Assembly (NCBI RefSeq): GCF_016026235.1 | Contig: NZ_CP065613.1 | Length of the DNA: 64,000 nt | Reading direction: 5' to 3' (one strand) | From: Escherichia coli | GTDB lineage: Bacteria; Pseudomonadota; Gammaproteobacteria; Enterobacterales; Enterobacteriaceae | Shown here: positions 1 through 64,000 of the stretch, piece after piece | Numbering within the stretch: position 1 is the stretch's first letter | Layout of the letters: each line of letters starts with the position of its first letter | Notes under the pieces: model-generated | Databases searched by the model: none | What the model was told of the DNA's origin: nothing | Seen by the model: the letters and a program-made list of their open reading frames with translations, nothing else | Program-made: the position numbers and the translations under genes

Positions 1-10755: not shown

Positions 10756-13700
10756 TCAGCTGATACTGATACCTGCTGTGGATTTCTTCATCACAACAAC
10801 CAGCAAATCGCTGATACTTGCTGTGGGATACCAGCCATTTACCAGCCATGCCGATACAGAAAACTCCAGCGTCATGTGACCGTGACCGGCAGGCATATCA
10901 ATAACACCCGTATATATCAGCGTATTATCCAGGGTCGTTCGGTTATAAATTTCAGCACCGTTTTTCTTCACTATCAGGCGGCATGACGAATAAATATTGT
11001 TATTCTTCCGCTCATGTTTAGCACCGCGAAACGCCACCGCGGGAATAACAATTTGCCGATCAAACGGCTGATCGTCATAAACCCTGACGGTAATGGTCCC
11101 TGATGGCCACCTCTCCGGTGCACGGGAGTCCCGTGGGAAAGGTTTGCCCACTGTTTTAACGAGATCGCCTTCAATCTGGTTCGCGGACAATTTTCCCAGA
11201 ACCCGACAGTTCTTATTAATCGTGACGTTGTTGAGCGTCCCGGAGTTCACGTTACCGCTGATATCGGCATTTTTCGCCGTCAGCCGTCCGCCAGGTGTCA
11301 GGGAAAATGCCGGAGGATTACCGCCGCTGGTAATGGTCGGAGCCGTCAGGCGTTTCAGGAACACGTCGTTCATGAATATCTGATCGCCCTGACCAACAAA
11401 CATCGGCTTTGTGTTGCCATTCGCAGGATTAATCATCGCAATCCTGTCTGCCGCCAGCAGCACCTGACTCTGCATTCCTGCTGGCGTATTCTCAATACCG
11501 GCACCGATACCCGCAATATAAAGGCGTCCGTCCTTCATCTGTTGCAGCTTCACAGCCCACATGCTGTTCAGGTTATTATTTGTATCAACCTGAACTTTCT
11601 GTATCTGCTGGATTGCAGCACTCTGATTTTCCAGTTTTTTATTGACGGTTTGCGTGATTTCATTGCTGACATTCGTAATGGACGTCCTGATTTCAGTCAG
11701 GTCCGGCGCAAGCTGACCGTTATCAATCTGCGTCCACAACTCCTTGCCGAGATGCGTTTTATTGATCAACCCTTTATAAAAACTCAGATAACCTTCCGCA
11801 TCATCGCTCGCCCGACCGACGGCCTCCACAAATGCCGATTTGCCAACGGTGTTCACACTGCGAACGTAAAAATAATAATCATGGCCCGGCCTGATATTGA
11901 TACTGGCGGCTATCCAGTACAGCGCCGTGCCAAGATAGCGGGCGCTGGTTTCAACCTGCCTGATATCCGCAATCCGCTTTTCCGAAAACCAGAACTCAAA
12001 CTGCACCGTCGGGTCATATACAGCCAGTTTCGGGACCGCCGTTATCTGAAAATACCCCGGTATCAGTTCAATAGTGACAGGCGCTGCCGGTGCCGCAATC
12101 CGGAACGATACCGACGCCGGATCGCCCTGCTGCCCCCGGGCATTTACCACCCGGACTGTCAGACTGTAATTCCCCAGCGCCAGCTGCCTGAAGCGGTATG
12201 TGGTTTCCGTCGTCCGGGCTGTGCTGACCAGCCGCTCACTGCCGTCGTCCGCTGCCACGGTCAGGCGAAGCAGGAAGCTCACTCCCTTCACCACCTTCGG
12301 CGTGTCCCATCGCGCCAGCACCTGATATTCCCCGCTGTCTGCGGTGACTTCGGCGGTCAGATGCTGCACCGCTGGCGGCGTGACACCATTCACCGTGCCG
12401 CGCCGGTCACCGTCAAAGTGTGCCCCGTTATCCACGATGGCCTCTTTTTCCGGCACATGCTGCACGGCGGTGATGGCATACGTGCCGTCGTCGTTCTCAC
12501 GGATACTCACGCAGCGGAACAGGCGCTGGCGCAGCGTCGGCAGCTTCAGCCCCCACACGCTGTATTCTGCAACGCCGTCAGGAACCCGGCTCACTTTCAC
12601 CTTCACGCCGTCGGTGACGGACTGAACCTCCACGCTGACCGGACTCCCCTGCCCGTCAACCAGGCTTATCAGCGTGGTGCCGGAAGATGGCAGCGTGATT
12701 TCACGGTCGAGCGTCAGCGTCCGGGTCTGGCTGTTTACCGCCAGCACGCGCCCGCCGGTGCTGATACCGGCATAGTCATCATCGCAGATTTCAATGACAT
12801 CGCCCGGTACATGGCGAAGCCCTTCAGCACCCACGCTGAAGTCCACGGTCTGCGTTTCCAGCAGCTCCGTTTTAATCAGCCACAGCCCGGCGCGGTGTGC
12901 CTGCCCCCGACTGGTACAGCCAAAGGCATCCATCTTCGTGACATTACGACCGTAACGGGCAATGGCCTGCGTATCTTCAACAAGCTCTGTCGCCGTCTCC
13001 CAGCCGTTATCCGGGTCAATCCAGTTCACCTCAACGGCATTATGGCGGTCCTTCAGGGCGCTGAAGCTGTAGCGGAACGGCGCGCCATCATCCGGCATCA
13101 CCACATTACTGCGGTTATAGGTCCACACCTTATCCGACGGTCGGTCCTGCACGAACGTCAGCGTCTGCCCGTTCCATACCGGCATACAGCGCATCGCCGA
13201 GCAGAAATCACTGAGCACATCCCACGCCTTGCGCTGTGTGGTCAGGTACGCATTACAGGTGATGCGCGGCTCCGTGCCGCCAAAGCCGTCCGGCACCGAC
13301 TGATCGCAATTCTGGCCGATGACATACAGCGCCCATTTATCCACATCCGCCGCACCAAGACGTTTCCCCATGCCGTAGCGCGGGTGGGTCAGCATATCCC
13401 ACAGACACCAGGCCATATTGTTGCTGTATGCTGGCTTAAACGTTCCGTCCCAGATACCGCTGTATTGCCGCGTCTGCGGGTTATAGTTCGACGGCACCTG
13501 CAGAATGCGCCCGCGAAGATGATAATTGCGACTCACCTGCTGGTTACCGAACTGCTCTGAATCCACCTGCACGCCGACCAGCGCCGTGTTCGGGTAGCAC
13601 TGTTTCACATCGATGATTTCGGTGTACGACGACCAGAGCGTTTTGTTCTGCAGCTGGTCTGTGGTGCTGTCCGGTGTCATCCTGCGCATCCGGATATTAA

Positions 13701-14229
13701 ACGGGCGCGGCGGCAGGTTACCCACCACCACCGAGGCCAGATACTGCGAAGTGGTTTTGCCCTTAATGGTGATGTCTTTTTCCGTCACCCAGCCACCGTT
13801 ACGCTGTATCTGAACCAGCAGGCGGACTTCCGACGGATTCCGGTCCCCCTTTGAGGTGGTTTCCACCAGTGCCTGCACACCGAAGGTCAGGCGCAGACGA
13901 TCAATGTTTGCCGACGTGATGGTCCGGGTGATCGGCGTGTCGTATTTCACTTCCGTACCCAGCACCGCCTCGGAGCCGGAGGATTCAAATCCCTCCGGCG
14001 GTGTCTGCTCCTGCTCACCGGCCCGGAACACCACCGTGACGCCGGAGATGTTGGTATTCCCCTCAGTGTCCAGCACTGGCGTACTGTTCAGCAGCACGCT
14101 TTTTAATCCATCCACCGGACCGTCAACCGGCCCTTCGCTGATGGCATCGATCACACTCAGCAACTGCGTGGACTTCAGGTTGTCCTTCGCTTCGCGCGGA
14201 GTATGCCCCTTACTGCTGCCTTTACCCAT
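10756..14229 (-). CDS. tail tip/host specificity protein J
   Basis: 1157 aa, lambda J-like. Confidence 0.95.
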
Positions 14230-14289
14230 TCCTCACGCTCCATAAACGACAAAACCGCCCGGAGGCGGTTTCACATAAAACGTTTTTCA

Positions 14290-14937
14290 TCAGCGACCAA
14301 TCACCACAACCTGACCACCATCCCCTTCGTCTGCCGTGCGGATCTCCTGAGAGACCACCCGCGACCCCACGCGCATTTCACCGTACAGAACGGGCAGAAC
14401 ATTGCCCTGGGCAACCATGTTATCCAGTGAGGAGAAATAGGTGTTCTGTTTGCCGTTATCTGTACTTGCTGCCGTGGGCGTCCTGGCTTTCGGTGCCAGC
14501 ATCTGCGCCACTCCGCCCAGGATCATACTGGCCCCTGCCGCATACATGCCCGATACAGCCGCGGCACCCAGCCAGCCCACAGGGTTCCACCATGCCACCG
14601 CAATCAGCGCCACCCCCAGCACCACCTGAAACACACTGCCACTTTTAGCTCCCGCCAGACGCGGCACGATGTGGATCACGGCACCATTTGCCAGCGGCTC
14701 ATTAAGACGGGCAGACAATTCGGTTTCACCTGCATCACGCCCGGCAATGCGTACCTGGTACCAGCCGTCGCTCAGTTTCTGACGAAACGCCGGGATCTGC
14801 ATGGCCAGCGCCCGGATGGCTTCGGACCCCGTTTTCACTCGAAGGTCGATGCGGCGGCCAAATCGTTGTAAATCCCCGTAAAGGCAGATGCGTGCCATGC
14901 CCGGTGACGCCAGAGGGAGTGTGTGCGTCGCTGCCAT
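14290..14937 (-). CDS. tail assembly protein I
   Basis: MAATHTLPLASPGMARICLYGDLQRFGRRIDLRV as lambda I. Confidence 0.9.
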   Translation of the reverse strand: MAATHTLPLASPGMARICLYGDLQRFGRRIDLRVKTGSEAIRALAMQIPAFRQKLSDGWYQVRIAGRDAGETELSARLNEPLANGAVIHIVPRLAGAKSGSVFQVVLGVALIAVAWWNPVGWLGAAAVSGMYAAGASMILGGVAQMLAPKARTPTAASTDNGKQNTYFSSLDNMVAQGNVLPVLYGEMRVGSRVVSQEIRTADEGDGGQVVVIGR

Positions 14938-15578
14938 TTGTCGGTGTACCTCTCTCGTTTGCTCAGTTGTTCAGGAATATGGTGCAGCAGCTCGCCGTCA
15001 CCACAGTAAATGGCGGCATGATTCGGCACCGATGAACCAAAACAGCACAGCAGCACATCGCCCGGCTGCGCCGCTGACAACGGCACCTGATACAGCCCTG
15101 TGGCCTCCAGATTATCCAGATAGAGATTCTGACCGTTACGCCACCAGTCATCCTCGCGATGAAAATCCGGCATCTCAATCCCCGCCAGATGGTAAGCATC
15201 CCGGAACAGCGTGTAACAGTCCGTCACCCCGTGCTCAAAGCGCCGCCCGGAAAGATGTGGCACACAGCGGAACTTGTGAATCGCCCCCCGGCAAACCAGC
15301 CACCACGGCAAATCACTCTGCACCTGCAGCCGCCGGTCGGTCTCACTCAGCCAGGGCAGACCACCGGGGTGGCTGTGGACCAGCGCCACAATCTCACCCT
15401 GCATCTCTGCCCGCAGCCAGTCCTCCGGCGACATCCGGAAATACTCCTCCGGCTCACCGGAGATATTCACGCAGGGAAAATATCTTTCCCCCTCCGGTGT
15501 TCTCACCACGAAGCCGCACGACTCCGCTGGCGCACATCGCCGGGCGTGCGCCAGAATCGCTGATTCTGTCTCTGTCAT
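14835..15578 (-). CDS. tail assembly protein K (MPN/JAMM plus NlpC/P60)
   Basis: HSHP motif and Cys-His hydrolase region; overlaps I as in lambda; start uncertain. Confidence 0.8.
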   Translation of the reverse strand: MTETESAILAHARRCAPAESCGFVVRTPEGERYFPCVNISGEPEEYFRMSPEDWLRAEMQGEIVALVHSHPGGLPWLSETDRRLQVQSDLPWWLVCRGAIHKFRCVPHLSGRRFEHGVTDCYTLFRDAYHLAGIEMPDFHREDDWWRNGQNLYLDNLEATGLYQVPLSAAQPGDVLLCCFGSSVPNHAAIYCGDGELLHHIPEQLSKRERYTDKWQRRTHSLWRHRAWHASAFTGIYNDLAAASTFE

Positions 15579-15583
15579 GGGAT

Positions 15584-16282
15584 TCACTGCGAAAGTTTGT
15601 TAATGGAAAGGAAGCCGCCAAAGTTGCCGACGTTATTGCGAAACTTACAGCCGCTCAGGCATTTGCTGCATTTATCCTTCGTGATATCGGAGGTCGGCTG
15701 GTCATATTCATCCGCGACCGCCGGACCGTGATAACCGCACTCATCACCGCGATAGGTCCAGGTGCAGGTATTAGCCAGCATGATGCGCCCCGGAAAAACA
15801 GCGCCGTCCGTTTCCGTCGGCGTGGACAGTACAAAAGAGGCACTCACCGCGCTCAGTTCGCTGCACTGCTCGATGCGCCAGCGGCTGATCACCTCCTGCT
15901 CCGGATCGGCGTCACTGTTTCCGTTGACGAAGTTCACCGCATCCAGAAAACGGGCGTAAACCTTACGCCGGACCACCGTTCCTCCGACCAGACTCTGCAG
16001 GTCTTCCGCCATCCCGGTGACCATGCCGTGCAGGTTAGAAACCGTCAGTGTCGGACGGGCAGCACTGCCTTTGCCGTTCAGTTCAAATCCCGTCCCCTGA
16101 ATGGGATACGCCTGATACTGTCGCCTCTGCCAGGTGACCGGCTCACCTTTATCGTTCTGCTCATTACAGAAAAAATAACGTTCTCCACCGACCACTGTCA
16201 GATCGATTTCCCAGAGCACCACCTGGGCTGACTGAGTGAGGCGTGTCGTCTCATGATGTGTTTCCTGTGGAATATCCTGCAT
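15584..16282 (-). CDS. minor tail protein L
   Basis: 232 aa, lambda L-like. Confidence 0.9.
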   Translation of the reverse strand: MQDIPQETHHETTRLTQSAQVVLWEIDLTVVGGERYFFCNEQNDKGEPVTWQRRQYQAYPIQGTGFELNGKGSAARPTLTVSNLHGMVTGMAEDLQSLVGGTVVRRKVYARFLDAVNFVNGNSDADPEQEVISRWRIEQCSELSAVSASFVLSTPTETDGAVFPGRIMLANTCTWTYRGDECGYHGPAVADEYDQPTSDITKDKCSKCLSGCKFRNNVGNFGGFLSINKLSQ

Positions 16283-16291
16283 CAGAGACTC

Positions 16292-16621
16292 CTATGCCAC
16301 GACCTGTTCAAAATCTGCCGTTATGGTTACCCACAACGCCCCCACGCTTGCCGACCATTTACGACAAACCACCCTGATCGGCTTCCAGTCATAAGGTGGC
16401 GTCCACTGAAATGCGCGGACGCCACCGTGCCGTTCCAGAAAGGCTTTTAAAGATGGGTGTTCACCTTTACGAACACGTATCGTCACGCTGTAAGTCGACA
16501 ACTGGTTATTCAGTCCCGCCGCACGACGCTGTTCATAACCATCGCCCAGCTTCACTGTCACCACTTTCGGCTCTGATACCACATTCATATCCGGGCGCAC
16601 TTTCCAGTGAAACGTCTCCAT
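16292..16621 (-). CDS. minor tail protein M
   Basis: 109 aa, same length as lambda M. Confidence 0.9.
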   Translation of the reverse strand: METFHWKVRPDMNVVSEPKVVTVKLGDGYEQRRAAGLNNQLSTYSVTIRVRKGEHPSLKAFLERHGGVRAFQWTPPYDWKPIRVVCRKWSASVGALWVTITADFEQVVA

Positions 16622-19600
16622 TACCGGTATGCTCCACTTAACCGGCCACCATCACGGGCCTGCTGTTGCATAAAGTCCGCGGCCGCTTTTTTCCCGAGGT
16701 CATAAACCACCTTCAGGGCAGCCGGACCTATCTGCCCGTTCGTGCCATCGTTATTGATCTCAATGTTGTACTGCGGGGCAAACATCACCATGCCTGAACC
16801 ACCAGTATCCGCCACAACCCCAGCTTACCATCAGCACCGCGACGCAGTGGCAGAATGGCTTCAGGTCCCGCTTCCCCCATCACACCCGCGCCTTTTGCAA
16901 AAGCAAAAAACGTCGGACGGTTAACCACCGTGCCACTGTAGCGACTCAAATCAGCAGACTGGTAAACACCGCCATCAGCATTAGTCGTGAAGCCGAATAA
17001 AGAACCGACGCCCTTTACCGCCTGCATCATGGCCATCTGTGCCATAATTCTGGCCATATCTGACAACAGGGAAGAGGTAAAGGATTTAAAATTCAGCTTA
17101 CCGGTGGTACAGAATGTCGCCAGTGCATTACCGGCACTGCTGAATGCCACTGTAAACATCTGTTCTACCGTTCCCGCCGCATTATCCGCATCCGCCGTAA
17201 AATTCTGAAACGCCCGCATGGCACCGTTTTTCCAGTCGCCCTGCGCCACTTCCAGTTCCTGCCAGTAGCGTTTGTTTTCATTCAGTTGTCGCTTCAGGCT
17301 CCCCTTCAGCACCTCCTCAGCCCTCCGGTAGTCCTCCGTCCCGTAAGTGCCTTTCTGGCGACTGTCATTCTCAAGCTGTTGCAACTGTTGCCGGTATTCC
17401 TGCCGGATGCGCAACTGTGCCTGGTAGCGCTGCCGCTGCTTATCCCCCATACCTGCAGTGGCAATATCCAGATTGTGCTGCTCACGCAGTGCACGTTCTT
17501 TGTCTGCCAGCTGGCTGGTCAGCTGAACCGTTTTTTTTCTCAGGTCGTTAAGCGCTGTCTGTTTCTGCAGCTCCTGCTGTTTCACATCCAGCAGCGTCAG
17601 CGCCTGAATCAGCTCATTCTTACGGGCCAGCACACTCTTTTCATCTGCCGTCAGCTTTTTCCCGCCCAGGTCGCTGATGCGCTGCTGCAGGGCCAGAAGC
17701 TGTTTATGCGCTTCAGTCATCCTTTCAGTGGCAATGCCTGCTGACTGTCTGGCAGCAGCAATCTGCCCTTCCACCTGTGCCTGCTGCTGACTGTACTGCA
17801 GCAATAACCGGGTGGCCTCATCATTACGGGTTGCCCGTGTATTTTTCTTAATGGCTTTTTCGTAACGTTCATTTTCACGCTGTATCGCCGCATCCCTGAC
17901 AGCCTGGTCGGCGTACTGCATGGCATTAATACGCGCAATTTCCCGCTGATGTCGTGCAGCTTCCGTTTCATTCATCCGGTTCAGCGCGGCATTTTCAGCA
18001 TTCCGGCGTTTCTGTTGCTCCTGGTAATTCCGTTCTGCCTGCGCTTTTGCATCCTGCAAATCCTTCCGGCGTTTTTTCTCCTGAAGATCGTTAAGACGCT
18101 GCTGATCGTACTCCACCTGTGTGGAGGCGTTTGTCCACGGATATTTTTTCGCGCGCTGAATTTTTTCCTGTAACGCATCAATCTGCGCATCCAGCGAGTC
18201 TTCACGACCAATATTCATGGCCGCATCCCAGAACTGCTTCCACCAGTCAGACAAGGTTTGCAGCGTACTACCCAGCGCATTGAGATTATTATCAATATCA
18301 GATGTGCGTTTACCGGTTTCCTCTGCCAGCGCAGACATGGCGATCCGGGCCGCATCACTGGACCGCCCCTGCTCCCCAAGGACGCGTATCTGCTCAAGCT
18401 GAGTGGCAGTCAAAAAATGCAGCGCATTGTCCAGCGCCTTCGCGGCATTTACAGGATCATCCTTCAGCCGCTTAAACTGATTTATGGTATCGCTGACCGA
18501 CTGGCCAACCGATCGCTCCATCTGTGCGGCAGCTTTCGCCACCATACCAATATCGTTTCCATGAAATGCCCCACTGCCCACCACCTGTGCCAGCGCACCG
18601 GCTGCCGCATGTTGCGTGATACCATTCCCGGATATGGCCCGGCTGAGTTTCCACAACTGCCCGACAGTGACACCGGCATAATGTCCCGTCAGCGCCAGCT
18701 GACGGTTAAATTCCTCGCCCTCCTTCCGGCCGTCATGCCAGGCTTTACCCAGACCCAGGACCGCCGCGACAAGTCCGCCAATAACGCCGCCAGTCATCAT
18801 GCCTTTCGGCGACATCAGTGCGCCTGTCCATCCGGCACGGTTAGCCAGCGTTATCCCGGATCCCCTCAGCGCACCAAAATTGCCGCGCGCCATCTGACTG
18901 ATTAACACCCCCAGCTCCCGCCGGGCTGCCGCACTTTTCAGCCCCAGCGAATGTGTGGCTTTTCCTGCCCGCTCCATTTTGCGGATATACACTTCTGCAG
19001 CACTGCTTACCCCCAGCTGAGCCGCCCTGGCGCGAAGCAACTCAGAAGACGACAGATTCTGGCGGGTTGCCTGCTCTTTAAGCTGGCGGATAAACGCCGC
19101 TTTCTGCCGGGTGGCCTGTTCCTCTGCCTGCGTCAGGGCACGGGTTTTCGCCGTGATCTCCGAAATCAGCGCCAGATAATCCTGCTGACCAACCCCGCCA
19201 CTGTTTCTGGCCTGTCGGATCTGCTGCTGAATACGCTGTAATTCCTGAAGCCCCGCACCGGCCTGTTTCACACTGTCAATCTGGCGATAAAAGGCGGCAG
19301 CCGCTTTATCCTGCGCCTCCGCCAGTGCCCTGGCCTGCGCCTGTTCCTCGCGCATTTTCTGGCTCAGCGCCTCCATGCGCTGGCGGGTTTTCTCCACCTC
19401 GCGGGCCATGCGTTCATGAGCCTGTGCGTTCTTCTCCACCGTCTGCGCATGGACGGATGCGGCTGTTGCAGCCGAAGAAGCCGCCTGCGTTGTCTGCCGG
19501 GCGGCCTGAGTCTGACGCTCCATAAAACGCTGCATACGGGCAGAAGACCGTTCTGCATCGCTGGCTGCACCATTCAGAAGGTTTTTGATACGGGGAATTT

Positions 19601-19661
19601 CATTTTTAAACTCTGCCGCATCAATCCCCAAATCAATGACCAGGTTGGCTATCTGGTCCAT
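16621..19661 (-). pseudogene. tail tape measure protein H, apparent frameshift near 3' end
   Basis: 968-aa ORF stops at 16785; conserved lambda H C-terminus (NNDGTNGQIGPAALK..DGG) is in a different frame in ORF 16621..16815. Confidence 0.75.
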
Positions 19662-19962
19662 AACGCACACCTCCGGAAATACCTTCCCCAAGATGCATCA
19701 GTTCTTCGTCCGTTCGCTCCGGTATCCCGTTCTCTTCCGGTAAAAGGCTGAAATCAGCCACCGCAGCATCGCTGCTGCCGGACACCATTCTCACGATCAA
19801 TGCCTTCAGCGAGGCAAACTGCGCATCCATCCACACATCACTGAAGCTCTGCATCCGGAAATAATCGCCCCACTCACCAAGCTCAGTGGCCGACATTTCC
19901 GACAGCATCCGCCGCCAGTCTGCCCGCCGGAACTCCCGGGCAAGCCGCATGACAAACTGCAT
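19633..19962 (-). CDS. T segment of G-T tail chaperone (made by -1 frameshift from G)
   Basis: Open frame with no own start directly after G, as in lambda G/GT. Confidence 0.65.
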   Translation of the reverse strand: MQFVMRLAREFRRADWRRMLSEMSATELGEWGDYFRMQSFSDVWMDAQFASLKALIVRMVSGSSDAAVADFSLLPEENGIPERTDEELMHLGEGISGGVRYGPDSQPGH

Positions 19963-20038
19963 TTCCCGCGTCAGGACTTTTCCGGCGTCAGCGCCTCATG
20001 ATCATCATCCCCGGCATTCTCAATGGTCCCCATACCGC

Positions 20039-20356
20039 TCAGCGACAGAACCCTCTCCGCCCCGCGCCCAGCGCATCATACGACCATGTTGTCATAATGG
20101 ATGCGCAAAGCGTCTCAACATCCTGAGACTGCTCAGCATTCCACAGTGAGCGGGAAACCAGCCAGGCATTGATATCCATTCCCATACGCAGAAAAGCAAT
20201 CTGTCGTTCAGCCTCCGGCAGTTCTCCCTCCTGTGCATCAAACTTTGCCGTTCGCTGCTGAACAAACGTCAGATATTCAATTCTCTGCAGCCCGGACAGC
20301 TCACTGAGCACCACGGACTGTTTTTCATAATTAAACGTATCCTGTTTCAGAAACAT
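20039..20356 (-). CDS. tail assembly chaperone G
   Basis: MFLKQDTF...VVLSELSGLQRIEYL resembles lambda G. Confidence 0.8.
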   Translation of the reverse strand: MFLKQDTFNYEKQSVVLSELSGLQRIEYLTFVQQRTAKFDAQEGELPEAERQIAFLRMGMDINAWLVSRSLWNAEQSQDVETLCASIMTTWSYDALGAGRRGFCR

Positions 20357-20414
20357 CATGTTCTCCGGATGCAAAAAGCCCCGGATAACCGGGGCAATGA
20401 TGAGTATCGTCCTG

Positions 20415-21155
20415 TTATGGTGCGCTGACGGTCACCGCAGCCACTGCCACAAACTCTCCGTCAGAGGTCATGCCCACGATGCTGACACTGCCCTGCTTCA
20501 CGCCTTTCACCGTGGCCACAAGCCCGCTCAGGGTCACCGAAGCAGTCTGAGGATCTGACGAATGCACACTGATCGCTTTGTCACTGGCCCCGTCAGGTTT
20601 TACTGTAAAGGTCAGTGTGGTGGTTGCTCCCGCTTTGACACTGACAGATGCCGGTGCCACCGTCAGTCCGGTAACACCCACGGTTTCAGCGCCCTCCTCT
20701 GCCAGATACGGACGCCCCACACCGCTGATTTTTACAGTACGGGTCATCACCTCTTTTGAGGTAATGGTTTTACCCAGTGAACTCAGCCAGCCACGGAAAA
20801 CATCAACCGTACCGTTGGGGTATTTGATACGAAACGCGCAGACTTCACCGGAATCGAACAACTGAACCAGTTTTTTCTGCCCGCTGTCACCCGGACGCCA
20901 GGCCAGCGTCGCCAAAGTATCACCGACGGATTTCTGCCCCTGGGTTGTCGTTTTCCAGTCTGCATCTTCATCATCGAGATAAGTGTCATCTTCTGCATCA
21001 GCGGTCATTTCGCCAGGTTGCAGATCCTTCACCATCGCAAGACGCAGCCAGTCAGTGTCCGACAAAGGGTTCGCAAACGCATCGCCCTTGCCGGTGTACA
21101 TCCAGAACGTCGTTCCCGCACCTTTCGTTTTTGCCAGTGGATTTGGTGTGGTCAT
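20415..21155 (-). CDS. major tail protein V with C-terminal Ig-like domain
   Basis: 246 aa from MTTPNPLAKTKGAG; lambda V length. Confidence 0.9.
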   Translation of the reverse strand: MTTPNPLAKTKGAGTTFWMYTGKGDAFANPLSDTDWLRLAMVKDLQPGEMTADAEDDTYLDDEDADWKTTTQGQKSVGDTLATLAWRPGDSGQKKLVQLFDSGEVCAFRIKYPNGTVDVFRGWLSSLGKTITSKEVMTRTVKISGVGRPYLAEEGAETVGVTGLTVAPASVSVKAGATTTLTFTVKPDGASDKAISVHSSDPQTASVTLSGLVATVKGVKQGSVSIVGMTSDGEFVAVAAVTVSAP

Positions 21156-21165
21156 TGCCACCTCC

Positions 21166-21579
21166 TTAATTCGTGTACGTGATCTGGTACGTGATTTCCG
21201 CCATCGCCCAGGTGGCCATCTCATTATCACGTTGATAGTTAAAACCGAGTGGGTTCATGGTGTCGATGAGTCCGGAAAGTGCCGGTACATCATTCAGGGC
21301 CGGGAAAATGGTGCTCTCCATCCACATATCCAGCTCTGAATCCGGTGCCTGTGCCCGGATGAAGACAGCAATATGCAGAACAGCCTGCCAGTCATCTTCA
21401 TCCGTCATTTTTCCGGTGTACTGAGCATCACTCAGCCACACCGCCACGGCAGGCAGTTCCTGCGCATCAACAAATGCCGGAAGCCCGTCAAAAAACGTGG
21501 CGCTGTCTCCACACTGTTCCCGAAGGCGTGCCAGTACGACCTGGCGGATCTGTGTATGTCGGTTCATCGGGTCAGCCAT
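21166..21579 (-). CDS. minor tail protein U (tail terminator)
   Basis: ATFFDGLPA...ELPAVAVWL...DSELDMWMES as lambda U. Confidence 0.85.
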   Translation of the reverse strand: MADPMNRHTQIRQVVLARLREQCGDSATFFDGLPAFVDAQELPAVAVWLSDAQYTGKMTDEDDWQAVLHIAVFIRAQAPDSELDMWMESTIFPALNDVPALSGLIDTMNPLGFNYQRDNEMATWAMAEITYQITYTN

Positions 21580-22148
21580 AACCTCAGTTGTTGTTTCAGT
21601 GCATACCCCAGCTGTTTCGGCATTTCCGCAGCAATGATGCGGTCGCGGGCATCTTCAAATGCCTGTGTCAGCGGTCCGGACAGCGGGATTTTCACCACAT
21701 CAATGGGGTAACGATTTTTGCCGTCAATACGCCGCATCACATGCCAGCGACCATTCGCCAGTTGCTGAATAAACGCATCCCGGAAAAGGTATTTCCCCAC
21801 TTTCAGTACGCTGCCACGATGACGTGAGTTGCTGCCATGCCGGGAGCGGGCCAGTCTGACCTGTGCGGTACCCAGCTTAATGGCGGGCAGGTTACCCCGG
21901 TTAACACGCATGCGGGCATACATTTTTCCTGAGGGGCTGGCTTTAAGCAGCCTGACACGCTCCCTGACCGTTTTCAGGGGAATACCTTTCACCTGGTTAT
22001 CCCCGGCAACGGTATTCTGCGCAACCTGCCGTGTGGCGACAGAAATAATCTTTGCCGCCACACGGTTTACCGCCCATGCGCTGGCCTGTGGCACCATGCG
22101 GGTATCGAGGCTGTTCAGATTACGGATGGCATTCTCAAGCCCCTTCAT
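21564..22148 (-). CDS. tail completion protein Z
   Basis: 194 aa, lambda Z position and length. Confidence 0.8.
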   Translation of the reverse strand: MKGLENAIRNLNSLDTRMVPQASAWAVNRVAAKIISVATRQVAQNTVAGDNQVKGIPLKTVRERVRLLKASPSGKMYARMRVNRGNLPAIKLGTAQVRLARSRHGSNSRHRGSVLKVGKYLFRDAFIQQLANGRWHVMRRIDGKNRYPIDVVKIPLSGPLTQAFEDARDRIIAAEMPKQLGYALKQQLRLWLTR

Positions 22149-22159
22149 CCCACACCTCT

Positions 22160-22435
22160 TTACTCAATAAAGATCATTGGTTTACCGTTAAAGCGTTCAT
22201 GCCGTGTGACCGTCCATTGTTGTCCGTCATAAACAACGCGGTCCCCGCGCCGTGGGCGGTATCCCGAAGAAAACACCACCAGAGAGACCGCCGGTCCGGA
22301 CAGAGCGTTCAGCTCTGCCAGAGTTTCTCCCGGGAGCACAGGCATATAAACATCATTAATCGAGGCCATCTTTCCCATCTTTCTGACCGTGATCGCATCC
22401 ATACGCGCTGCCAGCCGGGAAAAGGGATCAGACAT
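22160..22435 (-). CDS. head-tail joining protein (FII-like)
   Basis: Position between head and tail modules. Confidence 0.55.
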   Translation of the reverse strand: MSDPFSRLAARMDAITVRKMGKMASINDVYMPVLPGETLAELNALSGPAVSLVVFSSGYRPRRGDRVVYDGQQWTVTRHERFNGKPMIFIE

Positions 22436-22752
22436 TGAGTTTTACCGGCACTTCTTCTGCACCAGCTCCGGCATCTGCCCAGACAACCCCGACCAGCGGA
22501 TCAGAGCCGCTGTTAGTCAGCTGAACTTTTCCGGACTTCAGAAAAACCTTCTTACCCGTTTTCATGTCATCCGTTTTCAGCTTAGGCAGCATAAACACAC
22601 CTTCGGTCAGGCCGTCGCCTGTTTCACCCTGTGGAATATCGGTCAGCGCCACCGCAAAAACATCACCCACCTGCACCAGATCTCCGCTGCTGATGGCTGC
22701 ACTGGCAACAATCGCCACCGTTTTCCCTTCTTCTACAAAATTCTTTGCCATA
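22428..22752 (-). CDS. head-proximal structural protein, family unassigned
   Basis: 108 aa from MAKNFVEEGKTVAIV; directly downstream of capsid gene. Confidence 0.5.
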
Positions 22753-22837
22753 ACTGTCTCCGCACAGCCCCGTTCAGGGGCTGATTTCAGGTACAAAAAA
22801 AGCCCTTACGGGCCATCAGAGTTGTTATCTGCGACGT

Positions 22838-24072
22838 TTACGCCGTACATTTCACCAGACCGCGGTGATCAACTGGCGCGACACCAGCGTCAATACGCAC
22901 TTTCGTTGTCACGCCATCCACACTGAAGCCCTCCATCTGATCAATATATGGCGTATCCACACCGTTGAGATAAGCCACTTCAATCGTATCGGAGCCTTTG
23001 GACGCAGCCAGGTAGAAGGTGGTCTGGCTGTTATCATCAAGACGAGGCTCTGCAATAACGGTCGCAAAATCTTTCACCGGGTTAATAATACCGGCGTTAA
23101 TGTCAGCCCCCTTGACACTTGAGGAGCGAATGACCTGGTTAGCAACAGACTCCATCGCCGTCGGTACCAGTACGAACGCAGGACGAATATTCAGATGACG
23201 CTCACCCTCTTTCTGAACACGCATCAACTGGCGGGCTTTATCCAGCGATGCCACGTCCATTGCAGCGCTCTCCAGTACGTTTGCATGTTTCGCTTTATCG
23301 AACAGACTTACATTATCTGTGGAGATTTTCGGGTTAGACGTCAGAATGGCATAAACCAGATCGGCAATAGTGGATTTTGCCGCACGGCCCAGTTTCATCG
23401 GGACATCGGTCAGCATATTCAGATCATCGTTGATAATGGCCTGACGGGTGATACTGAACAGTTCACCATAGGTCGCCAGTGCAATCGTGGCCTGTTTATC
23501 TCCGGTAGTAACGTATTTATATTCCGCTCCTTCACGCACCTGACGCAGAGCACTGAAGCCCCCATACCCACACGATGGGCAATTTTAAAATCAGACAGCT
23601 GACCTTTCCGCGTCCACTGTTCATAGGTTTCAGGGGCATCTTCCCAGCCCTGCAGAATGGCTTTGTTCGCAACATCCAGCAGAATATTACCGAAGTCAGA
23701 CGTACTGTGTGTGAACGCTGCCCCGACCATCTGCATCGGGTTATAACCGGAAACCCCAATACCCCGTTCAGTCAGTGACATACGGGCATATTCACGCAGG
23801 GTCATCCCGTTGTAGACATTATCACGTTCAGTTTTTTCAAACCCGGCACGCGCCATCAGCGCCTGGCGGATCCCGTCCCCCACAAAATTACCGTTTCCGG
23901 CATAAATATGGGCCGGGGTATTTTTATTTGATGGTGAAAATTCCTTACCCATTTCGTTAAGTAATTTCTCACGGGCCTGCTCAAGCGAGCACTCCGGATC
24001 GGAAAGACAACTGGCCTGCAATGTCTGATAACGCCCGCCAAACATACCAAACAGTTCATTAATACCACTCAC
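22838..24072 (-). pseudogene. major capsid protein, frameshifted
   Basis: N-part ORF 23419..24072 and C-part ORF 22838..23539 overlap in different frames; junction at a G5 run near 23540-23560. Confidence 0.7.
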
Positions 24073-24827
24073 ACGTGCTTTTTGCTCTGCCAGTACCTGC
24101 GCACGGATACTGCTTTCATCTGCGGAAGGTGCATTTGTGGTGGTCGCGGTTGTGGCAACCTGAGCCGTAGTCTGCTCCTGTGTCTGAGATGCAGTATTTT
24201 GTTTTCAGGTTCACGCGTTGCACTGTTGCGTGGCGGAGTAATCATGTTTCGAATGGATTCCGGCATCTTTTTAAATTCCTCTGTACGTTTTGACTGAATA
24301 CATGCCATTGCCTTAACGGCTGGCGTCACCTGATCAGCAAATCCATGTGCCAGACATTCGGCACCGGACATCCAGGTCTCATCCGCCAGCATGGCAGCAA
24401 CTTCATCGGTGGTTTTCCCGGTTTTCTGTGCATAAGCGGGTAACAGAACCGCCTCAACTTTATCGAGCAGGTCGGCATAGGTGCGCATGTCCTCCGCATC
24501 ACCGCCCGTAAAGCCAAATGGTTTATGAATCATCATGAAGGTGTTTTCCGGCATAATGACCGGGTTTCCCACCATCGCAATGACCGACGCCATTGATGCC
24601 GCCACACCGTCGACATAAACGGTAATGGACGCACCATGTGTTTTCAGTGCATTAAAAATGGCGATGCCTTCAAAGACATCGCCACCCGGTGAATTGATAT
24701 GGAGATTAATGTGGGTGATATCGCCCAGTGCATTCAGATCGCTGATAAACTGCTTCGCCGTAACACCCCAGAAACCAATCTCGTCATAAATATAAATATC
24801 CGCGTCACTCTGGTGACCTGCCTGCAT
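24069..24827 (-). CDS. ClpP-like head maturation protease/scaffold
   Basis: IYIYDEIGFWGV...INSPGGDVFEG...MASVIAM motif; start uncertain; low-complexity C-terminus. Confidence 0.7.
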   Translation of the reverse strand: MQAGHQSDADIYIYDEIGFWGVTAKQFISDLNALGDITHINLHINSPGGDVFEGIAIFNALKTHGASITVYVDGVAASMASVIAMVGNPVIMPENTFMMIHKPFGFTGGDAEDMRTYADLLDKVEAVLLPAYAQKTGKTTDEVAAMLADETWMSGAECLAHGFADQVTPAVKAMACIQSKRTEEFKKMPESIRNMITPPRNSATREPENKILHLRHRSRLRLRLPQPRPPQMHLPQMKAVSVRRYWQSKKHV

Positions 24828-24840
24828 CCTGAACCAGGAA

Positions 24841-26346
24841 TTATTCTTCGGACTGGCCGTCGGTGTGCTGCGGCTCCTGTCGTTTCGTTGCGACACTGCT
24901 GCCTCCTTTATCACTGGCCGGATCGGTATCAAATATCAGACCCAGCTTGCGGTTTTCATCAATTTCAGCCTTGCGCCGACGTTTGACATCATCCGGATTA
25001 CGCCCACCTGCTCGCACCCAGTCTGATTCTGTCGCCGCTCCACCGCGAATCTGGATTTTCCAGGCCTCAGCCTCCTTAACCGGATCAATCCACGGCATGA
25101 CCGGACCGGAATATGTTGCGTTACACAACGTTTTCATATCCACATCCGACGGGATTTTCAGCAGACCTGCTGCTACCACCATGTTCAGCCACGTCCGGTA
25201 CACGGGACGGGTTACAGCACCAATAAAGCAGTCCTGCAGGATCAGATACCCGTCAGTGGACTCGACCAGCTCCTGTCGCTGAGCGCTGTAGGTACCGTTG
25301 TAATTGCGCGCCGCACTGGAAAAACTCATACGACTGCCTGCGGCCACCGCACGCAGCTGCCCGTTACGAAAAGTTTCAAGGTTAGGATTGGGCCGATCAG
25401 ATTTGACCATGCCAATATCTTCCCCCTTGCGCAAATCGTCATAAATAATGCCAGGGGTGATATGCAGTTCCCGGTCATTATCTTTATTTATCGTGGCGTC
25501 TTCATAATCCTGCCCATCTCCTTTACGGATATACAGCCCCAGAGCCGCAGCAACACGCGCCGCTGTCAGCTCAGCATCTTCATATTCCTTAAGCGCACTG
25601 ATCCGCATCAGCACACCTGACAACATGGATGTACCACGCGTCTGATGCAGACGACGGGTAAATTTCAGATGCACCATATTTTCGGCAACGATCTCTTTGG
25701 TATCACTCAGCCGCCCGGTAGTCGGATGATTTTTATAAACCAGGTATTTTTTCGGTCTGCCCCAGTCATCCAGAAAAACACCCTGATTCAACCCCACAGA
25801 TTCATCACTGAGCATGGGCACAAAATCCGGCTCCATTGCCTCGATCCAGAAAGGCACGCCAGCAGTCCGCACCAGCCCGCCGCCGGCACCACGAACCAGC
25901 TGGGCAAACACTTCACCATCACGTAACCAGGTACGCAGCAGCAGACGCTCGAGCATGGGGCGCGTATACTGCCCGGTCACATCCGGACTGACAGACCATT
26001 CCACCCACAAGCGACGGATAATCATTGCCAGCTCTGTGGCTATATCACCGTTCTTCAGTAATGGCTGGGGTTCGACAACGATCCCTTTTGCACCAATCAC
26101 CCGTTCCTCAAGTTTGTCGAAAACACCGATTACCAGATCATGATTGATGTCCAGAAAACGAGCCTGCTCCCGCAGGGAAACTGCACCGTACTTACTGAGC
26201 TGGTCGGCAGAACGATTTTCCCGCCGGGCTTTATGTGTACGAGTAGGCTTCACTGCCTCATAGGCACGAATTAATGCCCTTGAGCGCAATCTCGCAGCTT
26301 TCCAGCCAGGTGAAAAAACACCAATCACATCATCAAGAATTGCCAT
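24841..26346 (-). CDS. portal protein (lambda B family)
   Basis: 501 aa, between W-like gene and protease. Confidence 0.9.
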   Translation of the reverse strand: MAILDDVIGVFSPGWKAARLRSRALIRAYEAVKPTRTHKARRENRSADQLSKYGAVSLREQARFLDINHDLVIGVFDKLEERVIGAKGIVVEPQPLLKNGDIATELAMIIRRLWVEWSVSPDVTGQYTRPMLERLLLRTWLRDGEVFAQLVRGAGGGLVRTAGVPFWIEAMEPDFVPMLSDESVGLNQGVFLDDWGRPKKYLVYKNHPTTGRLSDTKEIVAENMVHLKFTRRLHQTRGTSMLSGVLMRISALKEYEDAELTAARVAAALGLYIRKGDGQDYEDATINKDNDRELHITPGIIYDDLRKGEDIGMVKSDRPNPNLETFRNGQLRAVAAGSRMSFSSAARNYNGTYSAQRQELVESTDGYLILQDCFIGAVTRPVYRTWLNMVVAAGLLKIPSDVDMKTLCNATYSGPVMPWIDPVKEAEAWKIQIRGGAATESDWVRAGGRNPDDVKRRRKAEIDENRKLGLIFDTDPASDKGGSSVATKRQEPQHTDGQSEE

Positions 26347-26564
26347 CAGAACCTCGCCAGTTTATAGCCCGGCGTCCCCCGTCGCCGCGCAGCCAGAGTC
26401 GCAAGGCGACGTTCCCACTCCTGCCGCCCCTGTCGGATCTCGGATAAGTTTTCCATGGTCATCTGCTGACCATTAAAAGTAATGGACTTTCCGTCCAGCA
26501 CTGCCATTTCCGCATTGATATAACGATGGATCATGGCTTCAATATCATTCTGGTTCACAACCAT
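26346..26564 (-). CDS. head-tail joining protein W-like
   Basis: Small ORF after terminase; C-terminus RRRGTPGYKL like lambda W. Confidence 0.65.
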   Translation of the reverse strand: MVVNQNDIEAMIHRYINAEMAVLDGKSITFNGQQMTMENLSEIRQGRQEWERRLATLAARRRGTPGYKLARF

Positions 26565-28657
26565 CCTCCGGAAGTCACCCATGGGTTTTCTTCATCAGGC
26601 ACCACTTTTTTTCGTTTCTTTTTTTTAACGGACACGGATACCGGCTCCGGCGAGGCTGACAGTCCGGCATCGTCCCTGACACGCTCCAGCCAGGTTTCCC
26701 TGCATGCCCATTCCGGCGCATCCGGCCACTGAATTTTCTCGTAACCATGCAGAATGACCAGAGCCTCGGCATACACCATCAGGTCAAAAGCTTCGTTGGC
26801 ACCTCGACCCGGCTTACTCCATTTCCCGTCACTGCTCCGCTCTTCATACGTCAGTTCGTCGTAAAACCAGCTCCCCAGCCAGTCAGGGAAATGCACATAG
26901 CCGGGACCTGGCGAGTCACGCCATAACGCGTTATTCACCCGGTCTTTCAGGGCATCCGTCTGAAGAAGCCAGAGCGGCACATCACCTGCGGCCTGCGCCC
27001 GTCGGCCCGTTCGTCCGGTGTTATCAGGGAATGTACGGGTGATCAGTTTTGCGCGCCGGATGCTGTCGCCCTTAAACAGGTAAATACGTTTACCAAGGCC
27101 ATCACGACGGCAACGACGCCAGAATTTATAGGCATTATCAGTGACCCCGTCTTCACCGCCGGAGTCCACCGCCATTGCCATCAGTCGCATTTGTTGAGAA
27201 GGATCGGAGGCCAACGGCCAGCTTTTATGAAAAACATCCGTCAGCAGGACATCCCAGTCCTCAGGATAACCAGCAGGATCAATTCGCAGGCTTTCTCCGT
27301 TGTTGTCACAACGCAATGACTGCGTGATGTTGTAACGATCAATAATCCAGCGTTCGCCACGGCAACCATAACCCGTTACCTGAACCACAAAACGGCGATG
27401 ACGTCCCGCCTGCACATCCACTGTCGCCGCCAGGAAATTAACACCATCCGGCACGCAGCGGGGAGGAACAGGCTCTGCCCGCTGCTCAAGCAGTTCACTT
27501 TTTCGTTGCTCCATGCTGGCGCGGGGAAGATAAGGTAATCCCCAGTCGGTGTTGATAACCGCCCTGAGTGTTTCTTCACTTCCGGTTGTCTCGTATTCCT
27601 GTTCTGCAGTAAGCAGTTTGTAAACGAGTTGCGAGAGTGTCTGGTAAGCAGCTGCCGGACCCTCCATCCAGAATGACGCAATACGTGAACGCCTGGGATC
27701 ACCATAACGACTGCCATCCGCATTGATGGATTCACCATCCCGCAACCAGACCCCACGTCCGTTCAGCTCACGTTTTTGTTCAGGCATAATCCGTCCTGAA
27801 CAGGAAGGACACTGAATATAAGCCGCCTCACTTGCCAGCACGGGATCGGCAATATCACGGAAACCAGCAACCACATCGCCGCAGGGCTGAAAATACTCAC
27901 CACAGTGTGGACAGGGCCAGTACCAGCGACGGCGATCGCCACGGTTATAGAGCGACAGTATCCCCGTGGTTGGTGGAGCCTCATGCGGTGAAGTCCGTCG
28001 CCATTTCACATCCTTCACATCCCTGCCGGGGGAACTCTCCACCAGCGTCATACCACTGGACATAAATGTTGTGGTACGTTTTGAGGCAAGAGAGAAAGCA
28101 TCCCCCTCACCATCAATATCTTCCGGAAAACGGTCATAATCCGTCAGCGCGACGCATTTATAATCTGATGAGGACATGATATTGACTGACGGCCAGCCGA
28201 TTTTCAGGTAGTTGCCAGCAAGGAATGTTCTGTCATAAACGTTGTTGTCATTTTTGTTCGGACTCAGGCGACTGACCACTTCCGGGCTGACGCGAAACGT
28301 TCTGGCGAGTCGTTTTTTGGAGTGTTCGCGGGCTTTTTCCTCCGTCATCTGAATGATCAGCATATCAGCAGGATCGCAAATCACGTTGTAAATCACCCAG
28401 CCGTCAATCAGGCCGATAGTCTTGCCGGTTCGTGCCGGGCCAACAAATATCACTGCGTCGTATTCACGCGAGGCCAGGCAGTTCATCGGCTCAATAACAT
28501 ACGGTGCCACCAGCGGATCCCACGGGACTGAGTTCCCTGCCCCCATGGGCACCCGCATATACTGAGCAACGGCATCAGCAACCCGCATTCGTCTTGGTGC
28601 GCGAAGGATATAACCTGAATCGGTTCGTGCTGCCTTTGCGGTTTCCTGATTCAGCAT
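26555..28657 (-). CDS. terminase large subunit (lambda A-like)
   Basis: 700 aa with Walker A FVGPARTGKT. Confidence 0.95.
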   Translation of the reverse strand: MLNQETAKAARTDSGYILRAPRRMRVADAVAQYMRVPMGAGNSVPWDPLVAPYVIEPMNCLASREYDAVIFVGPARTGKTIGLIDGWVIYNVICDPADMLIIQMTEEKAREHSKKRLARTFRVSPEVVSRLSPNKNDNNVYDRTFLAGNYLKIGWPSVNIMSSSDYKCVALTDYDRFPEDIDGEGDAFSLASKRTTTFMSSGMTLVESSPGRDVKDVKWRRTSPHEAPPTTGILSLYNRGDRRRWYWPCPHCGEYFQPCGDVVAGFRDIADPVLASEAAYIQCPSCSGRIMPEQKRELNGRGVWLRDGESINADGSRYGDPRRSRIASFWMEGPAAAYQTLSQLVYKLLTAEQEYETTGSEETLRAVINTDWGLPYLPRASMEQRKSELLEQRAEPVPPRCVPDGVNFLAATVDVQAGRHRRFVVQVTGYGCRGERWIIDRYNITQSLRCDNNGESLRIDPAGYPEDWDVLLTDVFHKSWPLASDPSQQMRLMAMAVDSGGEDGVTDNAYKFWRRCRRDGLGKRIYLFKGDSIRRAKLITRTFPDNTGRTGRRAQAAGDVPLWLLQTDALKDRVNNALWRDSPGPGYVHFPDWLGSWFYDELTYEERSSDGKWSKPGRGANEAFDLMVYAEALVILHGYEKIQWPDAPEWACRETWLERVRDDAGLSASPEPVSVSVKKKKRKKVVPDEENPWVTSGGWL

Positions 28658-29150
28658 TACTCCTCCTGCTGTAATTCCTCCTCATCATCCGCACCTGCTT
28701 CAGTCACCCGCAGGGCTATCTGATCGCGCAGATCATCAATAATGGACTGAACACGGCTCACAGCGGCAGGCTGCAGACCGCAGTCACGTTCAAGAATATC
28801 CGGTAATGTCTCCAGCACCTGCACGACCGCTTTTGCCCAGATGGCAAACTCCCGTCTGACATCACTGGCCGGAATGAGTTGTGCCGTTTCCTGTTCGAAC
28901 TTAAGACGCTCACGTTCAGACTGATACCAGGCTTTGCGCTCATGCGCGTCCATTTCGCCTTCTGCAACCGGCGGTGGTAATGCCAGAAATGCCGACACAA
29001 TATCAACCACCCGATAAAGCTTGAGGTTGCTTTCATGCCCCCTGCAACGGGTAGATTTTGCAGCCTTGCCGCAGCAGTCTGGCGATGTACACCTGACAGT
29101 GCCGCCAGTTGACTGATATTCAGCGTCAGATTTTTTAACTCTCGATCCAT
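28657..29150 (-). pseudogene. terminase small subunit Nu1-like, apparent frameshift
   Basis: Nu1-like HTH N-terminus is in ORF 28758..29150; C-terminal part ending at terminase start is in another frame (28657..29268 ORF). Confidence 0.65.
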
Positions 29151-29320
29151 ACCCGCTCCAGAATGTTTTAAACATGCATCTTGCGAACAACTTTAGGCAA
29201 ACGGTGTTAGTGATGAACAAAAAACAATCAAAACCGACAGCACAAAAATAAAACCACTGTAATATCAATACATTACAGTAGTGGTGATGACGAATGAAAT
29301 TTCAAAAACTAGCCTTTTTC

Positions 29321-29337
29321 CGCGCCGCTCCCGCCCC
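29321..29337. other. candidate cos site
   Basis: Minus-strand GGGGCGGGAGCGGCGCGG resembles lambda cosN GGGCGGCGACCT; upstream of Nu1. Confidence 0.35.
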
Positions 29338-29823
29338 GTGGCAGGCCACCCCACCGGGAGGACCCGTCAGCCTGACAGCCATGACGAACGTCTGATACAG
29401 CGCCCTGCATGAATGACATCGGGATAATCCAGAAAGGAATAGCATCGTACCCACAAGAATCAGTGTAAGTGTCCTGTTTCTTCCACCCCCGCACAGGACT
29501 GGCGAGCATGAGGGACAAACCCGCGAACCATAAACGCGGTAAAAACCCGGTGTGCATCGTTTTTGATTATTCCCGCACACTCGCGCAGAAGGAGTTCCCC
29601 GTCGGGCTACGGTCATGGTTAATGCGGGAATACAGCGACGATACAGCGCATGATGTGTCAGGCCTGAATACCTTTATCCGTTAAAAGGGATATCAGTTAA
29701 GTTATCCCGTGTAGGGTATAAGCCATTATCAAGCCCACCCGTAGATGGACTTTGTAATGGATAGCTGTTGCTCAGTTCTCGTAATGCTTTGATTTTTCCG
29801 ATAACGCAGTTTTGCGTTTGCCA

Positions 29824-30345
29824 TCAGCACGCGATATCGAGAGTCAACTGCAGTTGCTCGCGCCAGTACTCGACATTTGCTTCAATAACCGGCTTATCCC
29901 ATCGCCAGCGAGCCATCTCTCTTGCCCCATTGCTGGCTTTTGATTTCCGGTCATCGCGAATGCGACATGCTTGCTCATATTTCTGCTGCTCAGTCAGTTC
30001 ACCGCGAAGCAGACTATCAATGTGCAGGTCGCACCATACGGAGAATTTCGGATCGCACCATCTTGCAAAGGCAACTGATAACTTTGGATGCTGCCATGTT
30101 CCGCCGCCCCTGTCCTTTCGTGCCTTGCTTGTTTTTACATACCCGGAATCACGGGTATGTAGAATTTTCGATGGTTCACCTGAATAAACCTCATCCAGAG
30201 CTCTAACGTATTCGAGAGTTTCAGCGTTGGACAACCAGTGATCCAGACGCTTCCCGAAACGTTTTGCAATATCAGTGGCATTAATCCAGCCATCAGTATT
30301 GAAGCGGATAGGTTCGCCTTTGTAATTCAGTGGAACGATATTCAT
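29824..30345 (-). CDS. KilA-N domain DNA-binding protein
   Basis: 173 aa, MNIVPLNYKGEPIRFNTDGWINATDIAKRFGKR. Confidence 0.6.
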   Translation of the reverse strand: MNIVPLNYKGEPIRFNTDGWINATDIAKRFGKRLDHWLSNAETLEYVRALDEVYSGEPSKILHTRDSGYVKTSKARKDRGGGTWQHPKLSVAFARWCDPKFSVWCDLHIDSLLRGELTEQQKYEQACRIRDDRKSKASNGAREMARWRWDKPVIEANVEYWREQLQLTLDIAC

Positions 30346-30547
30346 AGCGTCTTACCTTTTAGAAAGATGAGCCTGTTCGCACAGAAAAGCCGCCCCGAGA
30401 TGGTCGCCACCATATACGGCAGTTCTCAGGCTCAGCTTTCTGAAAGACTCGGGATTGTTACGCGCTGCGATGCGCGGTTTACTGCGGACATATAAAAGCC
30501 CCGCAAGTGCGAGGCTCATTAAATTGACTTTGTGATTTGCAAAAAAA

Positions 30548-30985
30548 TTATTTCAGGCATTGCGTCCTGATGTATTCCTGCAGGTAGTTAACCTGCGCGG
30601 TTATCCTGTCGATTCCACTTCGGAGACGGTAATAATTGAGTTCAGCATCTGCTGTAAGTCCTGGGCTTTCTCCATAGCCCATGCTGCTGGCTCCGGTCGT
30701 TGACTTTGCACAGGTGGCGGCGACTTGCAGGCGCTTACGACCAGCAGAAACATCAGCACGGAGACTTTCGATAGTCGCGTTAGCATCAGCAAGCTCCTTT
30801 GTGTATCTGGCGTCGAGTTCTGCTACATCACGTTGACGCTTCTGCATATCAGAGATGATGGATGTGGCCTTATCGCGCTGCTCTTTGTAGGTAATGGCGT
30901 TATCACGGTAATGATTAACAGCCCATGACAGGCAGACGATGATGCAGATAACCAGAGCGGAGATAATCGCGGTGACTCTGCTCAT
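30548..30985 (-). CDS. i-spanin Rz
   Basis: N-terminal TM segment then coiled coil; ATGA overlap with endolysin stop. Confidence 0.8.
30601..30792 (-). CDS. o-spanin Rz1, embedded in Rz in another frame
   Basis: Lipobox LVVSAC followed by proline-rich [16 protein letters not shown]. Confidence 0.6.
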
Positions 30986-31515
30986 TGATCTATCCCCCAA
31001 CAGGCTAATGCGCTTTCCTGGTCACGACGAATAACCTGTCCATAGCAGTTATTTGAACGTATGCGGCAATCGCGCCCAACATCTTTTATCCACCAGCGAA
31101 TCGCCTCGCATGCGCCCTTACGATCACCGGCATTCAGCCGCTTATAAAACGTCGACGGGAAACACTTACCGGGGCCAATGTTATAGGGGCAAAATGACGC
31201 TATACCCGCTTTTTGTGGTTCGGTCAGTGGTACTTTAATATTGCGCTCCACCCATGCCAGCGCCTTATCACGTTCAATGGCGTTAACCTGGTCGCATTTT
31301 TCCTTCGACAGTTTCATACCGGGAAAAACGGGTTTACCATCCACCATCGTGGCACCCCGACAGATGGTCCAGATGCCGGAACCATCGCGGTATGCCGTAG
31401 TGTGGTTACCTTCTTTTTCATCCAGAAACTGGTCGAGAATATCAGGCGCAGGCGCACCGATAGCAATCAGTGCCAGAACGGCAGCCGACAGGCCATATCT
31501 GATTTTTACGTTCAT
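30982..31515 (-). CDS. SAR endolysin (lysozyme)
   Basis: 177 aa; hydrophobic N-terminal signal-anchor then T4-lysozyme-like core. Confidence 0.85.
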
Positions 31516-31836
31516 GGATATTTATCAGGATTTATCGGCTTCAAATCCCCGGATATGTTAAATCTTACCTCGCCAGTGATGGGCACTGGCGGGAGGAGGA
31601 TGTCAATCTGATAAACACAGAGGTGACTACGGATTACACAAATCTACCAAAACAAACTTTTGCTGATTTAATCGCACTCAGGCAAGCAGTCGTAGCTCTA
31701 ATCAACTTGTTGCCGGAGAAGGAAAAGGAATTAGTTAAAGCGCTTCTTAACAGAACTGCCGCCGATTTTTCATCATATCCACTGACAGATGACCTTGCGG
31801 ACCTTCCTGAATTAATTGCAGCGTCCGCCATTAAGC

Positions 31837-32367
31837 TTACTGAAGAGATTTACCCTCCTCAAAAATCTTCACAAAATTCCTGCGAGTAACTTCAATGCAA
31901 TAATCGTAAAACGCCGCAAACTGCTCATCGCGGCGTTTTTTTTCATCTTCAGAAGGAATCAGCACCGACAATTTTTTCTCCAGTTTTTCAATGGGCGATT
32001 CAATATCATCTTTTTCTGACCGCAATGCCGTCGGTGGCGTCTTCAGAGAACCAGTAATTCTTCCCGGTAGCTTTCCTTTGTAGGTTATCCACACATTCTG
32101 CGCCTCTAAAATTATGGGGCGCTTTTCCGGCGACTGCTCATCCCCTTCACATAACCCGGCAGCAACATCCAGGAATACCTGTCTGATTCTCATTCTGGCC
32201 GCTGCCTCATAAAACTCCAGCGCGGCACCTTCAACACGGTCCAGCGAGATGTCCAGGTCAAAAATTTCACCGTCAAAGCGTTTTTTGTCCCGTAACGCTA
32301 AAGTTACCGCAACTTTATTCTCAAAATTGCGGATCCCTTTCACAATCAGTTCATAGTTTTGTGTCAT
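31837..32367 (-). CDS. hypothetical protein inserted between holin and endolysin
   Basis: 176 aa; GGGGAG RBS about 9 nt upstream; starts 5 nt after holin stop. Confidence 0.6.
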   Translation of the reverse strand: MTQNYELIVKGIRNFENKVAVTLALRDKKRFDGEIFDLDISLDRVEGAALEFYEAAARMRIRQVFLDVAAGLCEGDEQSPEKRPIILEAQNVWITYKGKLPGRITGSLKTPPTALRSEKDDIESPIEKLEKKLSVLIPSEDEKKRRDEQFAAFYDYCIEVTRRNFVKIFEEGKSLQ

Positions 32368-32371
32368 TGAA

Positions 32372-32587
32372 TTACTCTCCCCGCGCAGCCTTACGCTTGT
32401 CTTCTCTTATTTTGAAATACAGGTTAGTCAGATATGTCAGCAGCCCAAACAGCAGACTCCCCAGCACGCCTATTGCCGCCCACTGAGACGGGGAAACCCT
32501 GTCCAGCAACTGCAGGAACCAGTAGCCCGTTCCCACCGCTGACGTGGTGTATGACACACCTGTTGTGATTTTTTCCATCTGGTCCAT
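32372..32587 (-). CDS. class II holin (phage 21 S-like pinholin), dual start MDQM
   Basis: [63 protein letters not shown] matches recalled S21. Confidence 0.85.
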
Positions 32588-32894
32588 ACCCCGTCTCCCG
32601 TTATCCGGAAGCTGACAACAATAAAAAAGCCACCAGTTAACTACTGATGGCTCTGATAACTCATGCAAGCGTCTCAGACGATCCACTGACACTACCGGTG
32701 AGTTTAACGATACCTTCCATTTGACTGGCTCACTTTTTATGATGATGCCGGTGCATTTATCTCCAGCACCAGACTTTCTATCTCAACGCCATACGTTGCA
32801 TTTTTGGTAATATCCGTCAGCGTCAGTGCATTTAGTCCCACTGCCAGACTGTCTTTTATGGCCTGGAATGCCGGGCCAGTACGATGACGTAGTA

Positions 32895-33083
32895 TCACTC
32901 CGGCTCAGTTGCACCACTGACCACCACATCACCTTCTGCTGCAATCGCCTGCATCAGGGTATAAGGGGTTATGGCCACCGGACTACCAAACGGCTGCCAG
33001 CCCTCTTTCAGTTTATGTGTCAGCTTTTCCGCAAGATCTGACGGCGGCGCCGCCCTGACAACATCATAGTGTTTAAATGCCAT
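32895..33083 (-). CDS. small phage protein (DUF1737-like)
   Basis: 62 aa from MAFKHYDVV; upstream of holin. Confidence 0.5.
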   Translation of the reverse strand: MAFKHYDVVRAAPPSDLAEKLTHKLKEGWQPFGSPVAITPYTLMQAIAAEGDVVVSGATEPE

Positions 33084-33343
33084 GGTTCTTTCCACCATCT
33101 AAAAAATAATTCTTTAAAATACCTGACATGTAATACAGAAAAAGCACAAAACCATACATTAAATAAAAACCTGATTATCAAGCAGATATGCATGGATAAA
33201 CTACAAGACGAGATATAAACCACCCTGCATTTAAATAAACAATAAACAACATCAGAAAAATAATTCTGCTCTATGGTTTACATTCAAAAATATCATTTAT
33301 ACTTTTCAGAACATCACCAGCAAGACATAAACAAGGAAACTAA

Positions 33344-33679
33344 ATGAAGTGGATTGTGATTGATACAGTTATCCAGCCATCATGCGGAATATCTTTTTCA
33401 GTCATATGGAGTAAAATAAAATTAATAATCTGGTATCAATCGGATGCTTTCTTACCTCCTGAAAGTATATTTACACTGACTCACACAGGCATCATGCTCA
33501 ATAACAAAGTGCTACCTGTAACCATTTACAACGTAGTACCATTCAATAAAACATTCTGGAATTTAATCAAAAACAGCCAGGAATGCCCTACAAATACAGA
33601 TAACGTATTGAATGAATGCTTTAATAACCGTTGCACTCTGCAAATATGTCCTTATGGACTAAAACAACAAAGTCCATAA
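33344..33679 (+). CDS. hypothetical Cys-rich protein in AT-rich island
   Basis: 111 aa; AAGGAAA RBS; opposite strand to late operon; 3' end inside a hairpin. Confidence 0.4.
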
Positions 33680-34054
33680 GGAGTTTACTCACATCTGACA
33701 AAATCAATATAAACAGCCCCTCCGGAGAGGGGCTGGAGAGTGGCGCTATGTGCCATTGCATGGTGCCGGGTGCCTCCCGGTGAATTCAGTACCAGCACCT
33801 GAATCCGCGATTATCCCATATACCTACTCGCTGATTGCCCCTCCGCACAGGGGGATTCACCATGCCAGTTTCTTTTAACAAACTCCCCGCAAACCAGACA
33901 ACAGTCAACCGCCTGAATTGTGAAGTATTTAAAAATTTCTCCCGCTAACTGATACCCGGCTAACAGTCTGGCGTTTTCTTTTTCAGCAACGGGAAAGCAA
34001 CAACCCTGTTATCGTGTCGTCTGCTCTTCCTGATAAGCTAATGGCGGTTTGTGA

Positions 34055-34130
34055 TGGTGGCCCTTGCTGGATTTGAACCAGCGACCTGGCGATTATGAGT
34101 CGCTCGCTCTCACCACTGAGCTAAAGGGCC
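34055..34130 (-). tRNA. tRNA with CAU anticodon (Ile2-type or Met)
   Basis: 76-nt cloverleaf: acceptor GGCCCTT/AAGGGCC, T-loop TTCAAAT, encoded CCA; close to recalled E. coli ileX. Confidence 0.85.
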
Positions 34131-34273
34131 GGGAGCAGAATAATAACGGTCCGTAATTAATTCCGCAATAAAAAACCCGCTCGGCGGCGGGTTGTAGAAA
34201 CTCTTCTAACGTCAGGCATAAAACGCCCATAGTTATGACGAATTTACCACAGATTCCGGAAAAATCAACCTTG

Positions 34274-35095
34274 TTACCTAGTTACCTTTTTTAACTGCCG
34301 CTCAGCCCATGCTTCTTCAATATCAAACCGGGTCACCAGCGCATCATAGAATTTCTTAACTGTTTTTTCCCATGACGCGCGTGTTATCTGGTTTGTCACC
34401 TCGCATATAGCATTAAATGCCTCCGTTGATGGTAGTCTTTCATAGCCACGACCACCACAACGCTGGCAGTCTCTGATAACAGGCATACCACGTTTTACCG
34501 ACTCTTCACGATGAATGGCGACACCACGCCCACGGCAATCCTTACAGGCGGTGGAAACCTCACCCTTTCCGCCACACTCCGGACAGGCAACTTTTACCAC
34601 CTCCCTGACTTTTTTCCATTCTTCCCAGTAAGACGGATACACACCTTTCGTACACTTTGCCCATACCGGCGGCTTACCATCCGGATACTGGACCTTGTTT
34701 GTAAAAACTACGCTTTCAATAAATTTTTCCCCATAGCAACAAGGGCACTGCTTTTTACTCGCTGCGCTGCGGGCATAATCCTCAAAAGCGTACGAAGCCA
34801 TAATGCGCATCACTACCGGTTTTATTTCTGCCGGAAGTTTTCTCAACGCCGCCACACGATCGCACCGACTGAGTGCATAATCAGCCAGTAATTCTGTTGC
34901 CCGCGCCCTGTCATTCATACTGATGCCCATTTTCCCCAGGAACGCAGAAAACCCCATCTCAGCCCGATTCTGTGTCATGCCCTGCGCGGCCATCACATCA
35001 GTGATACTCAGCGCATCTTTTGACGTTGAGGCCGATGCATCGGTCAGGCAAGGGGATTTTGGGGAGTAGTATTTCGGTAAATCTTCCAGTTTCAT
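34274..35095 (-). CDS. late antiterminator Q-like protein
   Basis: 273 aa with Cys clusters CPCCYG and CPECGGKG; followed by tRNA and lysis genes. Confidence 0.8.
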   Translation of the reverse strand: MKLEDLPKYYSPKSPCLTDASASTSKDALSITDVMAAQGMTQNRAEMGFSAFLGKMGISMNDRARATELLADYALSRCDRVAALRKLPAEIKPVVMRIMASYAFEDYARSAASKKQCPCCYGEKFIESVVFTNKVQYPDGKPPVWAKCTKGVYPSYWEEWKKVREVVKVACPECGGKGEVSTACKDCRGRGVAIHREESVKRGMPVIRDCQRCGGRGYERLPSTEAFNAICEVTNQITRASWEKTVKKFYDALVTRFDIEEAWAERQLKKVTR

Positions 35096-35466
35096 TTTTT
35101 GACCTGCTCTTCATGCATTATGGGGTAAATCTTCACCCCCAGACGTCCTCCAGATACTGGCTGACCACGAACGATATTGATTTCATCAAACTGCTCATCG
35201 TCCATTAACACTCCCGCATGTGTCAGTGCATCCAGTGGTGCTTTCAGGATATTGTCCAGGTCACGACGGCGCTTATCCGGTGGCTCTGCAATAATCTTTA
35301 TCGCCAGTCTTCCGGACAGGCTTAATTTCAGTCGCTGCTGACGGACAATAAGCGCCACATCCCGGCGATAACGCTCACCGGCTTTTGATACAAAATATGT
35401 GTTGTCACGACGTCGCCAGTAAGTATTCACCGTCGGCGGATAAGGTAAAATAAACTCATGGCGCAT
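35092..35466 (-). CDS. rusA: RusA-family Holliday junction resolvase
   Basis: 124 aa, MRHEFILPYPPTVNTYWRR...RRDLDNILKAPLDAL. Confidence 0.9.
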   Translation of the reverse strand: MRHEFILPYPPTVNTYWRRRDNTYFVSKAGERYRRDVALIVRQQRLKLSLSGRLAIKIIAEPPDKRRRDLDNILKAPLDALTHAGVLMDDEQFDEINIVRGQPVSGGRLGVKIYPIMHEEQVKK

Positions 35467-35723
35467 CAGCGCAGCACCTCCTGCACCAGTTTTTCAAACT
35501 TTCCGACTCTGGTTTCCAGCTCTGCCACACAGTCCACCAGCTCATCTACTGCTTTCTGTGCGCGATGCTTCGCCTGCATCAGTTCCCGAAGCGCGGGTAC
35601 CATATCTTTACGGATAGCATCTTTTGTTATGCCCGTTTTTTCGAGTTGTTCAGCATGACGCAGCATTTCCTGCGCGTGTTTACGCAATTGTTCAGGGGTA
35701 AAAGTCATTGTCTGGTTGTTCAA
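35466..35723 (-). CDS. hypothetical coiled-coil protein
   Basis: 85 aa between helicase and rusA. Confidence 0.5.
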   Translation of the reverse strand: MNNQTMTFTPEQLRKHAQEMLRHAEQLEKTGITKDAIRKDMVPALRELMQAKHRAQKAVDELVDCVAELETRVGKFEKLVQEVLR

Positions 35724-36753
35724 AAGAAACGCTCCATCTTACTGCTGTCAGTTCGTTTATTACTGTATCTGCGCGGATTGCCGGGCTTCATGGGAGTGGA
35801 AAGCACCCGTGCACTTTCCTGGTCCACAGGCAGAAAATGTCCGTTATAAAAACGCCGGTAAATCGTTCCCAGAGAACCGTTACGTTGTTTCGTGATATTG
35901 ATTTCTGCGATGCCCCTGGCCTGCGTATCCGGGTTGTACACTTCATCCCTGTAAAGCATCAGAATGATGTCTGCATCCGCCTCTATTTCTCCGGAATTTT
36001 TCAGGTCTGAGTTCATGGGACGTTTATTGGGTCTGGACTCCACACCGCGGGAGAGCTGGCTCAGCGCAATCAACGGAAAACCACCGGATTTTGCCAGGCC
36101 TTTAAGCCCCTTTGAGATTTCACCCACGGCAAGGTCATGACGCCCCGTGGTTCGGGTTTTTATCAGCCCGAGATAATCAACCACCACCAGCGCCGTTTCC
36201 GGATGTTTAATCAGATGGTGTTTCGTTGTTGCGCATATCTCATCAATGGTCAGGTTCGCCTGGTCCACCATCCAGATATTGCGCCCGGTCATCCGCCCCA
36301 CCCCTTGTGAGAAACGCGCCCAGTCTTCATCTTCAAAGTGAGCCACAGATTTCAGGCGTGATACTGGCATCCCTCCAGCCGCAGACACCATACGTTCACC
36401 AATCTGGATGTTCGCCATCTCCATGGTGAACAGAAGCACACCATGCCCCTGCTCAGTCACCTTGTCGATGATGTCCAGCGCAAGTTCGGTTTTCCCCATC
36501 GAAGGACGAGCCGCAATAAATACCAGGTCGCCGGGCTCCATGCCGCCTGTTTTTGCGTCCAGTTCATCAATACCGGTCATCAACGTCCTGGATTTCTCCA
36601 GTCCCTGATTCCGGCATTCAACACGCTCAACCACCTCCGGAAGCACATCATCAATATGTACCGACTGAATAACGCCCTTTTCCGTCGACAATGAGGCCAT
36701 CATGTTCTGTGCATCCTTAAGAGCATCTTCAGCTGCTTCACAGGTATGCGCAT
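35720..36753 (-). pseudogene. DnaB-like replicative helicase, C-terminal part (split by IS600)
   Basis: Walker A AARPSMGKTELAL; first 16 residues of ORF come from the IS600 end. Confidence 0.8.
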
Positions 36754-36817
36754 TGAGGTAGCCTGAGTTTAACGGACACTCCTTCCTGAAATAGAATGGC
36801 ATCAGAAGGAGCTAATA

Positions 36818-37120
36818 ATGAGCAGAAAAAACCAACGTTACTCTAAAGAGTTCAAAGCCGAAGCTGTCAGAACGGTTCTTGAAAATCAACTTTCGATCAG
36901 TGAAGGCGCTTCCCGATTATCCCTTCCTGAAGGCACTTTAGGACAATGGGTTACCGCCGCCAGAAAAGGGCTCGGTACTCCTGGTTCCCGCACGGTGGCT
37001 GAACTGGAATCTGAAATTCTGCAACTGCGTAAGGCGTTAAATGAAGCTCGCCTTGAGCGAGATATATTAAAAAAAGCAACAGCGTATTTTGCACAGGAGT
37101 CGCTGAAAAATACGCGTTAA
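36818..37120 (+). CDS. IS600 OrfA
   Basis: 100 aa HTH protein MSRKNQRYSKEFKAEAV. Confidence 0.9.
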   Translation: MSRKNQRYSKEFKAEAVRTVLENQLSISEGASRLSLPEGTLGQWVTAARKGLGTPGSRTVAELESEILQLRKALNEARLERDILKKATAYFAQESLKNTR

Positions 37121-37155
37121 TCGAACAATGGCGACAACAATTTCCCATTGAAGCG

Positions 37156-37974
37156 ATGTGTCAGGTATTTGGTGTATCCAGGAGCGGTTATTACAACTGG
37201 GTACAGCATGAACCCTCAGACAGAAAACAAAGTGATGAGCGGCTAAAACTGGAGATTAAGGTGGCACATATCCGCACTCGCGAAACATATGGAACCCGGC
37301 GGCTCCAGACGGAGCTGGCAGAGAATGGCATCATCGTTGGTCGTGACCGACTGGCACGTCTTCGTAAGGAGCTAAGGCTACGCTGTAAGCAGAAACGCAA
37401 GTTCAGAGCGACTACGAACCCGAACCACAATCTGCCAGTTGCGCCAAATCTGCTGAACCAGACGTTCGCTCCTACAGCACCAAATCAGGTCTGGGTGGCG
37501 GACCTGACGTATGTTGCCACACAGGAGGGATGGTTGTACCTCGCTGGCATCAAAGATGTTTATACGTGCGAAATTGTCGGCTACGCCATGGGAGAGCGCA
37601 TGACAAAAGAGCTGACAGGTAAAGCCCTGTTTATGGCGCTCAGGAGCCAGCGCCCACCTGCCGGGCTAATCCACCACTCTGATCGAGGTTCACAGTACTG
37701 CGCATACGATTACCGGGTCATACAGGAGCAGTCTGGTCTGAAAACATCAATGTCGCGTAAAGGTAACTGTTACGACAACGCTCCGATGGAAAGCTTCTGG
37801 GGAACGCTGAAAAATGAGAGCCTGAGCCACTATCGTTTTAATAACCGGGATGAAGCCATCTCAGTAATACGGGAATACATTGAGATTTTCTACAATCGTC
37901 AGCGTCGTCACTCTCGTCTGGGGAATATCTCCCCGGCAGCCTTCAGGGAAAAATATCATCAGATGGCTGCTTAA
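37156..37974 (+). CDS. IS600 OrfB (DDE transposase; made as OrfAB by -1 frameshift)
   Basis: 272-aa ORF; A-run AAAAAAAG near orfA 3' end. Confidence 0.9.
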   Translation: MCQVFGVSRSGYYNWVQHEPSDRKQSDERLKLEIKVAHIRTRETYGTRRLQTELAENGIIVGRDRLARLRKELRLRCKQKRKFRATTNPNHNLPVAPNLLNQTFAPTAPNQVWVADLTYVATQEGWLYLAGIKDVYTCEIVGYAMGERMTKELTGKALFMALRSQRPPAGLIHHSDRGSQYCAYDYRVIQEQSGLKTSMSRKGNCYDNAPMESFWGTLKNESLSHYRFNNRDEAISVIREYIEIFYNRQRRHSRLGNISPAAFREKYHQMAA

Positions 37975-38017
37975 AAAAAGAACAAATGGTAGTGTCCGCT
38001 ATTGCCAGTACACCTCA

Positions 38018-38378
38018 CATCGCGTAATTTCTGTAATGCCTCGTTCAGTGTTTTTTCTGCATCGCGCAGTGCGGCATTGCGCCGCAACGCTGCAACATAG
38101 TGCTCCAGTGAAGACTTCACCCAGGTTTTACGCCCGGTATCAGTAATCACCGGGGCAAGTTCTGGCATCTCATTGCACAACAGCACAGGATCAATCACGC
38201 CGGACACACGGGCCTGTCTGCAGATGCCTGTGTAGATATCCCGGTACGGTCGTACAGAAAAAACGTCCGCCGGTAGTGTGGCCAGAATATCCATCACTTC
38301 AGGATCTGCTCCGCGCAGAAAGAACGCGCCGATGACAGCGCCTTCAAGGTCATCGTTACGCCATACTGGAGTTGTCAT
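38018..38378 (-). pseudogene. DnaB-like helicase, N-terminal part
   Basis: ORF 37971..38378 minus IS-derived tail. Confidence 0.7.
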
Positions 38379-39262
38379 GCAGCCACACCTCTGATACGAG
38401 AACGGTAACTGGGCCAGTTAAACGACAACCAGTTGCGTCCCCCGTCTGTGATCCTGTCGGCAATTCGGGGACTGATGAACGCCCACAACTCTTCCGGTGA
38501 GAGGTTACTGATCAGAATGGTGGGCAAGATACTTTCGTACCTGGCGTTGATAATTTCCTGCAAAATAGCCATTTCAGCCGCGCTGCCAAACTGAACGCCA
38601 ACTTCGTCGATGATCAGCAAATCCATTGACGCATAACGCTCAATAACTTCATCCGCTGTTTTTTCGCTGTCATTCCGCCAGCAATTTTTCACAGCACGGG
38701 TAAGGCGCATCACGTCGGTGATCTCCACACTGGCCAGATAGTTACGGATGATGTGTTTTGCCATAGCCACAGCCAGATGATTTTTTCCGGTACCACAACT
38801 GCCGGTCATAACAAGACTGGTACCGTTCTCCAGCATATCTGGCCAGTTCTCCGCATAGCGGCGACAGGCCGCAAGATTTCTGGCTGCGTCAGGATTAACC
38901 TCCAGATAATTATCAAACTCGCAGTCCCGAAAACGCAGGGCAATTCCGGCGTTATCAGTCAGCTCTTCCGCCTTGATGGACGACAGCTCCATGGTCAAAT
39001 CGTTGGCCTCAGCGATTAAGCAGTCAGGGCAGCATGAAATTTTTTCTCTGTCCTCGCCATTACGATCGCTCCACACCAGTATATGCGTGTGATATTCGCC
39101 ATGTTTTTCGCAATATCCGCGACCTTCACGCATCAGGCAGGAACGATAAGGCCATGGCTTTTCGCCCTTCTGAGCAAATGCAATCTCTGCCCGTAACTCA
39201 TCCATTCGCGCCTGTAGTCTTTTTTGTTGTTCACGCAGGTTAAACGTCATCATCGCTGTCAC
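38375..39262 (-). CDS. DnaC-like helicase loader ATPase
   Basis: Walker A GSCGTGKNHLAVAMA, Walker B LLIIDEVG. Confidence 0.85.
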   Translation of the reverse strand: MTAMMTFNLREQQKRLQARMDELRAEIAFAQKGEKPWPYRSCLMREGRGYCEKHGEYHTHILVWSDRNGEDREKISCCPDCLIAEANDLTMELSSIKAEELTDNAGIALRFRDCEFDNYLEVNPDAARNLAACRRYAENWPDMLENGTSLVMTGSCGTGKNHLAVAMAKHIIRNYLASVEITDVMRLTRAVKNCWRNDSEKTADEVIERYASMDLLIIDEVGVQFGSAAEMAILQEIINARYESILPTILISNLSPEELWAFISPRIADRITDGGRNWLSFNWPSYRSRIRGVAA

Positions 39263-39263
39263 C

Positions 39264-40178
39264 TCAGAATGTCAGTTTGTCACTGGATTTACCGAATTTG
39301 TCAGACATGGCTCCCAGGCCAGCCAGGACATCGACCTGTCGCTGTCGCCCACCTCCGGGAGCGGCTGGCTGTTGCCAGAAGTCTTCGAAGTGACGATCGG
39401 GTCCAAAGAACGTCGCTGCCTGCTTCACGAACTGTGTGCCGTTATTTCCTGTGGCACGTATCCAGGCGGCATACCGCTTCACGCCATCAAGCATGGTCTC
39501 CGGTTTTATTCCCTCCCTGATACGGGCTTTCCAGGCTTTGAAGGCTGCGGATTTTGAGTTACCACCAGCACGTTTTGGATATTCCTGCCAGGCCTGTTCA
39601 AATTCCGGTGAATATTCCTGTCGGGCAGAACGCGCTGGTGCAGACGCGTCAGCGGATGCGCCAATAGTGTTTTTACTCTCTGTAGTATTCTCTGAAGTAA
39701 TCTCTGTTGTATTCTCTGTAAGATCGAAATTGGTTTTCCCTTCTCCGCGGCGAGGGGTTTCCCGTGTCCGCGGTGAAGGCTTTCCCTCCTCCGCGAAATT
39801 GGGTTTTACAGTTTCCCGAAAACGGGTTTCCCCATTTCGGGAAAACTGATTGTTTTCATTGATAATTTCATTAAGGCGCTCACAATCTATACGGTAGAAC
39901 ATTTTGTGCTCAAGACGCTTGTTGGTTTCAACCAAAATGCCTCTGGACACAAGATGCTTACGCGCTACAGCCTGTTGTTCAAATGTAAGTCCGGTTTCGT
40001 GTTGTATCTCTTCACGCGTTTTATGTACGCCTTCCGCTGCATGTGCTTTATCCTGCCAGTAAAAAATCTGACCAAAGAAAATAACAGCGTGCGGACTTCC
40101 CATGTATTTAACGAGCCCAGGGTAATAAGCAACCGGATGTCCAAAATCGAGCAGAAGATCAGACGGACGCATAGCCAC
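39264..40178 (-). CDS. replication initiation protein (lambda O-like role)
   Basis: Contains iteron array in its middle; precedes DnaC/DnaB-like genes. Confidence 0.7.
   Translation of the reverse strand: MAMRPSDLLLDFGHPVAYYPGLVKYMGSPHAVIFFGQIFYWQDKAHAAEGVHKTREEIQHETGLTFEQQAVARKHLVSRGILVETNKRLEHKMFYRIDCERLNEIINENNQFSRNGETRFRETVKPNFAEEGKPSPRTRETPRRGEGKTNFDLTENTTEITSENTTESKNTIGASADASAPARSARQEYSPEFEQAWQEYPKRAGGNSKSAAFKAWKARIREGIKPETMLDGVKRYAAWIRATGNNGTQFVKQAATFFGPDRHFEDFWQQPAAPGGGRQRQVDVLAGLGAMSDKFGKSSDKLTF
39676..39845. repeat. origin-like iterons inside replication gene
   Basis: Three ~12-bp CTCTG(T/A)(A/T)GTA(T/A)T units, then GGTTTTCCCTTCTCCGCGG / GGGTTTCCCGTGTCCGCGG / GGCTTTCCCTCCTCCGCG, then inverted TTTCCCGAAAAC units. 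Confidence 0.6.
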
Positions 40179-40392
40179 CTCCCAGGCGTTTAAACATTTT
40201 TCCGGACTGAAACGCCACCAGCGGATAACTCAGGGTATGAGTACGTCCCTGAACCTGGCAGACAACCTTCTGGCTTTCTGTATTGACCAGGCAAACCCGC
40301 AGAACGTGGCCGTTGCTGGTGGTGAACCACTGCCCCACTCGGGGGCAACGGTTGTATCGGTGATACAGGGAATTAACGATGCGGCGAATCAT
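40159..40392 (-). CDS. hypothetical small protein
   Basis: 77 aa; ATGA-coupled to Rha stop. Confidence 0.35.
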   Translation of the reverse strand: MIRRIVNSLYHRYNRCPRVGQWFTTSNGHVLRVCLVNTESQKVVCQVQGRTHTLSYPLVAFQSGKMFKRLGGGYASV

Positions 40393-40952
40393 GGACGCAC
40401 CTCCTTGTCAGAACCATTCAGCCTGGAATCAACAAGTGCAGCACCAAAAACAGCATCACCTACACGGTCGTACAGTTTGCTGGCCAGCGGAGATTCAACA
40501 GCCTTAAGCATTGGGTAAAGCTGGCTTGTCCAGATTTGATGGATTTCACGCAAATGCAGGTATACGCCTCTGGCGTTTTGTGCGACAGATGACATGTCAG
40601 CCGCACCAGCTCCTGATAAGCTCCTCTCCATCTGGTTAAAGGCATTGATGTATGCCTCTTTGAACCGGGCGGCACGTTTACCAGTGAAGCCCATAGCAAG
40701 GAAGGCGAAGCCGTCGCGGGTGATTTGGTAGCAGGGAAGTTTGCGAGTACCGCCGTTGGGCTGGCGTACCAAAATTGATGTCTCCGCAAAATTGCGGGCA
40801 CAAAACTCTGGAGAACAATCCAAAATGCGGATCTTTTTCAGAACATCGTCATGACGTTTAGAGAAGAAGTTGGCAACAGCCAGGGATGAAGTAACAGCCT
40901 GACCATCAACGATGGCAATTTCAGGTTGAGTGAGGGTTGGGATCGTAGCCAT
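40389..40952 (-). CDS. Rha-family phage regulatory protein
   Basis: 187 aa from MATIPTLTQPEIAIVDGQ; C-terminus DGFAFLAMGFTGKRAARFKEAYINAFNQME. Confidence 0.7.
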   Translation of the reverse strand: MATIPTLTQPEIAIVDGQAVTSSLAVANFFSKRHDDVLKKIRILDCSPEFCARNFAETSILVRQPNGGTRKLPCYQITRDGFAFLAMGFTGKRAARFKEAYINAFNQMERSLSGAGAADMSSVAQNARGVYLHLREIHQIWTSQLYPMLKAVESPLASKLYDRVGDAVFGAALVDSRLNGSDKEVRP

Positions 40953-41264
40953 GATGGCAGCCTCTTTGGTGATTTTTAATAACTCACCACCAAAGCTTCT
41001 CACGGCAATAGGTGGTGAGACGTACAGGGGTGAGAAACCGGTCACCAAAGAACCCGGCCCAACCGAAGTTGGCCCTGCACGCCCCACCATAATTTGGGCG
41101 TAATGCTGCTCATGACACAAAAAAACCGCAAGAGCGCGGTTGTGCGCTTTGGTGAATTCCGGGTTCTCACGCCCGGCACCCGCTTTATAAGGTGCGGAGA
41201 CAGTGTAACGTCCCGAAATTGCAGAATCAATATCAAAATGTTGTAGCTGTGGACAACGCGAAGC

Positions 41265-41288
41265 CTTGTTGTTATTGTTTACAACAAG
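41265..41288. promoter_or_regulatory. palindrome CTTGTTGT-N8-ACAACAAG upstream of the 41307 operon
   Basis: Perfect 8-bp inverted repeat about 20 bp before GAGGAAG RBS. Confidence 0.4.
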
Positions 41289-41306
41289 AACCAGAGGAAG
41301 CTTTAA

Positions 41307-41594
41307 ATGCCATCCAGACTGTATAAACAGTTCATCCGTCATCTCGGTGAATCTGAATACATACGAATCCGCATATGGGAAGTGGAGCCTGCTGTATTGG
41401 GTAGCCAGCACAACTACAAATACAGCATGGCTTATGTCGTTGATGGCATGTGTGTGATGCGTTACGACAACGAACGGGGTAAAGGCGATCACAAACACAT
41501 TGGTAGTCAGGAAGTCAGCACCAGCTTTGTCACCATTGAACAACTGCTCGCTGATTTTCTGGCTGACGTTGAATCCATCCGCAGAGGTATCTGA
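41307..41594 (+). CDS. hypothetical protein, first gene of TA-like pair
   Basis: 95 aa; RBS GAGGAAG; stop 1 nt before next ATG. Confidence 0.6.
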   Translation: MPSRLYKQFIRHLGESEYIRIRIWEVEPAVLGSQHNYKYSMAYVVDGMCVMRYDNERGKGDHKHIGSQEVSTSFVTIEQLLADFLADVESIRRGI

Positions 41595-41595
41595 C

Positions 41596-41955
41596 ATGAG
41601 AACCGTAACAATCCGAATCGAGTCAATGGATAATTTCACGGCTGATGTGCTGTCTGCGTTCCAGGAAGCAGCTACCGGAGCAAAAGCAACCAGAGAAAAC
41701 GTTATTTCATTTCCTGACTGGCAAATGATGCATAAGGTACTGACACCAAAACGCATGGACATTCTGATGGCAATGACTGGTGCCGGAGAAATGTCCATCC
41801 GAAAAATTGCAGCCCTGGTTGGACGTGATGTAAAAAGCGTGCATACTGACGTGACCGCACTCATCAGCAACGGTTTACTGGAAAAAAGCGAGCGCGGAAC
41901 GTCATTCCCGTATGACGACATCCACTTTGATTTTACGCTGGGCAAGGCGGCGTAA
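41596..41955 (+). CDS. winged-helix DNA-binding protein, second gene of pair
   Basis: 120 aa; HTH-like MSIRKIAALVGRDVKSVHTDVTALISNGLL. Confidence 0.6.
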   Translation: MRTVTIRIESMDNFTADVLSAFQEAATGAKATRENVISFPDWQMMHKVLTPKRMDILMAMTGAGEMSIRKIAALVGRDVKSVHTDVTALISNGLLEKSERGTSFPYDDIHFDFTLGKAA

Positions 41956-42172
41956 TTTTTCGTATATACCGTGCCGTCATTCCGGCGGCGCTTCACACTC
42001 CACAAAATCACGCCTGAACAACCACAACGGGCTGAAACATTCGTACGGATAGCCGTCACGCAGGTAAATGACTCGCTGCGTTTCAGACTCCCAGCGTATA
42101 ACGTGGACACGACGCCCCCTTCCGTCACGGAACCAGCGATTGAGGACTTGCATAAATTACCCGTAAACATTG

Positions 42173-42886
42173 TCACACCTTCCAGCCAGTAGCCTGAAAC
42201 AGGCCCATTCTCGGGTGATACCAGCGGGTACCACGCTGAACGGCACCACACATCATGTGATGAAACGCCTTCAGAAACGGTTCCACAGCAACAATTTCAC
42301 GACGTGCCAGTAATCCATCTGGCGTCAAAAATTCATGAGTGTCTGTCGGGATGTTGTATGCATTTACAAGCGTGCGACATTTCGCATCTGACATACCGGT
42401 TTTTGCTTTCAGCTGGCGATATCCGGCATAGCCCTCTCGAATGGTACCCTTTTTGATTTGCTCAACTGTTTCGGCTACGTGGCTGATTTTTTCTTCCACC
42501 TGAGTGATCCGTTTCTGCTGACGAACAGCCTCGAGCGCCATTGCGGCCACCATTTCGATTTCGCTCATTGGTTTGCGGATCTGTTCTTCCAGTTCGCGCC
42601 AGCGATCTACCAGGCGAGCAGTGAATTCAGGACAGAGCTGTGCGACGACAATGATGCTGTCGCGCTTACCTTGTTCTCCTTCAAACAGGTAATGCTCATA
42701 TTGAACTTTAAAACCTAAGTTATTGATTCTTTCGGAAACCTCAATTTGAGGAGACCGGACAACGCCACCTTTGGCTAATGTTTCAATAGTGCGTTTCACA
42801 TTGTCATGACGCTTACCCACCAGTTCTGCGATCTCAACGCTGGTCATGGATGCTTTGTCGTTAAAAATTGCGGTGTTCACTGCCAT
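42173..42886 (-). CDS. phage antirepressor/Rha-like regulatory protein
   Basis: 237 aa from MAVNTAIFNDKASMTSVEIAELVGKRHDNVKR; GGAG RBS. Confidence 0.65.
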   Translation of the reverse strand: MAVNTAIFNDKASMTSVEIAELVGKRHDNVKRTIETLAKGGVVRSPQIEVSERINNLGFKVQYEHYLFEGEQGKRDSIIVVAQLCPEFTARLVDRWRELEEQIRKPMSEIEMVAAMALEAVRQQKRITQVEEKISHVAETVEQIKKGTIREGYAGYRQLKAKTGMSDAKCRTLVNAYNIPTDTHEFLTPDGLLARREIVAVEPFLKAFHHMMCGAVQRGTRWYHPRMGLFQATGWKV

Positions 42887-42999
42887 CTCCTTACGGATAA
42901 ATTCTTTTAAGATTCCGCACATTCGTACTTGTTGGTGCCGAACCTTCCTTCAGTTATCCTTTTGATCCCTATAAACAAAAGAACCAAAGGAGGTTCGAC

Positions 43000-43293
43000 A
43001 TGAAAGTTCAGGCCGTTGGTTTATTCTGGTTTCGCGATGCGATTCAGTATCATGAGCTCAAAAATATTTTTACTGATGCTGATGTGCTCTCCGACAGTTA
43101 CACCGAGTGGAAACACGACGCTGAAAAATTGATTAAGCGTGTCGAAAGAAGCGGGCAACGAGTTATTAAAGTTGAAGCGGATACAGCCGAGTTCATCACC
43201 TGGTGTACAAGCGAAGGCATTGGACTCAATGCCGAAGGTAGAATGCAGTTCGCATCCTTTAAGGCTTACCAACAACTTCTCAGCGAACGCTAA
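43000..43293 (+). CDS. hypothetical protein
   Basis: 97 aa; strong AAAGGAGGT RBS; competes with antisense ORF 43021..43374. Confidence 0.45.
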   Translation: MKVQAVGLFWFRDAIQYHELKNIFTDADVLSDSYTEWKHDAEKLIKRVERSGQRVIKVEADTAEFITWCTSEGIGLNAEGRMQFASFKAYQQLLSER

Positions 43294-43363
43294 TGTGATT
43301 GGGGCAATCGAAATTGTTGCCCCATCGTATTTAATAGTTATTTTTTCGCTCATATCACCACCA

Positions 43364-43573
43364 TCACTTCTCATCCTCTGTGTGCGCTAAGCTTGGATGT
43401 GTATATGGAATGTTCGGATCCAGATGGCAGAGAATGGCAACATCCTCCGGAACGCCCCGCGTTTTCCACTTTCCAACTCCCTGACTACCACGAGGCTTTC
43501 CTTTCTTTGGGAACCTGCGGCCAATAGCGGCATTGGTTTTAAATTGAGTTTTTAATATTTCATAAAGGGTCAT
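43364..43573 (-). CDS. Cro-like early regulator
   Basis: 69 aa, divergent from cI. Confidence 0.55.
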   Translation of the reverse strand: MTLYEILKTQFKTNAAIGRRFPKKGKPRGSQGVGKWKTRGVPEDVAILCHLDPNIPYTHPSLAHTEDEK

Positions 43574-43684
43574 TCTTTAGCCTCACACCGGATACTCTGT
43601 TATCCAAGAATGTTAAACATGAGAATCCAAAGTATCAAGATATTCTGTTACTTTAGTATCAGCAGCCATGAAAGGAGAAGAAAA
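43574..43684. promoter_or_regulatory. divergent cro/cI promoter-operator region
   Basis: 111-bp intergenic with repeated GTATCA and CTGTTA motifs. Confidence 0.5.
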
Positions 43685-44341
43685 ATGAAATCTTTAGGTG
43701 AACGGCTAATCAACGCACGACAAAAAGCTGGGTTAACGCAAGATGCGTTGGCTAAAAAAGCAGGGGTCACCAGAGTTGCAATCAGTAAAGCCGAGCAAGG
43801 CCTTACAAAAAGTTTCAACGGTGACACCCTTTTTAAAGTCGCAGCTGCACTGCAGTGTTCACCGCAGTGGCTTCAGAACGGAGATGAGAAAGGTAAGCAT
43901 TGGGAAAATAATGTTAAGAGTTGCCCCCAGAGGGACACAGCACACTCTTACCCTGTAATTAACTGGGTTCAGGCAGGATTATTCACAACTGCAGGTGATG
44001 ACTACAACATGTATGATCAGGATAACTGGAGGCATTCTGTAAAATACGCTGGTGAGAGGGGGTTCTGGCTGGAAGTGCACGGAGACTCAATGACTTCGCC
44101 TATAGGAATAACATTTCCTGAAGGAATGTCGATCCTTGTCAACCCAGATAAAGAAGTTTTTTCAGGGTGTTACGTCATTGCCAGAAAAAAATCCACCAAT
44201 GAAGCAACATTCAAAAAATATATTTCTGAAATGGGAAAGGCGTTTCTAAAGCCCCTTAATCCACAATACCCAATCATAGAAATGGACAATGATTGCGAAA
44301 TAGTAGGCGTTGTGGTTGATGCCAGATGGGATATTTTCTGA
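43685..44341 (+). CDS. CI-like repressor (HTH plus S24 LexA-like peptidase domain)
   Basis: 218 aa; AGLTQDALAKKAGVTRVAISKAEQG HTH; HGDSM and K of catalytic dyad. Confidence 0.9.
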   Translation: MKSLGERLINARQKAGLTQDALAKKAGVTRVAISKAEQGLTKSFNGDTLFKVAAALQCSPQWLQNGDEKGKHWENNVKSCPQRDTAHSYPVINWVQAGLFTTAGDDYNMYDQDNWRHSVKYAGERGFWLEVHGDSMTSPIGITFPEGMSILVNPDKEVFSGCYVIARKKSTNEATFKKYISEMGKAFLKPLNPQYPIIEMDNDCEIVGVVVDARWDIF

Positions 44342-44443
44342 CCAGATACAAAATACAAAAAGAAACCTAAGTATCAAAAACACTTGCAACACCTTGATAC
44401 CTTAGTTACCATAAAACAAAGTTCGTAACTGAGGTATCATCTC

Positions 44444-44893
44444 ATGATCAATAAAGCTACAACTCTTGACTGTCTCGAAGAACTGAAAAACCTCGGCAGC
44501 CTCATTACACTAATAGCAAAAGCAACGGCAGATGCTACGCTCTCTAGCGATATAGAGTCATGCGCAGGACTGGCATGGGATATGACAAATAGCATATCCA
44601 GAAAGCTATCGTCAGCAATGCTTTTACAGAACAAAAATTCTGCAATCAACAACCGCCTTCGCACCCAACGCGAAGCCTGCGGCTTAACAACAGCCGAACT
44701 CGCCAGGCTGCTCGATCTCGATGAAGAAATTATCATCCAGTGGGAGAGCGGAGAGTATGAACCAACTATCAGTATGCTTATCCCACTGGCAAATATTCTT
44801 GGCTGCGATCCGATGTGGCTGTTAACTGGTGAGGTTACTCCTCCGGAGCAACCAAAAAGTGAGGAGCAGCAACACCATGACGCATCTCAATAA
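44444..44893 (+). CDS. HTH (XRE-type) protein with unknown N-terminal domain
   Basis: 149 aa; C-terminal CGLTTAELARLLDLDEEIIIQWESGEYEP; GTATCA motifs upstream. Confidence 0.65.
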   Translation: MINKATTLDCLEELKNLGSLITLIAKATADATLSSDIESCAGLAWDMTNSISRKLSSAMLLQNKNSAINNRLRTQREACGLTTAELARLLDLDEEIIIQWESGEYEPTISMLIPLANILGCDPMWLLTGEVTPPEQPKSEEQQHHDASQ

Positions 44894-45075
44894 GTTTGCC
44901 CCTTATCTCGCGAAGCTCTTCTACGGAAGAACCAATACCAATGGTGACATAATCGCCGCTTCGCCCCTCAAGGTACATGCGAACATTTTTATCAATCATT
45001 GCGGAAACAGTCTCAATATGAAAACACTTCTGAGACTCGCTATATAGCAGAACATATAAGTCAGCTGAGGAAGCC

Positions 45076-45288
45076 ATGAAAAAGTTCGAAAACATAACTG
45101 TTCTCCATGTTGATGACTTTGATTATACAAACCCGGAACTTCTCCCGGAGGTTGTAAAGGCAATAGATGTTGCCGATATAGTGATTAGAGGAAAGAGAAT
45201 TGTCAAAAACAGGCTCGCATGTACTTCAGGAGCAATGACAGAAACAACCTCACAGCAAGATGATTGGAGCCTGATTCATTTGCGGTAA
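45076..45288 (+). CDS. hypothetical small protein
   Basis: 70 aa with GAGGAAG RBS; competing antisense ORF 44835..45095 also has GGAG. Confidence 0.35.
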   Translation: MKKFENITVLHVDDFDYTNPELLPEVVKAIDVADIVIRGKRIVKNRLACTSGAMTETTSQQDDWSLIHLR

Positions 45289-45417
45289 ATGTTTATCATT
45301 TATTGCATGCAACACAGGTGTTACATACGTCCAGTAATAACGAAACAAAAACACTTGGCAGTGAAATTCTGAATTTTGCATGTGAATATGCAAAAACCGC
45401 TGTTGAAAAAGAATTAG

Positions 45418-45462
45418 CGCAATAACAACAAATATGCCCTGAACGTTTATTGCGGTTTTATC
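45418..45462 (+). terminator. hairpin CGCAATAA/TTATTGCG followed by GTTTTATC
   Basis: 8-bp stem, 21-nt loop, T-rich tail. Confidence 0.35.
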
Positions 45463-45503
45463 GCCGGGGATTGTTACAACCTTAATCCACAGGAGGCTTT
45501 ATT

Positions 45504-45617
45504 ATGACTTTTATAAAGAATATGGCATCACACAAGACCGCCAGCCTTATTGCACAATACGGTGAAAATTACATGCATATTGCCTGCTTATTTCTGCGTA
45601 AAGCATACGGGAAATAA
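45504..45617 (+). CDS. 37-aa small ORF
   Basis: Strong CAGGAGG RBS; stop 3 nt before next ATG. Confidence 0.35.
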   Translation: MTFIKNMASHKTASLIAQYGENYMHIACLFLRKAYGK

Positions 45618-45620
45618 CAA

Positions 45621-45980
45621 ATGACACATGAACCCATTAATACATATCGTCGCCGTATAGCTGTTGCGGCACTCCATCGAATAAAACGTAAAACAGGTAG
45701 TGATCTGCTTATTGTTGACCTTCTGGATGGGAACATTACGACCATAGAAATAACAGAACAGTTTATAAACCAGTTGCTGTTGCGCTTTGAAGGTATTACC
45801 CGTGGTGAATTGGGTCGAGTGGAGGGTGAAACAGAAATCCGAACTGCATACCAGAATGCTATCGGGATTAATCAACATACTGAATACCAGGCTGAAACCG
45901 GAAAGTTAATTATAGACAACCTTTTACAAGAGGTTATTGATTACGCGAAAGAAAAATATATCAGCGGAGGAATTAACTGA
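45621..45980 (+). CDS. hypothetical protein
   Basis: 119 aa; TGATG overlap with next gene. Confidence 0.55.
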   Translation: MTHEPINTYRRRIAVAALHRIKRKTGSDLLIVDLLDGNITTIEITEQFINQLLLRFEGITRGELGRVEGETEIRTAYQNAIGINQHTEYQAETGKLIIDNLLQEVIDYAKEKYISGGIN

Positions 45981-46195
45981 TGGCTAATTTATCCCCTGTA
46001 TCTGTTGTGCACGAAAAAGTGCAGATCGTTATGACAATTGAAAATGGCCAGGTAACAGATGTCTGCAAAGTCCGCGATGGAGAGCTGATTGCCAGCATGG
46101 ATACATTCATACGGCTGGCAGAAAGAGCGGGGTATCAGATAACAGCACCTGCTCAGGAGGAAACCAGTGACATTAACAGCAACACGAATTCCTGA
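45980..46195 (+). CDS. hypothetical protein
   Basis: 71 aa, translationally coupled. Confidence 0.5.
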   Translation: MANLSPVSVVHEKVQIVMTIENGQVTDVCKVRDGELIASMDTFIRLAERAGYQITAPAQEETSDINSNTNS

Positions 46196-46385
46196 GTGGG
46201 TCCACCAGCAGGCGTTGCTGGTCCTGCGGCGGTACAGATGCCGACGTATATTCCCGCATCGGATACAGCGCAACGGATATCTCAGTCTGAAGGTTAACCG
46301 TCGCTGGCGGCTGTTATCGAAAGACGACGGCCGGAACTGGGAAGTAATGAGTCATGAACGTTATTCGGGGGAAATAAAGAAATGA
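46167..46385 (+). CDS. hypothetical basic protein, GTG start
   Basis: AGGAGG RBS before GTG; C-terminus RNWEVMSHERY loosely recalls HigB/RelE toxin tails. Confidence 0.5.
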   Translation: MTLTATRIPEWVHQQALLVLRRYRCRRIFPHRIQRNGYLSLKVNRRWRLLSKDDGRNWEVMSHERYSGEIKK

Positions 46386-46532
46386 TCGACAACCGCACCG
46401 CCAGCGCCATTGACCAGGCATTACAGAAACATGATACACCCGTCGGCCCGTTATTTTTTGTAACACGCCACGAAAGAACAAAAAATGCCTCACCCGAAAA
46501 ACGGCAATTCGTTACCTGGCATTCTTTATGAC
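46383..46532 (+). CDS. hypothetical small protein
   Basis: 49 aa, ATGA overlaps on both sides. Confidence 0.4.
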
Positions 46533-46773
46533 CACCCGCGCTTTTGAACGTTCAGGATTCCGACAACGCCATCCTGACAAGCGTTTTATCTTCAACGGGA
46601 ATGAGATATGGAAACGTGGAGAATCAACCACAGAGTATACCCGCGCACACCAGCGAACAATCAGACGACTGCGCAGACTCATCGCCAGGAAACAGTATAC
46701 AGAAAAATGGTTCAGAAAATATGACACATGGAGCGCCGGATATTACGAACTGATGGCAACAAAACCATTCTGA
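46528..46773 (+). CDS. hypothetical basic protein
   Basis: 81 aa, ATGA-coupled. Confidence 0.45.
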   Translation: MTTRAFERSGFRQRHPDKRFIFNGNEIWKRGESTTEYTRAHQRTIRRLRRLIARKQYTEKWFRKYDTWSAGYYELMATKPF

Positions 46774-46833
46774 CGTAAACGAAATTAACCATGACGCAAT
46801 TAAATAAGGCAAGCCGAATACATCAGGAGGACC

Positions 46834-47022
46834 ATGAACATTTATTTCAGAATAGTTATATCACTGGCAATTATCGCATGTATTTACGGATTAATCGTTC
46901 CGGCCCTCATATCAATGAAGGATACGGTAGCAGTGATTTCTGGCTTTGCTCTGGCGTGTCTGACCCCGCCCTGCATTTATGCCATTTATAAGGGTCTTTC
47001 TTTCCCCAGGAGGGAAAAATGA
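46834..47022 (+). CDS. small membrane protein (two predicted TM segments)
   Basis: 62 aa; CAGGAGG RBS; stop overlaps SPFH ATG. Confidence 0.55.
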   Translation: MNIYFRIVISLAIIACIYGLIVPALISMKDTVAVISGFALACLTPPCIYAIYKGLSFPRREK

Positions 47023-47828
47023 AAAAAACAATTGCGCTTGTTTTCGCGGTCAGTCTGGCTGTCTTCGGACTTGTAGGTTGCGATCGCGTTGAACCAGGTA
47101 ATGTGGGTATCAAAGTCAACAAACTGGGCGACGACAAAGGTGTCGGTGAAGTGGTCGGTGTTGGTCGCTACTGGACTGGCTGGAATACTGAAGTTTACAT
47201 TTTCCCGACCTTCAAGCAAATGAAGACCTACGATGAACCGTTCAGTTTCCAGATGAGTGACGGCACAACCATCGGCTATCACATCGGCGTGGCCTACAAA
47301 GTTGATCCATCCAAAGTTACCACGGTGTTTCAGACTTACCGCAAAGGCGTGGATGACATTACCAACACCGACCTGCGCCAGAAGATCGCCGACGCACTCA
47401 ATCGGCTGGCCAGCAAAATGACCACCGACAAATTTATTGACGGCGGCAAGTCTGAACTACTGGATGCCGCACTTAAAGACATTCAGGAAGAGATGACACC
47501 CATCGGCATTCAGGTAATGAGCCTCTCTTATGTAGGTAAACCGGAATACCCTCCAACCGTTATCGACAGCATTAACGCCAAAGTCACGGCAAACCAGAAA
47601 ACCCTGCAGCGCGAACAGGAAGTCAAGCAACGTGAAGCGGAGGCCAACATGCTACGTGCGGAAGCTGCCGGACAGGCTGATGCCATTCGAACAAAAGCCC
47701 AGGCAGAAGCCGATGCCATTCGTTTACGCGGCGAAGCTCTACGCCAGAACCCAGGCGTCATGGAGCTGGAAGCCATCAACAAGTGGAACGGTACACTGCC
47801 GCAATACATGACCAGTGGTGTGAGGTAG
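47019..47828 (+). CDS. SPFH/band-7 family lipoprotein, last codons replaced by IS600
   Basis: Lipobox LVGC; SPFH core; Ala/Glu/Arg-rich coiled coil; final residues VR encoded by IS600 left end. Confidence 0.8.
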   Translation: MKKTIALVFAVSLAVFGLVGCDRVEPGNVGIKVNKLGDDKGVGEVVGVGRYWTGWNTEVYIFPTFKQMKTYDEPFSFQMSDGTTIGYHIGVAYKVDPSKVTTVFQTYRKGVDDITNTDLRQKIADALNRLASKMTTDKFIDGGKSELLDAALKDIQEEMTPIGIQVMSLSYVGKPEYPPTVIDSINAKVTANQKTLQREQEVKQREAEANMLRAEAAGQADAIRTKAQAEADAIRLRGEALRQNPGVMELEAINKWNGTLPQYMTSGVR

Positions 47829-47884
47829 CCTGAGTTTAACGGACACTCCTTCCTGAAATAGAATGGCATCAGAAGGAGCTAATA

Positions 47885-48187
47885 ATGAGCAGAAAAACCC
47901 AACGTTACTCTAAAGAGTTCAAAGCCGAAGCTGTCAGAACGGTTCTTGAAAATCAACTTTCGATCAGTGAAGGCGCTTCCCGATTATCTCTTCCTGAAGG
48001 CACTTTAGGACAATGGGTTACCGCCGCCAGAAAAGGGCTCGGTACTCCTGGTTCCCGCACGGTGGCTGAACTGGAATCTGAAATTCTGCAACTGCGTAAG
48101 GCGTTAAATGAAGCTCGCCTTGAGCGAGATATATTAAAAAAAGCAACAGCGTATTTTGCACAGGAGTCGCTGAAAAATACGCGTTAA
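47885..48187 (+). CDS. IS600 OrfA
   Basis: Near-identical to copy 1. Confidence 0.9.
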   Translation: MSRKTQRYSKEFKAEAVRTVLENQLSISEGASRLSLPEGTLGQWVTAARKGLGTPGSRTVAELESEILQLRKALNEARLERDILKKATAYFAQESLKNTR

Positions 48188-48222
48188 TCGAACAATGGCG
48201 ACAACAATTTCCCATTGAAGCG

Positions 48223-49041
48223 ATGTGTCAGGTATTTGGTGTATCCAGGAGCGGTTATTACAACTGGGTACAGCATGAACCCTCAGACAGAAAACAAAGT
48301 GATGAGCGGCTAAAACTGGAGATTAAGGTGGCACATATCCGCACTCGCGAAACATATGGAACCCGGCGGCTCCAGACGGAGCTGGCAGAGAATGGCATCA
48401 TCGTTGGTCGTGACCGACTGGCACGTCTTCGTAAGGAGCTAAGGCTACGCTGTAAGCAGAAACGCAAGTTCAGAGCGACTACGAACCCGAACCACAATCT
48501 GCCAGTTGCGCCAAATCTGCTGAACCAGACGTTCGCTCCTACAGCACCAAATCAGGTCTGGGTGGCGGACCTGACGTATGTTGCCACACAGGAGGGATGG
48601 TTGTACCTCGCTGGCATCAAAGATGTTTATACGTGCGAAATTGTCGGCTACGCCATGGGAGAGCGCATGACAAAAGAGCTGACAGGTAAAGCCCTGTTTA
48701 TGGCGCTCAGGAGCCAGCGCCCACCTGCCGGGCTAATCCACCACTCTGATCGAGGTTCACAGTACTGCGCATACGATTACCGGGTCATACAGGAGCAGTC
48801 TGGTCTGAAAACATCAATGTCGCGTAAAGGTAACTGTTACGACAACGCTCCGATGGAAAGCTTCTGGGGAACGCTGAAAAATGAGAGCCTGAGCCACTAT
48901 CGTTTTAATAACCGGGATGAAGCCATCTCAGTAATACGGGAATACATTGAGATTTTCTACAATCGTCAGCGTCGTCACTCTCGTCTGGGGAATATCTCCC
49001 CGGCAGCCTTCAGGGAAAAATATCATCAGATGGCTGCTTAA
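48223..49041 (+). CDS. IS600 OrfB
   Basis: Identical to copy 1. Confidence 0.9.
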   Translation: MCQVFGVSRSGYYNWVQHEPSDRKQSDERLKLEIKVAHIRTRETYGTRRLQTELAENGIIVGRDRLARLRKELRLRCKQKRKFRATTNPNHNLPVAPNLLNQTFAPTAPNQVWVADLTYVATQEGWLYLAGIKDVYTCEIVGYAMGERMTKELTGKALFMALRSQRPPAGLIHHSDRGSQYCAYDYRVIQEQSGLKTSMSRKGNCYDNAPMESFWGTLKNESLSHYRFNNRDEAISVIREYIEIFYNRQRRHSRLGNISPAAFREKYHQMAA

Positions 49042-49150
49042 AAAAAGAACAAATGGTAGTGTCCGCTATTGCCAGTACACCTCAGTGCCAATACACCATT
49101 TATCCAGATTAAATAACTTATATGCCCGGCAGGCCGCCGGGCTAAGGGAA

Positions 49151-49528
49151 ATGCAGATGAACACCCAGAATACTCAACCGCAAATAATGAACTATGACCC
49201 GAATCTGACGTCATGCGGACGCATGGCAAAACAAACCGTTCGATTAACTTTCGGACTATGGGAATACCGCGAAACATTCGAAGTTACTGTCGGCGGCAAT
49301 CTGACCGGACTGGATGTTATCAGTTGCGCTATTGAAAGCCTGTACGCAACGCTGCCTTATGAAGAAGTCGAGGATGAGCGAACAGGGGAAACAGATATCA
49401 TGGCCACCATTAATATTGGCGAACTGATATGTCAGGATGAAGACCTGTCCGGAGAGCTCTGGCTTGCCGGGATGCTTATCTCAGCAGAAATTATCAGTAT
49501 TGAACCCGCTACAAACATACGGCTCTGA
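49151..49528 (+). CDS. hypothetical acidic protein
   Basis: 125 aa; AAGGGAA RBS; hairpin GCCCGGC/GCCGGGC just upstream. Confidence 0.5.
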   Translation: MQMNTQNTQPQIMNYDPNLTSCGRMAKQTVRLTFGLWEYRETFEVTVGGNLTGLDVISCAIESLYATLPYEEVEDERTGETDIMATINIGELICQDEDLSGELWLAGMLISAEIISIEPATNIRL

Positions 49529-49559
49529 AGTTCTCACTATTCAGAGAGCAGGAGAAAAA

Positions 49560-49802
49560 ATGTTCGCTTTGATTAATCAGGGACAACTGTATACCGACAG
49601 TGCCGGTTACCCGGTAAAAATTATTCGCTGCATAAACAACACTGTGTTGTACAGAAGAATGGATGGGCGAACACAGTCAGTAAAAATAAACGATTTCAAT
49701 GAACTGTTTGAACGGATCGATCACCAGGAATACCGACAAATTCTGGCAGAAACAGAGCAGGAAGCTCATCTGAAAAAATTACGGGCCATGAAAAGGAAGT
49801 AA
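49560..49802 (+). CDS. hypothetical protein
   Basis: 80 aa; CAGGAGA RBS. Confidence 0.5.
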   Translation: MFALINQGQLYTDSAGYPVKIIRCINNTVLYRRMDGRTQSVKINDFNELFERIDHQEYRQILAETEQEAHLKKLRAMKRK

Positions 49803-49805
49803 AGA

Positions 49806-49952
49806 ATGAATAAAGCGTTTGAGCTATGGGTACGCCAGCGTTACGGCAATCGCTATGACCTGACGCGAGATGTTGACGGTTTCTACTGTCGTGAAATTGT
49901 GAAACGAATGTTTGAAGTGTGGTGCCACTGCCGTGGGCTGAGTGTTGTGTGA
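49806..49952 (+). CDS. hypothetical small protein
   Basis: 48 aa directly after previous gene. Confidence 0.4.
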   Translation: MNKAFELWVRQRYGNRYDLTRDVDGFYCREIVKRMFEVWCHCRGLSVV

Positions 49953-49960
49953 GGTAATGC

Positions 49961-50197
49961 ATGGGCAATGTGATTCAACTGGCTCCCAATGAATGGGTTT
50001 GTGAAAGCGTTCTTATCGCAATTACCGGGCTCAAACCAGGCACAATTCTCCGAGCCCGGAAAGAATGCTGGATGGTAGGAAGAGAGTATATTCACGTATC
50101 ACCAGACGGTAATCCAAAGCCATCCAGCGAATGTATGTATAACAGAAAAGCAATAGATGCCTGGGTCTCTTCAATGAAAAACAAACAACCTGGGTGA
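49961..50197 (+). CDS. excisionase-like protein
   Basis: 78 aa directly upstream of integrase. Confidence 0.6.
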   Translation: MGNVIQLAPNEWVCESVLIAITGLKPGTILRARKECWMVGREYIHVSPDGNPKPSSECMYNRKAIDAWVSSMKNKQPG

Positions 50198-50252
50198 TTT
50201 AATGCCATGAAGTATGTAAGCTCGTATCGCTCTTGGGCGTCTGGAGGTATCA

Positions 50253-51425
50253 ATGGATAAAGTCAAATATCCAACAGGCGTCGAAAACCACGGTGGCACA
50301 TTACGCATCTGGTTTAATTTTAAAGGTAAACGTGTCAGGGAAAATCTTGGTGTCCCTGACACTGCCAAGAACAGGAAGATCGCCGGAGAGCTGCGGACAT
50401 CTGTATGTTTTGCCATTCGTACAGGAAATTTTGATTATGCTGCGCAGTTCCCTGACTCTCCTAACCTCAAGGCTTTTGGGGTAAATAAAAAAGAAATTAC
50501 GGTGAAAGAACTTGAAGAAAAATGGCTGGATCTGAAACGAATGGAAATCTCTGCAAATGCATTCAATCGCTATGAATCCATTGCAAGGATGATGGTTCCG
50601 AAGATTGGTGGCAACCGACTGGTATCAGCAGTGACCAAAGAGGAATTGCTGTATATCAGGAAAGATTTGCTGACCGGATACCAAAATCCAACAAAAGGTA
50701 AAGCTCCAGTAAAAGGACGAAGCGTTGTCACAGTAAATTATTACATGACAACAATCGCTGGAATGTTTCAGTTTGCTGCAGATCACGGTTACATAGAAGC
50801 AAATCCCTTCGAGGGAATTAAGCCTCTTAAAAGAGCCAGGGCAGAACCAGATCCGCTAACTCGTGACGAATTTATTCGCCTGATAGATGCTTGCCGGCAT
50901 CAGCAGACAAAAAACCTGTGGTCATTGGCTGTGTACACAGGAATGCGTCATGGTGAACTGGTCTCCCTGGCCTGGGAAGATATCGATCTGAAAGCAGGAA
51001 CAATTACTATCAGGCGCAATTATACGAAACTCGGTGAGTTCACTCTACCTAAAACTGAAGCAAGTACAAACAGGGTTGTGCATCTTATCCAGCCCGCTAT
51101 CAGTGTCCTGAAAAATCAGGCTGAAATGACAAGACTGGGTAAGCAGCACAACATCAAGGTTCAACTACGTGAATATGGACGTTCAGTAAATCATGAATGT
51201 ACTTTCGTATTTAACCCCCAGGTGGTTAGAAAAAGCAAACAGGTAGGTTTTATCTACAAGGTAGATTCCATTGGCGACTCATGGGAAACAGCCATTAAAC
51301 GTGCAGGCATCAGGCATCGAAAGGCATACCAGTCACGACACACTTATGCGTGCTGGTCATTATCTGCCGGAGCAAATCCAAGCTTCATTGCCAGCCAGAT
51401 GGGGCATGCAAGTGAGGTAGCCTGA
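50253..51425 (+). pseudogene. int: tyrosine integrase, 3' end interrupted by IS600
   Basis: GGAGG RBS; catalytic region through HTYACWSLSAGANPSFIASQMGH then IS600 from 51413. Confidence 0.85.
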
Positions 51426-51476
51426 GTTTAACGGACACTCCTTCCTGAAATAGAATGGCATCAGAAGGAGCTAATA

Positions 51477-51779
51477 ATGAGCAGAAAAACCCAACGTTAC
51501 TCTAAAGAGTTCAAAGCCGAAGCTGTCAGAACGGTTCTTGAAAATCAACTTTCGATCAGTGAAGGCGCTTCCCGATTATCCCTTCCTGAAGGCACTTTAG
51601 GACAATGGGTTACCGCCGCCAGAAAAGGGCTCGGTACTCCTGGCTCCCGCACGGTGGCTGAACTGGAATCTGAAATTCTGCAACTGCGTAAGGCGTTAAA
51701 TGAAGCTCGCCTTGAGCGAGATATATTAAAAAAAGCAACAGCGTATTTTGCACAGGAGTCGCTGAAAAATACGCGTTAA
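51477..51779 (+). CDS. IS600 OrfA
   Basis: As copy 2. Confidence 0.9.
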   Translation: MSRKTQRYSKEFKAEAVRTVLENQLSISEGASRLSLPEGTLGQWVTAARKGLGTPGSRTVAELESEILQLRKALNEARLERDILKKATAYFAQESLKNTR

Positions 51780-51814
51780 TCGAACAATGGCGACAACAAT
51801 TTCCCATTGAAGCG

Positions 51815-52633
51815 ATGTGTCAGGTATTTGGTGTATCCAGGAGCGGTTATTACAACTGGGTACAGCATGAACCCTCAGACAGAAAACAAAGTGATGAGCG
51901 GCTAAAACTGGAGATTAAGGTGGCACATATCCGCACTCGCGAAACATATGGAACCCGGCGGCTCCAGACGGAGCTGGCAGAGAATGGCATCATCGTTGGT
52001 CGTGACCGACTGGCACGTCTTCGTAAGGAGCTAAGGCTACGCTGTAAGCAGAAACGCAAGTTCAGAGCGACTACGAACCCGAACCACAATCTGCCAGTTG
52101 CGCCAAATCTGCTGAACCAGACGTTCGCTCCTACAGCACCAAATCAGGTCTGGGTGGCGGACCTGACGTATGTTGCCACACAGGAGGGATGGTTGTACCT
52201 CGCTGGCATCAAAGATGTTTATACGTGCGAAATTGTCGGCTACGCCATGGGAGAGCGCATGACAAAAGAGCTGACAGGTAAAGCCCTGTTTATGGCGCTC
52301 AGGAGCCAGCGCCCACCTGCCGGGCTAATCCACCACTCTGATCGAGGTTCACAGTACTGCGCATACGATTACCGGGTCATACAGGAGCAGTTTGGTCTGA
52401 AAACATCAATGTCGCGTAAAGGTAACTGTTACGACAACGCTCCGATGGAAAGCTTCTGGGGAACGCTGAAAAATGAGAGCCTGAGCCACTATCGTTTTAA
52501 TAACCGGGATGAAGCCATCTCAGTAATACGGGAATACATTGAGATTTTCTACAATCGTCAGCGTCGTCACTCTCGTCTGGGGAATATCTCCCCGGCAGCC
52601 TTCAGGGAAAAATATCATCAGATGGCTGCTTAA
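51815..52633 (+). CDS. IS600 OrfB
   Basis: One substitution (F for S) versus other copies. Confidence 0.9.
   Translation: MCQVFGVSRSGYYNWVQHEPSDRKQSDERLKLEIKVAHIRTRETYGTRRLQTELAENGIIVGRDRLARLRKELRLRCKQKRKFRATTNPNHNLPVAPNLLNQTFAPTAPNQVWVADLTYVATQEGWLYLAGIKDVYTCEIVGYAMGERMTKELTGKALFMALRSQRPPAGLIHHSDRGSQYCAYDYRVIQEQFGLKTSMSRKGNCYDNAPMESFWGTLKNESLSHYRFNNRDEAISVIREYIEIFYNRQRRHSRLGNISPAAFREKYHQMAA

Positions 52634-64000: not shown

Follow-up and report, generated by a model that had tools for sequence, protein, structure and literature searches.

Single-base frame breaks in the duplicated head and tail module of an ipaH-carrying prophage are probably errors of one assembly

The prophage and its four interrupted genes

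The window, by which we mean the whole 64-kb stretch of DNA that was analysed, comes from an enteroinvasive E. coli/Shigella-like genome and holds an ipaH-carrying lambdoid prophage located between yecD/aspS and yecE/cmoA. Five one-base frame breaks are distributed over four minus-strand genes of this prophage (Table 1). A first-pass annotation of the same DNA had counted three broken genes, with one site in each. All three are real, but the count was too low, as both a second site in the capsid gene and the site in the tail assembly chaperone gene gpG had escaped it. At every site, one base is missing from a homopolymer that is 5–6 bases long in the relatives, and every close relative is one base longer there. 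Four of the five runs consist of G/C and one of A/T. Putting back one base at each site yields the intact proteins of near-identical relatives, residue for residue, and hence the breaks are not chance patterns of open reading frames. Furthermore, the segments that are out of frame carry no other changes, and no secondary decay is seen 3' of any break.

Table 1. Coordinates of the prophage features in the window (runs are given as read on the plus strand, the slip motif as read on the minus strand)
Feature	Position	Strand	Details
Nu1-to-H head/tail module	16383..29616		Near-identical copy in a second prophage (L186) of the same-strain NCTC assembly
Tape measure gene (lambda gpH type)	16621..19661	-	1013 aa when intact; break at C4 16818-16821, C5 in relatives
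Sole substitution relative to same-clone assemblies	17167		A in the window, G in all others (plus strand); private to the window
Candidate natural -1 slip site for the gpG-T fusion	19977..19983	-	G GAA AAG; T frame open across the site
Tail assembly chaperone gene gpG	19971..20356	-	128 aa when intact; break at C4 20060-20063, C5 in relatives; Phage_TAC_2
ClpP-protease/scaffold/major-capsid fusion gene	22838..24896	-	686 aa when intact; breaks at T4 24197-24200 (T5 in relatives) and C5 23559-23563 (C6 in relatives)
Small-terminase-like gene, DUF1441/PHROG 141	28657..29150	-	164 aa when intact; break at C5 29038-29042, C6 in relatives
IS600 copy	36753..38017		Splits the DnaB-like replicative helicase gene; flanks abut in L002 at 9804/9806
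IS600 copy	47821..49084		Abuts the 3' end of a Band_7 gene
IS600 copy	51413..52676		Cuts the integrase gene short at 390 aa; intact length 437 aa in L045

All four genes are of ordinary kinds, namely a DUF1441 gene, a Gifsy-2-type capsid fusion, a gpG chaperone and a gpH-type tape measure. The first of these had been described as a Nu1 gene split between two frames. The split is present: the first 38 residues lie in one frame and the C-terminal part in another, with the switch at a minus-strand G5 (G6 in relatives), and alignments with three related loci (L002, L023 and L190) show a one-base gap at 29042. The family assignment, in contrast, did not hold, since the repaired protein matches DUF1441 as its only Pfam family (E = 2.7e-41), with PHROG 141 ('terminase small subunit'), and the Pfam profile PF07471 (Phage_Nu1) gave no match in it. 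By its profile, the protein is a positional and functional analogue of lambda Nu1 rather than a member of that family.

The capsid fusion is a single gene, and the two missing bases are its only difference at the DNA level from the gene of a close relative (L023). The intact 686-aa product of the latter carries CLP_protease (residues 31-191) and Phage_capsid_4 (residues 390-683). With both domains on one ORF, the repaired gene is a ClpP-protease/major-capsid fusion of the Gifsy-2 type. The resemblance to the 'tripartite' capsid gene of Gifsy-2 (Effantin et al. 2010, Virology 402:355, as cited in PMC8538268) is one of domain layout, with a ClpP-like protease at the N-terminus, the major capsid domain at the C-terminus and a further segment between them. 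A gene of a Gifsy-2 family (PF13856) is found just downstream in related loci. What sets the window ORF apart from Gifsy-2 is that two one-base deletions cause it to be read in three frames, the downstream one corresponding to the frame switch that had been noticed at a G5 run near 23540-23560.

In the tail region, the gene order V-G-T-H, the -1 offset of the T frame from G and a shift-prone, A-rich motif shortly before the G stop are all as in lambda gpG/gpG-T, whereas the motif itself differs, with G GGA AAG at the equivalent place in lambda. From a register worked out by hand, we infer that this motif is the candidate for the one frameshift of the region that would be expected to be biological, and it is not among the reported breaks. 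Indeed, the gpG deletion lies about 80 nt upstream of it, shifts the frame in the direction opposite to a programmed -1 shift and leads to a premature stop at 20039-20041, upstream of the slip site. The tape measure gene, situated between T and M, encodes TMP_2, TMP_4 and Tape_meas_lam_C domains, and its position together with TMP_2 and Tape_meas_lam_C places it with lambda gpH. Its break, previously reported near 16785-16815, falls at a minus-strand G4 and separates a 958-aa body (19661->16785) from a conserved C-terminal 64-aa ORF (16815->16621) in another frame, so that the final 55 codons are read in the wrong frame.

The NCTC assembly of the same clone (L047) has all three IS600 copies without a single base of difference. 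The insertions in the helicase and integrase genes are real lesions, and because they are common to the NCTC assembly, the prophage is defective. To this extent the proposal of a decaying prophage stands; it does not extend to the four genes described above, all of which are intact in same-clone assemblies.

Assemblies of the same clone and the duplicated module

Three assemblies of the same clone (GCA_900449985.1, the NCTC assembly; GCA_014155105.1; and FDAARGOS_943) jointly span the whole window. Comparison with related strains had been named beforehand as one check to be made: close relatives as well as same-clone assemblies carry the longer runs and intact genes. The differences between the window and the same-clone assemblies amount to five deletions and one substitution. 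NCTC contig UGFA01000002.1 (L036) aligns with window positions 756-24225 over 23,474 nt with four one-base gaps (16821, 20063, 23563 and 24200) and one substitution, and UGFA01000005.1 (L047) is 100.000% identical to positions 37019-57828 over 20,810 nt, the three IS600 copies included. Contig JAALAC010000003.1 (L190) aligns with positions 22840-41367 over 18,531 nt, with gaps only at 23563, 24200 and 29042.

The chromosomal flanks (17 kb) show 100.0% identity to FDAARGOS_943. These clean flanks were considered as an argument against sequencing error and then set aside, since they contain only 9 G/C runs of at least 5 bases and have little power; runs inside and outside the repeat were compared instead. 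FDAARGOS_943 was also discarded as a direct reference for the prophage, its same-locus prophage (L003) having a lambda-type head module (S49 protease, D, E). The prophage comparable to the window is the other one of that genome (L002), a paralogue. For the early region (31.5-52.7 kb), ecoli_genomes held no near-identical match, and coverage came via protein look-ups, one of which gave nothing but unrelated prophages.

At this prophage, the lesions are found in no other same-clone assembly. The NCTC contig L036, the loci L190/L023 and the second prophage copy of the NCTC assembly (L186) all have the longer runs, with the single exception of the A4 run at 24200, which recurs in L186. The 58.5 kb compared thus yield five indels against one substitution. 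In E. coli, substitutions typically outnumber indels 5-10 to 1, and under this assumption the probability that at least five of six events are indels is 7e-4 to 3e-5. The 5:1 excess of indels makes natural mutation an improbable source of the differences. The substitution at 17167 replaces an Ala of the tape measure protein with Val; it is not a homopolymer error and needs a separate explanation.

All five deletions and the private substitution fall inside the Nu1-to-H module. The six differences are packed into 12.2 kb of the 58.5-kb comparison (approximate p = 0.002). Among G/C runs of at least 5 bases, contraction affects 4 of 15 inside the module and none of the 31 outside it (p = 0.008), and the G6 runs at 6338, 6689, 15284 and 60533 are unchanged. 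It is in the NCTC and JAALAC assemblies that the duplication of this 13.2-kb module was demonstrated; for the genome from which the window comes, it is hinted at by a pair of M-protein accessions that lie about 400 apart within one accession block.

Compared with the window module, the second NCTC copy (L186) shows substitutions only at 17167 and at 16817, the latter a mismatch listed by blast beside the gap in H. The remaining differences are an indel of about 76 bp at 18580-18655 and homopolymer indels, including additions of one base in A/T runs at 22443, 22941, 23837, 24749 and 29319. The set of run-length changes in L186 differs from that of the window, and the module thus draws such differences in more than one assembly. 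The second prophage of a sister strain (L028) equals window positions ~14000-21619 except for one substitution and the gaps at 16821 and 20063. In the sister genome FDAARGOS_943, a duplicated module of this kind is free of such breaks, which counts against the reading as assembly errors given below.

Origin of the frame breaks

Altogether, these observations make it probable that the five frame breaks are consensus errors of this one assembly and not mutations of the organism. Single-base errors at homopolymers had been offered by the first-pass annotation as its second choice, and for the frameshifts themselves this is the reading that the evidence favours. A long-read consensus would under-call the length of homopolymers, and short polishing reads would have no unique placement within a near-perfect repeat that exceeds their insert size. 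Errors would be mended in unique sequence and left over in the 13.2-kb module, surviving only there because the module would occur twice in the genome. We infer this history of sequencing and polishing from the positions and nature of the differences, their absence from the same-clone assemblies and their coincidence with the repeat, all of which are observed directly.

Such a pattern has a precedent. The Polypolish paper (PMC8812927) describes the residual errors of long-read assemblies as mostly changes of homopolymer length that are often left in repeats after short-read polishing. As in the long-read and hybrid assemblies treated there, single-base run changes are confined in the window to a long repeat, while unique sequence is identical to the clone; the changes yield apparent frameshifted pseudogenes. 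The window differs in its strong bias towards G/C runs and in the clean A runs of IS600.

Real, very recent slipped-strand deletions, private to the strain stock, would turn the structural genes into decaying pseudogenes. We regard such an origin as unlikely. It is true that homopolymer runs are natural hot spots of slippage, that the IS600 insertions already disable the prophage and leave its structural genes without selection, and that an ordinary substitution stands alongside the deletions. However, the spectrum of changes is far from the natural one, and mutation would have no reason to respect the boundary of an intragenomic repeat. Short gpG and capsid alleles also turn up in other public assemblies, of which some were probably built from Illumina reads, and would fit real slippage; yet every other assembly of the clone lacks the lesions and nothing 3' of the breaks has decayed further. 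The same points separate the window from the slippage pseudogenes of decaying Shigella/EIEC prophages, which it resembles in host type, in its many IS elements and in frameshifts at mononucleotide runs: true decay is inherited by clonal relatives and comes with substitutions and secondary lesions, whereas the breaks in the window are private and have neither.

In public sequences, nearly all of the homologues retrieved are continuous at the five sites, with single ORFs in L001-L003, L018-L021, L023-L025, L027-L030 and L036. The tape measure site is intact in 19 IMG/VR sequences and short in 1, and the DUF1441 site is intact in 112 and short in 2. IMG/VR held no copy of the capsid A4 allele. 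The single short tape measure sequence (L052) belongs to an assembly full of G/C-run deletions and was discounted as error-prone. CP026824.1 (L014/L022), which has three of the short alleles, was likewise discounted, as it shows about 17 extra G/C-run deletions in 8.3 kb. An exact look-up of the truncated proteins found only the gpG 105-aa and the capsid 233-aa fragments elsewhere. The capsid fragment was rejected as evidence on the strain of the window, since it appears as a separate ORF after several different upstream lesions, in prophages that are about 95% identical.

The gpG G4 allele is also present in four other contigs, one of them a Logan assembly, and the capsid G5 allele in many Logan contigs on several sequence backgrounds. 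Across public contigs and differing backgrounds, the length of the capsid G run varies between 5, 6 and 8 bases. Short gpG and capsid alleles in public sequences mean either that real slippage occurs there or that the same error recurs. The variable capsid run and the four gpG contigs raise the idea that G5/G6 tracts are slippage hot spots, which repeatedly and independently knock out virion assembly in the ipaH prophages of Shigella and EIEC; the window could then have caught several such events at once. We consider this distinctly improbable, though, if true, it would let prophages be domesticated quickly and perhaps reversibly.

Some of the short alleles might instead belong to the second copy of the module and have been moved here, either because assembly or polishing mis-phased the two copies or through true gene conversion between the two prophages. 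The A4 run at 24197-24200 is where this would apply: L186 has A4, whereas the first NCTC copy has A5, and about 5 kb separate the site from each edge of the repeat, a position in which reads are hardest to assign to one copy. This run could differ from the other sites, in that A4 may be genuine in one copy and have been placed in the other by mistake. The A4 of L186 may, however, itself be an error, given the five other A/T-run length changes in that copy. The other four short alleles are in neither NCTC copy nor in the JAALAC loci (L023 and L190 for the head, L028 for the tail), so that allele transfer explains one site at most, and we hold it to be very unlikely.

Functional recoding or phase variation, in which programmed slippage by the ribosome or during transcription would allow the genes to be expressed across the runs, is close to negligible in probability. 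By a hand derivation, a -1 slip of tRNA-Gly on the shortened G run would exactly restore the native protein, so that low-level leaky expression is conceivable, and tail chaperone genes of the gpG family do use a programmed -1 shift, but elsewhere (19977-19983). A length of 4-5 bases does not suffice for efficient transcriptional slippage, the capsid gene alone would need two shifts, and the gpG break sets a stop upstream of the real slip site, destroying both G and G-T. Programmed frameshifting was rejected, moreover, because the two-frame arrangement is not conserved among homologues.

Consequences for reading prophage decay

The finding brings no new biology, and its use lies in a caution. 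Pseudogene counts are central to arguments on genome reduction in Shigella and EIEC and to the prediction of intact or inducible prophages, and where apparent pseudogenes arise at homopolymers in a duplicated prophage module, they should be left out of any tally of gene decay. If the five breaks are consensus errors, no morphogenesis gene of this prophage is broken, and the only defects left are the IS600 insertions in the helicase and integrase genes. The IS600 copies are the most repeated sequence in the window and are free of errors, which counts against the reading as consensus errors; however, they contain no G/C run of at least 5 bases, only A runs of 5-7.

The prophage and its five frame breaks

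The window contains a lambda-like prophage (6.1–52.7 kb) whose late genes run on the minus strand; it sits between aspS/yecD and a DUF72 (yecE-like) gene, yecN, cmoA and cmoB. Its late genes follow the order DUF1441 small-terminase-like gene, large terminase, W-like gene and portal; ClpP-protease/scaffold/capsid fusion, DUF2190 cement protein and Gifsy-2 family gene; then Z, U, V, G, T, H, M, L, K, I and J. Pfam and PHROG scans, run on the intact versions, uphold these assignments; the gene labelled Nu1 in the first-pass annotation matches DUF1441 and PHROG 141 but fails to match the Pfam Phage_Nu1 profile.

We aligned the window to two near-identical relatives, CFSAN029787 (L001) and the paralogous prophage of FDAARGOS_943 (L002). 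Against L002, the stretch from 16.3 to 29.8 kb shows exactly five one-base gaps in the window, each of them a homopolymer contraction. The breaks previously claimed in three genes (tape measure, capsid and 'Nu1') are all borne out in position, but the count was too low: the tail chaperone gene gpG carries another break and the capsid gene a second one. Indeed, the 'protease' and 'capsid' ORFs form a single 686-aa gene that is split over three frames in the window. In gpG, the deletion leads to a stop at 20039–20041, truncating the protein at 105 aa; as this stop precedes the natural G/T −1 slip motif (19977–19983), the deletion does not mimic the programmed shift. The natural gpG/gpG-T slip region (19971–19990, minus strand: ccg gaa aag tcc tga) contains the candidate motif G GAA AAG, where lambda carries G GGA AAG in the corresponding position, and the T frame, in a register set by hand, is open across it.

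Frame breaks, insertion sequences and effector gene of the prophage
Feature	Position	Change or effect	Basis or location
Tape measure H	gap 16821 (run 16818–16821)	minus strand G5 to G4	alignment
Chaperone gpG	gap 20063 (run 20060–20063)	minus strand G5 to G4	alignment
Capsid fusion, first gap	23563	minus strand G6 to G5	alignment
Capsid fusion, second gap	24200 (run 24197–24200)	minus strand A5 to A4	alignment
DUF1441 gene	gap 29042	minus strand G6 to G5	alignment
IS600 copy	36753–38017	splits DnaB-like helicase gene	
IS600 copy	47821–49084		
IS600 copy	51413–52676	truncates integrase gene, 437 to 390 aa	
ipaH (IpaHd) type III-secretion effector gene	6108–7859	intact, 583 aa	tail-fibre end of prophage

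Same-clone assemblies and the intragenomic repeat

The chromosomal flanks (1–6000 and 52700–64000) are 100.0% identical to FDAARGOS_943. Since its prophage at this locus (L003) has a different head module, closer relatives were sought through exact matches to single proteins of the window: M, J and Band_7 led to the NCTC assembly GCA_900449985.1, and W, Band_7 and a 176-aa DUF1327 protein to the sister strain GCA_014155105.1. The same prophage occupies this locus on NCTC contig UGFA01000002.1, where the 23,474-nt alignment to window 756–24225 shows four one-base gaps and a single substitution (17167). A second NCTC contig, UGFA01000005.1, is 100.000% identical to 37019–57828 (20,810 nt), all three IS600 copies included, and JAALAC010000003.1 matches 22840–41367 (18,531 nt), differing only by the gaps at 23563, 24200 and 29042. 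Together with the flanks, these loci allowed the entire 64-kb window to be compared with same-clone assemblies; the differences number six in total, a single substitution plus five one-base losses from homopolymers, and fall within 16821–29042. All four broken genes are intact in those assemblies. At 17167 the window has A and all other fetched loci have G (plus strand), a private, non-homopolymer change that replaces Ala with Val in the tape measure protein.

The NCTC genome encodes an unusual 147-aa DUF2190 variant, and looking this protein up exposed a second prophage (L186) on the same contig (UGFA01000002.1, 646953–667396), at a distance of ~500 kb. The Nu1-to-H module of L186 shows substitutions relative to window 16383–29616 only at 17167 and at a blast-listed mismatch, 16817, beside the H gap; the remaining differences are a ~76-bp indel at 18580–18655 (a deletion in the L186 tape measure gene) and homopolymer indels. 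The sister strain's second prophage (L028) likewise matches window ~14000–21619, its only differences being a single substitution and the gaps at 16821 and 20063. These matches would place every difference within a 13.2-kb intragenomic repeat. Inside it, 4 of 15 G/C runs of at least 5 bases are contracted, compared with 0 of 31 outside (p = 0.008), and all four G6 runs outside (6338, 6689, 15284 and 60533) are untouched. Since no G/C run in the IS600 copies reaches 5 bases, their freedom from errors says little. L186 has its own homopolymer set, five +1 changes in A/T runs (equivalents of window 22443, 22941, 23837, 24749 and 29319), and shares A4 at the 24200 site with the window; with the ~76-bp deletion, its homopolymer changes break the capsid, DUF2190 and H genes. 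These changes are likely errors too, or else real decay of the second copy. The 17167 substitution aside, the two assemblies of one strain differ only in the repeat and only at homopolymers.

Origin of the frame breaks

Altogether, sequence comparison suggests that the five breaks are most likely an assembly artefact. Homopolymer error, initially offered as an alternative to decay, is favoured, as the five contractions all lie in the repeat and are absent from the same-clone genes at this locus. The pattern agrees with the description in the Polypolish paper (PMC8812927), according to which residual long-read homopolymer errors persist in repeats after short-read polishing.

Real, private slippage mutations are an unlikely explanation. 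The 17167 substitution, for which homopolymer errors do not account, speaks for them, as do short gpG and capsid G-run alleles in other public contigs, on more than one sequence background, some of these contigs probably being Illumina-based Logan assemblies. Other short-allele contigs belong to plainly error-ridden assemblies; CP026824.1 (L014/L022) and IMGVR_UViG_2874920711_000002 (L052), with ~17 extra one-base deletions in G/C runs of 4–5 bases within 8 kb of the same prophage, clearly illustrate how G/C homopolymers are systematically called too short in deposited genomes. The capsid G run (equivalent to window 23559–23563) has 5, 6 or 8 bases among public contigs (L004–L013, L014, L026), as many as 16 mismatches per 1.1 kb separate the backgrounds of its G5 allele, and 134 contigs list the 233-aa C-terminal fragment of the capsid as a protein of its own. 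Either this run is truly prone to slippage, or the same error keeps arising there. Against slippage, substitutions in E. coli typically outnumber indels by 5–10 to 1, a natural spectrum from which one substitution with five indels departs widely (at that ratio, probability of at least five indels among six events, 7e-4 to 3e-5); nor is there any secondary decay 3' of the five breaks. IMG/VR also holds many more intact than short alleles, 19 versus 1 for the tape measure run and 112 versus 2 for the DUF1441 run.

Still less probable, and for one site at most, is a mis-phased or gene-converted paralogue allele: A4 at 24200, being present in L186 as well, could be the other copy's true allele, wrongly assigned. 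A search of IMG/VR for A4 at this site returned no copy. Recoding at the runs is highly improbable.

IS600 lesions and prophage context

The prophage is defective regardless of the frame breaks, because of the IS600 lesions in its helicase and integrase genes. Both lesions are common to the NCTC assembly; the integrase copy is absent in the sister strain. The three copies are about 99.3–99.8% identical to IS600 in related genomes. The decay first read from frameshifts and IS600 together hence holds for the insertions and probably not for the frameshifts, whose genes are intact in the same clone. The outcome is ordinary, with apparent frameshifts that are most likely artefactual and prophage defects that stem from IS600.

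In L003, a lambda-type head module with S49 protease, D and E replaces the ClpP-capsid fusion despite 100% identical chromosomal flanks, and this contrast with the window would indicate that co-resident prophages of this lineage exchange modules. Records of both E. coli and Shigella include the identical ipaH protein, an indication that the host is enteroinvasive E. coli or Shigella-like.

What the first reader, a model, noticed from the sequence alone, without database searches (positions are those of the whole stretch)
29824..30345. KilA-N domain protein between spanin genes and cos
A 173-aa KilA-N-type DNA-binding protein sits in the slot lambda uses for bor, outside any obvious regulatory module. 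It could be a moron regulator or anti-host factor.
Basis: inference. Interest (0 to 1): 0.3.

Follow-up and report, generated by a model that had tools for sequence, protein, structure and literature searches.

The report
Late-operon KilA-N gene cassette
The gene is real and encodes an ordinary, already-annotated phage KilA-N DNA-binding protein, but it sits in a swappable cassette with a terminator and a folded RNA leader that probably keep it silent until late lytic growth.

Summary
Observation confirmed. ORF 29824-30345 (minus strand, 173 aa) matches Pfam KilA-N (E 1.5e-23). Its model has the APSES/Mbp1 fold, and a C-terminal helical hairpin is homologous to the ORF11CD3 module of P22 Rha. 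It lies between Rz/Rz1 and the DUF1441/gpA terminase genes of an E. coli lambdoid prophage, co-oriented with the Q-dependent late operon. The gene is not new: copies 99% identical are annotated "KilA-N domain-containing protein" in phages and E. coli genomes.

The gene is not a free-standing moron. It is the cargo of a roughly 0.8 kb cassette (29724-30517). The cassette runs: intrinsic terminator, small hairpin, long covarying leader hairpin that occludes the ribosome-binding site, coding sequence, 3' hairpin. The same framing precedes rha in P22, hkbK in HK620 and gp73 in HK97. Elsewhere it precedes pRha, ANT, HNH and T5orf172 genes. No Rfam family matches the leader.

I infer late-only, tightly limited expression of an Rha-like DNA-binding accessory protein. 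Its biological role remains untested. Interest is low for the gene and moderate for the leader.

The parts
29824..30345 (-). Coding sequence of the 173-aa KilA-N / ORF11CD3 protein, the cargo of the cassette
   Evidence: ORF list; Pfam; PHROG 129 'transcriptional regulator' E 7.6e-58; dN/dS 0.03-0.16; 99.4-99.6% identical copies annotated 'KilA-N domain-containing protein' in E. coli genomes
30004..30327 (-). KilA-N (APSES-type) DNA-binding domain, residues 7-114
29839..29982 (-). C-terminal ORF11CD3-like helical hairpin, residues 122-169
   Evidence: Pfam PF10549 E 0.0099, below cutoff; PF10549 listed among precomputed Pfam hits of most homologues; hhalign against Rha-type proteins gives prob 89%, E 2.3e-6, residues 130-169 to P22 Rha 133-173; model shows two long helices 116-137 and 141-171
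30494..30517 (-). Intrinsic terminator hairpin plus U-tract, the 5' edge of the cassette, 30 nt after the Rz stop
   Evidence: Terminator scan; stem invariant with variable loop in 5 phages; annotated as a rho-independent terminator in HK544; present upstream of almost all cargo types
30477..30491 (-). Conserved box ATGTCCGCAGTAAAC following the terminator
   Evidence: Related box (ATG/GTG-YCCGCR) after the terminator in enteric and Pseudomonas cassettes; function unknown
30461..30476 (-). Small hairpin A (CGCGC-ATCGCA-GCGCG)
   Evidence: Predicted in the minimum-free-energy fold; stem changes are compensated in the HK544 type (ATGCGT/ACGCAT), read from alignments
30355..30448 (-). Long leader hairpin (apical GGCG-loop hairpin at 30400-30413). 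Its 3' base pairs with the Shine-Dalgarno AAGG at 30355-30358, 9 nt before the ATG
   Evidence: RNAalifold: 23 pairs, 15 compensated; covariance model R1 scores 113.7 bits sense against 16.8 antisense, the only two matches at E<=1 in the window, on opposite strands of this one locus; 96.6% of cells paired against 79.4% in shuffles and 35-50% in slid controls, 19 of 23 pairs with double changes; SD mostly paired in all 27 distinct variants
29782..29794 (-). IHF consensus WATCAANNNNTTR 30 nt after the stop codon
   Evidence: Pattern search: 7 matches in the window against 2.5 expected; relevance untested
29724..29760 (-). 3' boundary element: hairpin AGTCCA-TCTACGGG-TGGGCT followed by TGATAATG
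   Evidence: Shared downstream of five different cargo genes, with compensatory changes in one (GGCGCA/TGCGCC); homology to Salmonella phage SPN3UB ends at 29724
30548..31000 (-). Context: Rz i-spanin, with Rz1 embedded at 30601-30792, the last lysis genes upstream
   Evidence: Pfam Phage_lysis E 1.5e-34 and Rz1 E 2.4e-20
34274..35095 (-). Context: Q antiterminator, whose modified polymerase would read through the cassette terminator
   Evidence: Pfam Antiterm PF03589 E 6.2e-55; terminator-like sites downstream of it at 34193..34174 and 33735..33714
26555..29268 (-). Context: DUF1441 (small-terminase position, frameshifted here) and gpA-type large terminase downstream
   Evidence: Pfam; 1-nt deletion relative to intact copies

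Best explanation
The ORF encodes a two-domain protein of the phage 'Bro network'. It has an N-terminal KilA-N (APSES-fold) DNA-binding domain and a C-terminal ORF11CD3 helical hairpin, the module also carried by P22 Rha. The gene is the interchangeable cargo of a conserved cassette of about 0.8 kb at the lysis/packaging junction of the late operon. In order, the cassette holds an intrinsic terminator, a small hairpin, a roughly 95-nt covarying hairpin whose base pairs with the Shine-Dalgarno sequence, the coding sequence, and a 3' hairpin. All of this is shown. The following steps are inferred. No promoter lies between the terminator and the start codon, so the gene should be transcribed only by Q-modified, terminator-resistant polymerase during lytic growth, and should be silent in the lysogen. 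The leader further restricts translation, or needs processing (for example by RNase III) to allow it. Such double insulation suits cargo that is harmful if leaky; other cargoes in the same cassette are HNH and GIY-YIG-type nucleases. The protein most likely binds DNA as an oligomer and acts like Rha, as a dispensable late accessory factor. Its target and its benefit to the phage are unknown.
For: Identity and fold. Homology of the C-terminal module to Rha. Purifying selection. The same gene sits in the same slot with four unrelated packaging systems: E212 and SPN3UB (P22-like), HK544 (HNH/HK97-like), Cronobacter prophages (Sf6-type and Terminase_2/6C), and this window (gpA). Terminator. Leader structure with covariation and strand specificity. 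The leader lies directly upstream of the start codon in all 88 sources searched, that is the window and 87 loci with a close homologue. The same leader precedes P22 rha, HK620 hkbK, HK97 gp73 and pRha, ANT, HNH_3 and T5orf172 cargoes, and the model match ended on, or within 9 nt of, a start codon at all 49 hits (exactly on it at 46). A shared 3' boundary. The SD is predicted to be paired in 27 of 27 variants, with different anti-SD and SD sequences in the window and HK544 types. No sigma-70-like promoter on the coding strand. The Q gene lies upstream on the same strand. P22/phi80 Rha is a late-operon gene detrimental to lytic growth without IHF (PMC4936722, citing Henthorn and Friedman 1995).
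Against: No expression data were examined for this gene, so late-only transcription rests on the absence of a consensus promoter in a simple scan. The U-tract of the window's terminator is short (UUUU-A-U-A-U). The pair counts come from an alignment fitted to the model, and many sequences are close relatives, though at least five deeply different variants keep the helices. The Pfam ORF11CD3 score is below its cutoff. Homologues with 48-68% identity sit elsewhere, so the slot is not a family-wide constant. They lie beside the CI-type repressor in P. aeruginosa prophages, inside tail or baseplate clusters, and at about 7.2 kb from the left end of the phage D3 record. No DNA target, partner or phenotype is known for any KilA-N/ORF11CD3 protein.
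Confidence: 0.55

Rival explanations
1. Classical moron. The gene is expressed from the prophage on its own signals and regulates host or prophage genes to the benefit of the lysogen, as bor does in lambda's equivalent slot.
For: The junction after Rz is a known site of accessory genes (bor in lambda, my knowledge). The gene is dispensable and patchily distributed: 154 of 5426 complete E. coli genomes carry it. It has a DNA-binding fold.
Against: No promoter-like site lies on the coding strand between Rz and the ATG. The terminator is upstream of the gene, not downstream. The SD is sequestered. The gene is co-oriented with the late operon downstream of Q. In E. coli LF82 prophage Gally the slot-equivalent rha was 'unaffected' in macrophages (PMC9928086).
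Confidence: 0.12
2. Antirepressor. The protein binds and inactivates the repressor of this or a co-resident prophage or satellite, giving cross-induction.
For: RefSeq labels P22 rha 'anti-repressor'. Bro-network proteins include true antirepressors, and other cargoes of the same cassette carry the ANT/KilAC domain. A 57%-identical homologue in P. aeruginosa prophages lies divergently next to the S24-type repressor gene.
Against: No ANT, P22_AR or AntA domain is present. Late expression after Q comes after the lysis decision has been made. No experiment links any KilA-N/ORF11CD3 or Rha protein to repressor binding. The RefSeq label appears to be annotation by name.
Confidence: 0.13
3. Selfish cassette. 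The cassette is a mobile or homing-type unit, and the KilA-N protein is a nuclease-less DNA-binding relative of homing endonucleases. It is kept because the cassette spreads, not because it helps the phage.
For: The identical 5' leader and 3' boundary frame HNH_3(+AP2) and MUG113/T5orf172 nuclease genes. Cassettes occur in tandem. The family appears at unrelated genome positions together with a terminator and a structured leader. The window-type leader occurs in 541 E. coli genomes, against 154 for this cargo.
Against: The protein has no nuclease domain. Purifying selection is strong (dN/dS 0.03-0.16) over both domains. Cargo exchange could be explained by ordinary homologous recombination at the conserved flanks.
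Confidence: 0.15
4. BstA-like abortive-infection defence. The protein senses replicating DNA of a superinfecting phage and aborts the infection.
For: BstA has a KilA-N-like N-terminal domain and is prophage-encoded (PMC8585504). There is a weak PADLOC hit to candidate PDC-S22 over 30 residues of the KilA-N core.
Against: The protein is 173 aa against 307 aa for BstA, and nothing matches the BstA C-terminal domain. PADLOC returned only that weak hit to candidate PDC-S22 and no other defence model. BstA is expressed in lysogens, according to that paper. Here the expression signals point to the lytic phase.
Confidence: 0.04

Closest known systems
P22 / phi80 Rha (P22 ORF201)
   Same: It has the same slot directly after Rz/Rz1 in the late operon. 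It has the same terminator and the same structured leader (R1 99 bits, E 5.7e-21). It carries the same C-terminal ORF11CD3 module and is of similar size.
   Different: Its N-terminal DNA-binding domain is Phage_pRha, not KilA-N, and whole-protein BLASTP is not significant. Rha has a genetic phenotype, inhibition of lytic growth in IHF-deficient hosts (PMC4936722). This protein has none on record.
HK620 hkbK and HK97 gp73
   Same: Both are KilA-N proteins in the same post-Rz slot and are preceded by the same leader family (133.9 and 40.1 bits). hkbK-type proteins also carry ORF11CD3.
   Different: They share only 27% (hkbK) and 47% (N-terminal domain of gp73) identity with this protein. A GenBank record of a related phage labels the gp73-type protein KilA-N-P63C, so it appears to have a different C-terminal module.
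P1 KilA / fungal APSES domains (Mbp1, PCG2)
   Same: They share the KilA-N/APSES alpha+beta DNA-binding fold.
   Different: P1 KilA carries the KilAC/ANT C-terminal domain. APSES proteins are large eukaryotic transcription factors. Identity to Mbp1 is about 17%.
int-alpA RNA (Rfam RF02996)
   Same: In distant homologues (Pseudomonas prophages, L014, L018) a terminator is followed by an int-alpA-type RNA directly upstream of the KilA-N/ORF11CD3 gene. The layout is the same, and the 3' tail reaches the ribosome-binding site.
   Different: The window's leader does not match int-alpA, and model R1 does not hit the Pseudomonas leaders. int-alpA has an 8-bp helix that encloses two hairpins. The enteric leader is one long interrupted helix with one apical hairpin.
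Lambda bor
   Same: It is an accessory gene at the Rz-to-cos junction (my knowledge of the lambda map).
   Different: bor is a lipoprotein gene on the opposite strand and is expressed from the prophage. The gene here is a co-oriented DNA-binding protein gene with no promoter of its own.
RBS-sequestering hairpins of T4 late and homing-endonuclease genes (e, soc, I-TevI)
   Same: A 5' hairpin occludes the Shine-Dalgarno sequence of a phage accessory or nuclease gene to restrict the time or amount of translation (my knowledge; the analogy is).
   Different: In T4, relief comes from a late promoter inside the hairpin. No promoter-like element was found inside this hairpin, so how it is relieved here is unknown.

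Membership tests
KilA-N domain (Pfam PF04383) | Profile match above the curated gathering score | tested here: met
   83.1 bits against a cutoff of 23.8, E 1.5e-23, residues 7-114 covering profile positions 4-106 of 107
KilA-N domain (Pfam PF04383) | APSES-like alpha+beta fold | tested here: met
KilA-N domain (Pfam PF04383) | Binds DNA | not testable with these tools
   Inferred from the fold only
ORF11CD3 domain (Pfam PF10549) | Profile match above the gathering score | tested here: inconclusive
   The single sequence scores 16.5 bits against a cutoff of 25. However, PF10549 is listed for most homologues, and hhalign to Rha-type ORF11CD3 proteins gives prob 89%, E 2.3e-6
Rha family (P22 ORF201 / phi80 Rha) | N-terminal Phage_pRha domain (PF09669) | tested here: not met
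   No pRha hit; P22 Rha itself hits pRha at E 1.7e-22
Rha family (P22 ORF201 / phi80 Rha) | Late-operon position after the lysis genes, with the shared leader | tested here: met
Rha family (P22 ORF201 / phi80 Rha) | Inhibits phage growth in IHF-deficient hosts | not testable with these tools
   A genetic phenotype; the primary paper was not available
Phage antirepressor (ANT/KilAC PF03374, P22_AR, AntA) | Presence of an antirepressor effector domain | tested here: not met
   Only KilA-N and weak ORF11CD3 were found at E<=1
BstA abortive-infection proteins | KilA-N-like N-terminus plus the BstA C-terminal domain, about 300 aa | tested here: not met
   173 aa; PADLOC gives only a 30-residue hit to PDC-S22; BstA architecture taken from PMC8585504
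Moron (Hendrix/Juhala sense) | Own promoter upstream and terminator downstream; expressed from the prophage | tested here: not met
   No promoter-like site on the minus strand in 29000-31200; the terminator is upstream. The expression part of the definition was not tested
int-alpA RNA (RF02996) | Covariance-model match at or near the gathering score | tested here: not met
   No hit at E<=1 in 29200-30650. The leaders of distant homologues score 35.0-35.5 against a gathering score of 35.8

The most novel reading that the evidence does not exclude
The terminator, the SD-occluding leader hairpin and the 3' hairpin define an uncatalogued family of exchangeable expression cassettes in enterobacterial temperate phages, including P22, HK620 and HK97. 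These cassettes deliver Bro-network DNA-binding proteins and HNH or GIY-YIG-type nucleases into late operons. They keep the cargo silent except under antiterminated transcription, and their conserved flanks act as the recombination arms that drive the known domain and gene shuffling of this protein network. The leader would be a new cis-regulatory RNA family, with the same layout and role as int-alpA RNA.
Probability: 0.4. Interest if true: 0.55.

Novelty: already known. Interest (0 to 1): 0.33.

Why it matters
The gene itself adds nothing new. It is an annotated member of a large family of phage DNA-binding accessory proteins with no known function. What could matter is the framing. A single conserved leader and boundary pair surrounds rha, hkbK, gp73 and many nuclease or Bro-type genes. 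This gives a concrete handle on two old questions. One is how potentially toxic accessory genes are tolerated inside essential late operons. The other is how Bro-network genes are shuffled between phages. It also flags probable start-codon mis-annotations, such as P22 rha. Finally, it offers a compact natural insulator element that can be tested directly with reporter fusions.

Tried and rejected
- NCBIfam gave no family.
- A PDB sequence search gave only a chance hit.
- PADLOC gave only a 30-residue hit to a candidate system.
- Rfam on the window's leader gave only noise (mir-10, RsmY).
- Model R1 did not detect the Pseudomonas int-alpA-type leaders, so homology between the two leader types is unproven.
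- BLASTP of the protein against P22 Rha was not significant. Only profile methods link the C-termini.
- The 55-aa ORF 30352-30519 (minus strand) spans the whole leader and is annotated as a hypothetical protein in some phages. I considered it as a coupling leader peptide and rejected it. It has no Pfam hit, its ATG lies in the terminator stem and is absent in the E212-type context, and the frame is closed early in the HK544 type.
- I looked for a T4-style internal promoter inside the hairpin, reading the sequence by eye. The junction TATATG/TATAAG resembles a -10 element, but no -35 or extended -10 element accompanies it, and the scan found nothing.
- An IHF consensus lies 30 nt after the stop codon and another lies inside P22 rha. 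The positions do not correspond, so I draw no conclusion.
- The primary Rha paper (PMC177009) is not held.
- The epsilon34, BTP1 and LF82 papers say nothing specific about this slot.
- The chromosome flank is 100% identical to E. coli FDAARGOS_943, but that strain carries a different prophage at the site. The exact source genome was therefore not identified.

Full report
**1. The observation**

The window has an ATG-initiated ORF of 173 codons at exactly 29824..30345 on the minus strand. Pfam assigns residues 7-114 to KilA-N (PF04383, E 1.5e-23, 83.1 bits against a cutoff of 23.8). It also gives a sub-threshold hit to ORF11CD3 at residues 122-169 (E 0.0099). PHROGs places the whole protein in phrog_129, 'transcriptional regulator' (E 7.6e-58), and its C-terminus also matches an Rha-like phrog. 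NCBIfam has no model for it. Pairwise dN/dS against three diverged homologues is 0.03-0.16, so this is a protein-coding gene under purifying selection.

**2. Genomic context**

- All neighbours are on the minus strand: a P21-type holin, a DUF1327 gene, lysozyme, Rz with embedded Rz1, then this gene. Next comes a 556-bp gap, followed by DUF1441 (small-terminase position), a gpA-type large terminase and a lambda-family portal.
- A Q antiterminator gene (PF03589, E 6e-55) lies upstream at 34274-35095 on the same strand and is followed by terminator-like sites.
- The flanking chromosome (torZ-torY-cutC-argS) is E. coli.

**3. Fold**

An AlphaFold model built on 30 homologues has mean pLDDT 88.

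- A profile-profile comparison aligns residues 130-169 with the ORF11CD3 module of P22-type Rha proteins (prob 89%, E 2.3e-6).

**4. The gene is already known**

- Phage EC.P3 encodes a 99.4% identical protein, and Salmonella P22-like phages (SE1, SE10, SF11, ST-35 and others) encode one at 98.8%. HK544, ev099 and Emek encode one at 85%.
- A copy at 80% nucleotide identity or more occurs in 154 of 5426 complete E. coli genomes. The listed copies are annotated 'KilA-N domain-containing protein'.
- In E212, SPN3UB, HK544, ev099 and Cronobacter prophages it occupies the same post-Rz slot. The downstream packaging genes, however, are of unrelated types.
- More distant homologues (48-68% identity) are elsewhere. 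They lie next to the S24-type repressor in P. aeruginosa prophages, in myovirus baseplate clusters, just before gpJ, and at about 7.2 kb from the left end of the phage D3 record. The slot is thus typical of enteric lambdoid and P22-like phages, not of the whole family.

**5. What surrounds the gene**

*Terminator.* Thirty nucleotides after the Rz stop there is an intrinsic terminator at 30517..30494. Its stem is invariant and its loop varies among five phages, and it is annotated as a terminator in HK544.

*Leader.* Between the terminator and the ATG lie about 150 nt with no sigma-70-like promoter on the coding strand. Thirty-seven distinct versions of this leader align well.
- RNAalifold on 16 of them predicts one long interrupted helix with an apical GGCG-loop hairpin. 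It has 23 pairs, 15 of them with compensatory changes.
- The window's own minimum-energy fold shows the same structure (z = -2.9).
- A covariance model (R1) gave only two matches at E<=1 in the window, both at this locus. The sense strand scores 113.7 bits at 30343-30467 and the antisense strand 16.8.
- On the model-fitted alignment of 32 distinct sequences, 96.6% of cells are paired. The figure is 79.4% in column shuffles and 35-50% when partners are slid. Nineteen of 23 pairs show double changes, and 0 of 500 shuffles reach the observed values. That alignment is fitted to the structure and many rows are related. Even so, the window, HK544/P22, L052, L054 and Cronobacter types differ at most helix positions and still pair.

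*Ribosome-binding site.* The base of the helix pairs with the Shine-Dalgarno sequence. In 27 of 27 distinct variants the SD is predicted to be mostly paired (median probability unpaired 0.16). The window type uses UCUUU:AAAGG and the HK544 type uses CCUGCC:GGUAGG.

**6. The leader is not specific to this gene**

- All 88 sources searched, that is the window and 87 loci with a close homologue, have the leader ending on the start codon.
- R1 also hits the leader of P22 rha at 99 bits. The aligned ATG is at 39644, whereas the annotated start at 39575 lies inside the helix.
- R1 hits HK620 hkbK at 133.9 bits and HK97 gp73 at 40.1 bits.
- Eighty viral contigs were fetched with a short leader pattern. 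R1 confirmed 49 leaders among them, and each ends on, or within 9 nt of, a start codon (exactly on it at 46).
- The cargoes include pRha+ORF11CD3, KilA-N+ORF11CD3, pRha with another C-terminus, a protein with an ANT domain, two MUG113/T5orf172 proteins, HNH_3(+AP2) proteins, other KilA-N variants and a 75-aa protein.
- Cassettes can be tandem.
- A 3' element, a hairpin followed by TGATAATG, recurs after five different cargoes, with compensatory changes in one. In the window it lies at 29760..29724, exactly where homology to SPN3UB ends.
- The window-type leader occurs at 601 places in 541 of 5426 E. coli genomes. The 40 places listed have no annotated feature under them.
- Rfam 15 has no family that matches it.
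- In distant homologues (Pseudomonas, L014, L018) the equivalent position holds a terminator followed by an int-alpA-type RNA. It scores 35.0-35.5 bits against a gathering score of 35.8. R1 does not detect those leaders.

**7. Mechanism**

*Shown.* The protein has two domains. The cassette has the anatomy described above. The leader covaries and is strand-specific. The SD is predicted to be occluded. Several cargo types share the same framing. Q lies upstream.

*Inferred.*
- With a terminator in front and no promoter behind it, transcription should depend on Q-modified polymerase. The gene would then be a late lytic gene and silent in the lysogen.
- The leader keeps translation low or makes it depend on processing or unfolding. 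RNase III is a natural candidate for a helix of about 28 bp with internal loops, but this was not tested.
- The nuclease cargoes suggest that the point of the design is to contain harmful products.
- By analogy with Rha, the protein probably binds DNA as an oligomer and is dispensable. Rha shares the slot, the leader and the C-terminal module, and is detrimental to lytic growth when IHF is absent (PMC4936722).
- The actual target and benefit are unknown.

**8. Rivals**

- *Lysogen-expressed moron regulator.* This fits the slot but not the signals.
- *Antirepressor.* The annotation of P22 rha and the position of the P. aeruginosa homologue suggest this role. However, no antirepressor domain is present and the timing is wrong.
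- *Selfish, homing-type cassette.* Nuclease cargoes in the same frame and the scattered insertion sites favour it. Strong purifying selection and the lack of a nuclease domain argue against it.
- *BstA-like defence.* The architecture does not match.

**9. Verdict**

The 'moron outside any regulatory module' part is not supported. The gene is an ordinary, already-annotated member of the KilA-N/Bro network. The one thing worth carrying forward is the shared structured leader and cassette framing, which no Rfam family matched and which I did not find described in the papers I could search.

Noticed in passing
window 28657-29268 (minus strand), around 29036-29040: The DUF1441 gene in the small-terminase position is split between two reading frames. 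Pfam profile positions 1-31 fall in ORF 28758-29150 and positions 29-146 in ORF 28657-29268. Intact E. coli copies at 99.4% identity are 1 nt longer, and a GGGGG run lies at the frame switch. This is either a frameshift pseudogene, meaning a defective prophage, or a sequencing error.
   Followed up: partly
window 40389-42251 (minus strand), with RNAs at 41008-41094 and 41119-41195: A second Bro-network gene lies in the early region: a 620-aa ORF with Phage_ASH and Phage_pRha domains. Rfam C4 antisense RNA (83 bits) and isrK (64 bits) matches are embedded in it. This resembles the P4 eta/CI immunity-RNA arrangement described in PMC10111431.
   Followed up: no
L099 (phage P22, NC_002371) 39522-39646: The annotated start of P22 rha (39575) lies inside the conserved leader helix. 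The covariance model aligns the start codon to the in-frame ATG at 39644. The true protein is therefore probably 178 aa rather than 201 aa.
   Followed up: partly
window 33705-33894 and 34058-34130 (minus strand): An STnc100 sRNA match (132 bits) and a tRNA gene lie between the Q gene and the lysis genes, in the leader of the late transcript.
   Followed up: no
window 29253-29282 and 29263-29275: An AT-rich 13-bp-stem hairpin and an IHF consensus site lie immediately upstream of the DUF1441 gene. They may be part of cosB. cosN was not located.
   Followed up: no
window 31837-32367 (minus strand): A 176-aa DUF1327 gene is inserted between the holin and lysozyme genes of the lysis cassette.
   Followed up: no
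window 30352-30519 (minus strand) and the opposite strand in SPN3UB (L002 1000-1158): Short 'hypothetical protein' ORFs annotated in several phage records overlap the structured leader on one strand or the other. They are not conserved and are probably mis-annotations of the RNA element.
   Followed up: partly
window 54000-64000 and L003 (E. coli FDAARGOS_943): The chromosomal flank (torZ, torY, cutC with MicL at 59811-60118, argS) is 100% identical to strain FDAARGOS_943. That strain carries a different, IS-riddled lambdoid prophage at the same insertion site.
   Followed up: partly
L008-L011, L014, L018 (loci of distant homologues): int-alpA RNA (RF02996) is named for its association with int and alpA genes. 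Here it sits directly upstream of KilA-N/ORF11CD3 genes inside phage tail clusters and at the lysis/terminase junction, each time preceded by a terminator. Its scores are just under the Rfam gathering threshold.
   Followed up: partly

Follow-up and report, generated by a model that had tools for sequence, protein, structure and literature searches.

Which lysis system is encoded at positions 30548-32587 of this 64,000-nucleotide stretch of Escherichia coli DNA (the window), and how far does it follow phage 21, to which a sequence-only reading had likened it? Very probably (roughly 90%), a lambdoid prophage resident in an E. coli/Shigella chromosome has its late-operon lysis module in this interval, made up as a mosaic of already-described alleles. 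The limits of the interval had been placed exactly, position 30548 being the stop of Rz and 32587 the first ATG of S. All four described genes (S, R, Rz and Rz1) lie on the minus strand, with scores that far exceed the Pfam cut-offs and additional matches to PHROG lysis families. From S to Rz, the interval holds the following features:

32372..32587, minus strand: S, a holin of class II (P21 family) predicted to be a pinholin (PF04971; alignments with S21 and 933W S)
31837..32367, minus strand: ORF176, a member of the YdfR/DUF1327 family, extended at its C-terminus (PF07041, phrog_2091)
31623..31889, plus strand: ORF88, a putative convergent open reading frame (phrog_2572, E=8e-53)
30982..31515, minus strand: R, a T4-lysozyme-like (GH24) endolysin whose N-terminus carries a segment of the signal-anchor-release (SAR) type (PF00959, alignments)
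30548..30985, minus strand: Rz, an i-spanin with an N-terminal transmembrane segment (TMD) and a periplasmic domain (PF03245, phrog_13)
30601..30786, minus strand: Rz1, an o-spanin lipoprotein wholly within Rz in the +1 frame (PF06085)

The S21-68/S21-71, R21, Rz and Rz1 proteins of phage 21 constitute the prototype pinholin-SAR endolysin system. Aligned with their phage 21 counterparts, S is 77%, R 33%, Rz 57% and Rz1 41% identical, so that the similarity to phage 21 proposed from the letters of the sequence is indeed present, and the functional class is borne out as a P21-family two-TMD holin, a SAR-type GH24 endolysin and an embedded two-component spanin. The two systems share their Pfam families, the S TMD2 positions, the GH24 triad, a Cys-free SAR-type segment and the placement of Rz1 inside Rz. 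They differ in several respects. The R proteins are only 33-37% identical; the residues added in the long S form are basic in phage 21 (MKS) and acidic in the window (MDQ); S and R of phage 21 overlap with no cargo between them; and phage 21 Rz1 is richer in both Pro (10, compared with 5 in the window) and Cys (2, compared with 1). The label "phage-21-type" is apt for the class, but it does not name the nearest described relatives, which are phage 933W (S 96%, R 91%), the K-12 Qin prophage (RrrQ 93%) and a spanin of the HK106/HK97 type. As judged from these alignments, the module is of mosaic origin, combining S and R of the 933W/Qin type with an Rz/Rz1 allele of the HK97/HK106 type. The description of the cassette as compact does not hold, since the 856 bp between S and R (31516-32371), or 42% of the interval, contain a YdfR-family gene (ORF176) and the opposite-strand ORF88, neither of which had been mentioned.

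Comparison with individual systems locates these differences. Phage 933W (and H-19B and Stx phages) has an S of the same length (71 aa), an R of 177 aa with the same triad (E35/D44/T50) and a SAR-like N-terminus, and an M-x-Q-M start of S lacking a basic residue. In 933W, however, 4 nt separate S from the R gene behind it, and R is parted from Rz by an ant gene, whereas in the window the YdfR-family gene and ORF88 separate S from R, and R and Rz overlap directly; its Rz1 differs as well, being of a proline-rich, two-Cys type that is 52% identical. The cryptic K-12 prophage Qin (essQ-ydfR-rrrQ-rzpQ/rzoQ) has the same order of S, YdfR-family gene, R and embedded spanin pair, together with the closely similar RrrQ and a YdfR 77% identical to the N-domain of ORF176. 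It departs from the window in EssQ, which is 77% identical and starts with MKSM (basic, S21-like), in a YdfR of 103 aa that overlaps rrrQ (here, ORF176 encodes 176 aa, and a 321-bp spacer with ORF88 separates it from R), and in RzpQ, which is annotated as DUF2514 and not as a lambda-type Rz. HK97-like phages carry the same spanin, with Rz1 100% identical in HK106 and 89-98% in HK75, mEp043, Sf101 and phi80, embedded in the same +1 frame; we found no spanin difference, and that those phages combine this spanin with other holin and endolysin alleles shows how mosaic the cassette is. Lambda shares the operon logic of a dual-start holin gene, an endolysin and embedded spanins. Lambda S105/S107 and R are of another kind, S being a holin with three TMDs that makes large holes and R a cytoplasmic transglycosylase; the cassette in the window is of the pinholin/SAR class.

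The S protein (71 aa, N-terminus MDQMEK) matches PF04971 "Bacteriophage P21 holin S" with E=1.4e-32 (111.9 bits, cut-off 26) and S21-71 with E=7e-42. Its first TMD is weakly hydrophobic (mean hydropathy 0.42, compared with 1.42 for TMD2), and the TMD2 residues G40, G43, S44, G48, T51, T54 and N55 are invariant with S21, in which these positions line the pore. These features fit a predicted pinholin pattern of two TMDs, a weakly hydrophobic TMD1 and a TMD2 with a conserved small/polar face. By analogy to S21, S is predicted to form nanometre-scale holes that depolarise the membrane without letting a cytoplasmic endolysin out. Stx-phage S proteins have likewise been classified as P21-family pinholins (PMC10462455). 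A canonical large-hole holin was considered for S and ruled out by its two TMDs and its P21 family.

The gene offers two in-frame starts, ATG 32587 (Met1, 71 aa) and ATG 32578-32576 (Met4, 68 aa), preceded by one further feature:

32588..32612, minus strand: translation-initiation region of S, with the Shine-Dalgarno (SD) sequence GGGAG 7 nt 5' of ATG-1 (read from the sequence)

The MDQM dual start had been equated with the S21 antiholin/holin pair. The two starts are real features of the frame, but the second half of that claim is not supported, as the extension of the long form (Met-Asp-Gln) contains no Lys or Arg and one Asp and is therefore acidic, with no added positive charge of the S21 kind. 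Extra positive charge in the extension is the defining feature of the S21-71 antiholin and of lambda S107 (PMC9636201). In S21, pore formation is delayed by positive charges at the N-terminus and promoted by negative ones; in substitution scans of the S21-68 N-terminus, the delay came from Lys or Arg only, and negative or hydrophobic residues favoured exit of TMD1 (bioRxiv 10.1101/2021.04.20.440580). Because its extension is acidic, the long S product is not expected to be a charge-anchored antiholin like S21-71.

Could the 71-aa Met1 product nevertheless inhibit the 68-aa Met4 holin, exactly as S21-71 does S21-68? Several observations speak for such an antiholin. Met1 and Met4 are invariant across S of the window, 933W S, EssQ and S21, and an M-x-x-M (or M-K-M) start is present in nearly all of 120 P21-holin-family representatives even though the residues between the methionines vary. 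The SD sequence lies 7 nt before ATG-1 as it does in phage 21, and sequestration in a hairpin is possible in both: in a small predicted hairpin, the SD of S pairs with a CUUCC that precedes it, and RNA folding put the SD into a hairpin for all three sequences (window, 933W, phage 21), at z-scores of -0.8 to -1.4 that are not significant. Against it stand the composition of the extension, Asp-Gln in the window and Tyr-Gln in 933W, in contrast to the extra positive charge that defines S21-71 and lambda S107 (PMC9636201), the restriction of delayed S21-68 pore formation to Lys and Arg (bioRxiv 10.1101/2021.04.20.440580), and the family at large. About half of the 120 representatives have no basic residue in the start (MYQM, 32; MDQM, 4; MNQM, 3; and others), the remainder including basic starts such as MKSM (22), MYRM (10) and MLRM (5), among others. 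The antiholin analogy for the long form is unproven, and we regard it as doubtful. We also put forward, tentatively and as an unlikely option on present evidence, that the conserved dual start of the large 933W/MDQM branch of P21-family holins may yield no charge-anchored antiholin at all; an extension that is acidic or neutral would then leave the long form no less lytic than the short form, and timing would need to be set otherwise, with the YdfR-family RNase E-binding protein that many of these cassettes carry between S and R as one candidate.

The surroundings of the cassette bear on whether the module is still in use. Q, RusA, terminase, portal and capsid genes surround it in lambdoid order, and terminator-like hairpins flank the S-to-Rz block on both sides:

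34274..35095, minus strand: Q antiterminator gene (PF03589 "Antitermination protein Q", E=6.2e-55)
32626..32654, minus strand: terminator-like hairpin and U-run just upstream of S (consensus scan; 12 pairs, then TTTATTGTTG; putative function)
30496..30517, minus strand: terminator-like hairpin 30 nt past the Rz stop (consensus scan; 9 pairs, 6 of them GC, then TTATATG; putative function)

Q is the presumed activator of late transcription, which would read through to the lysis genes. An IS3-family element at 36818-37974 interrupts the prophage dnaB gene (replication helicase), and the cassette may for this reason never be expressed in a productive cycle. Further transposase-sized open reading frames were seen inside the window. 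One could thus regard the cassette as an inert relic of a defective prophage, its lysis genes no longer expressed or selected. Besides the interrupted dnaB and the transposase-sized frames nearby, such decay would accord with the ACG that replaces the canonical ATG of ORF88, with an R gene that has no SD and with the location of the analogous K-12 Qin module in a cryptic prophage. Yet the four lysis frames are full-length and recur in identical form on tens to hundreds of contigs, phage records included, and the Q, terminase, portal and capsid frames are intact. We therefore rate a relic as improbable; moreover, that question bears on present activity and not on the identity of the genes, and the assignment as a lambdoid lysis module applies in either case.

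ORF176 fills the position occupied by R in 933W and is a cargo of the late operon. It starts 4 nt past the S stop, with its SD (GGGGAGAG) in the 3' end of S, and matches PF07041 with E=4.4e-40 (136.2 bits, cut-off 25) and phrog_2091 with E=1.6e-103; its residues 1-74 are 77% identical to K-12 YdfR. YdfR-family genes recur at the S-R position with modular C-termini, and the S-YdfR-R layout is found in Qin and many phages; 2H10 and PhiR5_1 are inducible phages that carry a YdfR-family gene. AlphaFold2 modelling from a 34-sequence alignment reached a mean pLDDT of 51.9, residues 1-72 (three strands and a helix) alone being moderately confident, and a Foldseek comparison of the model with the PDB returned nothing below E=0.05, hence no functional lead. 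A suspected resemblance of its C-terminus to the downstream KilA-N protein was rejected (best E=0.17). PADLOC returned nothing for ORF176, ORF88, the DUF1737 protein or ORF111, its sole match being a weak PDC-S22 hit for the KilA-N protein.

The convergent ORF88 overlaps the 3' end of ORF176 by 53 bp. The ATG with which its relatives start is ACG here (31629-31631), leaving a GTG at 31623 as candidate start, and these relatives amount to only 8 phage records (tblastn) and 18 database proteins (search of 5.8 billion proteins), all at least 81% identical. In the sole diverged copy available (93% DNA identity), ORF88 and its antisense frame are both open, the codon-position counts being too small to favour either. 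Between the R start and ORF88 lies a further element:

31571..31591, no strand assigned: perfect 8-bp inverted repeat, CGCCAGTG-5 nt-CACTGGCG (read from the sequence)

Neither ORF176 nor ORF88 is a known lysis function. Might the cargo between S and R (ORF176, with or without ORF88) still be a functional part of the cassette, regulating lysis timing or late mRNA, for example through RNase E? YdfR residues 1-72 bind the catalytic half of RNase E, and YdfR co-purifies with RNA (PMC13232886). The resemblance of the first 74 residues of ORF176 to this RNase E-binding protein would suit a regulator, as would its translational placement right behind S in the late operon and the recurrence of YdfR-family genes with modular C-termini at exactly this site. 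On the other hand, phage 21 and 933W lyse with no gene at this position, YdfR overproduction alters few transcripts (PMC13232886), the YdfR family has no experimental link to lysis, and ORF176 itself yielded no PADLOC match, no confident structure past residue 72 and no fold match. Such a regulatory role is distinctly improbable, and we treat both frames as passengers of the lysis module.

R (177 aa) matches PF00959 with E=7.3e-24, and its triad E35-X8-D44-X5-T50 aligns with that of R21 at all three residues. Its alignment with R21 (33-37% identity) has E=3e-21, and PDB matches comprise 7m5i, 3hde (R21) and 4zpu (RrrD), with E of about 1e-14 for 3hde/3hdf; an NCBIfam search gave as its sole match a sub-threshold gene-transfer-agent endolysin for R. 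Its N-terminus is hydrophobic, as claimed, and is of the type expected of a signal-anchor: K4 and R6 precede an 18-residue segment with 9/18 Gly/Ala/Ser, the maximum Kyte-Doolittle 17-residue mean is 1.93, and there is no usable cleavage site. Within the most hydrophobic 17-residue window, R has 7/17 small residues compared with 10/17 in R21 and is somewhat richer in Leu/Ile. Residues 1-51 contain neither Cys nor a lipobox, and the Ala-x-Ala-like sites (IGA|P, APA|P) each stand directly before Pro. Signal peptidase I does not tolerate Pro after the cleavage site. In SAR endolysins of the P1 Lyz type, a Cys in the SAR segment isomerises a caging disulfide; with no Cys in its N-terminal 51 residues, R would belong to the R21-like subtype and not to the P1-like one. 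The Young laboratory lists 933W R as a SAR endolysin (PMC9239132). By its 91% identity to that protein and its class similarity to R21, R is probably a SAR endolysin that would be tethered and inactive until depolarisation. It is highly improbable that R is instead a secreted enzyme whose Sec signal peptide is cleaved off, or an ordinary lysozyme of the cytoplasm. Two points would favour this, the somewhat Leu/Ile-rich N-terminus and an identity of only 33-37% with the experimentally dissected R21. Against them, the Pro behind every candidate site led us to reject a cleavable signal peptide, the first 51 residues hold no lipobox or Cys, the 91% identical 933W protein is a listed SAR endolysin (PMC9239132), and the P21-family holin partner makes a channel too small for a folded cytoplasmic lysozyme. 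The expression level of R is uncertain, as no Shine-Dalgarno sequence is recognisable within ~12 nt of its ATG and the gene before it on this strand is 321 nt away.

Rz (145 aa; PF03245, E=1.3e-34; TMD hydropathy 2.88) begins at an ATG at 30985 that overlaps the R stop as ATGA, and over its first 34 residues it is near-identical to phage 21 Rz. Rz1 (61 aa; PF06085, E=2.4e-20; lipobox VSAC) starts 199 nt into Rz, at ATG 30786 with the SD AAGGAG 7 nt upstream and not at TTG 30792. By family and arrangement the two are an embedded two-component spanin of the lambda Rz/Rz1 family. An out-of-frame lipoprotein gene within Rz had been correctly recognised; the "proline-rich tail" ascribed to it had not, as the mature part of 42 residues has 5 Pro just after the lipid-modified Cys and that Cys as its only one. 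A penta-proline stretch is absent from Rz1 (aligned RPEPAAW versus PPPPPAW; 5 Pro in total against 10-11). The central penta-proline of lambda Rz1 is mutationally sensitive, and spanins require at least one periplasmic Cys that can enter a disulfide between molecules, in lambda C152 of Rz or C29 of Rz1 (PMC6139136). Here, Rz supplies Cys92 and Cys143, the latter aligned to the Cys that phage 21 Rz has at its C-terminus. The Rz1 allele, despite having neither the penta-proline nor a second Cys, features important in lambda Rz1, is 100% identical in the records of phages HK106 and phiKp_30.

Taken together, the lysis module would operate as follows. Q-dependent late transcription would pass the hairpin upstream of S, and S, spanning the inner membrane twice, would build up there. 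If S behaves like its homologue S21, its weakly hydrophobic TMD1 would exit the bilayer and TMD2 would form small pinholes that collapse the membrane potential. R would meanwhile be exported via Sec and kept inactive by its Gly/Ala/Ser-rich N-terminal signal-anchor; depolarisation would free it into the periplasm, where it would cleave the cell wall, as suggested by its likeness to 933W R and its class similarity to R21. In the last step, the Rz/Rz1 spanin complex would disrupt the outer membrane.

The lysis cassette is already known: its families are textbook ones, and each lysis protein is public with an identical sequence (274 contigs for S, 202 for R, 27 for Rz and 219 for Rz1; 463 for the ORF176 protein, P0121). 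Its discovery value is small for that reason, and the useful outcome lies in three corrections: the module is a mosaic and not a copy of phage 21, it carries two uncharacterised passenger frames, and its holin has a dual start without a basic residue. Should the long form of S lyse no less well than the short form, lysis timing would need another means of control. The missing basic residue in the dual start concerns the medically relevant holins of Stx phages as well.

The minus strand of the interval 30548–32587 holds four ORFs that fit the lysis cassette described in a sequence-only reading, and both their positions and their Pfam matches, with scores that exclude chance, bear that description out. 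They are listed here with the two ORFs lying between the holin gene S and the endolysin gene R.

Lysis genes and S–R cargo (window positions)
32372–32587, minus: S, holin, 71 aa, N-terminus MDQMEK; Pfam PF04971 'Bacteriophage P21 holin S', E = 1.4e-32
31837–32367, minus: ORF176, YdfR/DUF1327 family; PF07041, E = 4.4e-40; phrog_2091, E = 1.6e-103
31623–31889, plus: ORF88, phrog_2572; convergent, with a 53-bp overlap with the ORF176 3' end
30982–31515, minus: R, endolysin, 177 aa; PF00959 phage lysozyme, E = 7.3e-24
30548–30985, minus: Rz, spanin subunit, 145 aa; PF03245, E = 1.3e-34; start codon and R stop share the sequence ATGA
30601–30786, minus: Rz1, spanin subunit, 61 aa; PF06085, E = 2.4e-20

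As expected, Rz1 is embedded out of frame, lying wholly inside Rz in the +1 frame. Its 61 aa start at the ATG at 30786, with AAGGAG 7 nt upstream; a TTG at 30792 was considered and rejected in favour of this ATG.

For comparison with phage 21 we used the S21 (phage 21 holin) sequence, which matched phage 21 OL657228.1 at 100%, together with the annotated lysis region of that record. In pairwise alignments, proposed earlier as the check on the assignment, all four proteins proved similar to their phage 21 counterparts: S at 77% identity (55/71; E = 7e-42), R at 33% over 147 aa (E = 3e-21), Rz at 57% (E = 1e-57), and Rz1 at 41% (E = 6e-09). The label 'phage-21-type' is thus apt for the functional class but not for the closest relatives, since 933W, Qin, and HK106 are nearer. 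S and R are 96% and 91% identical to those of the Stx phage 933W, and R shares 93% identity with RrrQ from the cryptic K-12 prophage Qin, whose gene order (essQ-ydfR-rrrQ-rzpQ/rzoQ) is the same as in the window. For Rz1, phages HK106 and phiKp_30 have the identical protein (100%), and HK75, mEp043, Sf101, phi80, and several Salmonella phages have versions with 89–98% identity; identity to its Stx phage counterparts is only about 50%. With S and R nearest to 933W and Qin and Rz1 nearest to HK106-type phages, the cassette is a mosaic of the kind typical of lambdoid phages. Proteins identical to S, R, Rz, and Rz1 are present on 274, 202, 27, and 219 public contigs, respectively, where they carry the annotations class II holin, lysozyme, lysis protein, and Rz1 family lipoprotein; no component of the lysis cassette is new, and public data contain annotations for all of them.

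The S protein has a weakly hydrophobic TMD1 (mean hydropathy 0.42) and a clearly hydrophobic TMD2 (1.42), values shared with 933W S and similar to those for S21, and its TMD2 residues G40, G43, S44, G48, T51, T54, and N55 are invariant with S21. Stx-phage S proteins have been assigned to the P21-family pinholins (PMC10462455). The two potential starts attributed to S are indeed present, Met1 and Met4 being invariant in the window S, 933W, EssQ, and S21. Almost all of the 120 best cluster representatives in the S family begin with M-x-x-M (or M-K-M). Of the eight commonest N-termini, MYQM (n = 32), MDQM (the window type; n = 4), and MNQM (n = 3) have no basic residue between the methionines, while MKSM (n = 22), MYRM (n = 10), MLRM (n = 5), MKM (n = 5), and MMKM (n = 3) have one; these counts indicate that the two starts are conserved in the family and the charge between them is not. 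The antiholin action of S21-71 (the long form) and lambda S107 is due to the positive charge added by the extension (PMC9636201). In substitution scans of the N-terminus of S21-68, the short holin form, no residues other than Lys or Arg delayed the formation of pores, and translocation of TMD1 was favoured when the residue was negative or hydrophobic (bioRxiv 10.1101/2021.04.20.440580). The extension in the window S, Met-Asp-Gln, adds negative charge, whereas that of S21-71 is positive, so the proposed likeness to the S21 antiholin/holin pair fails on the only one of its defining features that sequence can test, and the antiholin analogy is unsupported for this non-basic long form, which belongs to a widespread branch of holins. 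The spacing of the S Shine-Dalgarno sequence from ATG-1, 7 nt, is that of phage 21. Pairing of this sequence within a small hairpin is possible in the window, in 933W, and in phage 21; in all three, fold energies were not significantly better than those of shuffles.

The cassette had also been called compact, but only its R/Rz/Rz1 part is: S and R are separated by 856 bp (31516–32371), 42% of the interval, a stretch that contains ORF176 and ORF88, both overlooked in the sequence-only reading. ORF176, a passenger in the late operon, begins 4 nt after the S stop, with its Shine-Dalgarno sequence (GGGGAGAG) inside the S 3' end. Its exact protein is found on 463 public contigs, and nearly all members of the YdfR family come from Escherichia and Shigella. 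Family members combine a conserved N-terminal region of ~110 aa with modular C-terminal extensions, giving lengths of 114–116, 176, 183, 211, 268, and 296 aa, and the longer forms come with a convergent small ORF. ORF176 has 7 residues fewer than the common 183-aa form. The family occupies exactly this S–R position in Qin, vB_EcoS-640R1, 2H10, PhiR5_1, and Stx2 phage 86, whereas phage 21 and 933W carry no cargo gene there. In K-12 YdfR, residues 1–72 are the part that binds RNase E, at its catalytic half; the protein also co-purifies with RNA (PMC13232886). ORF176 is 77% identical to K-12 YdfR over the RNase E-binding region; its predicted structure is confident only for residues 1–72 and yielded no fold match. 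PADLOC returned no match for the S–R cargo. For ORF88, a putative gene, a search of 5.8 billion proteins yielded only 18 homologues, close relatives all from E. coli or Salmonella, and the ATG usual in these relatives is ACG in the window (31629–31631).

R retains the catalytic triad E35-X8-D44-X5-T50 at the same positions as in R21, the phage 21 endolysin, and shows matches to the sequences of the crystal structures 3hde/3hdf (R21) and 4zpu (RrrD). Its N-terminus carries K4 and R6 followed by an 18-residue segment that is half Gly/Ala/Ser and free of Cys, with a proline after each possible signal-peptidase site. These features, in line with the predicted N-terminal signal anchor, fit a signal-anchor-release (SAR) segment like that of R21, not the disulfide-caged type known from P1; the Young laboratory lists 933W R among SAR endolysin constructs (PMC9239132). 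In 933W, R holds the slot right after S and uses a Shine-Dalgarno sequence inside the S 3' end. In the window ORF176 holds that slot, so that R now lies 321 nt downstream of the preceding same-strand gene, with no recognisable Shine-Dalgarno sequence within about 12 nt of its ATG (31516–31545, minus). Conservation of the 27 nt preceding the R start extends to other cassettes with a YdfR-family gene. The spacer that precedes both R and ORF88 also contains a perfect 8-bp inverted repeat with a 5-nt loop (31571–31591; CGCCAGTG / CACTGGCG), followed by no T-run on either strand.

The Rz protein combines an N-terminal TMD (hydropathy 2.88) with two periplasmic cysteines, Cys92 and Cys143. In mature Rz1 there are 5 prolines, which sit directly after the lipid-modified Cys rather than in the proline-rich tail described earlier, and there is no second Cys; the Rz1 proteins of 933W and phage 21 have 10–11 prolines and 2 Cys. 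In lambda, the Rz1 penta-proline stretch is mutationally sensitive and lysis requires a disulfide at Rz C152 or Rz1 C29 (PMC6139136). The window Rz1 has RPEPA in place of this stretch, and only the Rz cysteines are left in its spanin, so any intermolecular disulfide must involve Rz (C92, C143). The allele (30601–30786) is of the HK106/HK97 type, and we infer that it is functional because the identical Rz1 occurs in the HK106 and phiKp_30 phage records.

The lambdoid prophage lies in an E. coli/Shigella chromosome and is transcribed leftwards, in the order Q ... S-ORF176-R-Rz/Rz1 ... KilA-N, terminase, portal, capsid; the torZ–argS flank agrees with E. coli FDAARGOS_943 at 99.9% identity.

Features around the cassette (window positions)
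37971–38378: DnaB N-domain, and 35720–36802: DnaB_C, on either side of an IS3-family element
37156–37974: IS3-family orfB, and 36818–37120: orfA
34274–35095, minus: Q antiterminator, first in order; PF03589, E = 6.2e-55
34174–34193, minus: strong terminator-like hairpin just downstream of the Q gene
34055–34130, minus: tRNA-Met, after the Q-proximal hairpin and before the plus-strand ORF
33344–33679, plus: AT-rich ORF (111 aa), lying between Q and S; 34.5% GC against 50.6% for the window
32895–33098, minus: DUF1737 gene (small protein), phrog_2036, upstream of S
32626–32654, minus: terminator-like hairpin between the DUF1737 gene and S
30496–30517, minus: terminator-like hairpin after Rz/Rz1 and before the KilA-N gene
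29824–30345, minus: KilA-N domain protein, next after the hairpin beyond Rz

The tRNA-Met gene and the Q-proximal hairpin occupy the position at which tR' and phage tRNAs are found in lambdoid phages. The ORF at 33344–33679 matched nothing in Pfam or PADLOC and has the look of a moron-type insertion. The DUF1737 gene is found at the same place in related phages, e.g., vB_EcoS-640R1, and the KilA-N protein weakly matches (E = 2e-6) the PADLOC candidate defence model PDC-S22. Because the DnaB-like replicative helicase gene (35720–38378) is split by the IS3-family element (36818–37974), the prophage is probably defective, its lysis genes being intact nonetheless. Further 272-aa ORFs of the same size lie at 48223–49041 and 51815–52633.

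By analogy with homologues, from which its dynamic steps are taken, the textbook lysis route is the most likely one for the gene content, overlaps, and sequence features observed here. Q-modified RNA polymerase would read through into S; S would build up until TMD1 exits the membrane and TMD2 forms pinholes that depolarise it; Sec-exported, membrane-tethered R would then be freed, refold, and cut murein, and Rz/Rz1 would remove the outer membrane.

Follow-up and report, generated by a model that had tools for sequence, protein, structure and literature searches.

Lysis cassettes of the phage 21 type are expected to carry the holin gene directly before the endolysin gene, and this is indeed the arrangement of the prototype, in which S21 abuts R21. 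The window analysed in this work, i.e., a stretch of 64,000 nucleotides from Escherichia coli (contig NZ_CP065613.1), harbors a cassette of this type in which the direct order is not found, since 856 bp lie between holin and endolysin. An earlier note, made on the letters of the window only, had given the order of the prototype correctly and had described an ORF of 176 codons lying in this interval as an unknown gene inserted into the cassette. The question raised by this locus is what this gene is, which part of it is really inserted, and what its product might do. The cassette and the hairpin preceding it are organized as follows:

32626..32654, minus strand: terminator-like hairpin (12 pairs and a T run) upstream of the holin
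32372..32587, minus strand: class II (S21-type) holin of 71 aa, whose dual-start motif is MDQM (M1/M4); matched in PHROG
31837..32367, minus strand: 176-aa long-form YdfR-family gene (Pfam DUF1327, phrog_2091)
30982..31515, minus strand: endolysin of the lysozyme family, 177 aa (phrog_7, 'endolysin')
30548..30985, minus strand: Rz-type i-spanin, whose start ATG overlaps the endolysin stop (ORF and translation)
30601-30792: Rz1-type lipoprotein ORF embedded in the i-spanin, with the lipobox LLVVSAC in its translation

The holin ORF ends at 32372 and its true start, placed by homology, is the ATG at 32587. The protein is 77.5% identical to S of phage 21, it matches phrog_9876 and phrog_20 ('holin'), and identical copies are labelled 'class II holin family protein' in RefSeq. 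The ATG of the 176-aa ORF is located 4 nt past the TAA of the holin and is preceded, about 9 nt upstream, by GGAG; the earlier reading of an ORF with a ribosome-binding site immediately after the holin is thus correct, and so is the distance of about 320 bp that it gave between this ORF and the endolysin, which measures 321 bp (31516-31836) up to the endolysin ATG at 31515. The endolysin is 33% identical to R21 across the catalytic domain and has an Ala/Gly-rich, hydrophobic N-terminus, which by eye resembles a SAR domain, so that SAR behaviour is putative. Identical or similar copies of the spanin are annotated as 'lysis protein' or 'endopeptidase Rz'. In related cassettes, the junction between endolysin and spanin represents a second insertion point (L002 and L007), occupied by ant in Stx2 phage 86 and by several small ORFs in PhiR5_1; in the window, R and Rz overlap, without any insert.

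The hairpin at 32626-32654 is a strong one and precedes the start of the holin by about 40 nt. It would suit the role of a tR'-type late-leader terminator through which the Q-modified polymerase reads, and its placement agrees with the annotated pR'/terminator layout of phage 21; the Q gene is located at 34274-35095. The region between Q and the holin contains further elements. A full-length match to the STnc100 sRNA (Rfam RF02076; 132 bits vs. a gathering score of 47, E 6e-30) is found at 33705-33894 on the minus strand, in the interval that separates the Q antiterminator gene from the holin, and a tRNA with anticodon CAU (34055-34130, minus strand), detected by both ARAGORN and Rfam, lies just 3' of the Q gene, a position at which related prophages carry up to four tRNAs (L003). 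An iraM-like gene, encoding a putative anti-adapter protein IraM (NCBIfam NF007393, 162 bits vs. a cutoff of 121), is located at 33344-33679 on the plus strand, between Q and the holin and opposite to the late operon.

Two of the checks that the earlier note had proposed, a profile search and a comparison of the cassettes of related prophages, identified the gene. Residues 1-112 of the 176-aa protein correspond to Pfam DUF1327 (PF07041; E 9e-40, model positions 1-92 of 93), phrog_2091 covers the protein over its full length, and the exact sequence is present on 463 contigs under the NCBI name 'MULTISPECIES: YdfR family protein [Enterobacteriaceae]'. The ORF therefore almost certainly belongs to the YdfR (DUF1327) family, of which it is a long form. 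As regards its position, the Qin prophage of E. coli K-12 shows the same order, with the holin (essD/essQ) followed by ydfR, the lysozyme gene rrrQ and rzpQ; the core DNA (the first 340 nt of the gene) was retrieved by megablast in 4044 out of 5426 complete E. coli genomes, and a DUF1327 gene accompanies this type of holin in 101/427 phage records (24%), with marked differences between phage types among the records that possess the holin (Stx1a, 41/47; Stx2c, 15/17; Stx2a, 2/124). The YdfR family is the usual occupant of the slot between class II holin and endolysin in E. coli lambda-like prophages, and the gene of the window is one that was already known and named, lying in its usual place, rather than a new lysis component. 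What survives of the 'unknown gene inserted' is that, in comparison with the prototype of phage 21, an extra gene for a soluble protein is present; it is neither unknown nor unusual. The earlier note had also admitted that the ORF might prove to be a common conserved member of this type of cassette with a known function. A common conserved member it is, but none of the searches described below assigned a function to it. Few prophage genes of E. coli are as widespread as those of the YdfR family.

The family is small (73 clusters among 1.84 billion representative proteins), and every named member or locus that was encountered belongs to Escherichia or Shigella. The 176-aa form and a 183-aa form, the latter on hundreds more contigs, span E. 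coli, Shigella, E. albertii, and E. fergusonii. Lengths of 103, 114-116, 176, 183, 211, 268, 296, and 329 aa were observed for the YdfR-type forms. The protein of the window does not have the length and the C-terminus typical of the canonical YdfR (103-116 aa, ...SLKTPPEF/ESQP), by which PGAP recognizes a complete member, and carries a tail of 64 residues in their stead. Six weak matches to residues 7-58 of the core were found in P0192, a giant repeat protein of 3128 aa (E 2.9e-7 overall and 32% identity in a search of representative proteins); this resemblance may be due to chance or to a common small beta-sheet motif.

The 176-aa protein can be divided into three parts, encoded as follows:

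32152..32367, minus strand: core of YdfR (residues 1-72), with three beta strands and, after them, a long helix; common to K-12 YdfR
32032..32151, minus strand: residues 73-112, which close the DUF1327 region according to the alignment
31840..32031, minus strand: C-terminal extension, residues 113-176, helical/coiled, terminating in ...DEKKRRDEQFAAFYDYCIEVTRRNFVKIFEEGKSLQ

In the core, 55 of the 72 residues (76%) are identical to those of K-12 YdfR. The second part is present in the common short forms of 114-116 aa and absent from K-12 YdfR. The AlphaFold2 (AF2) model has a pLDDT of 74-92 across residues 1-75, and its confidence falls below 50 for residues 76-176. The highest Kyte-Doolittle mean over 19 residues is only 0.83, so that no transmembrane segment is recognized, as the earlier note had also perceived; a signal peptide is likewise absent. 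Searches for more distant relationships gave little else. Foldseek comparison of the model with PDB and BFVD returned nothing below E 0.01, sequence search of PDB gave no match for either the 176-aa protein or the product of the small ORF described below, and NCBIfam has no family for either ORF. Similarly, neither of them matched the PADLOC defence models, to which related long forms were matched only at E 0.006 or higher; Pfam recognized DUF1327 alone in a 296-aa relative, and no Rfam RNA family was found at 31516-32367.

The comparison with a short cassette (L005), which encodes a YdfR of 116 aa, allowed the inserted part to be delimited. Homology between the two cassettes extends from the holin to position 32032 and resumes at 31542, and the 489 bp lying between these points (31543-32031) stand where L005 has 51 bp. 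The elements involved are the following:

31543..32031, strand not applicable: 489-bp indel module, delimited by blastn against the short cassette L005
31908..31943, plus strand: terminator-like hairpin with a 10-bp stem, a 12-nt loop, and a U8 run (dG -14.6 kcal/mol, z -2.7)
31623..31889, plus strand: convergent small ORF, 88 aa if read from GTG (phrog_2572, E 8e-53)
31543..31593, strand not applicable: conserved leader that separates the small ORF from the endolysin start

The edge of the module within ydfR falls exactly at codon 113. The module contains the last 64 codons of ydfR, in frame, together with the convergent small ORF and a palindrome at 31571-31591. A match spanning at least 80% of the holin-endolysin interval occurs in 282/5426 complete genomes and in eight phage records. 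The real insertion is this 489-bp module, which is rarer than the common ydfR core. The genome of CFSAN029787 has an 856-bp interval identical to that of the window, whereas the identity of the flanks is only 97%; the region 30000-36000 of the window is not covered to 80% by any complete genome.

The identical copy of CFSAN029787 and near-identical ones are annotated by PGAP/RefSeq as pseudogenes ('YdfR family protein, incomplete, missing C-terminus'). The variation of the tail among relatives points to a different interpretation. The tail is maintained in frame in the relatives of 183 aa (seven more codons) and of 211 aa (35 more codons in all), the differences consisting of a 7-codon deletion, corresponding to the 21-bp deletion that distinguishes the haplotype of the window from the 183-aa form, and of a 28-codon insertion, both of which are multiples of three. 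Moreover, the tail was found, at 56-66% identity, on proteins devoid of DUF1327 (P0187, P0161, P0189, and P0193): in P0161 (181 aa), it is joined to another N-terminal domain; in P0187 (209 aa), it represents the N-terminus and is followed by a large domain; P0189 and P0193 are short stand-alone forms of it. Since its indels are in frame and it occurs on other proteins, the tail is a real coding sequence, and we conclude from these sequence comparisons that it represents a genuine mobile protein module. It is quite likely that the full-length 176-aa protein is real and translated and that the pseudogene call of PGAP is wrong. As the long forms are systematically treated in this way by PGAP and the tail is a conserved, shuffled module, these calls deserve review.

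Other arrangements of the same parts were observed. In L017 (positions 48-1443 of the Logan contig ERR11440797_19244), the slot contains, after the holin, P0187, a separate DUF1327 gene of 75 aa, and a convergent ORF of 95 aa; parts that the window joins in a single gene are thus separate here and follow one another in the opposite order. In L018 (2501-5030) and L019, P0161 lies directly 5' of an unrelated lysis cassette (Phage_holin_8, Phage_holin_3_7, and a GH108 endolysin), and the tail thus travels with more than one type of lysis region. In one STEC genome (L013, 3209-5073), an IS element encoding an rve-family transposase of 404 aa is located inside the long ydfR, the 86-aa ORF being intact.

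The convergent small ORF, which the earlier note had placed in the gap as a weakly supported ORF of 88 aa with a GTG start, is present at 31623-31889; it does not lie wholly in the gap, since its last 53 bp (31837-31889) extend into the 3' end of the 176-aa ORF. In all the relatives examined, it encodes 86 aa and begins two codons later, with an ATG located 5 nt past a GAGG Shine-Dalgarno sequence. In the window, this ancestral ATG has become ACG (31629-31631), and the in-frame GTG that remains overlaps the Shine-Dalgarno sequence; the poor start that had been noticed is thus explained by the mutation of the ATG, and the small ORF of the window is probably impaired and, judging from its start region, probably poorly translated. 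The hairpin at 31908-31943 begins 19 nt past its stop codon, within the 176-aa coding sequence, and might represent its terminator. The product is acidic (pI 4.6) and is modelled by AF2 as three helices with a mean pLDDT of 70, a model for which Foldseek gave no match in PDB. The members of phrog_2572 all come from Escherichia, except for a truncated Salmonella fragment, and the ORF occurs in three E. coli haplotypes (at least 85% identity), always beside a long ydfR. The label 'DUF1823' carried by this ORF in the PhiR records is not supported, as Pfam gave only insignificant matches to ABATE and DUF1823. In the stretch that precedes the small ORF, the promoter scan revealed no match to the sigma-70 consensus; by eye, only a weak TTATCG-16-TATGTT can be recognized inside the conserved leader.

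On the opposite strand, an ORF of 65 aa (31634-31831, minus strand; pI 10.2) runs in the direction of the lysis genes from an ATG located 5 nt past the ydfR stop, and it is open in every haplotype. It has no Shine-Dalgarno sequence and no PHROG match, for which reasons it ranks below the 86-aa ORF and is probably a shadow ORF. The dN/dS values (0.34-0.61 for the small ORF vs. 0.21-0.53 for the antisense frame) rest on just 12-15 substitutions between haplotypes, a number that does not permit a choice of strand. On balance, the small ORF is probably a gene in the relatives.

The leader of about 50 bp that precedes the small ORF contains a palindrome (CGCCAGTG-n5-CACTGGCG, 31571-31591) and has folding z-scores of -3.8 and -4.0. 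It is kept in three types of module (including those of L007, at about 2516-2643, and of L017, at about 1444-1560) and is absent from the short ydfR cassette. The ORFs located behind it are the 86-aa one in the window, the 104-aa orf6 of Stx2 phage 86, and the 95-aa ORF of L017; a possible homology among these three convergent ORFs was rejected by both BLASTP and hhalign. The element may be a common leader, a promoter, or a site at which the late transcript is processed.

The first biochemical lead on YdfR, that is, the binding of RNase E, dates from 2026 and was the only literature retrieved on a hot spot or a function in this slot. Gopel et al. (RNA Biol 2026; PMC13232886) recovered K-12 YdfR in a two-hybrid screen and reported, on the basis of two-hybrid assays and co-purification, that it binds the catalytic N-terminal half of RNase E (Rne 1-597/598). 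Residues 1-72 suffice for the two-hybrid signal with RNase E and RNase G, full-length YdfR giving a signal with one Rne construct only, and Strep-tagged YdfR co-purifies Rne 1-598 and DNase-resistant nucleic acid, RNA being co-purified (PMC13232886). These data were obtained by overproduction; overexpression alters few transcripts, and the authors leave the function open (PMC13232886).

On this basis, the following scenario can be proposed for the window. The 489-bp module would have replaced the normal 3' end of ydfR, bringing a helical tail of 64 residues and, with it, the convergent small gene, equipped with a Shine-Dalgarno sequence and a terminator of its own. Since the long ydfR presumably belongs to the Q-dependent late operon and starts 4 nt past the holin stop, its product, a soluble protein of the cytoplasm, would accompany the lysis proteins in the late phase of the lytic cycle; this co-expression is highly probable. 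The partner bound by the core would then be the N-terminal, catalytic half of RNase E, perhaps along with RNA, and the protein would act on the turnover of RNA in late infection, outside the holin-endolysin-spanin machinery, with the variable tail adding a partner or a targeting function. A late soluble accessory protein with a core that binds RNase E or RNA and a variable tail represents the best overall explanation, to which we assign roughly even chances. Its last two steps are more tentative. Of the 72 core residues, 17 differ from K-12 YdfR, and the tail is unrelated to the K-12 end; the binding of RNase E by the copy of the window, suggested by analogy with K-12, is a possibility with somewhat less than even chances, and a role in RNA turnover, suggested in the same way, is rather doubtful.

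Three other explanations have to be weighed against this one. The strictly conserved position between holin and endolysin, together with a start only 4 nt past the holin stop, which suggests coupled expression, might indicate that the protein regulates lysis, tuning the firing of pinholin and SAR endolysin, for instance if it binds the holin's cytoplasmic tail or retards the release of the endolysin; this would account for its retention in lysis cassettes. The occurrence of the tail, on another N-terminal domain, directly 5' of the unrelated holin_8/holin_3_7/GH108 cassette (L018 and L019) is in line with such a role, and, as cited in PMC13232886, a K-12 ydfR mutant was scored in an envelope-integrity screen. 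However, the phenotype could be due to a polar effect on the neighbouring lysozyme gene, the protein has neither a transmembrane segment nor a signal peptide, and phage 21 and 76% of the phage records with this holin lack the gene, which is therefore dispensable for lysis; a regulator of lysis is thus improbable. A lower probability still has to be attributed to the possibility that the insertion of the 489 bp destroyed the 3' end of ydfR and that the 176-aa frame is an accidental read-through without function. The 'incomplete, missing C-terminus' flag that PGAP puts on identical and near-identical copies, the mutated start of the small ORF, the 21-bp deletion in comparison with the 183-aa form, and the IS that interrupts the gene in L013 might all be read as signs of decay. 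Yet both indels of the tail are multiples of three, the tail is kept at the protein level on unrelated N-terminal domains and as the N-terminus of a 209-aa protein, and the exact protein (on its 463 contigs) and the 183-aa form (on hundreds more) are shared by several species of Escherichia and by Shigella, which makes a decaying remnant very unlikely.

The third explanation regards the locus as a hot spot of exchange whose occupants are accessory cargo (defence, anti-defence, or exclusion), the small gene being a moron expressed by the lysogen, like bor of lambda. The highly modular tails, with forms ranging from 103 to 329 aa in length, the shuffled domains, with core and tail split or reordered at some loci, and the association of a single conserved 50-bp leader with three convergent small ORFs that are not related to one another are what would be expected in this case, as is a small ORF with an acidic product (pI 4.6) and, judging from the sequence pattern, a terminator-like hairpin of its own. 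On the other hand, no form gave a PADLOC match below E 0.006, no sigma-70 consensus promoter precedes the small ORF, whose ATG is lost in the window, and the literature search found no support; such cargo remains unlikely, even if somewhat less so than a lysis regulator. A further possibility, which we regard as improbable, is that the slot is an unrecognised exchange site at which a conserved YdfR core binding RNase E is combined with interchangeable tails or domains, fused or split and in either order, and with unrelated small convergent genes that all lie behind the conserved 50-bp leader with its hairpin, forming two-part accessory modules. If this were true, pairs of genes for RNA turnover, defence, or anti-defence would be embedded in the lysis cassette and would have been partly mis-annotated as pseudogenes.

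Returning to the late soluble accessory protein as the preferred explanation, the new points that emerge are modest and concern the exact limits of the 489-bp module, a pseudogene call that is likely wrong, the loss of the start of the small ORF, and the leader common to unrelated ORFs. The modular exchange observed in the slot makes it a cheap place in which to seek accessory functions of Shiga-toxin phages and other lambda-like phages.

The closest known counterpart is YdfR of the K-12 Qin prophage (P76160, 103 aa), which belongs to the same family and occupies the same position between class II holin and lysozyme. The two proteins are unrelated past approximately residue 72, where that of the window adds the 40-residue segment of the 114-116-aa forms and the 64-residue tail; moreover, unlike the gene of the window, K-12 ydfR overlaps the start of the lysozyme gene and is not accompanied by a convergent small ORF. 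The cassette of phage 21 is like that of the window in its dual-start class II holin and in the succession of holin, lysozyme-family endolysin, and nested spanins, and differs from it in that the stop of S21 and the start of R21 have no gene between them. The Escherichia phages 2H10, PhiR63_1, PhiR5_1, and PhiR12, as well as STEC prophages, carry the 489-bp type of module at 93-95% DNA identity, with PHROGs 2091 and 2572. The relatives with the 183- and 211-aa forms keep the ATG of the small ORF and have, respectively, seven and 35 more codons than the window in the coiled part of the tail.

As for the small ORF, the morons of the lambda bor type are small genes that neighbour the lysis genes, are read from the other strand than the late operon, and have their own terminator, and bor is annotated in this orientation in phage 21, too. 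Unlike bor, the small ORF of the window has neither a lipoprotein signal nor a recognisable promoter and is embedded in the cassette, where it shares 53 bp with ydfR.

Finally, several phage proteins act on RNase E, namely T7 gp0.7, phiKZ Dip, and T4 Srd, which act early or bind the scaffold region. None of them is known to be related to YdfR in sequence or fold. If the result obtained with the K-12 protein carries over to the window, the point in common would be that of a phage-encoded binder of RNase E in the lytic cycle; unlike these three proteins, K-12 YdfR has been reported to bind the catalytic half of the enzyme.

What the first reader, a model, noticed from the sequence alone, without database searches (positions are those of the whole stretch)
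33100..33700. AT-rich island with a Cys-rich plus-strand ORF between Q/tRNA and the lysis genes
The segment is visibly more AT-rich than the surrounding phage DNA. It encodes a 111-aa protein on the strand opposite the late operon, in the slot where lambdoid phages carry toxin or conversion cargo downstream of Q and tRNA genes. Its stop lies inside a perfect hairpin (TCCTTATGGAC/GTCCATAAGGA), and a second palindrome CAGCCCCTCTCCGGAGGGGCTG follows at about 33717-33738.
Basis: seen in the sequence. Interest (0 to 1): 0.45.

Follow-up and report, generated by a model that had tools for sequence, protein, structure and literature searches.

The report
Prophage copy of the iraL gene
The AT-rich island carries iraL, an already characterised prophage cargo gene whose small protein blocks RssB and so protects the stress sigma factor RpoS from degradation; the finding is real but ordinary.

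Summary
Window 33100-33700 is the lowest-GC 601-bp stretch of the 64-kb window (GC 0.32 against a mean of 0.51). It carries a 111-aa ORF (33344-33679, +) opposite the late operon.

The ORF is not an unknown. Its protein and coding DNA are 100% identical to IraL of E. coli CFT073, and it is 62% identical to K-12 IraM. It passes the NCBIfam IraM model and matches the solved IraM-RssB structure 8TWD. IraL is a published RssB anti-adaptor that stabilises RpoS in log phase (PMC4045071). The promoter region upstream of the mapped transcription start is identical here.

The gene sits in the Q-to-lysis cargo slot. Relatives lie directly next to stx2 in Stx2 phages. About a quarter of complete E. coli genomes carry the locus.

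The hairpin over the stop codon is real (12 bp) but specific to this allele. It has no U-tract, so it is probably not a terminator. The second palindrome is the terminator of the convergent sRNA STnc100.

One detail seems not to have been discussed before. Four C-terminal cysteines are near-invariant across the whole enterobacterial family, and that tail is missing from the crystal structure.

Verdict: already known, low interest.

The parts
33075..33700 (.). AT-rich island (GC about 0.22-0.44 in 50-bp steps) holding the iraL promoter region and coding sequence.
   Evidence: it is the lowest-GC 601-bp stretch of the window. Upstream regions of most homologues are also AT-rich (GC 0.27-0.34; E. 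albertii 0.44).
33277..33303 (+). iraL promoter. The -10 hexamer TATACT is at 33298-33303. A candidate -35 hexamer, TTTACA, is at 33277-33282 with a 15-bp spacer; this -35 assignment is inferred.
   Evidence: The sequence from about 33160 to 33309 is identical to CFT073. In CFT073 the start site was mapped by 5' RACE and a sigma-70 promoter was proposed (PMC4045071). The tool's strict promoter scan did not list it.
33311..33343 (+). iraL 5' untranslated leader (33 nt), with the transcription start at 33311 and a Shine-Dalgarno sequence AAGGA at 33333-33337.
   Evidence: The published mRNA 5' end ACATCACCAGCAAGGCATAAACAAGGAAACCA matches 33311-33342 with 2 mismatches.
33344..33679 (+). iraL coding sequence: 111 aa, an RssB anti-adaptor of the IraM/IraL/RssC family.
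   Evidence: 100% identical to CFT073 IraL, WP_000871291.1. NCBIfam NF007393 scores 162 bits against a cut-off of 121. PDB 8TWD IraM matches at E 9e-32. dN/dS is 0.12-0.29.
33649..33682 (+). Perfect 12-bp hairpin spanning the last codons and the stop codon of iraL.
   Evidence: It is not conserved in the alleles with 89% and 76% protein identity (-4.8 and -7.0 kcal/mol against -17.5 here) and is absent from the 107-aa alleles. No U-tract follows it.
33705..33894 (-). STnc100 small RNA, convergent with iraL.
   Evidence: Rfam RF02076 scores 132.4 bits against a gathering score of 47. The terminator scan found it. The same convergent pairing occurs in six other loci.
34055..34130 (-). tRNA with a CAT anticodon. 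ARAGORN calls it Met; the identical gene is annotated tRNA-Ile in E. coli 042.
34274..35095 (-). Late antiterminator Q (273 aa). It is followed by a candidate late promoter (TTGATT, 16 nt, TAAATT at about 34268-34241) and a terminator at 34193-34174.
   Evidence: PHROG 127 and PHROG 25523, 'anti-termination protein Q-like'. RefSeq annotates the homologues as 'antitermination protein'. Terminator. The promoter was read from the sequence and is inferred.
32895..33098 (-). DUF1737-type small protein, the first late-operon gene after the island. The holin follows at 32372-32587.
   Evidence: RefSeq annotation of the matching DNA. PHROG 2036 for the small protein and PHROG 9876/20 (holin) for the next gene.

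Best explanation
The island is a prophage cargo gene, iraL, with its own promoter, inserted on the opposite strand between the Q/tRNA/STnc100 region and the lysis cassette of a lambdoid prophage.

In the lysogen a sigma-70 promoter (-10 at 33298-33303, start at 33311) drives a 33-nt leader and the 111-aa IraL protein. IraL binds the adaptor RssB. RssB can then no longer hand RpoS (sigma-S) to the ClpXP protease. RpoS is therefore stabilised during exponential growth and the general stress response is raised.

Shown elsewhere for the identical protein: the transcription start, RssB binding, and the halved RpoS half-life in a deletion mutant.

Shown here: sequence identity to that protein, an intact promoter region, the position of the gene, conservation under purifying selection, and the base composition.

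Inferred: that the gene is expressed and acts the same way in this host. Also inferred: that the AT-rich DNA makes it a target of H-NS silencing, as reported for K-12 iraM, and that Q-dependent late transcription runs antisense across the gene after induction.
For: - The protein and coding DNA are 100% identical to CFT073 IraL. The 960-bp locus is about 99% identical, including the promoter.
- The published 5' RACE sequence maps to 33311-33342.
- NCBIfam's IraM model scores above its curated cut-off.
- PDB 8TWD, the IraM-RssB complex, matches residues 1-78 at E 9e-32.
- Of 15 IraM residues that contact RssB, 11 are identical and 4 are conservative changes: T13S, L75I, H63N, I64V (PMC10844676).
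- dN/dS is 0.12-0.29 against five alleles.
- The gene is in the same slot in CFT073, E. coli 042, phage vB_EcoS-640R1, Stx2c phage 1717, stx2 loci and E. albertii.
- 1430 of 5426 complete E. coli genomes hold at least 80% of 33050-33800.
- Function is taken from PMC4045071. iraL mRNA rises 1.6 log2 on a shift to 37 C in CFT073 (PMC12890032).
Against: - Nothing here measures expression or RpoS in this particular host.
- The prophage carries three IS3-family copies and a truncated DnaB, so the host background may differ from CFT073.
- Three substitutions lie at -1, +16 and +32 relative to the mapped start. Their effect is unknown.
- No convincing terminator for iraL was found on the + strand.
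- The local Pfam scan gave no hit, although precomputed tables list PF11183 (PmrD) for all homologues.
Confidence: 0.9

Rival explanations
1. The ORF encodes a secreted, cysteine-rich toxin or virulence effector, as its position in the stx slot might suggest.
For: It is in the same slot as stx2, and its relatives lie adjacent to stx2B. It has five cysteines.
Against: It is identical to a cytoplasmic RssB-binding protein. The hydrophobic N-terminus corresponds to beta-strands of the solved IraM domain, not to a signal peptide (PMC10844676). It has no match in the defence library and matches no other NCBIfam model.
Confidence: 0.02
2. The gene is present but silent or non-functional in this host. 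It would be a remnant in a decaying, IS-riddled prophage, kept off by H-NS binding to the AT-rich DNA.
For: There are three IS3-family insertions and a truncated helicase in the same prophage. The upstream region has GC 0.28. H-NS regulation of K-12 iraM is reported (Battesti 2012, cited in PMC4428439; not read here).
Against: The ORF is intact and identical to the active allele, and the promoter hexamers are identical to CFT073. In CFT073 the gene is active in log phase (PMC4045071).
Confidence: 0.1
3. The functional element is RNA rather than protein. The 12-bp hairpin over the stop codon would act as a terminator or regulatory structure, or the iraL transcript would act mainly as an antisense partner of STnc100 or the late transcript.
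For: The stem is strong (-17.5 kcal/mol; the 3' region has z = -5.9). iraL and STnc100 converge only 26 nt apart, in seven loci.
Against: The hairpin collapses in the two closest alleles without compensating changes, and it is absent from the 107-aa alleles. No U-tract follows it. The coding sequence is under purifying selection along its whole length.
Confidence: 0.05

Closest known systems
IraL of uropathogenic E. coli CFT073 (gene c1429, WP_000871291.1; Hryckowian et al. 2014, PMC4045071)
   Same: Identical protein and coding DNA. Identical -10 and candidate -35 hexamers. The same prophage slot (Q, tRNA, STnc100, then iraL on the opposite strand, then DUF1737 and holin).
   Different: Three substitutions around the start site and leader. 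Here one tRNA lies upstream, where CFT073 has an IS200 and three tRNAs. The prophage is different and lies at a different chromosomal site: near cmoB/torYZ/cutC here, at potB in CFT073.
IraM (YcgW) of E. coli K-12, the Mg-starvation anti-adaptor; solved structure 8TWD
   Same: 62% identical protein with the same length class. RssB-contact residues are conserved. The four C-terminal cysteines and the ICPYG motif are shared. The coding sequence is also AT-rich, GC 0.34.
   Different: The promoter regions do not align beyond about 20 nt upstream of the ATG, so PhoP control cannot be carried over. IraM lies beside the e14 attachment site, not in a late operon. IraL has a 4-residue extension (QQSP) because a TAA in iraM is a CAA here. 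[quoted passage not shown]
IraM-like genes of Stx2-converting phages (for example phage 1717, ACI43140.1, annotated as a conserved hypothetical protein)
   Same: Same family (75% protein identity), same opposite-strand orientation, same convergent STnc100, same downstream nanS-p/DUF1737 and holin.
   Different: There the gene lies immediately after stx2B. It is a 107-aa allele without the stop-codon hairpin, and it is often unannotated in phage records.
PmrD, the polymyxin-resistance connector protein
   Same: The N-terminal domain of IraM has the PmrD fold (PMC10844676). Precomputed Pfam hits file the family under PF11183.
   Different: According to the structure paper, PmrD acts on a different response regulator. 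No PmrD chain appeared in the sequence searches against solved structures. The local Pfam scan did not match.

Membership tests
IraM/IraL/RssC RssB anti-adaptors | Whole-protein match to the curated family model above its cut-off. | tested here: met
   NF007393 scores 162 bits against a cut-off of 121, covering residues 1-110.
IraM/IraL/RssC RssB anti-adaptors | Identity to an experimentally characterised member. | tested here: met
   100% identical to CFT073 IraL and 62% identical to K-12 IraM. The coding DNA is identical to CFT073.
IraM/IraL/RssC RssB anti-adaptors | Conservation of the residues that contact RssB in structure 8TWD (clusters I-III and Pro66). | tested here: met
   11 of 15 are identical. 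The other four are T13S, L75I, H63N and I64V (residue list from PMC10844676).
IraM/IraL/RssC RssB anti-adaptors | PmrD-like beta-barrel N-terminal domain. | tested here: inconclusive
   The sequence matches the solved chain over residues 1-78 at E 9e-32, which implies the same fold. The AlphaFold model from 13 sequences has low confidence (pLDDT 54.7), though it gives seven strands followed by one helix.
IraM/IraL/RssC RssB anti-adaptors | Binds RssB and slows ClpXP degradation of RpoS. | not testable with these tools
   Shown for the identical protein in CFT073 (RpoS half-life about 5 min against about 2.5 min in the deletion mutant; two-hybrid assay with RssB; PMC4045071). The same paper reports lower log-phase RpoS in a Shigella sonnei iraL mutant, whose allele was not compared here.
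IraM/IraL/RssC RssB anti-adaptors | The host has rssB, rpoS and clpXP. | not tested
   These genes lie outside the window. The flanking chromosomal genes (cmoB, MicL/cutC) indicate Escherichia or Shigella.
Lambdoid prophage cargo gene (moron, lysogenic conversion) | Lies between Q and the lysis cassette and is oriented independently of the late operon. | tested here: met
   Q is at 34274-35095 (-), the holin at 32372-32587 (-), and iraL is on the + strand. The same slot is used in seven other loci.
Lambdoid prophage cargo gene (moron, lysogenic conversion) | Has its own promoter that is active in the lysogen. | tested here: met
   The promoter sequence is identical to the CFT073 promoter whose start was mapped by 5' RACE. 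Activity in this strain was not measured.
Lambdoid prophage cargo gene (moron, lysogenic conversion) | Has its own terminator. | tested here: inconclusive
   No + strand terminator-like site lies after 33679. The stop-codon hairpin has no U-tract. The STnc100 terminator has its U-tract only on the - strand.
Lambdoid prophage cargo gene (moron, lysogenic conversion) | Base composition differs from the surrounding phage DNA. | tested here: met
   GC 0.32 against 0.51, the lowest of the window.
Intrinsic terminator (for the stop-codon hairpin) | G+C-rich stem followed by a U-tract, conserved among alleles. | tested here: not met
   The stem has 5 G-C pairs of 12. It is followed by GTTTACTCAC and was not listed by the scan. 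It is degraded or absent in other alleles.
STnc100 sRNA (for the second palindrome) | Rfam RF02076 match above the gathering score, ending in a terminator. | tested here: met
   132.4 bits against 47, with the full model 1-206 matched. The terminator at 33735-33714 is followed by TTTATATT.
PhoP-controlled iraM promoter (K-12 type) | Upstream region homologous to the K-12 iraM promoter. | tested here: not met
   The alignment is good only from about 20 nt before the ATG onward. Further upstream the sequences do not align convincingly.

The most novel reading that the evidence does not exclude
The four C-terminal cysteines (C81, C92, C97, C102; motif CPxN-x7-C-x4-C-x4-CPYG) may form a metal-binding or redox-sensitive module that controls the stability or activity of IraL and IraM.

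They are invariant in 13 Escherichia members. Each is present in 79-92% of 48 relatives as low as 21% identical, from Salmonella, Citrobacter, Enterobacter, Kosakonia, Klebsiella/Raoultella and Pantoea. Most exceptions look truncated or frameshifted.

This tail was removed for the crystal structure because it is proteolytically unstable, and the structure paper called it less conserved and flexible.

A second, independent possibility is that Q-driven late transcription, which must cross iraL in antisense, switches the anti-adaptor off on prophage induction.
Probability: 0.2. Interest if true: 0.4.

Novelty: already known. Interest (0 to 1): 0.1.

Why it matters
It matters little as a discovery. 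iraL was named and characterised in 2014, and NCBI annotates this locus as IraM in more than a thousand complete E. coli genomes.

It is still a useful worked example of a prophage cargo gene that rewires a core host regulator. A phage-borne gene in the same slot as Shiga toxin raises RpoS in growing cells.

Two points could be worth a small follow-up:
- The strongly conserved four-cysteine tail has no assigned role. No mention of cysteine or zinc was found in the two IraM papers searched for these words.
- The fixed convergent pairing with the STnc100 sRNA, and the antisense relation to the late operon, have not been studied as far as was found here.

The phage protein family resource PHROGs still lists this family (phrog_4407) as of unknown function. 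Many Stx2 phage records leave the gene unannotated. Annotation could therefore be improved.

Tried and rejected
- Local Pfam scan of the protein: no hit even at E 10. The precomputed tables give PF11183 (PmrD) for all homologues, so this is probably a difference in library version. It was not counted as evidence against membership.
- AlphaFold from the 13-sequence alignment: low confidence (pLDDT 54.7; the tail below 50). It says nothing about the cysteine tail, and no fold search was run on it.
- Profile of the tail against PDB sequences: nothing significant. The best hit is E 1.7, to the CCCH zinc finger of MEX-5, sharing only 'CPYG'. This is a lead, not evidence.
- Stop-codon hairpin as a conserved RNA element: rejected, because the two closest alleles lose it without compensating changes.
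- Carrying over PhoP/Mg control from K-12 iraM: rejected, because the promoters do not align.
- Anti-phage defence function: no PADLOC match.
- Toxin reading: rejected on homology.
- The strict sigma-70 scan did not list the experimentally supported iraL promoter, because the best -35 candidate has a 15-bp spacer.
- Finding the exact source genome: no complete E. coli genome covers more than 68% of 22000-46000. This was not pursued.
- The Battesti 2012 paper on H-NS control of iraM could not be read. That point rests on its citation only.

Full report
**1. Observation**

The segment 33100-33700 has GC 0.319. The mean of all 601-bp stretches of the window is 0.506 (sd 0.049). This segment is the minimum of the whole 64-kb window (profile). 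In 50-bp steps the low-GC block runs from about 33075 to 33700, with sharp edges at the start of the DUF1737 gene and at the STnc100 terminator.

The ORF at 33344-33679 (+) encodes 111 aa. Every neighbouring phage gene is on the - strand. The protein has five cysteines, four of them in the last 31 residues.

The stop codon lies in the right arm of a perfect 12-bp inverted repeat (33649-33660 and 33671-33682). This is the second-longest perfect short-range inverted repeat in the window.

All parts of the observation are confirmed, with these small coordinate corrections.

**2. What the ORF is**

A DNA search of complete E. coli genomes found the 751-bp locus at 95% identity or more in most matching records. 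RefSeq annotates the ORF as 'anti-adapter protein IraM'. In all, 1430 of 5426 genomes hold at least 80% of the query.

The protein scores 162 bits on NCBIfam NF007393, whose cut-off is 121. It matches the IraM chain of the solved IraM-RssB complex 8TWD at E 9e-32 over residues 1-78.

I fetched the CFT073 potB prophage and the K-12 iraM locus. The window protein is 100% identical to the CFT073 protein and 62% identical to K-12 IraM. The coding DNA is identical to CFT073, and the 960-bp locus is about 99% identical.

The CFT073 gene is iraL. Hryckowian et al. 2014 (PMC4045071) made four points:
- IraL interacts with RssB.
- Deleting iraL halves the RpoS half-life in log phase (about 5 min to about 2.5 min).
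- The gene is common in uropathogenic E. coli and Shigella.
- The mRNA starts with ACATCACCAGCAAGGCATAAACAAGGAAACCA.

That sequence maps to window 33311-33342 with two mismatches. A -10 hexamer, TATACT, lies at 33298-33303. Everything from about 33160 to 33309 is identical to CFT073.

The residues of IraM that contact RssB in the crystal structure are identical at 11 of 15 positions and conservatively changed at the other four (PMC10844676).

**3. Conservation**

Against five alleles, from 89% to 62% protein identity, dN/dS is 0.12-0.29. The values are similar in the N-terminal domain and in the tail. The ORF is therefore a real, selected coding sequence.

**4. Context**

The order on the - strand is as follows:
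- RusA and Q (34274-35095)
- a candidate late promoter and a short terminator (34193-34174)
- a tRNA (34055-34130)
- STnc100 (33894-33705) with its terminator
- iraL, on the opposite strand
- DUF1737 and the holin (32372-32587)
- a 176-aa protein of unknown function
- lysozyme and Rz

The same arrangement holds in CFT073, E. coli 042 and the sequenced phage vB_EcoS-640R1. Relatives with 75-76% protein identity sit in Stx2 phages and stx2 loci, directly after stx2B and before nanS-p. An E. albertii relative lies between Q and nanS-p.

The cargo is a regulator of the host stress response rather than a toxin.

**5. The two hairpins**

The stop-codon hairpin is strong here (-17.5 kcal/mol). In the alleles with 89% and 76% protein identity, a synonymous TAT-to-TAC change and changes in the right arm are not compensated, and the stem falls to -4.8 and -7.0 kcal/mol. 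The 107-aa alleles stop earlier and lack the right arm altogether. No U-tract follows the stem. I therefore do not regard it as a conserved terminator or regulatory element. It may still protect the 3' end of the mRNA in this allele.

The second palindrome is the intrinsic terminator of STnc100 (Rfam, 132 bits). STnc100 converges on iraL 26 nt away. This pairing recurs in window, CFT073, 042, 640R1, phage 1717, L006 and L009. In E. albertii a different hairpin occupies the position.

STnc100 is a known prophage sRNA found downstream of stx2 (PMC12370729; bioRxiv 10.64898/2026.05.13.724894).

**6. Mechanism, and what is inferred**

Three things are shown elsewhere for the identical protein: RssB binding, RpoS stabilisation in log phase, and the transcription start.

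Five things are shown here: identity, an intact promoter region, the gene's position, purifying selection, and base composition.

Four things are inferred:
- The gene is expressed in this host.
- The AT-rich DNA is silenced by H-NS. This is reported for K-12 iraM, but I know it only through a citation.
- Q-modified polymerase reading through the STnc100 terminator would transcribe iraL in antisense during lytic growth.
- Control by PhoP cannot be assumed, because the iraL and iraM promoters do not align.

**7. The one point that goes beyond the papers I read**

A profile search of 1.84 billion representative proteins found 98 relatives at E 0.001 or better, and 50 at E 1e-10 or better. Those that carry names come from Salmonella, Citrobacter, Enterobacter, Intestinirhabdus, Kosakonia, Pantoea and Klebsiella/Raoultella.

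In 48 near-full-length members, at 21-43% identity to IraL, the four tail cysteines are among the most conserved columns:
- C81: 92%
- C92: 79%
- C97: 83%
- C102: 83%
- P103: 85%

Most exceptions look truncated or frameshifted. In 38 of the 48, all four cysteines are present. In a sample of 21 of these, Trp72, the four cysteines and the two prolines of the motif W-x8-CPxN-x7-C-x4-C-x4-CPYG are invariant.

The crystal structure used residues 1-78 because the tail is proteolytically unstable, and the paper described the tail as less conserved and flexible (PMC10844676). No cysteine or zinc role is mentioned there or in PMC4428439.

I could not obtain a confident model or a significant match to a solved structure. 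A metal or redox role is therefore only a hypothesis.

**8. Verdict**

The finding is real and correctly placed, but it is a known, named and experimentally characterised gene. Novelty: already known. Interest: low.

Noticed in passing
window 33705-33894 (-); also L004 5449-5660, L006 3373-3582, L009 2481-2693, L001 6656-6845, L005 5604-5792: The STnc100 sRNA lies convergent with the iraL/iraM-like gene, roughly 10-40 nt beyond its stop, in seven loci. In Stx2c phage 1717 it starts about 75 nt after stx2cB. The two genes look like a linked module.
   Followed up: partly
window 34055-34130 (-): ARAGORN calls this tRNA Met(CAT). It is identical in sequence to the gene RefSeq annotates as tRNA-Ile in E. 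coli 042, so it may be an AUA-reading tRNA-Ile. iraL uses the rare ATA codon for 6 of its 13 isoleucines.
   Followed up: partly
window 79-107 of the IraL protein (33578-33664): Four cysteines and the CPYG motif in the C-terminal tail are near-invariant across about 40 enterobacterial family clusters. This tail is absent from the crystal structure 8TWD and has no assigned role.
   Followed up: partly
window 37156-37974, 48223-49041, 51815-52633 (+): There are three copies of a 272-aa IS3-family transposase ORF, each preceded by the same 12-bp hairpin (37082, 48149, 51741). The DnaB-like helicase gene (35720-36802) looks truncated next to the first copy. The prophage is IS-riddled and probably defective.
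   Followed up: partly
window 41008-41195 (-): A C4 antisense RNA (83 bits) and an isrK Hfq-binding RNA (64 bits) lie side by side, inside or next to a 620-aa ORF with a Rha domain. This is the immunity or antirepressor control region of the prophage.
   Followed up: no
window 31837-32367 (-): A 176-aa ORF lies between the holin and the lysozyme. It has no NCBIfam or PADLOC match and only unknown-function PHROG families (phrog_2091). CFT073 and 042 have a YdfR-family gene at this position instead.
   Followed up: no
window 34168-34273 (-): Directly after Q there is a candidate late promoter (TTGATT, 16 nt, TAAATT) followed by a short terminator (34193-34174). This would give a transcript of about 50-60 nt, analogous to the short late-promoter (pR') RNA of lambdoid phages. 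It also gave a weak sub-threshold Trp_leader match.
   Followed up: no
window 54814-63165: This is chromosomal flank: cmoB, a torZ/torY-sized pair of ORFs, MicL sRNA within cutC (370 bits), the ES036 sRNA, and an ORF of argS size. The integrase at 50253-51425 marks the prophage end near cmoA/cmoB.
   Followed up: no
IraL protein (window 33344-33676): The databases disagree. The local Pfam scan finds nothing, while precomputed tables give PF11183 (PmrD) for all homologues. PHROGs lists the family (phrog_4407) as unknown function. Many Stx2 phage GenBank records leave the gene unannotated.
   Followed up: partly

What the first reader, a model, noticed from the sequence alone, without database searches (positions are those of the whole stretch)
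36818..37974. Programmed -1 frameshifting signals in IS600 and in the G/T tail chaperone
IS600 orfA ends shortly after an A-run (AAAAAAAG) with orfB open in the -1 frame, as expected for IS3-family OrfAB fusion. The tail chaperone G (20039-20356) is followed by a start-less T frame (19633-19962), as in lambda G/GT.
Basis: established knowledge. Interest (0 to 1): 0.2.

Follow-up and report, generated by a model that had tools for sequence, protein, structure and literature searches.

The report
IS600 frameshift real; tail-chaperone frameshift broken
The insertion sequence IS600 carries its well-known ribosome-slipping signal, so that part is ordinary, but the phage tail-chaperone gene named in the same finding has lost one base and can no longer reach its own slipping site.

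Summary
The finding bundles two loci. (1) IS600, 36754-38017: confirmed and already known. orfA (100 aa) and orfB (-1 frame) overlap by 61 nt. The overlap holds an A7 run followed by a 9-bp hairpin 6 nt downstream, and the predicted fusion is 385 aa. The in-phase heptamer is A_AAA_AAA; the G belongs to the next codon. Sharma et al. 2014 list IS600 as a true -1 frameshift case with the same 86/385/100 aa figures, and RefSeq annotates it "programmed frameshift". Two more intact copies lie at 47821-49084 and 51413-52676. (2) G/T, minus strand: the genes are correctly identified, but the claimed arrangement is not there. The G ORF 20039-20356 is a pseudogene. A 1-nt deletion in a G5 run (now GGGG, 20060-20063) ends it 55 nt before the ancestral slip site G_GAA_AAG (19977-19983). 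The T frame is +1, not -1, to this ORF and does not overlap it. Intact relatives have G5 and would give a 241-aa GT fusion that aligns with lambda GT across the shift site. The deletion recurs in six assemblies, so it is a real mutation. The prophage is decaying: the tape-measure gene is also frameshifted and IS600 interrupts the helicase and integrase genes. Low interest.

The parts
36754..38017 (+). IS600 copy A, complete 1264-bp element with imperfect terminal inverted repeats (TGAGGT...ACCTCA)
   Evidence: 99-100% identical to elements annotated 'IS3-like element IS600 family transposase'. The ends were read.
36751..36753 (.). Left copy of the 3-bp target-site duplication CAT (right copy at 38018-38020)
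   Evidence: Flanks printed. The uninterrupted helicase gene in E. coli CFSAN029787 shows the empty site.
36818..37120 (+). orfA, 100 aa, helix-turn-helix protein (frame 0)
   Evidence: ORF list. Pfam HTH_Tnp_1, E 1.3e-20.
37057..37974 (+). orfB reading frame (-1 relative to orfA), DDE/rve catalytic domain. The first ATG is at 37156. The overlap with orfA is 37057-37117.
   Evidence: Three-frame translation. Pfam rve E 1.1e-25, plus HTH_21, rve_2 and rve_3.
37069..37075 (+). Slippery heptamer A_AAA_AAA, in phase with orfA (TTA AAA AAA GCA). The G at 37076 starts the next codon.
   Evidence: Sharma et al. 2014 (PMC4066793) Table S4 lists cluster A_AAA_AAA_1 = IS600 as [true].
37082..37115 (+). 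Predicted stimulatory hairpin. The 9-bp stem is GCGUAUUUU (37082-37090) paired with AAAAUACGC (37107-37115), 6 nt after the heptamer. Its 3' arm abuts the orfA stop codon.
   Evidence: MFE fold z = -2.63. Hairpin dG -11.1 kcal/mol, 0.33 kcal/mol/nt, against 0.11 for sliding windows downstream.
47821..49084 (+). IS600 copy B, TSD GTG, slip run 48136-48142, intact orfA/orfB. Inserted at the 3' end of an SPFH/Band_7 gene.
51413..52676 (+). IS600 copy C, TSD AAG, slip run 51728-51734, intact orfA/orfB. Inserted in the prophage tyrosine integrase gene.
20039..20356 (-). Truncated tail assembly chaperone G pseudogene: 99 authentic codons, 6 out-of-frame codons, then a stop.
   Evidence: Pfam Phage_TAC_2, profile positions 1-101 of 126. 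Alignment to intact relatives. PGAP flags the identical sequence as 'frameshifted'.
20060..20063 (-). GGGG run, the site of the 1-nt deletion. The ancestral state is GGGGG.
   Evidence: Alignment A1. Run lengths counted in 37 loci. 0 IMG/VR contigs carry G4 against 24 with G5.
19971..20059 (-). Orphaned 3' end of ancestral G (29 codons plus the stop at 19971-19973). It now lies in the -1 frame of the truncated ORF.
   Evidence: Frame-2 translation AERVLSLSGMGTIENAGDDDHEALTPEKS*, identical to the C-terminus of the intact G of E. coli O121 201805972.
19977..19983 (-). Ancestral G/T slip site G_GAA_AAG (an A_AAG tetramer preceded by a near-cognate P-site codon). It is homologous in position to lambda G_GGA_AAG. 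Ribosomes translating the truncated G never reach it.
   Evidence: It is the only shift-prone motif in the 22-nt G/T overlap, 19974-19995. The lysine at the site aligns with the lambda GT shift-site lysine. The site is conserved in 31 of 37 fetched loci.
19633..19995 (-). T reading frame (Phage_tail_T), open from 19995, with an internal ATG at 19962. It is -1 to ancestral G and +1 to the truncated G ORF.
16818..16821 (-). Second G5-to-G4 deletion, in the tape-measure gene (ORF 16785-19691). The last 66 codons are out of frame.
   Evidence: tblastn with the mEp460 tape-measure protein splits at 16815-16821. Alignment. Run lengths.

Best explanation
Two unrelated recoding sites, one live and one dead.

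(1) IS600 uses IS3-family -1 programmed ribosomal frameshifting. Ribosomes translating orfA carry tRNA-Lys in the P and A sites on A_AAA_AAA (37069-37075). They are slowed by a hairpin 6 nt downstream. A fraction slip back one base and continue in orfB. This gives the 385-aa OrfAB transposase (helix-turn-helix domain plus DDE domain). The rest terminate and give the 100-aa OrfA regulator. The anatomy is shown here. The slipping itself rests on Sharma et al. 2014, who cite unpublished data.

(2) The prophage G/T pair descends from a lambda-type G/GT frameshift system with slip site G_GAA_AAG. In this prophage a 1-nt deletion in a G5 run ends G 29 codons early and puts the slip site out of reach. 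G is therefore a pseudogene and no GT fusion is expected. This is one of several lesions in a decaying, IS-ridden prophage.
For: IS600:
- It is 99-100% identical to annotated IS600 elements.
- RefSeq gives near-identical (about 99%) copies a two-piece CDS of the same 1157-nt span, marked 'programmed frameshift'.
- It has the expected HTH_Tnp_1 and rve domains, TG...CA ends and 3-bp duplications at all three copies.
- The hairpin has dG -11.1 kcal/mol and a 6-nt spacer, which meets the empirical rules of Sharma et al..
- PMC4066793 Tables S4/S6 list IS600 as [true] with 86/385/100 aa, the same figures I derived.
- In the same paper A_AAA_AAA gave 0.4% frameshifting without a stimulator and 24.8% with the IS3 pseudoknot.

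G/T:
- There is a single in-gene indel relative to phages mEp460 and PhiR55_1.
- G5 is present in every intact relative examined and in 24 of 24 IMG/VR contigs. G4 is found only in the window and five other assemblies.
- The identical sequence is flagged 'frameshifted' by PGAP.
- The exact 105-aa truncated product occurs on four further contigs, including a Logan assembly of a public sequencing run.
- The restored GT (241 aa) aligns with lambda GT (E 9e-42) straight through the shift site.
- The tape-measure gene is also frameshifted.
- The helicase and integrase genes are split by IS600.
Against: - No protein data exist for this element here, and the published IS600 proof is cited only as unpublished data.
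- A7 runs can also cause RNA polymerase slippage, which would give the same fusion.
- No covariation support for the hairpin could be obtained. Relatives are either at least 94% identical in DNA or at most 45% identical in OrfA.
- For G, both tail-gene lesions lie in homopolymers, the classic place for sequencing errors. The recurrence in six assemblies argues against that.
- Low-level slippage on the remaining in-phase G_GGG could still give traces of full-length G.
Confidence: 0.9

Rival explanations
1. The IS600 OrfAB fusion arises mainly from transcriptional slippage. RNA polymerase adds an extra A on the A7 template run, so some mRNAs carry A8 and are read straight through into orfB.
For: AAAAAAA is under-represented in all three phases in E. 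coli genes. Sharma et al. attribute this partly to transcriptional slippage. An A insertion gives exactly the same 385-aa product (inference).
Against: From established knowledge, efficient slippage by E. coli RNA polymerase needs longer runs, about 9 or more. Sharma et al. state that IS600 frameshifting is stimulated by a downstream stem-loop, which points to a ribosomal mechanism. A well-placed hairpin is present.
Confidence: 0.07
2. The G4 run in G, and the one in the tape-measure gene, are homopolymer sequencing errors. The real genome has G5 and a working G/GT frameshift.
For: Both lesions are single-base losses in G5 runs. The matching E. coli CFSAN029787 prophage carries many PGAP 'frameshifted' flags.
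Against: The same G4 allele in G occurs in the window and five other assemblies. They differ from the window by about 1-2.6% nearby, apart from the 841-nt G/T stretch that is identical in CFSAN029787. One of the five, the Logan assembly ERR5961568, aligns without a single gap over 4644 nt. The distribution is nested: G4 at both sites occurs only in the window and CFSAN029787.
Confidence: 0.04
3. The truncated G is rescued by translation. A -1 slip on the in-phase G_GGG, followed by the rare codons CGG and AGA, restores the wild-type G sequence. The normal A_AAG shift then still makes some GT.
For: G_GGG gave the highest stimulator-free -1 frameshifting of all 16 tetramers, 0.315%. A slip there recreates exactly the ancestral protein (derived).
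Against: The expected yield is about 0.3% of G and far less GT. The tape-measure gene needs the same rescue. The helicase and integrase are destroyed by IS600, so nothing selects for tail assembly.
Confidence: 0.03

Closest known systems
IS600 (IS3 family, IS3 group) OrfA/OrfAB -1 programmed frameshift; cluster A_AAA_AAA_1 of Sharma et al. 2014, NAR 42:7210
   Same: The sequence is 99-100% identical. It has the same heptamer, the same 86-aa, 100-aa and 385-aa products, and a downstream stem-loop.
   Different: Nothing of substance. Copy A has one OrfA substitution (N5 instead of T5) compared with copies B and C.
IS911 / IS3 / IS150 frameshift signals (A_AAA_AAG or A_AAG plus a hairpin or pseudoknot)
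   Same: The gene layout is the same, the -1 shift is onto lysine codons, and a structure lies 5-8 nt downstream with its 3' side near the orfA stop.
   Different: IS600 uses A_AAA_AAA in phase. In E. coli this is less shift-prone than A_AAA_AAG with the weaker IS911 stimulator (0.8% against 4.3%). No upstream Shine-Dalgarno-like stimulator was scored for IS600 (N/Y in Table S4).
Bacteriophage lambda G/GT tail assembly chaperone frameshift (G_GGA_AAG)
   Same: The genes sit in the same position between the major tail protein and the tape-measure gene. They belong to the same Pfam families. The GT fusion of intact relatives aligns with lambda GT at 33% identity straight through the shift-site lysine.
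   Different: The lineage motif is G_GAA_AAG. The P-site codon is GAA, which re-pairs with GGA through a central G-U pair, so the heptamer is imperfect. In this window the G frame is broken upstream, so the site is non-functional.
Rfam RF01497 ALIL pseudoknot (frameshift stimulator of some IS3-family elements)
   Same: It gives a weak full-length match that starts exactly at the hairpin, 37081-37183.
   Different: The score is 14.3 bits against a gathering score of 50. The match rests on the shared coding sequence GC.UAUUUUGC.CAG, and its helices contain several non-standard pairs. IS600 is not a member.

Membership tests
IS3 family / IS600 | Two consecutive, partly overlapping ORFs with orfB in the -1 frame | tested here: met
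   orfA is 36818-37120 and the orfB frame is 37057-37974, a 61-nt overlap.
IS3 family / IS600 | OrfA helix-turn-helix domain and OrfB DDE (rve) catalytic domain | tested here: met
   Pfam HTH_Tnp_1 E 1.3e-20 and rve E 1.1e-25.
IS3 family / IS600 | Imperfect terminal inverted repeats ending 5'-TG...CA-3' and a 3-bp target duplication | tested here: met
   The ends are TGAGGT.../...ACCTCA. The duplications are CAT, GTG and AAG at the three copies.
IS3 family / IS600 | Near-identity to the named element | tested here: met
   99-100% identity over 1264 bp to many annotated IS600 copies.
IS3 family / IS600 | In-phase slippery motif inside the overlap, plus a downstream RNA structure | tested here: met
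   A_AAA_AAA at 37069-37075. The hairpin 37082-37115 has dG -11.1 kcal/mol and a 6-nt spacer.
IS3 family / IS600 | OrfAB fusion protein actually produced | not testable with these tools
   This rests on PMC4066793, which marks IS600 [true] and cites unpublished data.
Lambda-type G/GT tail chaperone frameshift | Two ORFs between the major tail protein and tape-measure genes, belonging to the G and T families | tested here: met
   Phage_TAC_2 E 3.5e-34 and Phage_tail_T E 4.8e-15. Synteny with mEp460.
Lambda-type G/GT tail chaperone frameshift | T frame is -1 to G and overlaps its 3' end | tested here: not met
   In the window T is +1 to the G ORF. A 43-nt gap (19996-20038) separates the G stop from the point where the T frame opens. 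The feature is met in intact relatives.
Lambda-type G/GT tail chaperone frameshift | Slippery sequence in phase with G within the overlap | tested here: not met
   G_GAA_AAG at 19977-19983 lies 55 nt beyond the premature stop and in another frame. It is in phase in relatives that have G5.
Lambda-type G/GT tail chaperone frameshift | GT fusion protein produced at a low fixed ratio | not testable with these tools
   No expression data are available. The lambda ratio of about 30:1 comes from PMC5009743.

The most novel reading that the evidence does not exclude
Both tail-gene lesions (G and tape measure) are G5-to-G4 deletions that leave an in-phase G_GGG. A -1 ribosomal slip there would recreate exactly the wild-type protein. 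In G the slip site is followed by the rare codons CGG and AGA. The most novel reading not excluded is that this prophage lineage keeps low-level 'translational correction' of both genes. Some G, GT (by two successive -1 shifts) and tape-measure protein would then still be made.
Probability: 0.03. Interest if true: 0.35.

Novelty: already known. Interest (0 to 1): 0.1.

Why it matters
It matters little beyond correct annotation. The IS600 signal is a textbook IS3-family recoding site that pipelines already annotate. The useful correction is that the G/T pair in this prophage should be annotated as a frameshifted pseudogene plus an orphaned slip site, not as a working programmed frameshift. A start-less or short ORF downstream of a chaperone gene is not enough to infer recoding. 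Frame phase and overlap must be checked. The locus also shows prophage decay in an Escherichia/Shigella-type genome: three IS600 insertions and two homopolymer deletions.

Tried and rejected
- Covariation test of the IS600 hairpin: not feasible. DNA relatives are at least 94% identical, and the next OrfA relatives are at most 45% identical in protein.
- Rfam: no family reaches its threshold at either site. The ALIL pseudoknot hit (14.3 bits against 50) is explained by coding-sequence similarity.
- Exact look-up of the predicted 385-aa OrfAB: absent from the protein collection. I assume this is because gene callers do not join frames.
- Downstream structure at the G/T site: the fold is no better than shuffles (z = -0.84). 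Lambda is not known to need a stimulator there (from memory), so this decides nothing.
- Source of the window: not found. E. coli CFSAN029787 shares the G/T region at 100% identity but has an intact helicase gene and 97-98% identity elsewhere. Four other contigs with the same truncated G are about 99% identical.
- Compensating indel elsewhere in G: rejected. The other indels against mEp460 lie upstream of the start codon.

Full report
**What was claimed.** The finding joins two loci. The first is an A-run frameshift signal in IS600; the stated coordinates 36818-37974 cover only this one. The second is a lambda-like G/GT tail-chaperone frameshift at about 19633-20356 on the minus strand.

**IS600: anatomy.**
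- The element spans 36754-38017 (1264 bp). It has imperfect inverted repeats ending TG...CA and a 3-bp target duplication CAT.
- orfA (36818-37120, 100 aa) matches HTH_Tnp_1. The downstream frame matches rve, rve_2, rve_3 and HTH_21.
- The orfB frame is -1 to orfA. It opens at 37057, after a TGA at 37054-37056, so the two frames overlap by 61 nt.
- The run AAAAAAAG lies at 37069-37076, inside that overlap.
- orfA reads TTA AAA AAA GCA. The in-phase X_XXY_YYZ heptamer is therefore A_AAA_AAA (37069-37075), and the G starts the next codon.
- Slipping back one base gives a 385-aa OrfAB (...DILKK|SNSVFCTG...), with 86 residues encoded up to the end of the motif.
- Six nucleotides after the heptamer a 9-bp stem forms: GCGUAUUUU (37082-37090) with AAAAUACGC (37107-37115). 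Its 3' arm abuts the orfA stop codon.
- The 101-nt region folds better than shuffles (z = -2.63).
- The hairpin has dG -11.1 kcal/mol, or 0.33 kcal/mol/nt, against 0.11 for sliding windows downstream. This satisfies the empirical IS3-family rules of Sharma et al. (rules quoted).

**IS600: comparison with what is known.**
- The element is 99-100% identical to hundreds of copies annotated 'IS3-like element IS600 family transposase'.
- RefSeq gives near-identical (about 99%) copies a two-piece CDS of the same 1157-nt span, marked 'programmed frameshift'.
- Sharma et al. 2014 (PMC4066793) list cluster A_AAA_AAA_1 as 'Fam IS3/grpIS3/IS600 [true]', with 517 genes, no upstream Shine-Dalgarno-like sequence and a downstream structure. 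Their product sizes are 86, 385 and 100 aa, the same as mine.
- The text calls IS600 a proven case of stem-loop-stimulated -1 frameshifting, citing unpublished data.
- In their assays A_AAA_AAA gave 0.41% frameshifting alone, 0.82% with the IS911 stimulator and 24.8% with the IS3 pseudoknot. A_AAA_AAG gave 0.29%, 4.3% and 39%.
- This half of the finding is correct and already known.
- The window holds two further intact copies, at 47821-49084 and 51413-52676. They differ from copy A by 2-3 bases, have their own 3-bp duplications, and keep the slip run and hairpin unchanged.

**G/T: what is really there.**
- The ORFs exist and belong to the right families. The G ORF matches Phage_TAC_2 only over profile positions 1-101 of 126. 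The T ORF matches Phage_tail_T.
- Three-frame translation of the minus strand shows that the arrangement is not lambda-like.
- The G ORF (frame 0) stops at 20039-20041.
- The T frame is frame +1, not -1. It is closed by stop codons until 19996-19998, so it neither overlaps G nor can be reached by a -1 shift.
- Between them, in frame -1, lies an open stretch encoding AERVLSLSGMGTIENAGDDDHEALTPEKS*.
- Alignment with phages mEp460 and PhiR55_1 explains this. The window has GGGG (20060-20063) where they have GGGGG. This is the only indel inside the gene.
- With G5 restored, G is 128 aa and ends at 19971-19973. T is then -1 to it, with a 22-nt overlap (19974-19995).
- The only shift-prone motif in that overlap is G_GAA_AAG (19977-19983). 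It is an A_AAG tetramer preceded by GAA, whose tRNA can re-pair with GGA through a central G-U pair.
- I built the 241-aa GT from the intact allele of E. coli O121 201805972. It aligns with lambda GT (E 9e-42, 33% identity) straight through the shift site, lysine to lysine.
- The ancestral pair was therefore a genuine lambda-type G/GT system with a slightly non-canonical heptamer. In this window G is truncated after 99 authentic codons and the slip site is orphaned, 55 nt beyond the premature stop.

**Is the deletion real?**
- All 17 phage records that match are six bases longer.
- 24 IMG/VR contigs carry the G5 pattern and none carries G4.
- The slip-site sequence is conserved in 31 of the 37 loci fetched.
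- G4 occurs in the window, in E. coli CFSAN029787, and on four contigs that encode exactly the same 105-aa product. In CFSAN029787 the 841-nt stretch is identical and PGAP marks gpG 'frameshifted'.
- These assemblies differ from the window by about 1-2.6% nearby. One of them, the Logan assembly ERR5961568, aligns without any gap over 4644 nt.
- A one-off homopolymer sequencing error is therefore unlikely. I treat this as an inherited pseudogenising mutation.

**Context: a decaying prophage.**
- The tape-measure gene carries a second G5-to-G4 deletion (16818-16821). It puts the last 66 codons out of frame. Among the loci examined, only CFSAN029787 shares it.
- IS600 copy A splits the DnaB-like replicative helicase gene: the N-terminal domain is at 37974-38378 and the C-terminal domain at 35723-36802.
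- Copy C cuts the tyrosine integrase at position 158 of the 172-position Pfam profile.
- Copy B cuts the end of an SPFH-domain gene.
- Nothing in this prophage selects for a working G/GT ratio any longer.

**Mechanism and rivals.**
- For IS600 I commit to tandem tRNA-Lys slippage on A_AAA_AAA stimulated by the hairpin. The anatomy is shown; the slipping is taken from the literature.
- Transcriptional slippage on A7 is a minor rival (about 0.07).
- For G, sequencing error (about 0.04) and leaky -1 correction on the remaining in-phase G_GGG (about 0.03) are not excluded. In Sharma's tetramer table G_GGG gave 0.315% without a stimulator, the highest of the sixteen. Such a slip would recreate the wild-type protein exactly.

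**Verdict.** Nothing here is new. Interest is low (0.1).

Noticed in passing
window 35720-38378 (minus-strand gene), IS600 at 36754-38017: IS600 copy A interrupts the prophage DnaB-like replicative helicase gene between its N-terminal and C-terminal domains. The same gene is intact in the related prophage of E. coli CFSAN029787.
   Followed up: yes
One cuts the 3' end of an SPFH/Band_7 gene. The other cuts the prophage tyrosine integrase near its C-terminus, probably removing the catalytic tyrosine (inference), which would lock the prophage in next to yecE.
   Followed up: partly
window 16818-16821 (minus strand), tape-measure ORF 16785-19691: The tape-measure gene has its own 1-nt deletion in a G5 run, so its last 66 codons are out of frame. 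Both tail-gene lesions are G5-to-G4 deletions that leave an in-phase G_GGG.
   Followed up: yes
L012 (E. coli WCHEC005784, NZ_CP028578.2 4176005-4177251): A full-length IS600 with a 17-bp deletion that removes most of the A-run and most of the 5' stem arm. It fuses orfA and orfB into one in-frame 379-aa ORF, annotated without a frameshift. 457 E. coli records fall in the same 90-95% identity band, but I inspected only this one.
   Followed up: partly
L013 (E. coli B REL606, IS600 next to a BCCT transporter gene): This IS600 copy keeps the A7 run but has four substitutions at and within the 5' arm of the hairpin, with no compensating changes. The predicted hairpin stability falls from -11.1 to -4.2 kcal/mol, which suggests a weakened frameshift signal.
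   Followed up: partly
window 26605-26626 (minus strand), 3' end of ORF 26555-28657: A 700-aa ORF that I took, untested, for a terminase large subunit ends in a lysine-rich tail (VKKKKRKKV). The tail is encoded by A8G and A7G runs and includes an in-phase A_AAA_AAG. The -1 frame stays open for only about 17 more codons, so this is probably fortuitous.
   Followed up: partly
window 59811-60118, 33705-33894, 41008-41195, 55832-55874, 34058-34130: Rfam matches above the gathering score: MicL sRNA, STnc100, C4 antisense RNA, isrK, ES036 and one tRNA. These are ordinary features of the host chromosome and of lambdoid or P4-like prophages.
   Followed up: no
E. coli K-12 genomes (one search hits H254-H260): Many E. 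coli genomes carry IS600 fragments that end or begin within a few bases of the slip site, at query positions 119-121 or 118 (window about 37077-37080). I did not pursue why truncation points cluster there.
   Followed up: no

What the first reader, a model, noticed from the sequence alone, without database searches (positions are those of the whole stretch)
39676..39845. Iteron array inside the replication initiator gene
Tandem 12-bp CTCTG-type repeats are followed by three 18-19-bp GG(N)TTTCCC-N3-4-TCCGCGG repeats and inverted TTTCCCGAAAAC units, all within the coding sequence of the O-like gene. This matches the lambda arrangement where ori iterons lie inside O and encode a flexible linker.
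Basis: partly seen in the sequence, partly recalled or inferred. Interest (0 to 1): 0.45.

Follow-up and report, generated by a model that had tools for sequence, protein, structure and literature searches.

The report
Replication origin inside phage initiator gene
The repeats are real and are most likely a lambda/phi80-style replication origin built into a prophage initiator gene; its 12-base repeat is conserved letter for letter in phage and plasmid initiator genes from three bacterial phyla.

Summary
Observation confirmed, with corrections. The minus-strand gene 39264-40172 (302 aa, PHROG 270 replication initiator) holds two arrays. One is five 23-bp units at 39732-39846, not three 18-19-bp repeats. 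The other is four 12-bp units at 39674-39721. The 23-bp array is the most periodic stretch of the 64-kb window (z about 10). Each unit is read in a different codon phase, so it is a DNA repeat, not a peptide repeat.

Both arrays encode a predicted disordered linker between a winged-helix N-domain and a helical C-domain. A DnaC-like loader gene follows. The phage helicase gene is broken by IS600.

In 92 of 102 unique related genes, 23-bp iterons precede sense-strand (A/T)CAGAGAnTACn repeats. Iteron sequence changes with N-domain subfamily. One unit shares 14 exact bases with annotated phi80 gp15 sites.

The 12-mer is constrained at the DNA level. Its Glu codon is GAG 226 times and GAA never, against 402:1133 elsewhere in the same genes. 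It occurs in phages or plasmids of Proteobacteria, Firmicutes and Cyanobacteria.

Best reading: a lambda-type in-gene origin, with iterons plus a repeated unwinding element. No binding or replication experiment exists. It is a new member of a known kind. The cross-phylum 12-mer is the interesting part.

The parts
39264..40172 (-). Replication initiator gene, 302 aa from the ATG at 40172 (the mechanical ORF starts at GTG 40178).
   Evidence: ORF list. PHROG 270 'replication initiation protein', E 1e-65. About 97% DNA identity to 'replication protein O' of Stx1a/Stx2a-converting phages. Homologues start at MRPSD. No Pfam or NCBIfam hit.
39858..40172 (-). Coding for the N-terminal winged-helix domain (aa 1-105), the presumed iteron-binding domain.
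39844..39874 (.). First AT-rich, low-stability stretch, just gene-upstream of the iterons.
   Evidence: It is the least stable 30-step window of the gene by nearest-neighbour energy, -33.2 against a mean of -42.6 kcal/mol.
39732..39846 (.). Iteron array of five 23-bp units. On the + strand they read GGnTTTCCC...; on the sense strand, nnTTTCGsGrA-N4-GGGAAAnCC. Each unit is an imperfect palindrome. A half-unit, GATCGAAATT, follows at 39722-39731.
   Evidence: The units start in codon phases 1, 2, 0, 1, 2, so the peptide is not repeated. TTCCCGAAAACGGG at 39813-39826 is identical to annotated phi80 gp15 sites.
39674..39721 (.). Four tandem 12-bp units, reading (A/T)CAGAGAnTACn on the sense strand. 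They are the proposed repeated DNA-unwinding element. The conserved module with its flanks is about 39666-39725, including a GATC and an A-run.
   Evidence: GC is 33% against 55% in the flanks. It is among the least stable stretches of the gene. The same element occurs in more than 120 viral contigs, always in the same frame, and in 120 phage and 36 plasmid records. Synonymous sites are frozen.
39264..39665 (-). Coding for the rest of the linker and the exchangeable C-terminal helical domain (EFEQAWQEYPKR... type), the presumed helicase or loader recruitment domain.
   Evidence: AF2 pLDDT is 86-93 for aa 185-271. PHROG hits to primosomal and DnaD-like families. The same C-domain is joined to an unrelated N-domain in phiP27 L17, with the junction exactly at about 39666.
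38375..39262 (-). DnaC-like helicase loader gene immediately downstream.
   Evidence: PHROG 50, E 5e-90. NCBIfam DnaC-like matches, below the curated cut-offs.
36754..38017 (+). IS600 (IS3 family) inserted in the phage DnaB-like helicase gene. The helicase fragments are 38018-38378 and 35462-36753.
   Evidence: Synteny with Stx1 phage L001 is interrupted only by this segment. It is 99% identical to annotated IS600 copies. The helicase N-fragment hits PHROG 23150 and PHROG 19.

Best explanation
Window 39666-39880 is most likely the origin of vegetative replication of a lambdoid prophage, embedded in its own initiator gene as in lambda and phi80.

Proposed mechanism (inferred throughout). Dimers of the initiator's winged-helix N-domain bind the five palindromic 23-bp-phased iterons and bend the DNA into an O-some-like complex. 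The strain opens the adjacent 33%-GC block of four 12-bp repeats. The C-terminal domain then recruits the phage DnaC-like loader and DnaB-like helicase onto the opened strands.

The 12-mers are more than AT-rich filler. Their exact sequence is conserved across phyla, which implies sequence-specific recognition. The likely mode is binding of one strand as ssDNA, as winged-helix plasmid Rep proteins do with the repeated 13-mers of their unwinding elements.

The module also marks the joint where N-domain plus origin is recombined with different C-domains.

In this particular prophage the helicase gene is broken by IS600. The origin looks intact but probably cannot fire without help.

Shown here: the anatomy, DNA-level constraint, iteron sequence tracking N-domain subfamily (this can reflect linkage), and similarity to annotated phi80 sites. 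Not shown: binding, unwinding, origin activity.
For: The repeats are real and far beyond chance.

The 23-bp period is not a multiple of 3, and the units are read in phases 1, 2, 0, 1, 2. Selection therefore acts on DNA.

The arrays encode the disordered linker, aa 108-184, between a winged-helix N-domain and a helical C-domain.

The gene is a PHROG 270 initiator followed by a DnaC-like loader and a DnaB-like helicase.

In 102 unique related genes, the 125 nt before the 12-mers has its best period at 23 in 92 and at 21-24 in all. N- and C-domain control stretches show no preferred period.

Iteron sequence differs between N-domain subfamilies, while the units within one gene resemble each other.

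A 14-nt identity to annotated phi80 gp15 sites exceeds the maximum of 12 nt seen in 2000 control pieces.

The 12-mer block is 33% GC. It holds the global stability minimum in 56 of 92 unique genes, mean z 2.4.

DNA-level constraint was measured in samples chosen by N-domain only, so they are blind to the linker. Synonymous third positions are 88% identical in the module against 42% in the N-domain. The Glu codon is GAG 123:0 GAA in enterobacterial genes and 103:0 in 29-35%-GC Firmicute phage genes. Elsewhere in the same genes the counts are 261:589 and 141:544. Non-synonymous E to K, Y or D changes do occur.

Lambda and phi80 keep one recognisable unit, TCAGAGAATTCT or TCCGAGAATTCT, in the same frame just after their AT-rich region.

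Precedents in the literature. Lambda-type origins lie in the O gene, iterons plus an AT-rich region, and O binds ssDNA containing the AT-rich region (PMC7466680). [quoted passage not shown]
Against: No experiment exists for this initiator family. Binding, unwinding and origin function are all inferred.

The N-domain is not detectably homologous to lambda O or phi80 gp15: no Pfam hit, and hhalign gives probabilities of 0.3% and 2.4%.

A second stretch, equally unstable, lies on the other side of the iterons at 39844-39874. The unwinding site is therefore not uniquely predicted.

Nucleotide conservation of the 12-mer could be maintained partly by repeated recombination at this joint rather than by origin function.

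Repeat units within and between arrays are not independent observations, so the Fisher p-values (about 1e-56 and 1e-61) overstate significance.

The helicase gene here is disrupted.
Confidence: 0.72

Rival explanations
1. The 12-mer module is conserved mainly because it is the homologous-recombination joint where phages swap the specificity module (N-domain plus iterons) and the host-machinery module (C-domain). Its sequence would have no role of its own in origin opening.
For: Mosaic breakpoints fall exactly at the module. phiP27 L17 shares the C-domain up to about 39666 but has another N-domain, other repeats and no 12-mers. Within one N-subfamily at least five different C-domains follow the array. 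There are 16 C-domain clusters against one N-superfamily. The lambda record annotates recombination points 39-47 nt after iteron 4. HannyBb shares 40 nt at 97.5% identity while its flanks are unrelated.
Against: Recombination between phages of Staphylococcus, Bacillus, Nostoc and E. coli is unlikely to homogenise 9 of 12 positions in genes of 29-58% GC. The module always keeps its position and polarity next to the iterons. It is also a local stability minimum. A joint would be useful only if the sequence were already conserved for some other reason. The two readings are not exclusive.
Confidence: 0.15
2. The iterons are initiator-binding sites used for autoregulation, such as a transcription roadblock inside the gene, copy-number control or handcuffing. 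The true origin would lie elsewhere in the prophage.
For: Iteron plasmids use the same Rep-binding repeats for control as well as for initiation (PMC4980987 and PMC4081077 give background). Nothing here measures replication.
Against: The layout of iterons, an unstable repeated element and a loader gene copies lambda and phi80, where the in-gene iterons are the origin (PMC7466680). No other comparably periodic region exists in the 64-kb window. The scan found no above-chance promoter for the repeats to regulate.
Confidence: 0.08
3. The repeats are only a low-complexity protein linker produced by slippage, with no function at the DNA level.
For: The 12-bp units are in frame and encode T-E-x-T repeats in a predicted disordered linker. 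Copy number varies from 2 to 5 among near-identical genes.
Against: The 23-bp units change frame at each copy. In the 12-mers the variable nucleotides are positions 1, 8 and 12. That covers a first, a second and a third codon position and yields residues as different as N, I, T and S. Meanwhile synonymous sites are fixed and GAA never appears. E to K, Y or D replacements are tolerated.
Confidence: 0.04

Closest known systems
ori-lambda within gene O, and the phi80 origin within gene 15
   Same: The origin lies in the middle of the initiator gene and encodes the interdomain linker. The iterons are palindromic with a TCCC/GGGA-type core and about two-turn spacing: lambda 20/24/23 and phi80 20/21/21, against 23 here. 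An AT-rich unstable region lies on the C-terminal side, and a helicase-loading gene comes next. There is a 14-nt identity with phi80 gp15 sites. Lambda and phi80 retain one 12-mer-like unit, TC(A/C)GAGAATTCT, in the same frame (PMC7466680).
   Different: The N-domain is not detectably related in sequence. There are five units in strict 23-bp phase. The AT-rich tract is replaced by four well-conserved 12-bp repeats. The partner genes are a DnaC-like loader plus the phage's own DnaB-like helicase, not lambda P. The C-domain belongs to another family.
Unwinding-element 13-mers of iteron plasmids (RK2 oriV/TrfA, F/RepE), bound as ssDNA by winged-helix Rep proteins (PMC4081077)
   Same: Iterons sit next to about four tandem 12-13-nt repeats whose exact sequence, not just AT content, matters. 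The initiator is a winged-helix protein.
   Different: Plasmid Reps have two winged-helix domains and their origins lie outside the gene. Here the model shows one winged-helix domain plus an unrelated helical C-domain, and the origin is coding. No ssDNA binding has been tested.
In-gene origins of SPP1 gene 38 (oriL), the putative one in staphylococcal phage 80alpha ORF20, and RepA_N plasmids such as pSK41
DnaA-trios and the DnaD recognition element (5'-TnnT-3' pairs) of Bacillus subtilis oriC (PMC10201434)
   Same: These are short periodic ssDNA motifs in the unwinding region that direct strand-specific loading. The antisense strand of the 12-mer reads TAG TAA TCT CTG, which contains TnnTnnT.
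   Different: This is a resemblance of pattern only. Nothing links DnaA or DnaD to these phage origins.

Membership tests
Lambda-type in-gene iteron origin (ori-lambda / phi80 ori class) | Lies inside the initiator ORF, between the N- and C-domain coding parts, and encodes a flexible linker | tested here: met
   Arrays at 39674-39846 lie within gene 39264-40172. They encode aa 111-166, inside the pLDDT<50 segment 108-184.
Lambda-type in-gene iteron origin (ori-lambda / phi80 ori class) | Four or more direct repeats with internal dyad symmetry, spaced about two helical turns apart | tested here: met
   Five units at 23 bp with palindromic arms. Lambda spacing is 20/24/23 and phi80 spacing is 20/21/21.
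Lambda-type in-gene iteron origin (ori-lambda / phi80 ori class) | AT-rich, easily melted region next to the iterons on the promoter-distal side | tested here: met
   39666-39725 is 33% GC. Nearest-neighbour stability is near the gene minimum. A second minimum lies on the other side, at 39844-39874.
Lambda-type in-gene iteron origin (ori-lambda / phi80 ori class) | Iterons are bound by the initiator's N-terminal domain | not testable with these tools
   Indirect evidence only: iteron sequence differs by N-domain subfamily, and there is a 14-nt identity to annotated phi80 gp15 sites.
Lambda-type in-gene iteron origin (ori-lambda / phi80 ori class) | The fragment supports initiator-dependent replication | not testable with these tools
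   This needs a plasmid or marker-frequency experiment.
Lambda O protein family (Pfam PF04492, Phage_rep_O) | Significant match to the family profile | tested here: not met
   Pfam scan found no domain with E<=0.001. NCBIfam found none.
Lambda O protein family (Pfam PF04492, Phage_rep_O) | Remote homology of the N-domain to lambda O or phi80 gp15 | tested here: inconclusive
   hhalign gives probability 0.3% (lambda) and 2.4%, E 0.019 (phi80). Both align the same helix-turn-helix register. The W of the YW motif aligns with lambda's YGW. Lambda O and this protein both hit PHROGs 678 and 345, but those matches may be driven by the linker.
PHROG 270 replication initiation proteins | Full-length profile match | tested here: met
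   E 1.1e-65 over residues 3-303. Bacillus phage PM1's initiator falls in the same PHROG.
Iteron-plasmid Rep / unwinding-element 13-mer origins | Rep protein made of two winged-helix domains | tested here: not met
   The AF2 model shows one winged-helix domain (aa 17-106) and an all-helical C-domain.
Iteron-plasmid Rep / unwinding-element 13-mer origins | Tandem sequence-conserved 12-13-mers beside the iterons, bound as ssDNA by the initiator | tested here: inconclusive
   The repeats and their sequence constraint are shown. ssDNA binding cannot be tested here.

The most novel reading that the evidence does not exclude
The (A/T)CAGAGAnTACn repeat would be a previously unrecognised, near-universal origin element. 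It would be a sequence-specific opening or loading signal that has stayed identical at 9 of 12 nucleotides in phage and plasmid initiator genes of Proteobacteria, Firmicutes and Cyanobacteria, while the neighbouring iterons and protein domains diverged beyond recognition. It would be read either by a conserved surface of the winged-helix N-domain (the invariant YW motif) as ssDNA, or by a universally conserved replisome component. Lambda's classical AT-rich region would then be a decayed copy of it.
Probability: 0.3. Interest if true: 0.8.

Novelty: new member of a known kind. Interest (0 to 1): 0.5.

Why it matters
For this window, the result places the probable origin of a Stx-phage-like prophage and shows that its replication module is disabled by IS600.

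More broadly, it defines a simple sequence signature: a winged-helix N-domain with a YW motif, then 4-7 iterons at 23 bp, then (A/T)CAGAGAnTACn repeats. That signature could locate origins in hundreds of phages and some plasmids that have no annotated ori.

It also raises a testable question. Why is a 12-nt element frozen at synonymous sites from Staphylococcus phages (about 30% GC) to cyanophages (58% GC)? If the element is read sequence-specifically, it would extend the idea that the unwinding element carries information. [quoted passage not shown] Extending it to phage origins would offer a handle for origin prediction, for decoy-based phage resistance and for Stx-phage replication control.

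Tried and rejected
- Pfam and NCBIfam scans of the initiator found no family.
- A PDB sequence search found no relative.
- hhalign against the lambda O and phi80 gp15 N-domains was not significant.
- An Rfam scan of 39200-40300 gave only a chance-level lncRNA hit at E 0.87, so an RNA element is unlikely.
- The promoter/terminator scan found nothing above shuffled expectation. The one 'terminator' is simply iteron unit 5's palindrome.
- Full-text searches for the 12-mer strings and the peptides TEITTE/TENTTE found no relevant paper. Keyword searches found only the general in-gene-origin concept.
- My first codon counts came from loci retrieved with a DNA pattern and were therefore biased. I repeated them on two samples chosen by N-domain protein only.
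- Primase trinucleotides (CTG, CTA/TTA), IHF and DnaA boxes as readers of the 12-mer were considered from memory. They were dropped for lack of any test.

Full report
**1. What is there.**

The finding lies inside a minus-strand ORF, 39264-40178. Homologues begin at MRPSD, so the likely start is the ATG at 40172, giving 302 aa.

The protein matches PHROG 270 'replication initiation protein' (E 1e-65) and weaker 'O-like', 'DnaD-like' and 'primosomal' PHROGs. It has no Pfam, NCBIfam or PDB sequence relative.

The gene is about 97% identical in DNA to 'replication protein O' of Stx1a/Stx2a-converting phages. In those phages it is followed by a DnaC-like loader and a DnaB-like helicase.

The loader is present in the window at 38375-39262. 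The helicase gene is split by an IS600 copy at about 36754-38017.

**2. The observation.**

On the + strand there are four contiguous 12-bp units, TAnTCTCTGnn(G/A), at 39674-39721.

Next to them is an array of five 23-bp units at 39732-39846.

All five units are in register. Each is an imperfect palindrome, TTTCss-N5-ssGAAA.

The array is the most periodic 121-nt stretch of the whole 64 kb, with lag-23 match 0.64 and z about 10. The two arrays are two of only three tandem repeats TRF reports in the window.

**3. DNA repeat or peptide repeat?**

Twenty-three is not a multiple of three. The five units start in codon phases 1, 2, 0, 1, 2 and encode unrelated peptides. The iterons are therefore selected as DNA.

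The 12-mers are in frame, reading ACA GAG AnT ACn for T-E-[N/I/T/S]-T, so they needed a separate test (section 5).

An AlphaFold model built on 25 homologues shows three parts:
- a winged-helix N-domain, aa 17-106, pLDDT 66-83;
- a disordered segment, aa 108-184, pLDDT about 30, which contains everything the two arrays encode;
- a confident helical C-domain, aa 185-271.

**4. Relatives.**

Klebsiella phage Kp4884-1 has a homologous N-domain (50% identity). It carries five 23-bp GAATGGACTTTCCCC iterons and three 12-mers.

Escherichia phage HannyBb has a different N-domain and different iterons (CATTTTGACC). Its 12-mer block is nonetheless nearly identical, 97.5% over 40 nt.

A 71-nt query covering only the 12-mer block hit 120 phage records. 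The hosts include E. coli, Klebsiella, Acinetobacter, Vibrio, Pseudomonas, Burkholderia, Erwinia, Bacillus, Staphylococcus, Lactobacillus and Synechococcus. The hits were almost always under genes annotated as replication, DnaD or primosomal proteins, or as hypothetical.

The same query hit 36 plasmid records, including Nostoc and Bacillus plasmids.

In every one the motif is in the same codon phase within an ORF of about 150-460 aa, the shortest of which are cut by locus ends.

I inspected these cases directly:
- Staphylococcus phage 37 ORF012 (33% GC);
- Bacillus phages PM1 and BtCS33;
- Lactobacillus phage mv4 orf292;
- Synechococcus phage Ssp-JY37 (58% GC);
- Nostoc plasmid pNPUN02.

The N-domains of these genes form one BLAST-linked superfamily with about ten subfamilies at 45% identity. 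The C-domains fall into 16 clusters.

In 102 unique genes, the 125 nt preceding the 12-mers has its best period at 23 in 92 and at 21-24 in all. Control stretches from the N- and C-domain coding parts show no preferred period.

Iteron sequence differs between subfamilies. Examples are GGTCAAAATGACC, GGGCAAATTGCCC, TGCGGGAATCCCGCA, TGGCGGAAAGCGCCA, TACGTTGAAACGTA and CTTAAGAAACTTAAGAATGGA.

**5. The 12-mer is constrained as DNA.**

The pattern scan biases codon counts. I therefore drew two samples by N-domain protein similarity only. One was enterobacterial (39 unique genes). The other was staphylococcal/Firmicute (40 unique genes, 29-35% GC).

Every gene in both samples has the array.

| Measure | Enterobacterial sample | Firmicute sample |
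|---|---|---|
| Glu position in the units, GAG:GAA | 123:0 | 103:0 |
| Glu codons elsewhere in the same genes, GAG:GAA | 261:589 | 141:544 |

Replacements that change the amino acid do occur at that position: AAG (K), TAT (Y) and GAT (D).

The variable nucleotides are positions 1, 8 and 12 of the unit. These are a first, a second and a third codon position. Positions 2-7 and 9-11 are nearly fixed.

In pairs with under 80% N-domain identity, synonymous third positions are 42% identical in the N-domain but 88% (190/216) in the module.

Units are not independent, because of tandem duplication and shared descent, so the p-values are inflated. The pattern nevertheless recurs in two host phyla whose N-domain subfamilies share no direct BLAST hit with each other.

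**6. Link to characterised origins.**

The lambda record annotates four iterons spaced 20/24/23 bp inside O. The phi80 record annotates four gp15 sites spaced 20/21/21 bp inside gene 15.

The window string TTCCCGAAAACGGG (39813-39826) is identical to the phi80 sites. In 2000 control comparisons the longest shared string was 12 nt.

After their iterons, lambda and phi80 have the AT-rich tract. It is followed by TC(A/C)GAGAATTCT in the same reading frame. That is 11 of 12 identical to the window's unit TCAGAGAATACT.

The 12-mer block therefore occupies the position of lambda's AT-rich region, where O-dependent unwinding occurs (PMC7466680 and references therein). The block is 33% GC. It is one of the two least stable stretches of the gene. 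In 56 of 92 unique relatives it holds the global stability minimum.

**7. Mechanism proposed.**

N-domain dimers bind the phased palindromic iterons. The resulting nucleoprotein complex melts the 12-mer block. The C-domain recruits the loader and helicase.

The exact conservation of the 12-mer suggests sequence-specific reading. The best precedent is the set of winged-helix plasmid Reps. They hold iteron dsDNA and one strand of the repeated unwinding-element 13-mers simultaneously, and every 13-mer is required (PMC4081077). The B. subtilis DnaD recognition element (TnnT pairs) is a second precedent for information in the unwinding region (PMC10201434).

A universally conserved Y-W pair at the end of the first long helix of the N-domain is a candidate contact. 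All of these steps are inferences.

**8. The module as a recombination joint.**

phiP27 L17 has the same C-domain as the window gene, joined at ...KNT|IGASADAS (about 39666). Its N-domain is unrelated, its repeats are different, and it has no 12-mers.

Within the window's N-subfamily, at least five C-domain types follow the array. Lambda's annotated recombination points lie at the equivalent place.

This supports a rival, or more likely an additional, role for the module.

**9. Novelty and limits.**

In-gene iteron origins are textbook for lambda. They are assumed for SPP1 G38P and 80alpha ORF20 (PMC5499656). The locus is therefore a new member of a known kind.

I found no paper describing the 12-mer or its cross-phylum conservation. 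The library lacks much of the older subscription literature, including the 1979-81 comparisons of lambdoid origins. Those comparisons, as I recall, already noted conservation to the right of the iterons among lambdoid phages.

No experiment supports binding, unwinding or origin activity in this family.

Noticed in passing
window 36754-38017 (fragments 38018-38378 and 35462-36753): An IS600 (IS3 family) copy interrupts the prophage's DnaB-like helicase gene. The replication module is probably non-functional although the initiator and origin look intact.
   Followed up: partly
L256 (Bacillus amyloliquefaciens plasmid pBSG3, NC_014104.1), locus about 1480-1640: An orphan origin module sits on an 8.4-kb plasmid. 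It has three iterons, CCTACAGGGAAAGA (the type found in Bacillus phage PM1), plus three ACAGAGATTACT units. Only an 88-aa ORF fragment covers it and there is no N-domain. It could be a gene remnant or a phage-origin decoy.
   Followed up: no
L257 (Nostoc punctiforme plasmid pNPUN02), CDS 599-2104: A 502-aa 'hypothetical protein' upstream of a DnaB-like helicase has the same layout: a YW N-domain, 23-bp GGTCAACAAAC iterons, then ACAGAGATTACTTCAAAGATTACTTCAGAGATTACA. This extends the architecture to cyanobacterial plasmids.
   Followed up: partly
L258 (phage phiP27 L17, CDS 1301-2227): This gene has the same C-domain as the window gene but a different N-domain. Its own repeats are TCAGAATCTGA palindromes with a period of about 15 nt, and AAACATGATCCGCAAG twice. 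It may carry a different in-gene origin type without the 12-mer.
   Followed up: no
L132, L151, L126 compared with window 39674-39721: Among genes 99-100% identical in the N-domain, the 12-mer copy number varies (4 or 5 units). Position 8 of the unit flips between A, T and G, giving N, I or S. The array is dynamic (slippage or conversion) while the other positions stay fixed.
   Followed up: partly
window 39722-39725, and the equivalent position in L002, L003 and most enterobacterial relatives: A GATC (Dam site) is conserved exactly at the boundary between the last (half) iteron and the first 12-mer in many enterobacterial members. SeqA or Dam involvement was not examined.
   Followed up: no
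window 39674-39721, + strand: The antisense strand of each unit reads TAG TAA TCT CTG. That is two DnaA-trio-like triplets and a TnnTnnT run resembling the B. subtilis DnaD recognition element. This is a resemblance of pattern only.
   Followed up: no
window 40389-42251 (-): The mechanical ORF list shows a 620-aa ORF here whose translation looks like non-coding read-through. It overlaps real-looking genes: only its last part resembles the antirepressor of the Stx phage. Synteny with the Stx1 phage drops to 78-84% identity beyond 41233.
   Followed up: no
window 9525-9566 and 34055-34130: The only other tandem repeat in the window is 21 bp x 2 at 9525-9566. A tRNA-Met gene lies on the minus strand at 34055-34130, about 1.3 kb from the end of the region syntenic with the Stx phage.
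   Followed up: no
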